DNA of 32,000 bases from NCBI RefSeq assembly GCF_001457595.1, contig NZ_LN831039.1:300001-332000 (forward strand). Reading direction: 5' to 3'. Below, in pieces: positions 1 through 32,000 of the stretch. This DNA is from Mycolicibacterium smegmatis (GTDB lineage Bacteria; Actinomycetota; Actinomycetes; Mycobacteriales; Mycobacteriaceae). The position numbers were made by a program, and so were the translations under genes. Numbering within the stretch: the first letter of the stretch is position 1; each line of letters opens with the position of its first letter. The notes under the pieces were generated by a model. The model had not been told where the DNA came from. It ran no database searches and was given only the letters and a program-made list of their open reading frames with translations.

Positions 1-147
1 AGCCTGAACTGAATCGTTCCTGTGAGTGATCGGACAGACAACTGGCTCACGGCTCATATGTGACCCGCGTTAACCTCTACCCAAGGGGCAGCCGTAACCG
101 CGTTGTGACGTGGCTTGGGTTCCAGAAAACCTACGCAGGAGAATTCA

Positions 148-1974
148 ATGACCTCAGCGACCATTCCGGGTTTGGACACCGCACCGACTAAACATCAGGG
201 ACTGCTGGCGTGGGTCCAGGAGGTTGCGGAGCTGACGCAGCCGGATCGGGTGGTGTTCGCCGACGGCTCCGACGAGGAGTACGAGCGGCTGTGCGCCCAC
301 CTCGTCGAGGCCGGCACCTTCCAGAAGCTCAATCCCGAGAAGCAGCCCAATTCGTACCTCGCGCTTTCCGATCCGTCCGACGTCGCGCGTGTCGAATCCC
401 GCACCTTCATCTGCACCGAGCGTGAGATCGACGCGGGTCCGACCAACAACTGGATGGACCCGGCCGAGATGCGCGGCATCATGACCGACCTGTACCGGGG
501 CTCGATGCGCGGCCGCACGCTCTACGTGGTCCCGTTCTGCATGGGCCCGCTGGATGCCGAGGACCCCAAGCTCGGCGTCGAGATCACCGACTCGGAATAC
601 GTCGTCGTCTCGATGCGCACCATGACCCGCATGGGCCGGGCCGCGCTGGACAAGCTCGGTGACGACGGCTTCTTCGTCAAGGCCCTGCACTCGATCGGCG
701 CTCCGCTCGAGCCCGGTCAGAAAGACGTGCCATGGCCGTGCAACGACACCAAGTACATCACCCACTTCCCCGAGACCCGTGAGATCTGGAGCTTCGGCTC
801 GGGCTACGGCGGCAACGCGCTGCTGGGCAAGAAGTGCTACTCGCTGCGCATCGCGTCGGCCATGGCCCACGACGAGGGCTGGCTCGCCGAGCACATGCTG
901 ATCCTCAAGCTGATCAGCCCCGAGAACAAGGCGTACTTCATCGCCGCGGCGTTCCCGTCGGCGTGCGGCAAGACCAACCTCGCGATGCTGCAGCCCACCA
1001 TTGAAGGCTGGCGCGCCGAGACCGTCGGCGACGACATCGCGTGGATGCGCTTCGGCAAGGACGGCCGCCTGTATGCGACCAACCCCGAGTTCGGCTTCTT
1101 CGGCGTCGCGCCCGGCACCAACTGGTCGTCGAACCCCAACGCCATGAAGACCATCGCCGCGGGCAACACCGTGTTCACCAACGTCGCCAAGACCGACGAC
1201 GGTGACGTGTGGTGGGAGGGCCTCGAGGGCGACCCGCAGCACCTCATCGACTGGAAGGGCAACGACTGGACGCCGGAGTCCGGTGAGAAGGCCGCCCACC
1301 CCAACTCGCGGTACTGCACCCCGATCTCGCAGTGCCCGACGCTGGCGCCCGAGTGGGACGACCCGCAGGGTGTGCCGATCTCGGCGATCCTGTTCGGCGG
1401 CCGCCGCAAGACCACGGTCCCGCTGATCACCGAGGCCCGCGACTGGCAGCACGGCGTGTTCATCGGTGCCACCCTGGGTTCGGAGCAGACCGCCGCAGCC
1501 GAGGGCAAGGTGGGCACCGTGCGCCGCGACCCGATGGCCATGCTGCCGTTCCTGGGCTACAACGTCGGTGACTACTTCGCGCACTGGATCAACGTGGGCA
1601 AGAACGCCGACGAGTCCAAGCTGCCCAAGGTGTTCTTCGTCAACTGGTTCCGTCGCGGCGACGACGGCCGCTTCCTGTGGCCGGGCTTCGGCGAGAACAG
1701 CCGCGTGCTCAAATGGGCCGTCGAGCGCATCGAGCACAAGGCCGACGGCAAGAGCACCCCGATCGGCATCGTGCCGACCGCGGCCGACCTCGACCTCGAA
1801 GGCCTCGATGTGGACCCCGCCGACGTTGACGAGGCGCTCGCCGTCAAGCCCGAGGAGTGGCGTGCCGAGCTCCCGTTGATCGAGGAGTGGTTCGAGTTCG
1901 TCGGTGAGAAGCTGCCGACCGGCCTCAAGGACGAGTTCGACGCGCTCAAGCACCGCCTGTCCGAAGAGGGCTAA
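148..1974 (+). CDS. pckA: GTP-dependent phosphoenolpyruvate carboxykinase
   Basis: Lies in ORF 115..1974. The in-frame ATG at 148 is preceded by AGGAG (137-141). The product starts [13 protein letters not shown], as in mycobacterial PckA as I recall it. It carries the [10 protein letters not shown]-loop and conserved PEPCK blocks over its full length. Stop is TAA at 1972-1974. Confidence 0.97.
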
Positions 1975-1983
1975 CCGCTTTTT

Positions 1984-2046
1984 CGTCGAGCCTGTAGTTA
2001 CCGTGCAAAAGTGCGAGTGCCGCACACGGTAACTACAGGCTCGACG
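1984..2046 (+). terminator. Perfect 22-bp stem / 19-nt loop hairpin downstream of pckA (probable intrinsic, I-shaped terminator)
   Basis: cgtcgagcctgtagttaccgtg (1984-2005) is the exact reverse complement of cacggtaactacaggctcgacg (2025-2046). The hairpin begins 10 nt after the pckA stop. Only a weak T-run (cattt) follows it. Confidence 0.6.
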
Positions 2047-2089
2047 CATTTCCGGCGGGCTTGTCGGCCCCTGCTGTGACGATGCGGGC

Positions 2090-2992
2090 ATGCGACAGCT
2101 GATCGTCGGCAGTCAGGCCCTGGCAGAGGGCACCGTCACCGAGCACGAGCTGCGCCGTTGGTACCGCAGGATGTACCGCGACATCTACATCCCGGCGGGA
2201 TACACGCCGACGCTGATCGACCACATCGACGGCGCCTGGCTGCGGTCAGGCCGCCAGGGCATCGTCGCGGGCGTCGCGGCGTCGGCGTTGTTCGGGGCCG
2301 ACTGGGTGGACGCCGGGATCGCGGTGGAGATGGTGTGGGACAACACCCGCCCGCCGCGGGGGATCATTGCGCGCGACGAGCGCACCGAGGACGACGAGAT
2401 CACCACCGCGCAGTGCATCACTGTCACCACCCCCGCGCGCACTGCGTTCGACCTGGGACGTCACCTCCGGCGGAGCGAGGCACTGGCGCGGATGGACGCG
2501 CTGATGCGCGCGACGGCGTTCTCGCCCGACGACGTGGCCGCCCTCGCCGAGCGGTATCGCGGCGCGCGAGGGATCCGTCAACTGCGCGAGTTGCTGCCGC
2601 TCGTCGATGGCGGAGCCGAATCTCCCCGCGAGACGCGGACTCGGCTACTGCTTCTCGACGCGGGCTTTCCACGCCCGACGACGCAGATCCCGGCCGTGGA
2701 CGAGCGTGGCCGGTTGGTGCGCATGCTCGACATGGGGTGGGAAGAGTTCATGGTCGCGGCCGAGTACGACGGGGATCAACACCGCACGGAGCGCGCGCGG
2801 TACGTCAAGGACATCCGAGTGTGGCCGAAACTGCGGGAATTGGGGTGGGACGTGATCCGCGTGATCAAAGAGGACCGCGACAGTGACGTCCTGCAGCGGG
2901 TGCACCGGGCGCTGGTCGCGCGGGGCTGGGACGGAAAACTGCTGCCCCGCCTCAGATCCTTACAAGATCGACGCATTTCGCGGCCCACTTGA
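2090..2992 (+). CDS. DUF559 / Vsr-like endonuclease-fold protein with an AbiEi-like N-terminal region
   Basis: ATG at 2090, 300 aa, strong GC3 bias. The C-terminal segment (PRPTTQIPAVDERGRLVRMLDMGWEEFMVAAEYDGDQH...WDVIRV) fits the DUF559 pattern. The N-terminus (GTVTEHELRRWYRRMYRDIYIP) resembles the AbiEi-type wHTH region. Confidence 0.75.
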   Translation: MRQLIVGSQALAEGTVTEHELRRWYRRMYRDIYIPAGYTPTLIDHIDGAWLRSGRQGIVAGVAASALFGADWVDAGIAVEMVWDNTRPPRGIIARDERTEDDEITTAQCITVTTPARTAFDLGRHLRRSEALARMDALMRATAFSPDDVAALAERYRGARGIRQLRELLPLVDGGAESPRETRTRLLLLDAGFPRPTTQIPAVDERGRLVRMLDMGWEEFMVAAEYDGDQHRTERARYVKDIRVWPKLRELGWDVIRVIKEDRDSDVLQRVHRALVARGWDGKLLPRLRSLQDRRISRPT

Positions 2993-3025
2993 CACCCGTC
3001 AAGTGGCGCCGGTTACAGTCTGGTC

Positions 3026-4540
3026 ATGCAGATCCGCGAGCACGTTGGCGCGAACAAGCCCGCCATCATCCTCTACCCGTCTGGAACCGTCGTCACCTTC
3101 GATGAGCTCGAGGCGCGCGCGAACCGCCTGGCGCACCATTTCCGCAACCAGGGCCTGCAAGAGGGTGACGTCGTCGCGATCCTGATGGAGAACAACTCCC
3201 ACATCCACACGGTGATGTGGGCCGCGCGGCGCAGCGGGCTGTACTACGTCCCGATCAGCACGCACCTGACCGCTGCCGAGGCCGCGTACATCGTCGACAA
3301 CAGCGGCGCCAAGGCGATCGTGGGCTCGGCGAAGATGCGCGACGTCCTCGCGGGCCTCGGCGACGAACTCCCCAACGGTCTGCCGGACACGCTGCTCATC
3401 GCCGACGGGGATCTCGACGGCTGGCTGCGTTACCCCGAGGCCGTCGCCGATCTGCCCGACACCCCGATCGACGACGAACTCGACGGCGATCTGCTGCAGT
3501 ACTCGTCGGGCACGACGGGCCGGCCCAAGGGCATCAAACGTGAACTGCCGCATGTGCATCCGTCGGAGAACCCGGGCATGATGGCGGCGCTGATCAGCTT
3601 CTGGATGACGCCCGACTCGGTGTACCTGAGCCCCGCCCCGCTGTACCATACGGCGCCGTCGGTGTGGTCCATGCAGGTGCAGGCGGCCGGCCACACGACG
3701 GTGGTGATGGAGAAGTTCGACGCAGAAGGCTGCCTCGAAGCGATCCAGAAGCACCGCGTGACGCACGGTCAGTTCGTGCCGGCGATGTTCACCCGCATGC
3801 TGAAACTCCCTGAGTCCGTGCGCAACTCGTACGACGTGTCCAGCCTCAAGCGCGTCATGCACGCCGCCGCGCCGTGCCCGGTCGACATCAAGAAGCAGAT
3901 GATCGACTGGTGGGGCCCGATCGTCGACGAGTACTACGCGTCCTCGGAGGCCATCGGCGCGACGCTGATCACGGCCGAGGAGTGGCTGAAGCATCCCGGT
4001 TCGGTGGGCAAGCCGCTGACCGGCATCGTGCATGTCCTCGACGAGGACGGCAACGAACTGCCGCCCGGGCAGGCCGGCGAGATCTTCTTCGAGGGCGGGC
4101 AGGACTTCGAGTACCTCAACGACGCCGAGAAGACGGCATCCTCACGCGACGCGCGTGGCTGGAAGACCGTGGGCGACATCGGGTATCTCGACGAGGAGGG
4201 CTACCTCTACCTCACCGACCGCCGGCACCACATGATCATCTCGGGCGGGGTGAACATCTACCCGCAGGAAGCCGAGAACATGCTGGTCACGCACCCCAAG
4301 GTGATGGACGCCGCGGTGTTCGGTGTCCCCGACGACGAGATGGGGCAGAGCGTCAAGGGTGTGGTGCAGACGGTCGACCCGGCCGATGCCACACCGGAAT
4401 TCGGCGAGGAACTGCTTGCCTGGCTGCGGGACCGGCTCGCGCACTACAAGTGCCCGCGCTCGATCTCGTTCGAGCTGCAGCTGCCCCGCACCGACACCGG
4501 CAAGCTGTACAAGCAGGAGCTCATCGCGAAATATTCGTGA
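3026..4540 (+). CDS. Acyl-CoA synthetase / AMP-dependent ligase (FadD-like)
   Basis: 504 aa. AMP-binding signature LQYSSGTTGRPKGI, the GDIGYLDEEGYLYLTDR motif, and the C-terminal TDTGKLYK lysine motif. Confidence 0.92.
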   Translation: MQIREHVGANKPAIILYPSGTVVTFDELEARANRLAHHFRNQGLQEGDVVAILMENNSHIHTVMWAARRSGLYYVPISTHLTAAEAAYIVDNSGAKAIVGSAKMRDVLAGLGDELPNGLPDTLLIADGDLDGWLRYPEAVADLPDTPIDDELDGDLLQYSSGTTGRPKGIKRELPHVHPSENPGMMAALISFWMTPDSVYLSPAPLYHTAPSVWSMQVQAAGHTTVVMEKFDAEGCLEAIQKHRVTHGQFVPAMFTRMLKLPESVRNSYDVSSLKRVMHAAAPCPVDIKKQMIDWWGPIVDEYYASSEAIGATLITAEEWLKHPGSVGKPLTGIVHVLDEDGNELPPGQAGEIFFEGGQDFEYLNDAEKTASSRDARGWKTVGDIGYLDEEGYLYLTDRRHHMIISGGVNIYPQEAENMLVTHPKVMDAAVFGVPDDEMGQSVKGVVQTVDPADATPEFGEELLAWLRDRLAHYKCPRSISFELQLPRTDTGKLYKQELIAKYS

Positions 4541-4541
4541 T

Positions 4542-5456
4542 GTGATCGAACTGCCCGGCGGCATCCGGATCGGCCTGACCACCGACGTCGATGATGACGA
4601 CGAACTCGACGACGCGACGTTCACGTTGAGTGAGGCCGCCACCGACGACCCCAGGGTCGTCACGGTGGCCTCGATCGCCGAGACCCTCGCGCTGCTCACC
4701 GATCGGTGCGAACGCCGGCCGCAGACCGCGGCCGTGTGCGACGACGTGCTGCGTGGTTTCGACCCGGACGCCTCGACGTTCAGCGGGGTCATCACCGAAT
4801 CACTCGCGTACTCGACGCTGCAGGCCGGTGCGGAGTTCGCCCGCTGGCTCGACGAGCGCGGTCCCGCGACCGTGCCGCAGCTGCCGGACCCGGTGCAGGC
4901 CAATCGTGACGGCAACACGCTGCACGTCCGGTTCAACCGGCCGCAGCGTCACAATGCGTTCTCCACCGATGCCCGCGCCGCGCTGCTGGAGGCCCTCGAG
5001 GTGGCCCGTCTCGATTCTTCGGTCGACGAGGTCGTCCTCGGCGGCAACGGCCGGAGCTTCTGCAGCGGAGGCGATCTCGCCGAGTTCGGGTCGTTCGCCG
5101 ATCCGGCCACCGCACACCTCGCGCGGACCAGACACAGCCCGGCACTGGTGCTCGACGAGTTGACGGCCCGCCTCGGCAGGCGCTGCCGCGCACACGTGCA
5201 CGGCCAGGTGCTGGGCAGCGGCCTGGAGATGGCGTGCTTCTGCGGCCGGGTGAGCTGCGACCCGGACGCGACGCTCGGCCTGCCCGAACTGGCGCTGGGC
5301 CTGATCCCGGGGGCGGGCGGAACCGTGAGCATCACGCGCCGGATCGGCCGTTGGCGCACAGCGTATCTGGTGCTCTCGGGCCGCACGATCGATCCCATGA
5401 CGGCGCTGTCGTGGGGTCTGGTCGACGAGATCGTCAGCGTTGCCGCGCCGGCCTGA
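4542..5456 (+). CDS. Enoyl-CoA hydratase/isomerase (crotonase) family protein with an atypical ~125-aa N-terminal region
   Basis: GTG at 4542 lies in the context GTGATGTGA, 1 nt after the synthetase stop codon (TGA 4538-4540). GC3 bias is continuous from 4542. The crotonase core runs from NTLHVRFNRPQRHNAF and includes FCSGGDL and GSGLEMA. The protein ends shortly after GLVDEIV. No ATG is available before the core. Confidence 0.8.
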   Translation: MIELPGGIRIGLTTDVDDDDELDDATFTLSEAATDDPRVVTVASIAETLALLTDRCERRPQTAAVCDDVLRGFDPDASTFSGVITESLAYSTLQAGAEFARWLDERGPATVPQLPDPVQANRDGNTLHVRFNRPQRHNAFSTDARAALLEALEVARLDSSVDEVVLGGNGRSFCSGGDLAEFGSFADPATAHLARTRHSPALVLDELTARLGRRCRAHVHGQVLGSGLEMACFCGRVSCDPDATLGLPELALGLIPGAGGTVSITRRIGRWRTAYLVLSGRTIDPMTALSWGLVDEIVSVAAPA

Positions 5457-6147
5457 CGATCACCTCGTTGACGTCGACGTCCGCGGGCTCGTTGACGGCG
5501 TAGGAGACCGCGCGGGCGATCGCATCGGGCGGAATCGACTCGGCCCGGTAGATTTCCATGGCCTTCGCGGCGTCGGGATCGGTGATCGTGTGCGCCAGTT
5601 CGGATTCCACGACGCCGGGCGAAATCGTGGTGACACGGATCGAGGGGTCGAGTTCCAGTCGCAAACCTTCGGTGATCGCCCACGCGGCGTGCTTGGTGGC
5701 ACAGTAGACCGCACCGGTGGGCACCACCTGGTGCGCGCCGATCGACGCCATCGTGACGAAGTGGCCGTGCCCCTGGCGCTGGAAATGCGGTAGCGCCGCG
5801 GCGATGCCGTTGAGCAGGCCGCGGACGTTGACGTCGATCATGGTGTCCCACTCGTCGACCAGCAGTGCGTCCATCCGTGACAGCGGCATCACGCCCGCGT
5901 TGTTGACGATCGCGTCGATGCGTCCGTGCTCGCTGACCGTCTCGTCGACGAATGCGGCCATGTCGGCGCGGTCGGTCACGTCGACACGGCGGACGTGCAG
6001 GTTCTCGCGTTTCAGTGTGGCCAGCCGGTCGGCGCGCCGGGCGCCGCCGACCACCTGATGCCCTTCGCCGGCCAGGCGGACCGCGACCGCTTCACCGATT
6101 CCACTCGTCACGCCCGTGACCAGGATGATCTTCTTCTTCTCACTCAT
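5434..6147 (-). CDS. Short-chain dehydrogenase/reductase (SDR)
   Basis: This is the 3' part of the long ORF 5434..7680. The real start is the ATG at 6147, giving MSEKKKIILVTGVTSGIGEA (TGxxxGIG) and YCATKHA (YxxxK). Its 3' end overlaps the convergent crotonase gene by 23 bp. Confidence 0.9.
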   Translation of the reverse strand: MSEKKKIILVTGVTSGIGEAVAVRLAGEGHQVVGGARRADRLATLKRENLHVRRVDVTDRADMAAFVDETVSEHGRIDAIVNNAGVMPLSRMDALLVDEWDTMIDVNVRGLLNGIAAALPHFQRQGHGHFVTMASIGAHQVVPTGAVYCATKHAAWAITEGLRLELDPSIRVTTISPGVVESELAHTITDPDAAKAMEIYRAESIPPDAIARAVSYAVNEPADVDVNEVIVRPARQR

Positions 6148-6228
6148 GCATCCAGCGTCACGGCCGCGAACCTGGGCCACCAGGATGCGACGTTCCTGGG
6201 TGCGCTGCACCCCCCAAACGGCCCCGTA

Positions 6229-6252
6229 CGGTGTCGACACCGCGCCTAAAGT
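6229..6252 (+). promoter_or_regulatory. Candidate operator (14-bp perfect palindrome CGGTGTCGACACCG) plus a -10-like hexamer TAAAGT upstream of the MmyB-like regulator
   Basis: The palindrome is at 6229-6242. TAAAGT (TANNNT) is at 6247-6252. Exactly 6 nt separate the hexamer from the A of the ATG at 6259, which is the geometry of a mycobacterial leaderless transcript. Confidence 0.4.
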
Positions 6253-7074
6253 GTGAACATGACCGATCTGGGCGACTACCTGCGCAGTCGACGCGCACTG
6301 GTCACCCCGGCCGACGTCGGGCTGCCTGCTGTCGGGCACCGCCGCGTGCCCGGGTTGCGCCGCGAAGAGGTGGCGTTGCTCGCCGGCCTGAGCGTCGACT
6401 ACTACATCCGGCTCGAGCAGGGCCGGGAACGTTCCCCGTCGGCTCAGGTACTGGAGGCGCTCGCGGCGGTGTTGCGGCTCGACGAGGACGGGCGCCGGCA
6501 CCTGTTCGCGGTCGCCGGGCTGACCCCGCGGATGCGGCTCGCCCCGGTGCCCGACCGGGTGGACCCGGCGTTGATGCGGCTCATGGCGGCCTGGCCCGAC
6601 AACCCGGCTCTGGTGTACAACCGCGCCTACGACCTGCTGGCCTCCAACACGCTGGCGGATGCCCTGTACGACGGCATCCTGCACGACAACATGCTGCTGA
6701 TGGTGTTCACCGAACCGCGGGCTCGCGAGCTGTACGCCGACTGGCCGGTGATCTCCGCCGACGCGGTTGCCGGATTCCGCATGAACCACGGCATCGCCCC
6801 GCACGATCCGCGCATCGACGCGGTGCTGAAAGAACTGCTCGACCGCAGCGCGGAGTTCGGCGAGTTGTGGGCCAGGCACGACGCCCGGGGGAAGTCCGCC
6901 ACGGTCAAGAGCTTCCGGCATCCACAGGTGGGCGCCCTGACCCTGCAGATGCAGACGTTCGACGTGCGGTCCGCGCCCGGCCAGGAACTGGTGGTCTACC
7001 AGGCTGAGCCGGGTACGCCCAGCGCCGACGCGTTGAAGCTGTTGGGGAGTCTGGCTGCCACGGCAGACGCGTGA
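6253..7074 (+). CDS. XRE-family HTH regulator, MmyB-like
   Basis: 273 aa from GTG 6253, or 271 aa from ATG 6259. N-terminal LGDYLRSRRALVTPADVGL...RRVPGLRREEVALLAGLSVDYYIRLEQGR is the characteristic MmyB-type HTH. It is divergent from an SDR, which is a common pairing for this family. Confidence 0.85.
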   Translation: MNMTDLGDYLRSRRALVTPADVGLPAVGHRRVPGLRREEVALLAGLSVDYYIRLEQGRERSPSAQVLEALAAVLRLDEDGRRHLFAVAGLTPRMRLAPVPDRVDPALMRLMAAWPDNPALVYNRAYDLLASNTLADALYDGILHDNMLLMVFTEPRARELYADWPVISADAVAGFRMNHGIAPHDPRIDAVLKELLDRSAEFGELWARHDARGKSATVKSFRHPQVGALTLQMQTFDVRSAPGQELVVYQAEPGTPSADALKLLGSLAATADA

Positions 7075-7089
7075 ATAGCATGTGAAGCC

Positions 7090-8082
7090 GTGACTGCACA
7101 TGGCCAGGCCTCCGGTGGTCCCTACTTCGACGATCTCAAGGTCGGGCAGGTCTTCGACACCGCGCCGTCGATGACGCTCACCGAGGGGGCCGCGGCGGCG
7201 CACCAGGCCGTCATCGGCGACCGTTTGCGCCTGTCGCTGGACGCCGAACTCTCCTCGGCGGTCACCGGAGAGCCGGGACCGCTCGCGCATCCGGCGCTGG
7301 TGTGCGACGTGGCCATCGGGCAGAGCACGCTGGTCACGCAGCGTGTGAAGGCCAACCTGTTCTACCGCGGCCTGGCGTTCCACAGGTTCCCGGTGATCGG
7401 TGACACCCTGACCACCCGCACCGAAGTCGTCGGACTCAAGCAGAACTCGAACAAACCGGGCCGGGCGCCGACAGGTCTGGCGGCGCTGCGGATGACGACC
7501 ACCGACCACAAGGACCGCCTGGTCCTCGACTTCTACCGCTGCGCGATGCTCCCGCTGTCCGAAAATGGCGGTGACACCGGGTATTCCGATGATCTGTCCG
7601 CGATCGGTGCCGACGCGTCGCCGACGCCGACAGCGCATTGGGACGCCGACGCCTACCGTGCGCGGGTGCCGGGACCGCATCTCGACGATCTACGTGACGA
7701 ACTGGCGGGTGCGGTGTTGCGCAGCACGGCCGACGTTGTCAGCAGCGCCCCCGAACTCGCCAGGCTGACGCTGAACATCGCTGCCACGCACCATGACTGG
7801 CGTTCCGGGGGCAGGCGCCTGGTGTACGGCGGGCACACCATCGGACTAGCGCTGGCGCAGGCCACCCGGTTGCTGCCGAACCTGGTGACCGTTCTGGGCT
7901 GGGAGTCCTGCGACCACACCGGACCCGTCCACGAGGGCGACACCGTGTTCAGCGAACTACATGTCGAATCGATCGAGGCGAATGTGGTGGGCCTGCGCTC
8001 GATCGTGTTCGCCGCGGGTGGGCCCGATGGTGGGGCCGACAGGCAGGTGCTCGACTGGCGGTTCAGTGCGCTGCTGTTCTGA
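7090..8082 (+). CDS. MaoC-like (R)-specific hydratase/dehydratase, double hot-dog fold
   Basis: GTG at 7090, 330 aa. N-terminal FDDLKVGQVF is typical of MaoC family proteins. The length is consistent with two hot-dog halves. Confidence 0.82.
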   Translation: MTAHGQASGGPYFDDLKVGQVFDTAPSMTLTEGAAAAHQAVIGDRLRLSLDAELSSAVTGEPGPLAHPALVCDVAIGQSTLVTQRVKANLFYRGLAFHRFPVIGDTLTTRTEVVGLKQNSNKPGRAPTGLAALRMTTTDHKDRLVLDFYRCAMLPLSENGGDTGYSDDLSAIGADASPTPTAHWDADAYRARVPGPHLDDLRDELAGAVLRSTADVVSSAPELARLTLNIAATHHDWRSGGRRLVYGGHTIGLALAQATRLLPNLVTVLGWESCDHTGPVHEGDTVFSELHVESIEANVVGLRSIVFAAGGPDGGADRQVLDWRFSALLF

Positions 8083-8091
8083 CCGCAACCC

Positions 8092-9225
8092 TTGCCGCAA
8101 ACCGGGGCGGCCTCGGCGATGACCGGGATCTCGGGGGCCGTGGCGGCCCGTGCGCAGCAGGTGGCCGACGCGTTCGCCCGGATGACGGGTGTGGCCGTCG
8201 ATGCCCGGGTGCTGCTCACCGGTCGTGCCGCGCTGCTCGGTATGTGCCCGCAAGGGTGTATCTCGGCAGGTGGTGCGACGCATCTGTTTCCGTCGCGGAA
8301 GGGGACCTGGTGCGCGCTGACGTTGTCGCGACCTGACGATGTGGCCGCCGTGCCTGCCCTGGTGCAGGCCGACACCGTGGACGCCGACCCCTGGCCTGTG
8401 GTCGAGACCTGGGCGGCTGCGACCGAGGCGCACGCCATCACCGAGCGTGCGAGGCTGCTCGGCCTGCCCGCGGCGGTGCTCGGTGAGACAGTCCCTGCGG
8501 CGCCGCGCATCACCCGCATGTGGCCACGGGGAACAGGCAGGCCCTTGACCGGATTGCTGGTGGCCGATCTGTCCTCGATGTGGGCGGGACCGCTGTGCGG
8601 CCAGTTGCTGCGGCAGGCCGGTGCCACGGTGGTCAAGGTGGAAAGTCACGCCCGGCCCGACGGCACCCGCAACGGCCCGCAGGTGTTCTTCGATTGGATG
8701 AACCACGGAAAGCTCTCGTATGTCGCCGATTTCGGCGAACCCTCCGCGCTGGGGGCGCTGCTGGATGTCGCCGACGTCGTGATCGAGTCCTCGCGGCCCA
8801 CCGCACTGGTGCGGCGTGGTCTCGGCCCGGACGTGGTGGCATCGCGCGAAGGCCGGGTGTGGGTGCGGATCACCGGCCACGGCACCACCGGTGAGCACGC
8901 CGACTGGGTGGCCTTCGGCGACGACGCCGCGGTGTCCGGTGGCCTGGTCAAGAACCACCATGGCACACCAAGTTTCGCGGGCGACGCGATCGCCGACCCG
9001 CTCACCGGTCTGCACGCCGCACACGCGGTCGCCGAATCCCTCACGCGCGGTGGCGGGGACCTGATCGAGTTCGCGATGTCCGCGGTCGCCGCGACATACG
9101 CGGATCTGGCGACCACCGGTGCTGATATCGCCACCGTCGAGCCCGCATCTGCGCCGGCCGGGCCCGCCCTCGGCGCCGACAACGGCGCCGTGACGAGGCT
9201 GATCGCCGGGAGCCGGCCATGCTGA
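8092..9225 (+). CDS. Family III CoA-transferase (CaiB/BaiF type) with atypical architecture
   Basis: TTG at 8092, with an alternative ATG at 8119. The hallmark motif PLTGLLVADLSSMWAGPLCGQLLRQAGATVVKVESHARPDGTR sits near residue 150 rather than at the N-terminus. Downstream are VADVVIESSRP, ITGHGTTGEH and IADPLTG. Confidence 0.82.
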   Translation: MPQTGAASAMTGISGAVAARAQQVADAFARMTGVAVDARVLLTGRAALLGMCPQGCISAGGATHLFPSRKGTWCALTLSRPDDVAAVPALVQADTVDADPWPVVETWAAATEAHAITERARLLGLPAAVLGETVPAAPRITRMWPRGTGRPLTGLLVADLSSMWAGPLCGQLLRQAGATVVKVESHARPDGTRNGPQVFFDWMNHGKLSYVADFGEPSALGALLDVADVVIESSRPTALVRRGLGPDVVASREGRVWVRITGHGTTGEHADWVAFGDDAAVSGGLVKNHHGTPSFAGDAIADPLTGLHAAHAVAESLTRGGGDLIEFAMSAVAATYADLATTGADIATVEPASAPAGPALGADNGAVTRLIAGSRPC

Positions 9226-10490
9226 TCCAGCGGGCGAGCCTGCTGGACGGCAGGATCGCCGACATCCGGGTGGGGGAGGCCATCGAAGATGTCGGTCCAT
9301 CCCTACGGGCGCGGCGTGGCGAGGCGGTGCTCGATGCCGCGCTCGGCGCCGTCATCCCCGGGCTCCACGACCACCACGTGCACGTGTATTCCGCTGCCGC
9401 CGAACAGAACTCACTGAGGGTCGGCCCCCGCGAAGCGCACGACACCGGCGAACTGCGGCGCCTGCTCGCCGGTGCCGCGCCCGGTGCGGACGGCTGGATC
9501 CGGGCAATCGGCTACCACGAGCAGGTGGCCGGCCCGCTCGACCGTGACCGACTCGACGCGCTGGCCCCGGCAGTACCGGTGCGCGTGCAACACCGCAGCG
9601 GCGTGCTGTGGGTGCTGAACTCCGCGGGTCTCGCCGCGATAAACAGGCCGGATCACCCGGACGGCATACTGCGCAGCGCGGACCCGACCTGGGCCGAGGC
9701 GCTGCCGCGCCGCGACACCGACATCGATTCGTACGCCGAGCGTCTGGCGCGCTACGGCATCACGGGTATCACCGACGCCACGCCCGATCTCTCCGAACCT
9801 CCGCGCGGTCTGCCCCAGCACCTGCACGTGCTGGCGCCGGGGAAGAAGATCCTGCACGACGACATGCTCGATCTGGACGGCCTGGTCACCTGGATCGGCG
9901 AACGCCACGCCCGGGGCGTCCCGGTCGCGGTGCACTGTGTCACCTCGGCGCAACTCGTCGTCACCATCGCGGCAATGCGGGTCACCGGAGTGCTGCCCGG
10001 TGACCGAATCGAGCATGCGGCGATGGTGCCCGAGGACTGCGTGAGGGATCTGTGCGAACTCGGCGTGACCGTGGTGACCCAGCCGAATTTCGTCACCGAG
10101 CGCGGCGACGCGTACCGCAGCGACGTCGATGCCGCCGACCACCACCAGCTGTGGCGGGTCGCAACGCTTCTGGCTGCGGGGGTACGCGTGGCGCTGTCCA
10201 CAGACGCGCCGTTCGGTGACGCCGATCCCTGGGCGGTGATGCGTGCCGCGGTGCACCGCCGGACTCCGCACGGATTCGTCCTCAACCCGGCCGAACGCAT
10301 ACCGCCGCGCACGGCGCTCGAGCTCTTCTTCGGTACGGCACAGGATCCGGCGCATCCACGGCGGGTGGACGTGGGGCAGCCGGGGGATCTGTGCGTGCTC
10401 GCGGCGCCGCCGCGGCAAGTGGTGGAGACACTCGACGCAGATCTGGTCGCTGCCACCATCATCGGCGGTTCGGTGGTGTTCAGCCGGTGA
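9219..10490 (+). CDS. Metal-dependent amidohydrolase (amidohydrolase-3-like)
   Basis: The ATG at 9219 overlaps the upstream stop codon (ATGCTGA). The sequence LLDGRIADIRVGEAIEDVG...VIPGLHDHHVHV contains the HxH metal motif. 423 aa. Confidence 0.85.
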   Translation: MLIQRASLLDGRIADIRVGEAIEDVGPSLRARRGEAVLDAALGAVIPGLHDHHVHVYSAAAEQNSLRVGPREAHDTGELRRLLAGAAPGADGWIRAIGYHEQVAGPLDRDRLDALAPAVPVRVQHRSGVLWVLNSAGLAAINRPDHPDGILRSADPTWAEALPRRDTDIDSYAERLARYGITGITDATPDLSEPPRGLPQHLHVLAPGKKILHDDMLDLDGLVTWIGERHARGVPVAVHCVTSAQLVVTIAAMRVTGVLPGDRIEHAAMVPEDCVRDLCELGVTVVTQPNFVTERGDAYRSDVDAADHHQLWRVATLLAAGVRVALSTDAPFGDADPWAVMRAAVHRRTPHGFVLNPAERIPPRTALELFFGTAQDPAHPRRVDVGQPGDLCVLAAPPRQVVETLDADLVAATIIGGSVVFSR

Positions 10491-11629
10491 ATGTCTGGCG
10501 GAGACGCGGCATGCCCGCGTTGCTCGGCTCAGCCGCGCTGGGGTTCACCGGCTTGGCGTTTCTGCTGCCGGTGGCTCCGATGTGGGCGGTGCACATCGGC
10601 GCCGACAACCTGGGCGCCGGGCTGGTCAACACGGTCCTGATGGCGTGCACTGTGGTCGCCCAGCTGCTGGTGGGGCGGCTCATCCGCAGGGTGGGTATGC
10701 GTGTCACGCTCGCGATCGGCCTGCTGCTGCTGGGCGGGCCCGCGCTGCTGCATCTGTTCGCCGAAACCCTGTGGGCGGTACTGGTGCTCGCGGCGTTGCG
10801 TGGTCTGGGGTTCGGCATCCTCACGGTGTCCGGGGTCGACGGCGTCGCGGGGCTGTTCGCCCAGGAACACCGCGGCCGCGCGGTCGGTGCGTACGGACTG
10901 GCAATCGCCGCACCGCAGTTCATCTTCACCCCGCTGGCGCCGTGGCTGGCCGAACAGGCCGGTTTCGGGCTGGTCTTCGCACTCGCGACCGCCCCGGTGC
11001 TCGCGATCCCGTTCGCACTCGCCTTCACCCGTCCGGTGCCGACACCGCCGCGTCGCGACGACGACGAGAAATTCGCGCTCACAGCCGGTTTGGTGAGCCC
11101 GATCGTCGCGCTCGTGGTGATCACGGCCTCGGGTGGCGCGATCCTGACGTTCGCACCGCAGTTCGGTAGTGCGGAGGCCGCATTCGCGTCGCTTCTGGCG
11201 TTGACCGGCCTGACCGCGCTCGCGCGCTGGCTCGTCGGCGGCCTGGCCGACCGATTCGGCCCGGCGCGGTTCATCCAGCCGCTGCTGTATCTGGGGGCGG
11301 TCGGGCTCGCGACCGTCGCGACCGGCATCGCGCGCGGGGCGCTGATCGGCGAGATCCTGATCGTGGTGGGCGCGGCGCTGGTCGGCATCGCCTACGGCGC
11401 GCTGCAGAACGTGACGCTGGTGCAGGCCTTCGCCGCAACGGGTGAGCACGCCCGCAGCAAGGTGAGCGTCGCGTGGAACGTCGGCTTCGACGGCGGGACG
11501 GGGATCGGTGCGCTGGCGGTCGGTGCGCTGGCCACCTCCGGTTCGTTCCCGATGGCCTTCGCGGTGCTGGCCGCTGCGTGCGCCGTCATGGGTGTGGCGT
11601 CGTACTTCGCCCACCGGCGGACGGTGTGA
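10487..11629 (+). CDS. MFS transporter
   Basis: The protein is highly hydrophobic with repeated Gly/Ala/Leu-rich helices. The start is either GTG 10487 (a GTGA overlap with the amidohydrolase stop) or ATG 10511. The track start at 10391 lies inside the upstream gene. Confidence 0.8.
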   Translation: MNVWRRRGMPALLGSAALGFTGLAFLLPVAPMWAVHIGADNLGAGLVNTVLMACTVVAQLLVGRLIRRVGMRVTLAIGLLLLGGPALLHLFAETLWAVLVLAALRGLGFGILTVSGVDGVAGLFAQEHRGRAVGAYGLAIAAPQFIFTPLAPWLAEQAGFGLVFALATAPVLAIPFALAFTRPVPTPPRRDDDEKFALTAGLVSPIVALVVITASGGAILTFAPQFGSAEAAFASLLALTGLTALARWLVGGLADRFGPARFIQPLLYLGAVGLATVATGIARGALIGEILIVVGAALVGIAYGALQNVTLVQAFAATGEHARSKVSVAWNVGFDGGTGIGALAVGALATSGSFPMAFAVLAAACAVMGVASYFAHRRTV

Positions 11630-11666
11630 ACGCATACGGGGCGGCACGGGTGGGTACTCCGCACCG

Positions 11667-13124
11667 ATGGACCAAACCGAGACGCCTCTGCTCGACGCGC
11701 TGAACGAGTACCACGCGTCCAACCGGTACGGCTACTCCCCGCCCGGCCATCGACAGGGCCGCGGCGTCGACGACCGTGTGCTGCGTGTGCTGGGACGCGA
11801 ACCGTTCCTCAGTGATGTGCTGGCCAACGGCGGCTTGGACGACCGCCGCAGCAGCAACGGCTACCTGCAGAAAGCCGAGGATCTGATGGCCGAGGCGGTG
11901 GGAGCCGACACCGCGTGGTTCTCCACCTGTGGCAGTTCGCTGTCGGTCAAGGCCGCGATGATGGCCGTCGCGGGCGGCGACGGCAGCCTGCTGCTGAGTC
12001 GCGACAGCCACAAGTCTGTGGTCGCCGGCCTGATCTTCTCGGGTGTGATGCCACGCTGGATCACGCCACGGTGGGACGCCGACCGGCACCTGTCGCACCC
12101 GCCGTCGCCCGAGGAGGTCGAGGAGACCTGGCGGCGGTATCCCGACGCCGCCGGTGCGCTGATCGTGAGCCCGAGCCCGTACGGCACGTGTGCCGATCTC
12201 GCCGGCATCGCCGACGTATGCCATGCCCGGGGTAAACCGCTGATCGTCGACGAGGCCTGGGGCGCCCACCTGCCGTTCCACGAGAACCTGCCGACATGGG
12301 CCATGGACGCGGGCGCGGATGTGTGCGTGGTCAGCGTGCACAAGATGGGCGCGGGTTTCGAGCAGGGCTCGGTGTTCCACCTGCAAGGTGATCTCATCGA
12401 TCAGGACCGGTTGTCCGCGTGTGCCGACCTGCTGATGACCACGAGCCCGAATGTGCTGGTGTACAGCGCGATCGACGGCTGGCGACGGCAGATGGTCGAA
12501 CACGGCCACCGATTGTTCAGTGCGGCACTCGATCTCGCCGATGACACCCGCCGTCGCATCGAGGAGATCGACGACGTCGAGGTGCTCGACGAAGAATTAC
12601 TCGGCGCGCAGGCCTCGCACGATCTGGACCGGTTGCAGATCCTCATCGACGTGTCGGCCACCGGCACCTCGGGCTACCAGGCCGCCGACTGGCTGCGGGA
12701 GAACTGCCAGGTGGACGTCGGGATGTCCGACCATCGCCGGATCCTGGCCACCATGTCGGTGGCCGACGGATCCGATACCGCGGGGCGCCTGCTGCACGCA
12801 CTGTCGTTGTGGCGCAAGGCCGCAGATGACTTCGCGCCGCCGCCCCCGATCGATCTCCCGTCGCCGGCCGAACTCCAGTTGACAACGGAGACCTCTCCGC
12901 GGGATGCGTTCTTCGCCGAGGTCGAACAGATCCCGGTCGAGCATGCGGTGGGCCGCATCGCCGCCGAGCAGATCACACCCTATCCGCCCGGGATCCCCGC
13001 GGTGGTGCCGGGGGAGCGACTCAACGAAGCAGTGCTCGACTACCTCGTGACCGGCGTGCAGGCGGGTATGAACCTGCCGGATCCGGCCGATCCGCAGATG
13101 GGCTCCATCCGGGTCATGGCCTGA
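11667..13124 (+). CDS. PLP-dependent Orn/Lys/Arg decarboxylase family protein
   Basis: ATG at 11667 gives MDQTETPLLDALNEYHASNRYGYSPPGHRQG, a typical N-terminus for the short (about 480-aa) members of this family. SVHKMGAG contains the PLP lysine. 485 aa. Confidence 0.85.
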   Translation: MDQTETPLLDALNEYHASNRYGYSPPGHRQGRGVDDRVLRVLGREPFLSDVLANGGLDDRRSSNGYLQKAEDLMAEAVGADTAWFSTCGSSLSVKAAMMAVAGGDGSLLLSRDSHKSVVAGLIFSGVMPRWITPRWDADRHLSHPPSPEEVEETWRRYPDAAGALIVSPSPYGTCADLAGIADVCHARGKPLIVDEAWGAHLPFHENLPTWAMDAGADVCVVSVHKMGAGFEQGSVFHLQGDLIDQDRLSACADLLMTTSPNVLVYSAIDGWRRQMVEHGHRLFSAALDLADDTRRRIEEIDDVEVLDEELLGAQASHDLDRLQILIDVSATGTSGYQAADWLRENCQVDVGMSDHRRILATMSVADGSDTAGRLLHALSLWRKAADDFAPPPPIDLPSPAELQLTTETSPRDAFFAEVEQIPVEHAVGRIAAEQITPYPPGIPAVVPGERLNEAVLDYLVTGVQAGMNLPDPADPQMGSIRVMA

Positions 13125-13743
13125 CATCTGCTGCGACACGCAGATCGTCGACCAGGCCCGCGAACGCGGATTCGCGTTCCTCCTTGGGTCCGCGCAGCAG
13201 AGACGACGGGTGAACGGTGGCGACCAGCGCCGGATCTCCCGGTTCGTCGTCGACGTGCAGGACCTCGCCGCGATGCTGCGTGACGCGAAAGTCGTTGCCC
13301 AGCAGTGCCTTGGCGGCGGTTGCGCCGAGCAGCACCACGACATCGGGCTCCACGGAGGTCATCTCGGCGATGAGCCAGGGACGGCACGCCACCACCTCGG
13401 TACGACTGGGGGTCTTGTGGATGCGTCGTTTGCCTCCCGCTGCCCGCGTGAACTTGAAGTGCTTGACCGCGTTGGTGACGTAGAGGGCATCGCGGTCGAT
13501 GTCGGCGGCGTCCAGCGCGCGGTCCAGGAGCCGGCCCGCGGGACCCACGAAGGGCAGGCCCGCCAGGTCCTCTTTGTCACCGGGCTGCTCGCCGATCATC
13601 ATGATGCGTGCCGAGCGCCCGCCCGCGCCGAAGACCGCCTGCGTGGCGTCGCGATACAACCCGCAGCCTCGGCATTCGCCTGCCGCGGCAGCGAGTTCGG
13701 CCAGGTCCGCCGTGTGGGGGACGAACTCCTGCGCACCTGCCAT
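13114..13743 (-). CDS. udgX: UdgX-type uracil-DNA glycosylase superfamily protein (family-4-like, covalent uracil-DNA binder)
   Basis: Starting at ATG 13743 gives 209 aa. It has motif A GEQPG (residues 51-55), the GGKRRIHKT insertion with His at residue 109, motif B HPSSLLR, and Cys ligands (ECRGCGL, VVACRPW). This matches my recollection of M. smegmatis UdgX, including the H109 numbering. Confidence 0.93.
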   Translation of the reverse strand: MAGAQEFVPHTADLAELAAAAGECRGCGLYRDATQAVFGAGGRSARIMMIGEQPGDKEDLAGLPFVGPAGRLLDRALDAADIDRDALYVTNAVKHFKFTRAAGGKRRIHKTPSRTEVVACRPWLIAEMTSVEPDVVVLLGATAAKALLGNDFRVTQHRGEVLHVDDEPGDPALVATVHPSSLLRGPKEERESAFAGLVDDLRVAADVRP

Positions 13744-13831
13744 GTCCGATGGGATACCCACTTCCCGGGTTGATTGCTGTTTCAAAACCCGCCGTACGGG
13801 TAATCACCGCCCGCAACAGCGAGAGGAAACC

Positions 13832-14848
13832 ATGAGCAGCAGCGTGAGCACCATCGATGCCAGGCCGGATCAGCCGGCCGGCAAGCAGATCCTGCATCGT
13901 CGCCGCAGCGCGGAGTCCTTCGCTCTGGCCGCAGGCTGTCGCGCGTTCGTACGCAACGCTGTTCGCGTGTGGGCCATGCAGCCGAATCTCGCGTGGCCAC
14001 TCGGCTCGATCGACCGCATGGTGGGCCTCTTGCCGCACCGGGTCGATGCCAAGATCCGGTCCGTCCAATTACCCGACTGCGCCGCGGAATTGGTGTGTGC
14101 GAACGGGGTGAGCGCAGATCGCGCGATTCTCTACCTGCACGGCGGCGCGTTCATGACGTGCGGTATCAACACGCATCGCTCACTCGTGGCGCGGCTTTCC
14201 AGAGAGGCCGACGCCGCGGTGCTCAACGTCGGATACCGCATGCTCCCCAAATACGGTCTGGCCGAGGCGATCGACGACGCCGTGGCCGGTTTGCGCTGGC
14301 TGCAGGAGCAGGGTTACACGTCGGATCAGATCGTGATCGCCGGGGACTCGGTGGGCGGCTATCTCGCGCTGGCCACCGCGTTGCAGCTGTCTTCGCGCGG
14401 CGAGGTGCCCGCGGCCGGGATCGCGGCGATCTCGCCGCTGACCGATCTGGATCCCGCGAGCAAGCTCGAACACCCCAACGCCCGCAAGTGCGCGATGTTC
14501 ACAGGCGCCGCACTCGCGGGGTTCGCGAAGTATCTGCACCGCTGTGAGCGTCGCCCCGTCAGCCGTCGGGAGGCGGCCGCGTTGGTGAACCCGGTGACGG
14601 CCGACCTGACGAAGCTACCGCCCGTGACGGTGCACGTCAGCGCCGACGAGTCGCTCTACTCCGATTCCGAACTTCTGGCCGGCAGGCTCGCGGAGGCCCA
14701 GGTGCCCTGTGAGCTGCATGTGTGGCACGGGCAGGTGCACGATTTCCCGCTGGCGGCAGACATCTTGCCCGAGGGTCGTCGGGCGCTGCGCTACGTCGGT
14801 GACTTCGTCAAGCAGACGACGGGCACCCGGCTGGCGAACGTCTCCTGA
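13832..14848 (+). CDS. Alpha/beta hydrolase fold-3 esterase/lipase (HSL family)
   Basis: ATG at 13832 follows GAGAGGAAA. It has the LYLHGGAF oxyanion motif and the GDSVGG nucleophile elbow. 338 aa. The part of the track ORF upstream of 13832 is antisense to udgX. Confidence 0.88.
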   Translation: MSSSVSTIDARPDQPAGKQILHRRRSAESFALAAGCRAFVRNAVRVWAMQPNLAWPLGSIDRMVGLLPHRVDAKIRSVQLPDCAAELVCANGVSADRAILYLHGGAFMTCGINTHRSLVARLSREADAAVLNVGYRMLPKYGLAEAIDDAVAGLRWLQEQGYTSDQIVIAGDSVGGYLALATALQLSSRGEVPAAGIAAISPLTDLDPASKLEHPNARKCAMFTGAALAGFAKYLHRCERRPVSRREAAALVNPVTADLTKLPPVTVHVSADESLYSDSELLAGRLAEAQVPCELHVWHGQVHDFPLAADILPEGRRALRYVGDFVKQTTGTRLANVS

Positions 14849-15649
14849 TCAGCCGACCTGACGGTGCAGCGTCACCGAGGCCGTGCGGTTGTCGGTGCCG
14901 CTGTTCGACGCGGCCGCGATACCGCGGCCTTTCGCGGTCACCGCGAGCGCGGTGCGGTCGCCGCGGAACAGATCGCGCGAGAACTCGTACGGTGTGCCGG
15001 TCTGATCGAAGGTGACGCGCGTGATCAGCAGAAGCGCGGCCTTGGGCTTGATGCCCAGCAGGGTGGCCTCGTTGCTCGTGGCGTTGACGGCTTCGATGCG
15101 CTCGTCGGCACGGCCGGGCACCAGACCGTACTGCGATTCGAGGACCTCGTAGAGCGATCCGCCGAGCTGCTGTTCGAGCAGACCCGGAAACTTCTCGGCC
15201 GGAAACTGCGCCTGCTCAAGGGATATCGGGGACCCGTCGGCCAACCGCACACGCTGGATCTCGACGACGTACTCTCCCGGCCCGAGACGCAGCGCGGTAC
15301 GGGTGGTCTGGTCGGGCGTGGTGATGCGGGTCGACAGGATTCGGGTGCCCGCCACATATCCCTGATTGGCGAGGAACGCCGGGACGCCCACCACGTCCGA
15401 CAGGTTGCGTTCCACCTGGCCGTGGCTGATGAAGATGCCGCCGGACCGCCCGATCACGCGGTGGACCAGGCCGGCCTCCTCCAGGGCGGCCAGTACCTGA
15501 CGCAGGCTCGAGCGGCTGGTGCCGTACTTCTCGGCGAGGTCGCGTTCGCTTCCGAGCTTGGCGCCCGGTGTTCCCGCGTTGATGTCGGCGACCAGACGGC
15601 GTCGCAACTCCTCGCTCTGTACTGGCACCAGACCCCCTCGCCCGCGCAT
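14849..15649 (-). CDS. GntR-family regulator, HutC subfamily (wHTH + UTRA), last gene of the BMC operon
   Basis: The wHTH is LGSERDLAEKYGTSRSSLRQVLAALEEAGLVHR, followed by a UTRA-like C-terminal domain. The start is ATG 15649, or GTG 15628, which has a better SD (GAGGGGG). The gene abuts the convergent esterase, with the two stop codons forming TGATCA. Confidence 0.88.
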   Translation of the reverse strand: MRGRGGLVPVQSEELRRRLVADINAGTPGAKLGSERDLAEKYGTSRSSLRQVLAALEEAGLVHRVIGRSGGIFISHGQVERNLSDVVGVPAFLANQGYVAGTRILSTRITTPDQTTRTALRLGPGEYVVEIQRVRLADGSPISLEQAQFPAEKFPGLLEQQLGGSLYEVLESQYGLVPGRADERIEAVNATSNEATLLGIKPKAALLLITRVTFDQTGTPYEFSRDLFRGDRTALAVTAKGRGIAAASNSGTDNRTASVTLHRQVG

Positions 15650-15668
15650 TGGTACAGCCAATTCTAAA
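15647..15668 (-). promoter_or_regulatory. Candidate internal promoter/operator in front of the BMC-locus GntR gene
   Basis: The minus strand reads TTTAGAATTGGCTGTACCAATG. It contains a -10-like TAGAAT (15661-15666) fused to the inverted repeat ATTGG-N5-CCAAT (15648-15662), which overlaps the ATG. The core ATTGGCnnTACCAA recurs at 22833-22846. Confidence 0.4.
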
Positions 15669-15677
15669 CCGGTCGAG

Positions 15678-16493
<816 letters not shown>

Positions 16494-17498
16494 TCAGGTC
16501 AGGCGCAGTCCGTCGGACGACAGATAGCGCTCGGCGAGTGCGCAGCTGCCCGCGGCGTAGCTGATCGCCTTGGTGGCGGATTCCCGGGAGTGGGTGTGGC
16601 TGCCCATCCAGGCCAACAGCAGGAGCCTGCGCAGGAACACGAACGACGGCAGCATGGCCTCGTCGGCAGCGGCCAGCTCGCGTCGGGAGCGATAGCCCGC
16701 CACCCAGGACTCCTGCCATTCGCCAAGCCGCGGGTCGTCTTCGATGAACGACACTGCTGTGCCGAAATCGTAGAAATACCAACCGAATCCGCAGTCGTCG
16801 AAATCGATGACGGTGATGGTGCGTTGCGGCGTCGACGAGTCGACGAGCAGGTTGGCCAGACGCAGGTCGGCGTGGATCAGCCCGTAGCGGTCAGGTCCGG
16901 AGCCGTATTCCTTCAGCTTGCGGTGCAGCAGGTCCTGTGCGCGGGTGAGCAGTGCGGTCTCGGACGCGCCGACGCCTTCGGCGTCCTGCCACCGTCCCCA
17001 GCGTGGTGTGTCGCCGAGGCAGTGTTCCCAGTCCCATGAGAACCGGCCGAAACCCGCAGGACGGGTCCACCGCTGCGAGTGTTCGTGCAGGGACGCGGTG
17101 ATGCGCCCGAGGGTCTGGAAATCGTCGAGGGTCAACGATTCCTCGTCGGGCTCGGCGCCGCCGACCATCTCGAAGTGCACCACGTGACGCGGGACCGCGT
17201 CGGAATCGGCGGGGTCGACCGTGACCACACGGCGTCCGTCGCGCGCGGGCACCACCGTGGGCACCGTGACATCGCTGTCGGTGCGCAGGGCAGCCAACCA
17301 GTCGAGTTCGGACTCGATCTCGTGCGGCTGGTGGTAGTCCTGCCGGTGAACCCTCAGGATCGACTGGTGCTCGCCGTCCTCGACCAGGTAGGTCGCGTTC
17401 TCGGACAGGTTGAGCAGTCGCAGGGACGCGTTGTCGGAGACGTCGTAATGCGTCAGTGCCTGTTGTGCGATGGTGACATCGTCGGTGATCACGCCCAT
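16494..17498 (-). CDS. APH-family small-molecule kinase (probable amino-alcohol / 1-amino-2-propanol kinase)
   Basis: 334 aa. It has the Brenner motif IHADLRLANLLV and the metal-binding VIDFDD. The N-terminal lobe is homoserine-kinase-II-like. Its ATG shares one nucleotide with the stop codon of the upstream BMC-T gene (TGATG). Confidence 0.9.
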   Translation of the reverse strand: MGVITDDVTIAQQALTHYDVSDNASLRLLNLSENATYLVEDGEHQSILRVHRQDYHQPHEIESELDWLAALRTDSDVTVPTVVPARDGRRVVTVDPADSDAVPRHVVHFEMVGGAEPDEESLTLDDFQTLGRITASLHEHSQRWTRPAGFGRFSWDWEHCLGDTPRWGRWQDAEGVGASETALLTRAQDLLHRKLKEYGSGPDRYGLIHADLRLANLLVDSSTPQRTITVIDFDDCGFGWYFYDFGTAVSFIEDDPRLGEWQESWVAGYRSRRELAAADEAMLPSFVFLRRLLLLAWMGSHTHSRESATKAISYAAGSCALAERYLSSDGLRLT

Positions 17499-18154
17499 CA
17501 GTGTTCCTGCCCTTCGATCGCGCTCAGCACGGTGGTGATGTGATCGCGCGCCACCGTCACCTCATCGGTGCTGCCACCGATGTAGAGGCGTCCGGCCGCG
17601 CCGATCATCTGCACGTCGACCACGGTAAGCCCGGGAGCCACGCGCTCGGCCTCATTGGCCGCCACCGCCGCGAACAACGCCGGCGTCATCTCGTACACCA
17701 GCAGCGACTGCCCCGGCAGGATCATCGACGCCTGCCGGTTGCGGTTGAGGATGACCGCGTGCTGGTCGGTGATGTCGGTGATGATGTCGTGGAAGAGCAC
17801 GCGCGGGCGCAACTGGTCCTCGGCCCTGTTGCCCGTGCCCGCGAGGATCGCCTCGCCCGCGCGACGTACCTCGTCGAGGCTGGCCGAGTGGATCTCCAGT
17901 ACGCCGAACTGCCGCTCGACGTAGAGGATTCCGGGCTGGACGCCCGGCACCGCGCGCAGCGCCAGGTCGATCACGCGCTCGATCGCCAGTGCCGGGGACA
18001 CCTCGACGATCAGCGCGTGCTCGCCCTCGTACGGCGGATAGCCGCGGGCCCGGGTCGGGGTACCGAGGTAGGCCGCGAACTGCCGCTGCAGGTCTTCGAC
18101 CAGCAGGTAGACGCGGATCTGGGTACGGATCCTCTCGGTTTCCGGTGCGACCAT
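17498..18154 (-). CDS. Tandem BMC-domain shell protein (BMC-T type), copy 1
   Basis: 218 aa with two BMC-like halves (ALIVEVSPALAIERVIDLALRAV...VERQFGVLEIH and LLVYEMTPALFAAVAANEAERVAPGLTVVDVQMIGAAGRLYIGG). It is a paralog of the gene at 19255-19863. Confidence 0.9.
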   Translation of the reverse strand: MVAPETERIRTQIRVYLLVEDLQRQFAAYLGTPTRARGYPPYEGEHALIVEVSPALAIERVIDLALRAVPGVQPGILYVERQFGVLEIHSASLDEVRRAGEAILAGTGNRAEDQLRPRVLFHDIITDITDQHAVILNRNRQASMILPGQSLLVYEMTPALFAAVAANEAERVAPGLTVVDVQMIGAAGRLYIGGSTDEVTVARDHITTVLSAIEGQEH

Positions 18155-18156
18155 GG

Positions 18157-18438
18157 CTACTTGCTGGACACCGAGAAGTGCGCGCCCAGTTCGCTGTGCG
18201 GACGCGGGATGACATGCACGCTGACGAGTTCGCCGACCTGCGAGGCGGTTTCGGCGCCGGCCTCGGTCGCGGCCTTGACCGCGCCGACCTCACCCGTGAC
18301 GATCACCGCGACGAGTCCGTCGCCCACCTGCTGGCGGTCGGTGATGGTGACGTTGGCGGCCTTGACCATGGCGTCGGCAGCGGCCAGGGCGGCCACGTAA
18401 CCCTTGGTCTCGATCAATCCGATTGCGTTGCTGGACAT
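18157..18438 (-). CDS. BMC-H hexameric shell protein (PduA/EutM/CcmK-like)
   Basis: 93 aa. The sequence MSSNAIGLIETKGYVAALAAADAMVKAANVTI...GLVAVIVTGEVGAVKAATEAG is a canonical PF00936-type sequence. SD GGAGA lies upstream. Confidence 0.96.
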   Translation of the reverse strand: MSSNAIGLIETKGYVAALAAADAMVKAANVTITDRQQVGDGLVAVIVTGEVGAVKAATEAGAETASQVGELVSVHVIPRPHSELGAHFSVSSK

Positions 18439-18450
18439 GGGTTTATCTCC

Positions 18451-18714
18451 TTACTCGGCGGGGTTGCTATCTGATCTGGTGTCGATGGAGCCGATGATGA
18501 GGGCGTCGATCGGCGGTGGCGTCCCGGTGAACCAACTCGACGCCACCGAGCCCTGGGCGATCAGGACGTGTTCGCCCACGCCGCTGCCGAGGACGTCGAA
18601 GGCGATCATCCGGCTGCCGGTGCCCTCGACCTCGACCTCCAGGAACGCGCCGGCCGGGATGCCCTCGATCCGGCGCGTCGACCACACATTGCCGGTGACG
18701 GTCGCTCTCAACAC
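18451..18714 (-). CDS. BMC-P pentameric vertex protein (EutN/CcmL family)
   Basis: 87 aa. MLRATVTGNVWSTRRIEGIPAGAFLEVEV...VLIAQGSVASS is the typical EutN/CcmL pattern. GTG start at 18714, with AAGGAG 6 nt upstream. Confidence 0.93.
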   Translation of the reverse strand: MLRATVTGNVWSTRRIEGIPAGAFLEVEVEGTGSRMIAFDVLGSGVGEHVLIAQGSVASSWFTGTPPPIDALIIGSIDTRSDSNPAE

Positions 18715-18730
18715 GTTCGCTCCTTGATGG

Positions 18731-19258
18731 TCATCTGCGCTCCTTTTCGATCACGATTCCCAGCGTCCGGGCCTTCTCGCGGGCCAGCGGCGTGAGCACC
18801 GCGCGCGGGCCGAGCACCAGGGTGCCGCCGGCCAGGTCGGCGATGTGCCGTTCGGTGACGGCGCCGCTGTCGATCCGGTGCGTGACCTGCGCCTGTCCGT
18901 TCGCCATGGCCGCGCCCGATCCCGGAGCCAGCCGGAAGCGCAGCCGCCCGGCCTTGAGGTCGGCGCGTGTCTTGGGACTTTCGAAGAGCCGCAGAAGCTT
19001 CCGCACGAATGTGTCGAGATCCTTGTCGTCGGTCAGGCGCACGGTCTCGGTGCGGTTGCGTCCCTCGACGGCCCGTGGCCCCGTCGGTTCCAGGCCCATC
19101 TGGTCGGCGACGGTCGCACGTGGCGGGGGCGCAGGCGGGGCCGGCTTCGATGCCTGATTCGACGCCTGCGCCGACGAGGAGTTCAGGCTGCCCACGGCCT
19201 CGCGCACGACTTCCCGTACCAGGGCGCGCAATTCCTCACGCGTGATGCCCATGCTCAC
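18731..19258 (-). CDS. BMC-associated protein of unknown function (amphipathic N-terminal helix, Pro/Ala linker, C-terminal globular region)
   Basis: 175 aa with good GC3 bias. The start is GTG 19258 (a GTGA overlap with the upstream stop) or ATG 19252. N-terminus is ITREELRALVREVVREAV, followed by SKPAPPAPPPR. The C-terminus carries AVTERHIADLAGGTLVLGPRAVLTPLAREKARTLGIVIE. I cannot assign a family. Confidence 0.75.
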   Translation of the reverse strand: MSMGITREELRALVREVVREAVGSLNSSSAQASNQASKPAPPAPPPRATVADQMGLEPTGPRAVEGRNRTETVRLTDDKDLDTFVRKLLRLFESPKTRADLKAGRLRFRLAPGSGAAMANGQAQVTHRIDSGAVTERHIADLAGGTLVLGPRAVLTPLAREKARTLGIVIEKERR

Positions 19259-19863
19259 GCACCCTGCAGGACGGCGAGCGCGTCACGCGCGGCGTCGGCG
19301 GCCTGGCGGACGTCGGCCTCGGTTCCTGAGAGGTACACGCGACCGGTGGCGCCGATCATGCGGAAGTCCACAACTTTGACGTCGGCGGCCTTCTCGGCCT
19401 CGTTGGTGGCGAGGATGGCGTACGACGCCGGGGCCACCTCGAGCACGAACAGCGATTCACCGGGGAGCACCATCGATCCGATCTTGTTGCGGTTGATCAG
19501 GAATGCGTGCTGGTGGTCGATGCTGGAGATGATGCGTGACGCCAGGATCTCGGGCCGTACCGCGGCGTCGGGATCGCCGCCCAGGTAGTCCAGCGCGGCG
19601 TCGGCGGCGGCCTTCACCGCGCCGGTCTCACCGTGGAACTCCAGATAGCCGAACTGGCGCTCGACCACCAGGATCCCGGCCTTCACCTCGGCGTGCTTGA
19701 GGGCGACGTCGGTGACACCCTCGATGTCGAGTCCCGGTGCCACCTCGATGATCTGGGCGGCCATGTTCGCGCGGGGCAGCGCACCCTTGATCCAGGTGCC
19801 CAGGTACGACATCGTCTGCGGCTGGAGCCGGTCGATGAAGATGAAGGAACGTAGTTCTGCCAC
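19255..19863 (-). CDS. Tandem BMC-domain shell protein (BMC-T type), copy 2
   Basis: GTG at 19863 is preceded by AAGAGGTGA. 202 aa. The halves QIIEVAPGLDIEGVTDVALKHAEVKAGILVVERQFGYLEFHG and LFVLEVAPASYAILATNEAEKAADVKVVDFRMIGATGRVYLSG align with copy 1. Confidence 0.9.
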   Translation of the reverse strand: MAELRSFIFIDRLQPQTMSYLGTWIKGALPRANMAAQIIEVAPGLDIEGVTDVALKHAEVKAGILVVERQFGYLEFHGETGAVKAAADAALDYLGGDPDAAVRPEILASRIISSIDHQHAFLINRNKIGSMVLPGESLFVLEVAPASYAILATNEAEKAADVKVVDFRMIGATGRVYLSGTEADVRQAADAARDALAVLQGA

Positions 19864-19871
19864 TTTGGGGG

Positions 19872-21455
19872 TCACCTCTTGATCAGTTGGGCGAGTTCTT
19901 CGACGACCAGCGCGCGTAGTTCGGCGCGCAGCGCGTCCAGGTTGACGTCCGTTGTGCGCGAGGGGCTCTGGTAGGAGCGCTGCGGAGCCGCCTGGATCAC
20001 GGCGCCGTCGCGGTCGTTGGAGGCGCGCGGATACGCCGGTACCGGCCCGGCGGGCGCACGCCACGGATCGATTCCGGTGAAGTTGCCCATCACGACGCCC
20101 GGGTCACTGTTGTAGGCGATGCGGGTCCAGTTCACGAGGTTGTGCGGCTGCAGGTTCTCACCGATGGAACTGCGGCCCACGAAACCGGTGCCGATGGTCA
20201 TCGACGGGGCGAGGTTGGTGTCCAGGCCCGCGCTGCCGGTGCTGTTGCCGACGTTGACCGAGACCCGGAGCACGGGGACCTGTGCCGCGAAATCGGTGAT
20301 CACTGCGGGGTTTTCGCTGTGGATGGCGGCCGAGTGCCCGGCGCCGCCGATCCGCACCACCGCGCGGGCCGCCCGGATGCCGCGCGCGGCGTCGGCCACA
20401 GTGGTCATGCCGAGCACCGGGGACAGCTTCTCGTGGGCCAGCATCTCCTCGGCGATCACGTGGTCGAACGGTGCGATCAGCACGCGCGTCTTGGGTGTGA
20501 CCCGCAACCCGGCCTGACCGGCGATCCACGCGGCGTCGCGCCCGACCACGTCGGTGTTGAGGTGACCGTCGGCGAACATGTACGCGCGCAGCCGCCGGGC
20601 CCCGTCCTCGTCGAGGATGTGGGCGCCCGCGCGGGTGAGCGCGGCGCGGAGTTTGTCGGCGACGGCGTCCTCGGCGATCAGCACGGATTCGTTGGTGCAC
20701 AGCACCGAGTTGTCGAAGGCCTTGCTGTCGACGATGCGCTGCGCGGCGGCGGCGACATCGGCGCTCGCGTCGACGAGGACGGGGACATTGCCCGGTCCGA
20801 CGCCCAGTGCTGGGTTGCCCGACGAGTACGCCGCGCGCACCACGGCGGTGCCGCCGGTCGCGACGATGACGTCGGTGCGCTCGTCGGCCATGAGGGCCTG
20901 CACCAGCGGGATGGACGGCTCGTCGATCACCTGCACCACGCCGTCGGGCGCCCCCGCCGCCACCGCGGCCTCGGCCAGCACACGGGCGGCCTCGGCCGAA
21001 CACCGCGCCGCACGCGGGTGCGGCGCGACCACCACGGCGTTGCGGGTCATCAGCGCCAGAATCGTCTTGAAGTACACCGTGGCAACGGGATTGGTGGTGG
21101 GCGTCAGCGCCAGGACCACGCCCGCCGGCCGCGGGAGTTCGACGATCTTGCGGTCCGGATCGACCCGGGGGGAGATGTAGTCGTGCCCGCGGTAGTACTC
21201 GACGATTCCCCTCGAACACGCCCGGTTCTTGCGGACCTTGTCCGCGACCACGCCCATGCCGGTCTCGGCCACCGCGTCGGCGGCGAACCGCTCGGCATGA
21301 GCGTGTGCGGCCTCGGCCACGGCTGCGACGATGCCCTCGACCGTCGCCGCGTCGTACTCGCCGTAGGCCGCAGCGGCCCAGCGCGCACGCTCGAGCATGT
21401 GGCCGGCCCGCGCGGTGTCGACTGCGCTGCGCCGGTCTTGGATCACTTCGCTCAC
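19872..21455 (-). CDS. CoA-acylating aldehyde dehydrogenase (EutE/PduP-like) with a C-terminal extension
   Basis: GTG at 21455 forms a GTGA overlap with the aminotransferase stop, and GGAGGAA lies upstream. 527 aa. It has the catalytic-Cys context FDNSVLCTNES. A ~70-aa Pro-rich tail ends in the helix NLDALRAELRALVVEELAQLIKR. The track ORF extends artefactually to 21881. Confidence 0.9.
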   Translation of the reverse strand: MSEVIQDRRSAVDTARAGHMLERARWAAAAYGEYDAATVEGIVAAVAEAAHAHAERFAADAVAETGMGVVADKVRKNRACSRGIVEYYRGHDYISPRVDPDRKIVELPRPAGVVLALTPTTNPVATVYFKTILALMTRNAVVVAPHPRAARCSAEAARVLAEAAVAAGAPDGVVQVIDEPSIPLVQALMADERTDVIVATGGTAVVRAAYSSGNPALGVGPGNVPVLVDASADVAAAAQRIVDSKAFDNSVLCTNESVLIAEDAVADKLRAALTRAGAHILDEDGARRLRAYMFADGHLNTDVVGRDAAWIAGQAGLRVTPKTRVLIAPFDHVIAEEMLAHEKLSPVLGMTTVADAARGIRAARAVVRIGGAGHSAAIHSENPAVITDFAAQVPVLRVSVNVGNSTGSAGLDTNLAPSMTIGTGFVGRSSIGENLQPHNLVNWTRIAYNSDPGVVMGNFTGIDPWRAPAGPVPAYPRASNDRDGAVIQAAPQRSYQSPSRTTDVNLDALRAELRALVVEELAQLIKR

Positions 21456-22732
21456 CCGTTCCTCCGTCCGGTGACAGTCGCCCGCGCCCGGCCCACCGCG
21501 ACCTCGAGGCGGTCCAGCACGTCCTCGCAGAGCTCGCGGGACAGCAGCAGGCCCGGTTTGAACTGCAGTACACGGGGATCCAGCGTCGAGAAGATCGCCC
21601 ACACCCCGTTCTCGTAGAGTTCGCGCATCACGAACTTGGCGCCTTCGGGGTGGTCGAACTCGAGTCCGATCACCACCCCGTTCTGCCGGATGCCGACGAA
21701 CCAGTCCGGGTAGTCGGCCTGGATGCGCCGCAACCCGGTGTCGAAGATGTCGGCGATGTAGTGCACCATCGAGCGCACCTCGGGCCGGGTGCAGATCTCC
21801 AGCGTCTTGATCGCCGCGACACAGCCGAGTTCGGCCCCACCGAAGGTGGAGATGTGGCCGAACCCGTCCTGGTCGAGCCACCGCGCGGCCCGCTCACCGA
21901 GCAGCACCGCCGAGATGGGGTACATGCCGCCCGAAAGGCCCTTGCCCGTCACGATGATGTCCGGGTCGATGCCGTGCTTGGTGATGCCCCACAGCTCGCC
22001 CGTGCGCATCAGCCCGGTCTGCACCTCGTCGGCGATGTAGAGCGTGCCGTGCCTCTCGGTCAGCGCCTTGACGGCTTCGAGGTAACCCGGTGGGGGAAGC
22101 GGGAATCCGTAGGTCGCGGGGATGGTCTCCATGATCACCGCGGCCACGTCGCCGCCGGCGAGTGCGGCCTCCATGGCACCGATGTCACCGAAGGGCACCT
22201 GGATGAACTCGTCGGGCCGGTCGGCGAGGAACAGTTTGGCGAACCGGTCGTCGCCGGTGGCGACCGCCAGGCCGGTGTGCCCGTGGTAGGCCTTGATGAC
22301 CGAGACGATCTTGCGGCGCTGGGTTCCGTGGCGCGCGCTCTTGAGTGCGATGTCGATGGCCTCGCCGCCGCCGGAACCGAACGCGACCTTCTTGATGGAC
22401 GCGGGCGCGGTTTCCACGAGGCGCTTGGCGAGTGCGGTCCTGGCAACCGACGGGAAGTGGTGGTTGCCGACGTCGAAGTGCGCCATGCCTTCCGAGATCG
22501 CCTGCATCACTTCGGGATTGCGGTGACCGATGTTGTAGGTGCCGCCGTTGAGGTGGAGGTCGATGAGCCGGCGTCCGCTCATGTCCCACAGGAAGTACCC
22601 CTCCCGGCGGTCGATCACCAGATCGACGCCGGAGTCGGTCCAGAACTGGGTCTTGTCCGGATTCCAGAACGCCTTGGCCTGGTCCAGCACATCGGCTTTG
22701 GACGCGAACGCGAACGTGCCGTAGTCGTACAT
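21452..22732 (-). CDS. Class III PLP aminotransferase-fold enzyme (probable aminopropanol-phosphate phospho-lyase)
   Basis: 426 aa. PLP-lysine context DIIVTGKGLSGG. The fold is class III aminotransferase throughout. SD AAGAGGGAG lies upstream of ATG 22732. It is the first gene of the BMC operon. The lyase role is inferred from knowledge of the RMM pathway. Confidence 0.9.
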   Translation of the reverse strand: MYDYGTFAFASKADVLDQAKAFWNPDKTQFWTDSGVDLVIDRREGYFLWDMSGRRLIDLHLNGGTYNIGHRNPEVMQAISEGMAHFDVGNHHFPSVARTALAKRLVETAPASIKKVAFGSGGGEAIDIALKSARHGTQRRKIVSVIKAYHGHTGLAVATGDDRFAKLFLADRPDEFIQVPFGDIGAMEAALAGGDVAAVIMETIPATYGFPLPPPGYLEAVKALTERHGTLYIADEVQTGLMRTGELWGITKHGIDPDIIVTGKGLSGGMYPISAVLLGERAARWLDQDGFGHISTFGGAELGCVAAIKTLEICTRPEVRSMVHYIADIFDTGLRRIQADYPDWFVGIRQNGVVIGLEFDHPEGAKFVMRELYENGVWAIFSTLDPRVLQFKPGLLLSRELCEDVLDRLEVAVGRARATVTGRRNG

Positions 22733-22746
22733 GCGGCTCCCTCTTG

Positions 22747-22761
22747 AGCTACCGGGTAGCT
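22747..22761 (-). promoter_or_regulatory. 15-nt perfect palindrome AGCTACC-G-GGTAGCT in the predicted 5' UTR of the BMC operon
   Basis: Read directly from the sequence. It lies between the predicted transcription start (about 22767) and the SD (about 22737-22745). Confidence 0.35.
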
Positions 22762-22773
22762 GTGATGGCCCTC

Positions 22774-22803
22774 ACCGTAAAAGGTTGCAACCATTTCTGT
22801 CAA
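22774..22803 (-). promoter_or_regulatory. Candidate sigma-A-type promoter of the BMC operon, with the palindrome GGTTGCAACC in its spacer
   Basis: The minus strand reads TTGACA (22803-22798), an 18-nt spacer, then TACGGT (22779-22774, fits TANNNT). The perfect 10-bp palindrome GGTTGCAACC (22783-22792) lies wholly inside the spacer. It extends to a near-palindrome at 22779-22796. Confidence 0.5.
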
Positions 22804-22830
22804 TGGTGTGAAGAACCTCTTGCATCTGAG

Positions 22831-22852
22831 ATTTGGTAGTGCCAATATACGT
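22831..22852 (-). promoter_or_regulatory. Second copy of the ATTGGCnnTACCAA motif, with an overlapping -10-like TATATT
   Basis: The minus strand reads ACGTATATTGGCACTACCAAAT. The core at 22833-22846 matches 15649-15662 at 12 of 14 positions. TATATT is at 22849-22844. The site lies 101-114 bp upstream of the operon ATG and 71-84 bp upstream of the permease ATG. Confidence 0.4.
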
Positions 22853-22916
22853 ACGGTTCAAGATGTGGTCCACGCCACACCTGGCCTACACTGTAACCTG
22901 GAAGGTAAGCCGCTAG

Positions 22917-24452
22917 ATGACCGAACAATCCGTCGCTGGTAGCGAAAACGCAGCTCACGACATACAACGCCTCAAGCGGAACGCCGTCGGCACCGTCGGG
23001 GTGATCTTCATGGCGGTGGCCACCGCCGCCCCGATCACCGCAATGGTCGGCAACGTTCCGATCGCCGTCGGTTTCGGAAATGGTTCACACGCTCCCGCGG
23101 GCTACTTCGTCGCCACGGTGGTTCTGGGCCTGTTCGCCATCGGCTACGCGACGATGGCCAAGCACATCACCGCCACCGGCGCGTTCTACGGGTACATCTC
23201 CCATGGTCTCGGGCGCATCGTCGGTATGGCCGCAGGCGGTCTCATCACGATGGCCTACGTCGTGTTCGAGGCCTCGCTGATCGGTATCTTCTCGTTCTTC
23301 TTCCAGAACTTCCTGGACTCCCAGCTCGGCATCCACATCCACTGGATCATCCCGGCCCTGCTGATGCTGGCCACCAACGCGATCCTGACGTACTTCGACG
23401 TCAACCTGACCGCCAAGGTGCTGGGCGTGTTCCTGGTGACCGAGATCGTCATGCTCGCCCTCGGTGCGGTGGCGGTGCTGTTCCGCGGCGGTGGACCCGA
23501 CGGGTTCGCGGTCAATGAGATCCTCAATCCCGCAGGAGCATTCAGTCCCGCAGCCGGCATCGTCGGTGCGAGCGCCGGACTCGGTCTGTTCTTCGCGTTC
23601 TGGTCGTGGGTCGGATTCGAGTCGACGGCCATGTACGGCGAGGAATCACGCAACCCCAAGCGGATCATCCCCCGCGCCACCATGATCGCCGTCCTCGGCG
23701 TCGGCGTGTTCTACGTGTTCATCTCCTGGATGGCCATCGCGGGAACCGGTCCGCAGCAGTCGATCGAGCTCGCGCAGGACGCCAACACGGCGTCGGAGAT
23801 CTTCTTCGCGCCCGTCCGTGACACCTACGGCGAGTGGGCCATCACGGTGTTCAACATCCTGCTGGTCACGGGATCGTTCGCGTGCGGCATGGCGTTCCAC
23901 AACTGCGCGTCGCGGTATCTGTACGCGCTCGGCCGTGAGGGCCTGTCGCGGGGTCTGCAGAAGACCCTGGGCGCCACGCATCCCACCCACGGGTCGCCGT
24001 ACATCGCGTCGTTCGTGCAGTCCGCCATCGCACTGGTGATCGTGTTGTCGTTCCTGTTCGCGGGCATGGATCCGTACGTGCACATGTACACGCTGCTGGC
24101 GATCCTCGGGACCATGGCCATCCTGATCGTGCAGTCGCTGTGCGCGTTCTCGGTGATCAGTTACTTCCACATCCACAAGAACCATCCGGAGTCCAAGCAC
24201 TGGTTCAAGACACTCGTCGCGCCCGGCCTCGGCGGTCTCGGCATGCTGTATGTCGTGTACCTGCTGTGGGAGCACAAGGACACCGCGGCCGGAACCGCCT
24301 CGGGCACACTGCTGTTCAAGCTCACACCGTGGATCGTGGTGAGTGTGTTCGTGCTCGGCGCGGCCCTGGCCACCTACTTCAAGCTGCGGGACCCCCGCCG
24401 CTACGGGTTGATCGGCCGCATCGTCTACGACGAAGCCGTCGAACGCGACTAG
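22917..24452 (+). CDS. APC-superfamily amino acid/amine permease
   Basis: 511 aa, about 12 hydrophobic segments, with an APC-like N-terminal region (LKRNAVGTVGVIFMAVATAAPITAM). It is divergent from the BMC operon and is a plausible substrate importer. Confidence 0.92.
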   Translation: MTEQSVAGSENAAHDIQRLKRNAVGTVGVIFMAVATAAPITAMVGNVPIAVGFGNGSHAPAGYFVATVVLGLFAIGYATMAKHITATGAFYGYISHGLGRIVGMAAGGLITMAYVVFEASLIGIFSFFFQNFLDSQLGIHIHWIIPALLMLATNAILTYFDVNLTAKVLGVFLVTEIVMLALGAVAVLFRGGGPDGFAVNEILNPAGAFSPAAGIVGASAGLGLFFAFWSWVGFESTAMYGEESRNPKRIIPRATMIAVLGVGVFYVFISWMAIAGTGPQQSIELAQDANTASEIFFAPVRDTYGEWAITVFNILLVTGSFACGMAFHNCASRYLYALGREGLSRGLQKTLGATHPTHGSPYIASFVQSAIALVIVLSFLFAGMDPYVHMYTLLAILGTMAILIVQSLCAFSVISYFHIHKNHPESKHWFKTLVAPGLGGLGMLYVVYLLWEHKDTAAGTASGTLLFKLTPWIVVSVFVLGAALATYFKLRDPRRYGLIGRIVYDEAVERD

Positions 24453-24469
24453 ACGGAAAGTGACGGACG

Positions 24470-24766
24470 GTGGATTCCTACGACCGTGACGTCATGCGGT
24501 TCGTCCTCGCGTGGGCTCCCTTCGGGGGTCCACGCGAGGACGACGTCTGGGTCTCGTTCGGCGTGTCGGTCGGGCAACTTGGTGAGAGGTTCGCCGATGC
24601 GGTCATGCGCTGCCGTCTGCGCGCCGCGGCGCTGTCCGATCCCGACCGGGATCTGCTCGCCCGCGCAGGGGCGCATCTGCGTGATCTGCAGCAGTTGTGT
24701 GCCGCGACGGAATCAGGTGAGCGCACGCTTGAGGAACGCGCATTGCGCGTTCCGAAAGGCGCGTGA
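24470..24766 (+). CDS. Small DUF3263-like protein (tentative)
   Basis: 98 aa from GTG 24470. GC3 is strongly biased. DRDVMRFVLAWAPFGGPREDDVWVSFGVSVGQLGERF resembles the DUF3263 pattern. The 3' end overlaps the convergent esterase gene by 54 bp, so the true extent is uncertain. Confidence 0.45.
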   Translation: MDSYDRDVMRFVLAWAPFGGPREDDVWVSFGVSVGQLGERFADAVMRCRLRAAALSDPDRDLLARAGAHLRDLQQLCAATESGERTLEERALRVPKGA

Positions 24767-25612
24767 CACAGCTGCTTTCGGCGCGACGCCGTCGAAACCG
24801 TGGAACGCGCCGTGCACCACATCGATCTCGCAGGGCACGCCCGCGGCATGCAGCCGCCCGGCGTAGGCCAGGTCCTCGTCGTGGAACAGATCGAGGGTGC
24901 CCACCCCGACCCATGCCCGCGGCAGGCCGCTGAGGTCCTCACGGCGGGCCGGTACCGCGACGTCCGGATCCGCGTCACCCAGGTACGCCTTCCACCCGAA
25001 CCGGTTGCTGCCCTGGTTCCACAGCCGCTGCCCCGGATGGTCGAGGCTCGGTACGAAACTGCTGCGGTCGTCGAGCATGGGATACACCAGCAGCTGCGCT
25101 GCGACGTCGATCCCGCGGTCACGCGCCAGCAGCGCGAGGGAGGCCGCCAGGCCACCACCGGCGCTCGCACCGCCGATCGCCACCCGGGCCGGATCGACCG
25201 AAGGCAGCGCGGTCAGCCACCGCAGCGCGGCGAAGCAGTCCTCGAGCCCGGCAGGATACGGATTCTGCGGTGCCAGGCGGTACTCCACCGAAGCGACCGT
25301 GACACCCGCCTGCCTGGCGAACTGCAGACATTGCGCGTCGTCCTGGGCCGCGCTGCCCAGCACATAGCCGCCGCCGTGGATCCACACGAGCGCCGGGCCG
25401 GGAAGAGTTGTCGAGGCGGGTGGCCGGAACAACCGGATGCCGACACCCGACGGCAGGGTCAGCACCTCACACCCCGGAGGCACCCGCCGGCCCATCAACC
25501 TGGTCAGGCGCTGGAAAACCGGCAGCGTCGCGCGGTTCACCATGTGCCGTGGGATGTAGCGGGCGACGCGTTCGAGATCGGGATGGAACCGGGTCGGGGT
25601 GGTGGCCGTCAC
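24713..25612 (-). CDS. Alpha/beta hydrolase fold-3 esterase/lipase
   Basis: 299 aa. It has VWIHGGGYVLGSA (HGGG), GGASAGGGLA (GxSxG), and a C-terminal HGAFHGF catalytic-His context. Confidence 0.88.
   Translation of the reverse strand: MTATTPTRFHPDLERVARYIPRHMVNRATLPVFQRLTRLMGRRVPPGCEVLTLPSGVGIRLFRPPASTTLPGPALVWIHGGGYVLGSAAQDDAQCLQFARQAGVTVASVEYRLAPQNPYPAGLEDCFAALRWLTALPSVDPARVAIGGASAGGGLAASLALLARDRGIDVAAQLLVYPMLDDRSSFVPSLDHPGQRLWNQGSNRFGWKAYLGDADPDVAVPARREDLSGLPRAWVGVGTLDLFHDEDLAYAGRLHAAGVPCEIDVVHGAFHGFDGVAPKAAVSRAFRNAQCAFLKRALT
24733..24753. repeat. 21-nt perfect palindrome GGAACGCGCA-T-TGCGCGTTCC inside the overlapping 3' ends of two convergent genes
   Basis: Base-by-base check: positions 24733-24742 pair with 24753-24744. 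It could form a GC-rich hairpin in either transcript. Function is unknown. Confidence 0.5.
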
Positions 25613-25702
25613 AGAGTAGTTCTACCCAAAGCAAGGGCCTTCTATTTCCGGAACCAGGAAAAGCCGGCATCAGAGGTAAGACCGGGCGTTCTCGGGACGT
25701 CA

Positions 25703-27274
25703 ATGAACGTGGAGATCAATCAGAGGTACGACTTCATCGTGTGCGGTTCGGGATCGTCGGGTTCGGTGGTGGCCCGGCGCCTGGCCGAGAACCCGGACGC
25801 CGATGTCCTGCTGTTGGAGGCGGGCGGCAGTGACGACGTGCCCGAGGTCCAGCAGGCCGTGCAGTGGCCCGAGAATCTCGGCAGCCCCCGCGACTGGCAG
25901 TTCGAGGCCCAGGCCAACCCGCATCTCAACGGACGCGCGATTCCCATGAACATGGGCAAGGTGCTCGGCGGCGGTTCGAGTATCAACGTGATGATGTGGT
26001 CACGCGGGCACCGGAACGACTGGGACTTCTTCGCCGCGGAAGCCGGCGACGAAGGCTGGGGGTATGAGGCCGTACTCGACATCTACCGGCGCATCGAGGA
26101 CTGGCAGGGCAAGCCCGACCCGCAGTACCGGGGGACCGACGGCAACGTCTACGTGCAACCGGCCCCTGACCCAAACCCCATCGCCGACGCCGCGGTGGCC
26201 GCCGCGGCGTCGGTGGGCATCCCGGCGTTCGACCATCCCAACGGCGCCATGATGGAAGGCGCCGGCGGTGCCGCGCTGAGCGATATCCGTGTACGCGACG
26301 GGATCCGGCAGTCCGTCTTCCGTTCCTATGTCCATCCGTACCTGGGCCGGCCGAACCTCACGGTGCTCACCGGGGCGGTGGTGACGCGGGTGACGCTCGA
26401 CGGACACCGCGCGAGCGGGGTCGAGTTCGTCCGTGACGGAGTCACGTTCCGGGTCGCGGCGGGCAGCGAGGTGGTGCTGGGTCTCGGTGCGATCAACACG
26501 CCAAAGGTGTTGATGCTCTCCGGTATCGGGGACAGTGCCGAACTGGCCCGGCACGGCATCAAGACCGTCGTGCACCTGCCGGGGGTGGGGCGCAACCTGC
26601 AGGATCATCCCGCGTTCGGCTGCGTGTGGGAGTACGACGTCGCACTGGAGCCGCGCAACACCGGGTCTGAGGCAACGTACTTCGCGAAGAGCGATTCCCG
26701 CCTCGACACCCCGGACCTGCAGACGTGTCAGATCGAGGCGCCCTTCGCCAGCGCCGAGACCATCGCACGATTCGGCCTGCCGCAGGCCGCATGGACGATG
26801 TTCGCCGGAATCGTGCGGCCCGAGAGCCGCGGCAGTGTGCGGCTCACCGGGTGTTCGCCCGACGATCCGGTGCGCATCGACGCCAACATGCTCTCCGACC
26901 CGGCCGATATGACCGCCGCGATGATCGCGGTCGAACTGTGCCGCGAGATCGGCAACGCCGCACCGCTGTCCGCGCACGCCAAGCGCGAGGTCATGCCGGG
27001 AAACCTCAAGGGCCGCGACCTCGAACGGTTCATCCGCGACGCGGCGGTCTCCTACTGGCACCAGAGCGGCACCGCGAAGATGGGCCGCGACGAGATGTCG
27101 GTGGTCGACGGAAATCTGCGGGTTCACGGCATCGAGCGTCTTCGCATCGCCGATGCATCTATCATGCCCCGCATAACCACCGGCAATACGATGGCACCCT
27201 GCGTCGTCATCGGCGAACGCGCCGCACAACTGATCCGAGACACCTACGCCGCCAAGGAGCCCGCTCATGAGTGA
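25703..27274 (+). CDS. GMC-family FAD oxidoreductase (choline/alcohol dehydrogenase-like)
   Basis: ATG at 25703 gives MNVEINQRYDFIVCGSGSSGSVVARRLAE (GxGxxG). 523 aa, with GMC N- and C-terminal blocks including HQSGTAKMG. The track ORF start at 24800 is an artefactual extension. Confidence 0.92.
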   Translation: MNVEINQRYDFIVCGSGSSGSVVARRLAENPDADVLLLEAGGSDDVPEVQQAVQWPENLGSPRDWQFEAQANPHLNGRAIPMNMGKVLGGGSSINVMMWSRGHRNDWDFFAAEAGDEGWGYEAVLDIYRRIEDWQGKPDPQYRGTDGNVYVQPAPDPNPIADAAVAAAASVGIPAFDHPNGAMMEGAGGAALSDIRVRDGIRQSVFRSYVHPYLGRPNLTVLTGAVVTRVTLDGHRASGVEFVRDGVTFRVAAGSEVVLGLGAINTPKVLMLSGIGDSAELARHGIKTVVHLPGVGRNLQDHPAFGCVWEYDVALEPRNTGSEATYFAKSDSRLDTPDLQTCQIEAPFASAETIARFGLPQAAWTMFAGIVRPESRGSVRLTGCSPDDPVRIDANMLSDPADMTAAMIAVELCREIGNAAPLSAHAKREVMPGNLKGRDLERFIRDAAVSYWHQSGTAKMGRDEMSVVDGNLRVHGIERLRIADASIMPRITTGNTMAPCVVIGERAAQLIRDTYAAKEPAHE

Positions 27275-27587
27275 AACCAAGATCACCGTGATCTACGACA
27301 ATCCCACGGATCCGGCCGCTTTCGAGGCCGCCTACCCCACCGAACAACTCGAGGCCGCACGCCGCATCCCGGGGTACCTGCGGCTTGAGGCGTCGAAGGT
27401 GTGGCCCAAGGAGGACGGCAGCCCCACGCCGGCGTACCGGTGCCTCGACCTGTACTACCCGGACTACGCGACCGCGTGCGAAGCGGTCACCACCCCGGAG
27501 GCCGGTGCGTTCTTCGAGGCCATGGGCCGGCTGGCCACCGGGGGTGTGCGCGTGCTGATGTCCGACGTCGAGGTGCCTGCGGTGTAG
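27267..27587 (+). CDS. EthD-domain protein (dimeric alpha/beta-barrel family)
   Basis: 106 aa. KITVIYDNPTDPAAFEAAYPTEQLEAARRIPG is typical of EthD/TIGR02118-like proteins. AAGGAG lies 7 nt upstream. The start overlaps the GMC stop (ATGAGTGA). Confidence 0.8.
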   Translation: MSETKITVIYDNPTDPAAFEAAYPTEQLEAARRIPGYLRLEASKVWPKEDGSPTPAYRCLDLYYPDYATACEAVTTPEAGAFFEAMGRLATGGVRVLMSDVEVPAV

Positions 27588-27638
27588 GAAGCCGCGTGGG
27601 CTTGAGCTTCCCCCTGCGGGAACGCACAAGCTCACCGT

Positions 27639-28409
27639 ATGAGCAATCAACGACCGCTTGAGGGTAGACGTGCGCTGGTCACCGGTGGCACCAAGGGTGC
27701 AGGCGCCGCCGTCGTCCGGACACTGCGCGCCTCGGGTGCGCACGTCACCGCCGTGGCCAGACGGCCCGGCGGTGACGCCGACGAGTTCGTCGCCGCGGAT
27801 GTCATGTCCGAGGCCGGGATCGCCGAGATCGCCACGCACGTGCGCGCCACCGGAGGAGTGCACATCCTGGTGCACGTGGCCGGTGGATCCTCCTCGCCGG
27901 CAGGAGGATTCGCCGCCCTTTCCGAGCAGGACTGGATCGACGAGCTCAACCTGAACCTGCTGTCGGCGGTCCGGCTCGACCGTGCCGTCGCGCCCATGAT
28001 GATCGAGGCGGGCGGCGGCGTGATCGTGCACATCTCGTCGATCCAGAGCCGTATGCCGCTGTACGACGGGACCCTCGGATACGCCGCGGCCAAGGCCGCG
28101 CTGCGCACCTACAGCAAGGGTCTGGCCAATGAGCTTGCGCCGAAGGGCATCCGGGTCAACACGGTCAGCCCGGGGTTCATCCGGACGACCGCGGCCGAGG
28201 CGCTGATCGAGCGGATCGCCGAAGCGGGCAACGGCACACGCGAGCAGGCGCTCGACTCTCTGATGGCGTCCCTCGGCGGGATCCCGCTGGGACGGCCCGC
28301 CGAACCCGATGAGGTCGCCGGGGTGGTGGGATTCCTGGTGTCCGACGCGGCGGCGTCGGTGGTCGGTGCCGACATCGTGGTGGACGGCGGCACCGTGCCT
28401 GCGATCTGA
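27639..28409 (+). CDS. SDR-family oxidoreductase
   Basis: 256 aa. [11 protein letters not shown] and YAAAKAA (YxxxK) motifs. Confidence 0.9.
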
Positions 28410-28413
28410 ATCG

Positions 28414-29208
28414 CTATCCGAGCGCCTCGCTGAGGTGGATGCCCAGGTCGGTGCGGCCCGGATGGATGTCCTCGCGCAGCGCGCGGGTGCCGTGGTAGTC
28501 ACCGTCGGCCAGGCGGCGGAACCGGTCGGCCGGCTCGGAGTCGATGGCCTTGAGACGGTCGCGCAGGCGTTCGGTCTCCTGTTGCAGGCCTTCGGATCCC
28601 AGGCTGTCGGCGTCGTAGATGACGTGCAGGTCGAAACTTCCCACGCCGGTGTACCACAGGGTTCCGTGGGTGAGGGGGAACAGCAGTGAGTCGATGTCAC
28701 CGCTGATCCCGCGTGTGCCCAGCGAACGTGCGTCCTCACCCACTGTCACGATCACCAGCGCCCGGCGGCCTGCGAGTTGGCCGTCGCCGTAGCGGCGGGG
28801 TATCCCGAGCACGGAATCGACATCGCCGTAGGCGAATTCGTTCGTGAGGACCCGGTCGAACCATCCCTTGAGGATGGCAGGCGGTCCGTACCACCACAGC
28901 GGGAACTGTATGACGAGCAGTTCGGCGGCCGCGAGCTTGGCCTGTTCCTCGCGCACATCGGCGGCATGCTCACCGCGCCGGTACGCGTCGGCCGTGATCT
29001 GGACGATGCTGCCCGTTCGGCCCCCGAAGTCGCGATCACCGAGGACCGGGTCGAACCGCTGGGCGTGCAGATCGGAGGTCAACACGGTGTACTGCTCGGA
29101 CAGCGCCTCGGTTCCGGCCTGGAACAGATGGTCGTTGAGAGACCCGCGCAGTGGATGGGCGTAGAGCCACAGCGCGGTACCGGGTTCGGGCGTATGGGTG
29201 AGCGTCAT
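28414..29208 (-). CDS. NAD(P)H dehydrogenase (quinone) / flavodoxin-like fold (NQO1/Flavodoxin_2 type)
   Basis: ATG at 29208 overlaps the TetR stop (ATGA), with AGGAGA upstream. ALWLYAHPLRGSLNDHLFQAG...LTSDLHAQRFDPVL is the typical family N-terminus. 264 aa. Confidence 0.85.
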   Translation of the reverse strand: MTLTHTPEPGTALWLYAHPLRGSLNDHLFQAGTEALSEQYTVLTSDLHAQRFDPVLGDRDFGGRTGSIVQITADAYRRGEHAADVREEQAKLAAAELLVIQFPLWWYGPPAILKGWFDRVLTNEFAYGDVDSVLGIPRRYGDGQLAGRRALVIVTVGEDARSLGTRGISGDIDSLLFPLTHGTLWYTGVGSFDLHVIYDADSLGSEGLQQETERLRDRLKAIDSEPADRFRRLADGDYHGTRALREDIHPGRTDLGIHLSEALG

Positions 29209-29837
29209 CTGGATCTCCTGTCGGGGGCGGGGGATTCGGGGCGGGACCCGGGTGTGGCGGATGCTGCCACGGCTGCGACCACGCGGGCGAGCGTCTCGCA
29301 GGCGTCTGTGGGGGTGATGCGGTCGGCGAGCACGTCGCGGAACAGCGCGTCGCCTGCGCCGATGATCGCGCGCAGGCCTGCCGACCGTGCCGGGACGGAG
29401 GATGGGAACAGCGCCCTGCCGCACACGTCGAGGTACGCGTCGTCGGCCTCTTGGCGCAACAGGCTCAAGGTGGGTGACCCCTCCAATGCGGCCACCACCC
29501 CGGACAGTTCGCGTCCTTCGGCGGCGCAGCAGTCGATATAGGCCTCGGCGACCGCATGCGCGACGGCGTCAAGGTCATCGGCGGCCTCTTCCAGTGCCGC
29601 CGCGAGGGTTTCGCGCCGCCGTGCCTCGAACTCGCGGTACAGCTCGGCGAGTGCTCCGCTCTTGTCGCCGAAGTGGTCGTACACCACGGGTTTGGTCACT
29701 CCGGCGCGGTCGGCGAGCCGTCCGAGGGTGAATTCCTCGGTGCCCGCCTCCCGGATCAGCTCCCTGGCCACCTCGAGCAGTTGTGTCCGGCGTTCCTGCT
29801 TGGACATTCGCCGCCTGGTGCCCGATCGCTCACTCAC
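29205..29837 (-). CDS. TetR-family transcriptional regulator
   Basis: GTG at 29837 is preceded by GGGAGG. The HTH is TQLLEVARELIREAGTEEFTLGRLADRAGVTKPVVYDHF. 210 aa. Confidence 0.9.
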   Translation of the reverse strand: MSERSGTRRRMSKQERRTQLLEVARELIREAGTEEFTLGRLADRAGVTKPVVYDHFGDKSGALAELYREFEARRRETLAAALEEAADDLDAVAHAVAEAYIDCCAAEGRELSGVVAALEGSPTLSLLRQEADDAYLDVCGRALFPSSVPARSAGLRAIIGAGDALFRDVLADRITPTDACETLARVVAAVAASATPGSRPESPAPDRRSR

Positions 29838-29855
29838 TCGGCCTCCCGATCGCTA

Positions 29856-29899
29856 GCTACTGTCGGTAGCCTACCATCAGTAACCTACTACCGGTAGGT
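29856..29899. promoter_or_regulatory. Two related inverted repeats (GCTAC-tgtcg-GTAGC and ACCTAC-taccg-GTAGGT), candidate TetR operators
   Basis: The sites are at 29856-29870 and 29883-29899, 20-60 bp upstream of the TetR start. Both share CTAC-N5-GTAG. The second also contains the perfect 10-bp palindrome CTACCGGTAG. Confidence 0.4.
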
Positions 29900-29987
29900 C
29901 CGTTTTCTGGCACCGCGAGCGCGCGTGGCTGCTGCCCGACACACCGCGTTTCATCAGCAGTCGACGCACGCTCACCGGTGACGACGG

Positions 29988-30674
29988 TCAGGTCAGTACC
30001 GTCTCGAACGCCACGCGGTCACCGCGGTACAGGGCCCGCACCACCTCGATCGCGACGCCGTCGGTGTCGACCGAACACCGGTTGAGCAACAGCATCGGAA
30101 GCGCCGTCGTGCATTCCAGCAGGGTGGCCTCCCGCGGCGTGGGCAGTGCGGTCTCGATGCGCTCGGTGGCCGACGCGAACTCGACGCCGGTGGCGCGGAT
30201 GGCGGCGTACAGCGATGTCGCCGGGTCGAAGTCGTGCTCGAACCGGCCGAAGCGCGCTGCGGCCAGATAGGTGCTCTCCAGTCCGATGCGCTGATCGTCG
30301 GCGAGCAGGACCCGCTCGAGGTGCAGTACCGGCGCGCCCGTCGCGATGTCGAGACCGGACGCGAGTTCGGTTGACGCCTCGATGATCTCGCGGGTGACCA
30401 GCATGCGGCCGGGTGTGCGGCCGACGGTCTGCGCGCCTTCGGTGTAGGACTGCAGACTCAGTGCGTGCACCAGCTTGGGCCGTGCCACCACGGTGCCGCG
30501 GCCGCGGCGTTCGATGCGGCCTGCGACCAGCAGTTCGTGCAAAGCCTGGCGCACGGTCTCGCGTGCCACCCCGAACCGCGCCGCGAGTTCGCGCTCCGCG
30601 GGAACCGGATCGCCCTCCTGCAGGCCGGCCAGGGTGACATCGAGCGCGGTGCGGATGGTGTGCGCGAGTGTCAT
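29988..30674 (-). CDS. GntR-family regulator, HutC/PhnF-like (wHTH + UTRA)
   Basis: ATG at 30674 overlaps the HD gene stop (ATGA). PAERELAARFGVARETVRQALHELLVAGRIERRGRGTVV is a GntR wHTH, followed by a UTRA-like C-terminal domain. 228 aa. The track ORF extends artefactually to 31391. Confidence 0.88.
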   Translation of the reverse strand: MTLAHTIRTALDVTLAGLQEGDPVPAERELAARFGVARETVRQALHELLVAGRIERRGRGTVVARPKLVHALSLQSYTEGAQTVGRTPGRMLVTREIIEASTELASGLDIATGAPVLHLERVLLADDQRIGLESTYLAAARFGRFEHDFDPATSLYAAIRATGVEFASATERIETALPTPREATLLECTTALPMLLLNRCSVDTDGVAIEVVRALYRGDRVAFETVLT

Positions 30675-31198
30675 CTGTCGGTCCCGGTGACCCTCGCGGC
30701 GACGCGTGAGGCGATGGCGAGCACCTGCTCGACCGTCAGCCCCTGTGCGCGTGGATCTTTCGCGGCGTCGTCGTAGCGGCGCAGACGCACTGCGTCGGGA
30801 AACCAGGGGTGGGCGACGGTGTCGGCGTCGACGCCGGGGCCGCCCTGGTGGTGCAGCGAGGTCAGCGACGTCTCGGACAACCGGTACTCGCGATCCGTCG
30901 CGGCGAGGTAGCGCTTGGCCGCGACATGCGCTCCCGCGAGCCAGCCGACGCGCTCCCCGAACCGCTCGGTGAGCCAGTCCCGGGCGATGCGCTCGTGGCC
31001 GGGCACATGGGGCCCGCCGAGCAGGGGGCTGTGGGCGACGTCGTGCAGCGCCGCGGCGAGGACGAGTTCGTCGTCGGCGCCGTCCTCCTGCGCGCGGGCC
31101 GCGGCCTGCAGCGCGTGTTCGAGTTCGTCGACGGCTTCCTCGTCCCAAATCCCTTGCAGTGAACGGAGTATCCGGTCGACTTCGTTGAGAGCATGCAT
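30671..31198 (-). CDS. HD-domain phosphohydrolase (phosphonate-cluster-associated HD type)
   Basis: ELEHALQAAARAQEDGADDELVLAAALHDVAHS carries the H...HD motif. The preferred start is ATG 31198 (leaderless geometry, see the next feature). The TTG at 31216 is the track start. 175 aa. Confidence 0.8.
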   Translation of the reverse strand: MHALNEVDRILRSLQGIWDEEAVDELEHALQAAARAQEDGADDELVLAAALHDVAHSPLLGGPHVPGHERIARDWLTERFGERVGWLAGAHVAAKRYLAATDREYRLSETSLTSLHHQGGPGVDADTVAHPWFPDAVRLRRYDDAAKDPRAQGLTVEQVLAIASRVAARVTGTDR

Positions 31199-31204
31199 GG
31201 GCAG

Positions 31205-31233
31205 AGCGTAGCCCAAATTGGTCTATACCAATT
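31205..31233 (-). promoter_or_regulatory. -10-like TACGCT plus HutC-type operator palindrome AATTGGTCTATACCAATT
   Basis: On the minus strand, TACGCT (31210-31205) is followed by exactly 6 nt and then ATG 31198. The 18-nt palindrome at 31216-31233 pairs at 8 of 9 positions and contains the GTnTAnAC core typical of HutC-subfamily operators. It lies between divergent genes. Confidence 0.5.
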
Positions 31234-31307
31234 CTTAACCTGTTGTTCGGGCCACCAACACCTGCGCGTGGGGATCCGGACGTCGAGAGGCCGCAGGGTC
31301 TGATGCC

Positions 31308-32000
31308 ATGCGGGTGACAATCATCGGTGGCGGCATCCTCGGGACCGCGCATGCGGTCGAAGCCGTACGGCGCGGACATCGCGTCGTGCACCTCGAGCGG
31401 GAAGCCGAGGCGCGGGGCGCGACCGTGCGCAACTTCGGGCTCGTCTGGATCTCCGGACGGTCCACGGCCGAACTCGACGCGACCCTGCGCTCACGCGAAC
31501 TGTGGGAGAAACTCGCCGTTGACGTTCCCGGGATCGGGTTCCGTCCCGCCGGATCCATCACGCTGGTGCGCACCCCGGCCGAGTTGGCCGTCGCACAGGA
31601 GGCGGCGACCCGGTCCGATGCGGGGCACCGCGGTTTCACGCTGCTCGAACCGGACGAGGTGCGCGAGCTCAACCCGGCGCTGCGCGGACGTTTCCTCGGC
31701 GGCCTGCACTGTGCGCTCGATGCGGCCGTGGAATCACGTCAGGCTCTGCCCGCGATCCGCGAACACCTCACTGCCAGTGGACGATACGAGTTCGTCGCGG
31801 GTGTCGAGGCCCGCGGTGTCGAGAACCGCACCGTTCGTGACGACCGCGGCAACCGCCACGAATCCGACATCGTCCTGGTGTGCGCCGGGGCCGCTCACGG
31901 CGGTCTGGTCCGCGACCTCGCCGGTGAACTGCCCGTGCGGCGCGTCCGGTTGCAGATGATGCAGACCGAACCGCTCGGTGAGCGGCTCACCACGGCCATC
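31308..32000 (+). CDS. FAD-dependent oxidoreductase (DAO family, phosphonate-cluster-associated type), 3'-truncated by the window edge
   Basis: This frame is not listed in the track because it has no stop before the end of the window. My own translation from ATG 31308 gives MRVTIIGGGILGTAHAVEAVRRGHRVVHLEREAEARGATVRNFGLVWISGRS (GxGxxG dinucleotide fold). The frame stays open, with high GC3, to 32000. Confidence 0.85.
   Translation, partial: MRVTIIGGGILGTAHAVEAVRRGHRVVHLEREAEARGATVRNFGLVWISGRSTAELDATLRSRELWEKLAVDVPGIGFRPAGSITLVRTPAELAVAQEAATRSDAGHRGFTLLEPDEVRELNPALRGRFLGGLHCALDAAVESRQALPAIREHLTASGRYEFVAGVEARGVENRTVRDDRGNRHESDIVLVCAGAAHGGLVRDLAGELPVRRVRLQMMQTEPLGERLTTAI

Follow-up and report, generated by a model that had tools for sequence, protein, structure and literature searches.

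The closest described system is UdgX of Mycolicibacterium smegmatis mc2155, encoded by MSMEG_0265. With uracil-DNA, UdgX forms a specific complex that is stable to SDS, urea and heat, and it becomes a turnover glycosylase when H109 is mutated (PMC4787834). In PMC10359453, the reaction is described as excision of uracil followed by bond formation between H109, activated by E52, and C1' of the abasic sugar. The same paper presents Q53 as the UdgX-specific replacement of the family-4 A/G, which stabilises the loop, and assigns substrate recruitment to R184. Further contributions of D56, D59, F65, N91, K94, R107 and H178 are given in PMC10776899. The experimental mechanism and the RecA dependence are covered by PMC4787834, PMC10359453 and PMC10776899. 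In UdgX, one of the Fe-S cysteines is replaced by a histidine (Sang 2015, PMC4787834). The initial annotation of the present locus referred to published work correctly: the family was described in 2015 by the Varshney laboratory, and two papers with crystal structures (2019) and mutational studies came later. The annotation had also called the physiological role of UdgX unclear, which agrees with the UdgX literature, where it is still "largely unknown".

The window analysed here, a stretch of 32,000 nucleotides of M. smegmatis DNA, contains a gene that had been annotated as udgX from its sequence. This identification is borne out by comparison with the published protein. A phmmer search against all PDB sequences returned M. 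smegmatis UdgX (6AJO) as the best match, with 206 of 209 residues identical (98.6%) and E=3.9e-135. Another 23 UdgX sequence entries were found in the same search, and conventional family-4 uracil-DNA glycosylases (UDGs) followed far behind (1UI0 at 1e-26). The protein scores 243.4 bits against NCBIfam model TIGR03914, "UdgX family uracil-DNA binding protein" (cut-off 189.95), covering model positions 41-230 of 231, and the Pfam scan recognises the UDG domain PF03167 as its only domain. The three differences from 6AJO are D6E, E78D and V167E, the allele in the window carrying E6, D78 and E167. All three positions are variable among close UdgX homologues, and none coincides with a residue of demonstrated importance. 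An identical protein is already present in NCBI, UniRef and Logan, on nine contigs, and its 90% cluster also includes ABK75207 (MSMEG_0265) and M. goodii proteins. The window accordingly belongs to a strain of the M. smegmatis group that is not mc2155. Judged by these sequence comparisons, in which nothing speaks against it, the gene almost certainly encodes UdgX, a self-trapping uracil-DNA glycosylase derived from family 4 and carrying a [4Fe-4S] cluster. The UdgX at 13114-13743 is an already known protein, an allele of the crystallised type member of the UdgX class. UdgX already serves as a reagent for uracil detection and base editing.

The coding sequence starts at ATG 13743 according to the open reading frame translation. 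This start is the right one: UdgX orthologues of different species begin with M(A/P)GA(Q/E)xFVP, and in the annotation of mc2155 that Martini et al. used, MSMEG_0265 spans 300761-301390, a length of 630 nt that equals udgX in the window. Two upstream starts were rejected. TTG 13785 would give a protein of 223 aa with an N-terminal extension that is not conserved. GTG 13761 would give 215 aa and is used in one mc2155 annotation (AFP36740); this extension is likewise unconserved, and in a related locus (L082) the GTG falls into another reading frame. The GC content at the three codon positions is 0.76/0.50/0.81 (GC1/2/3), and the values of GC2 and GC3 make udgX typical of a real gene at the 68% GC of the window. 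Compared with three Mycolicibacterium orthologues, dN/dS is 0.07-0.20, which indicates that udgX is maintained by purifying selection. The features of the locus are listed below.

Table 1. Coordinates of udgX, its sequence motifs, its flanking genes and upstream elements in the window
Feature	Position	Strand	Remarks
Orn/Lys/Arg (PLP) decarboxylase	11667-13124	+	convergent with udgX, 11-nt overlap
udgX CDS	13114..13743	-	209 aa + stop; allele of M. smegmatis MSMEG_0265
Motif B HPSSLLR, residues 178-184	13192..13212	-	H178, R184
Cys120, fourth Fe-S ligand (predicted)	13384..13386	-	aligns with C100 of 1UI0
R-loop KRRIH, residues 105-109	13417..13431	-	His109 codon 13417-13419
His95, at the third family-4 Fe-S Cys position	13459..13461	-	"VKH" vs "VKC" of 1UI0
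Motif A GEQPG, residues 51-55	13579..13593	-	E52, class-specific Q53
C24-x-x-C27, first two [4Fe-4S] ligands (predicted)	13663..13674	-	align with C13/C16 of 1UI0
GGGTA, candidate SigF/sigma-B-type -10 of a leaderless udgX mRNA	13755..13759	-	11 nt upstream of ATG 13743
SigF promoter of the divergent esterase, GTTT-N15-GGGTA	13779..13802	+	esterase ATG 29 nt further on; in the 88 nt between udgX and the esterase
Abhydrolase_3 esterase	13832-14848	+	divergent from udgX, 88-nt intergenic region

Translation places GEQPG, KRRIH with His109, and HPSSLLR exactly where the initial annotation had put them. Its mention of "Fe-S cysteines" holds in part: residues 24, 27 and 120 are cysteines, and these are the only three in the protein, but the remaining predicted ligand is His95 and not a cysteine. 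The predicted Fe-S site of this UdgX is of the Cys3-His type, in agreement with Sang 2015. The KRRIH loop had been proposed to be the insertion known from published UdgX. In a BLASTP alignment with the Thermus thermophilus UDG 1UI0, a 9-residue gap in 1UI0 lies exactly opposite FKFTRAAGGKRRIH of UdgX, so that the insertion occupies the same place as the published one and is homologous to it. HPSSLLR agrees with the UdgX-class motif B pattern HPS(S/A)(L/V)(L/V)R. The residues named in the literature, E52, Q53, D56, D59, F65, N91, K94, R107, H109, H178 and R184, are all intact.

Conservation was assessed in the 150 closest family representatives, which are 46-69% identical to the window protein. 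H109 is kept in 147 of them, R107 in 148, E52 in 149 and Q53 in 139. Among the cluster ligands, H95 is kept in 148 representatives, C120 in 149, and C24 and C27 in 144 and 145. The catalytic residues are thus near-invariant over the whole sample, including its long forms, which are treated below.

From its 98.6% identity to the mc2155 protein, it can be inferred very strongly that the allele in the window also crosslinks to uracil-DNA. By the mechanism established for the mc2155 protein, UdgX would flip out the uracil, whether the DNA is single- or double-stranded, and cleave the N-glycosidic bond, upon which His109 of the KRRIH loop, activated by Glu52, would at once attack the abasic sugar at C1'. 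UdgX would then stay on the DNA covalently and irreversibly, having acted a single time, and the AP site would be shielded by UdgX instead of being passed to base-excision repair. In cells, such UdgX-DNA adducts would later be cleared by RecA-dependent or proteolytic routes.

The initial annotation described udgX as sitting alone between a decarboxylase and an esterase, and both neighbours are indeed present; Pfam finds no DNA-repair domain other than that of udgX across the 32 kb. In strain mc2155, the flanking decarboxylase and esterase genes are MSMEG_0266 and MSMEG_0267. The order decarboxylase-udgX-esterase also occurs in the two closest loci examined, where UdgX is 89% and 77% identical, while M. 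mageritense (UdgX 74% identical) has the esterase-udgX pair only. The three-gene arrangement is absent from 80 more distant loci. The esterase-udgX pairing is limited to the closest Mycolicibacterium relatives. Clustering of the open reading frames in 81 loci revealed no conserved partner of stand-alone udgX. The best neighbour cluster that does not overlap udgX occurs in only 14 of the 81 loci, about 3.5 kb off, and the other clusters represent genus-level synteny, such as an MqnC/CofH-like radical SAM gene with a GNAT gene in Streptomyces and a GntR-aminotransferase gene with an MFS gene in Micromonospora.

A promoter-like element precedes udgX. On the udgX strand, four Mycolicibacterium loci share the conserved block AAGTGGGTA[TC], whose GGGTA is fixed 10-11 nt from the ATG although another part of the spacer has an 11-nt indel. 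The same geometry recurs much further afield. At 34 of 84 udgX loci, an in-frame start codon lies N10-14 downstream of a GGGTA (N10-11 in 30 of the 84, the window included), and these loci are distributed over Mycobacterium, Rhodococcus, Streptomyces, Micromonospora, Actinomadura, Pseudonocardia, Thermoleophilia and Acidimicrobiia. Among the roughly 1200 remaining genes of the loci, no more than 38 (~3%) show this pattern. GGGTA as such occurs in 37 of 83 udgX upstream regions, compared with 3.5% of random 82-nt windows. Several loci additionally possess a canonical -35 element, GTTT-N15 in one (L024, from M. interjectum), GTTC-N16 in two (L026, from Streptomyces, and L015) and GTTC-N15 in another two (L027, also from Streptomyces, and L073). 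This layout corresponds to that of leaderless promoters of the SigF/sigma-B type.

Several observations speak against this reading for the window itself. No GTTT-like -35 lies at N14-19 from its udgX GGGTA, the closest GTTT being at N24, and a canonical SigF -35 was rejected for this udgX. In published arrays of a sigF deletion, the log2 change of MSMEG_0265 is -0.13 (p=0.79) and -0.83 (p=0.13), neither of which is significant, and both of its neighbours drop by 4.4-5.9 log2 units. The missing canonical -35 fits this absence of SigF dependence. The supplement of PMC6448022 lists no transcription start site for MSMEG_0265 in log phase or hypoxia. UdgX of mc2155 is also undetectable in laboratory cultures (PMC4787834), a level that may itself mask regulation. 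The GGGTA element of udgX is accordingly treated as an unexplained but non-random feature, and we infer that udgX is expressed only weakly or conditionally, from a promoter within the 88-nt region between udgX and the esterase gene. The promoter on the opposite strand of that region is better documented: Table 1 of PMC4694148 gives "MSMEG_0267 esterase GTTT-N15-GGGTA", matching 13779-13802, and both hexamers are conserved in alignment A3. SOS control of udgX was rejected as well, because the upstream region 13744-13831 contains no LexA/SOS box (GAAC-N4-GTTC, up to one mismatch) and the number of boxes in the entire window is at chance level. A sigma-70 scan of 12900-14000 gave one promoter-like match, on the opposite strand within the coding sequence (13574-13602), which was treated as chance, and a terminator scan of the same interval gave none.

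A rival reading is that udgX, although intact, is in effect not expressed and persists as a cryptic remnant that serves no function in the cell today. The failure to detect UdgX in laboratory-grown M. smegmatis (PMC4787834), the lack of a listed transcription start site (PMC6448022 supplement) and the shallow synteny with no conserved functional partner would all suit such a remnant. Yet the dN/dS values indicate purifying selection, the catalytic residues hardly vary in the 150 representatives, and the promoter-like block keeps a constant spacing to the start codon. Moreover, the protein is detected when a multicopy plasmid carries the gene with its native promoter (PMC4787834). A silent remnant is therefore very improbable, and a functional UdgX that is expressed weakly or conditionally is the preferred reading.

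The UdgX family also contains longer proteins. A length of 400 aa or more is reached by 44 of the 150 closest representatives, and about 30% of the 150 are DUF4130-UdgX fusions that retain the His loop, a proportion based on the 44 counted by length, with domains scanned in a subset. DUF4130 (PF13566) was detected in five of six long forms scanned and an N-terminal TIGR03915 in four of four; the C-terminal TIGR03914 of the long forms scanned scores ~270-300 bits. Two fused genomic loci were recovered (L049, with the fused gene at 7119-8603, and L068), both from Verrucomicrobia. In each, the fused gene contains GEQPG and KRRIH and lies directly downstream of a radical-SAM gene of TIGR03916, "rSAM_link_UDG". 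In a neighbour-joining tree, fused and stand-alone proteins are interspersed, with at least 22 changes, a count confounded by truncated metagenomic open reading frames.

DUF4130 has been noted together with SplB-like radical-SAM enzymes and UDGs (PMC3765255), and a 2026 preprint presents a model of a DUF4130-radical-SAM complex. The searchable literature yielded no paper with both "UdgX" and "radical SAM". The connection between the two is implicit in the NCBIfam names. Membership of the window gene in this TIGR03914/15/16 radical-SAM-linked system was considered and rejected, as it has neither a fused DUF4130 nor an adjacent TIGR03916 gene. By tblastn, neither a TIGR03916 radical-SAM gene nor a DUF4130 homologue was matched in the 32-kb window, and no DUF4130 or TIGR03916 partner was within reach in 78 stand-alone udgX loci.

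The finding re-identifies a published and crystallised protein, and its value lies in two leads on the physiological role of UdgX: the radical-SAM link and the stress-type -10, the latter at leaderless distance in one third of the sampled udgX loci. A speculative and rather doubtful synthesis would regard UdgX as a stress-phase module with lineage-specific wiring. This wiring would consist of leaderless transcription of the SigF/sigma-B type in Actinomycetota and of DUF4130 fusion with a radical-SAM operon in other phyla, and the stand-alone mycobacterial form would be an offshoot from which this partner was lost. If the SigF/sigma-B part is true, covalent capture of AP sites belongs to the general stress or stationary-phase response. 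If the fusion and operon part is true, the DNA-protein crosslink is an on-pathway intermediate that is processed by the partner.

Conventional family-4 UDGs (UdgA; 1UI0) have the PF03167 alpha/beta UDG fold, a GExPG motif A, an HPxxxLR motif B and a [4Fe-4S] site in common with the window protein. UdgX differs from UdgA in having Q53 for A/G, the 9-residue KRRIH/His109 insertion and His95 for the third Cys ligand; it acts once and traps itself covalently, whereas UdgA turns over. That the gene encodes an ordinary turnover enzyme of the UdgA type, starting base-excision repair, is scarcely credible: 37% identity to 1UI0 and a marginal pass against TIGR00758, "UDG family 4" (131.3 bits, cut-off 125.3), would speak for it, but the protein has Q53 in place of the A/G of a GE(A/G)PG motif A, an R-loop with His109 and three Cys ligands instead of four, and turnover in a 98.6%-identical protein needs mutation of H109 (PMC10359453).

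UdgX, the reading retained here, resembles the SRAP proteins (HMCES/YedK) by functional analogy only, in that a covalent adduct shields an abasic site in both cases. The fold and chemistry of SRAP (an N-terminal Cys thiazolidine) are unrelated to those of UdgX. SRAP proteins carry out no glycosylase step, and their substrate is a pre-existing AP site in single-stranded DNA. HMCES is cited as a parallel to UdgX in PMC10359453.

The DUF4130-UdgX fusions are closer relatives. Their C-terminal domain is 52-58% identical to the window protein, with GEQPG, KRRIH and HPSxxLR intact; the window protein, of 209 aa, is without their DUF4130/TIGR03915 domain of ~260 aa. The closest counterpart is UdgX of mc2155 (MSMEG_0265; PDB 6AJO, 6AIL, 6IO9, 8IIE-8IIT), with the same length, start, motifs, catalytic residues and Fe-S ligands. 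The mc2155 locus also has the same neighbours, and its decarboxylase, udgX and esterase genes are identical in length to those of the window. It differs in an intergenic region of 87 nt, compared with 88 nt here, and in the three UdgX substitutions.

In 30 of the 84 udgX loci compared, the motif GGGTA precedes the start codon of udgX by a fixed 10-11 nt. These 30 come from many actinobacterial orders (examples are L024, L026, L027, L073, L015, L005 and L070); among other genes, about 3% have GGGTA at such a distance. GTTT or GTTC at N15-16 from GGGTA accompanies it in several of these loci. Among the 84 loci, no non-actinobacterial one has the GGGTA-N10/11-start pattern. In two loci of slow-growing Mycobacterium (L016 and L019), the ATG of GGGTA-N10/11-ATG opens a small reading frame, some 12-13 codons long, which is located upstream of udgX and stops a few nucleotides 5' of its start codon. 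This small frame is possibly a leaderless upstream ORF.

In the mycobacterial relatives L082 and L083, a large KatE-type catalase gene, whose product carries a DJ-1/PfpI domain, adjoins the esterase-udgX pair. Another GGGTA-N10/11 match in L082 heads an ORF of 702 codons, the length of the catalase product.

UdgX also occurs as part of larger proteins. At least 400 aa in length are 44 of the 150 closest UdgX family representatives, and most sampled members of this group have a DUF4130-UdgX architecture. Such fusion genes, DUF4130(TIGR03915)-UdgX(TIGR03914) with an intact KRRIH loop, are present in the Verrucomicrobia loci L049 and L068, in both of which a TIGR03916 radical-SAM gene lies directly 5' of the fusion gene. 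The searchable literature yielded no paper combining "UdgX" and "radical SAM". When the TIGR03916 gene of L049, a MAG (6496-7180), is compared with its L068 homologue, the match is split between two neighbouring frames (6496-6819 and 6821-7180), a pattern suggestive of a frameshift or of faulty assembly.

Features in the window and in related loci
Feature	Locus	Positions	Strand
Esterase SigF-type element GTTT-N15-GGGTA	window	13779-13802	+
Decarboxylase SigF-type element GGGTA-N10-ATG, right at gene start	window	11652-11669 (GGGTA 11652-11656, ATG 11667)	+
Microcompartment: GntR/UTRA regulator	window
Microcompartment: SDR	window
Microcompartment: APH-type kinase	window
Microcompartment: BMC-H	window	18157-18438
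Microcompartment: EutN/CcmL vertex protein	window	18451-18714
Microcompartment: one more BMC-domain protein	window
Microcompartment: aldehyde dehydrogenase	window
Microcompartment: class-III aminotransferase	window
Microcompartment: amino-acid permease	window
KatE-type catalase gene	L082 (Mycolicibacterium sp. XJ870)	1790-3898
KatE-type catalase gene	L083 (M. mageritense)	1774-3876
TIGR03916 gene and DUF4130-UdgX fusion region	L049	5923-8603
TIGR03916 gene and DUF4130-UdgX fusion region	L068	31-2133

To the right of the esterase, the window holds a complete RMM/Aaum-type bacterial microcompartment locus (14849-24452), which is of the aminoacetone/1-amino-2-propanol utilisation type. This system has already been described in M. 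smegmatis (PMC8007038).

On its other side, udgX overlaps the decarboxylase gene by 11 nt (13114-13124), the 3' ends lying on opposite strands. A terminator-like hairpin was looked for and none was found, so that RNA polymerase transcribing one of the two genes would continue into the other in antisense orientation. Among the transcription start sites of mc2155, Martini et al. list a strong antisense one at 300616 (-), within the 3' part of MSMEG_0266, the decarboxylase gene, and 145 nt 3' of the stop codon of udgX. The corresponding site in the window, about 12969 (-), is preceded at the right distance by the TANNNT -10 hexamer TAGGGT (12977-12982, -).

SigF-type elements are present at both genes flanking udgX, the esterase and the decarboxylase, and mutation of sigF lowers the expression of both by 4-6 log2 units. 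The decarboxylase GGGTA is a different site from the one proposed in PMC4694148, "GTCG-N17-GGGAT at 160".
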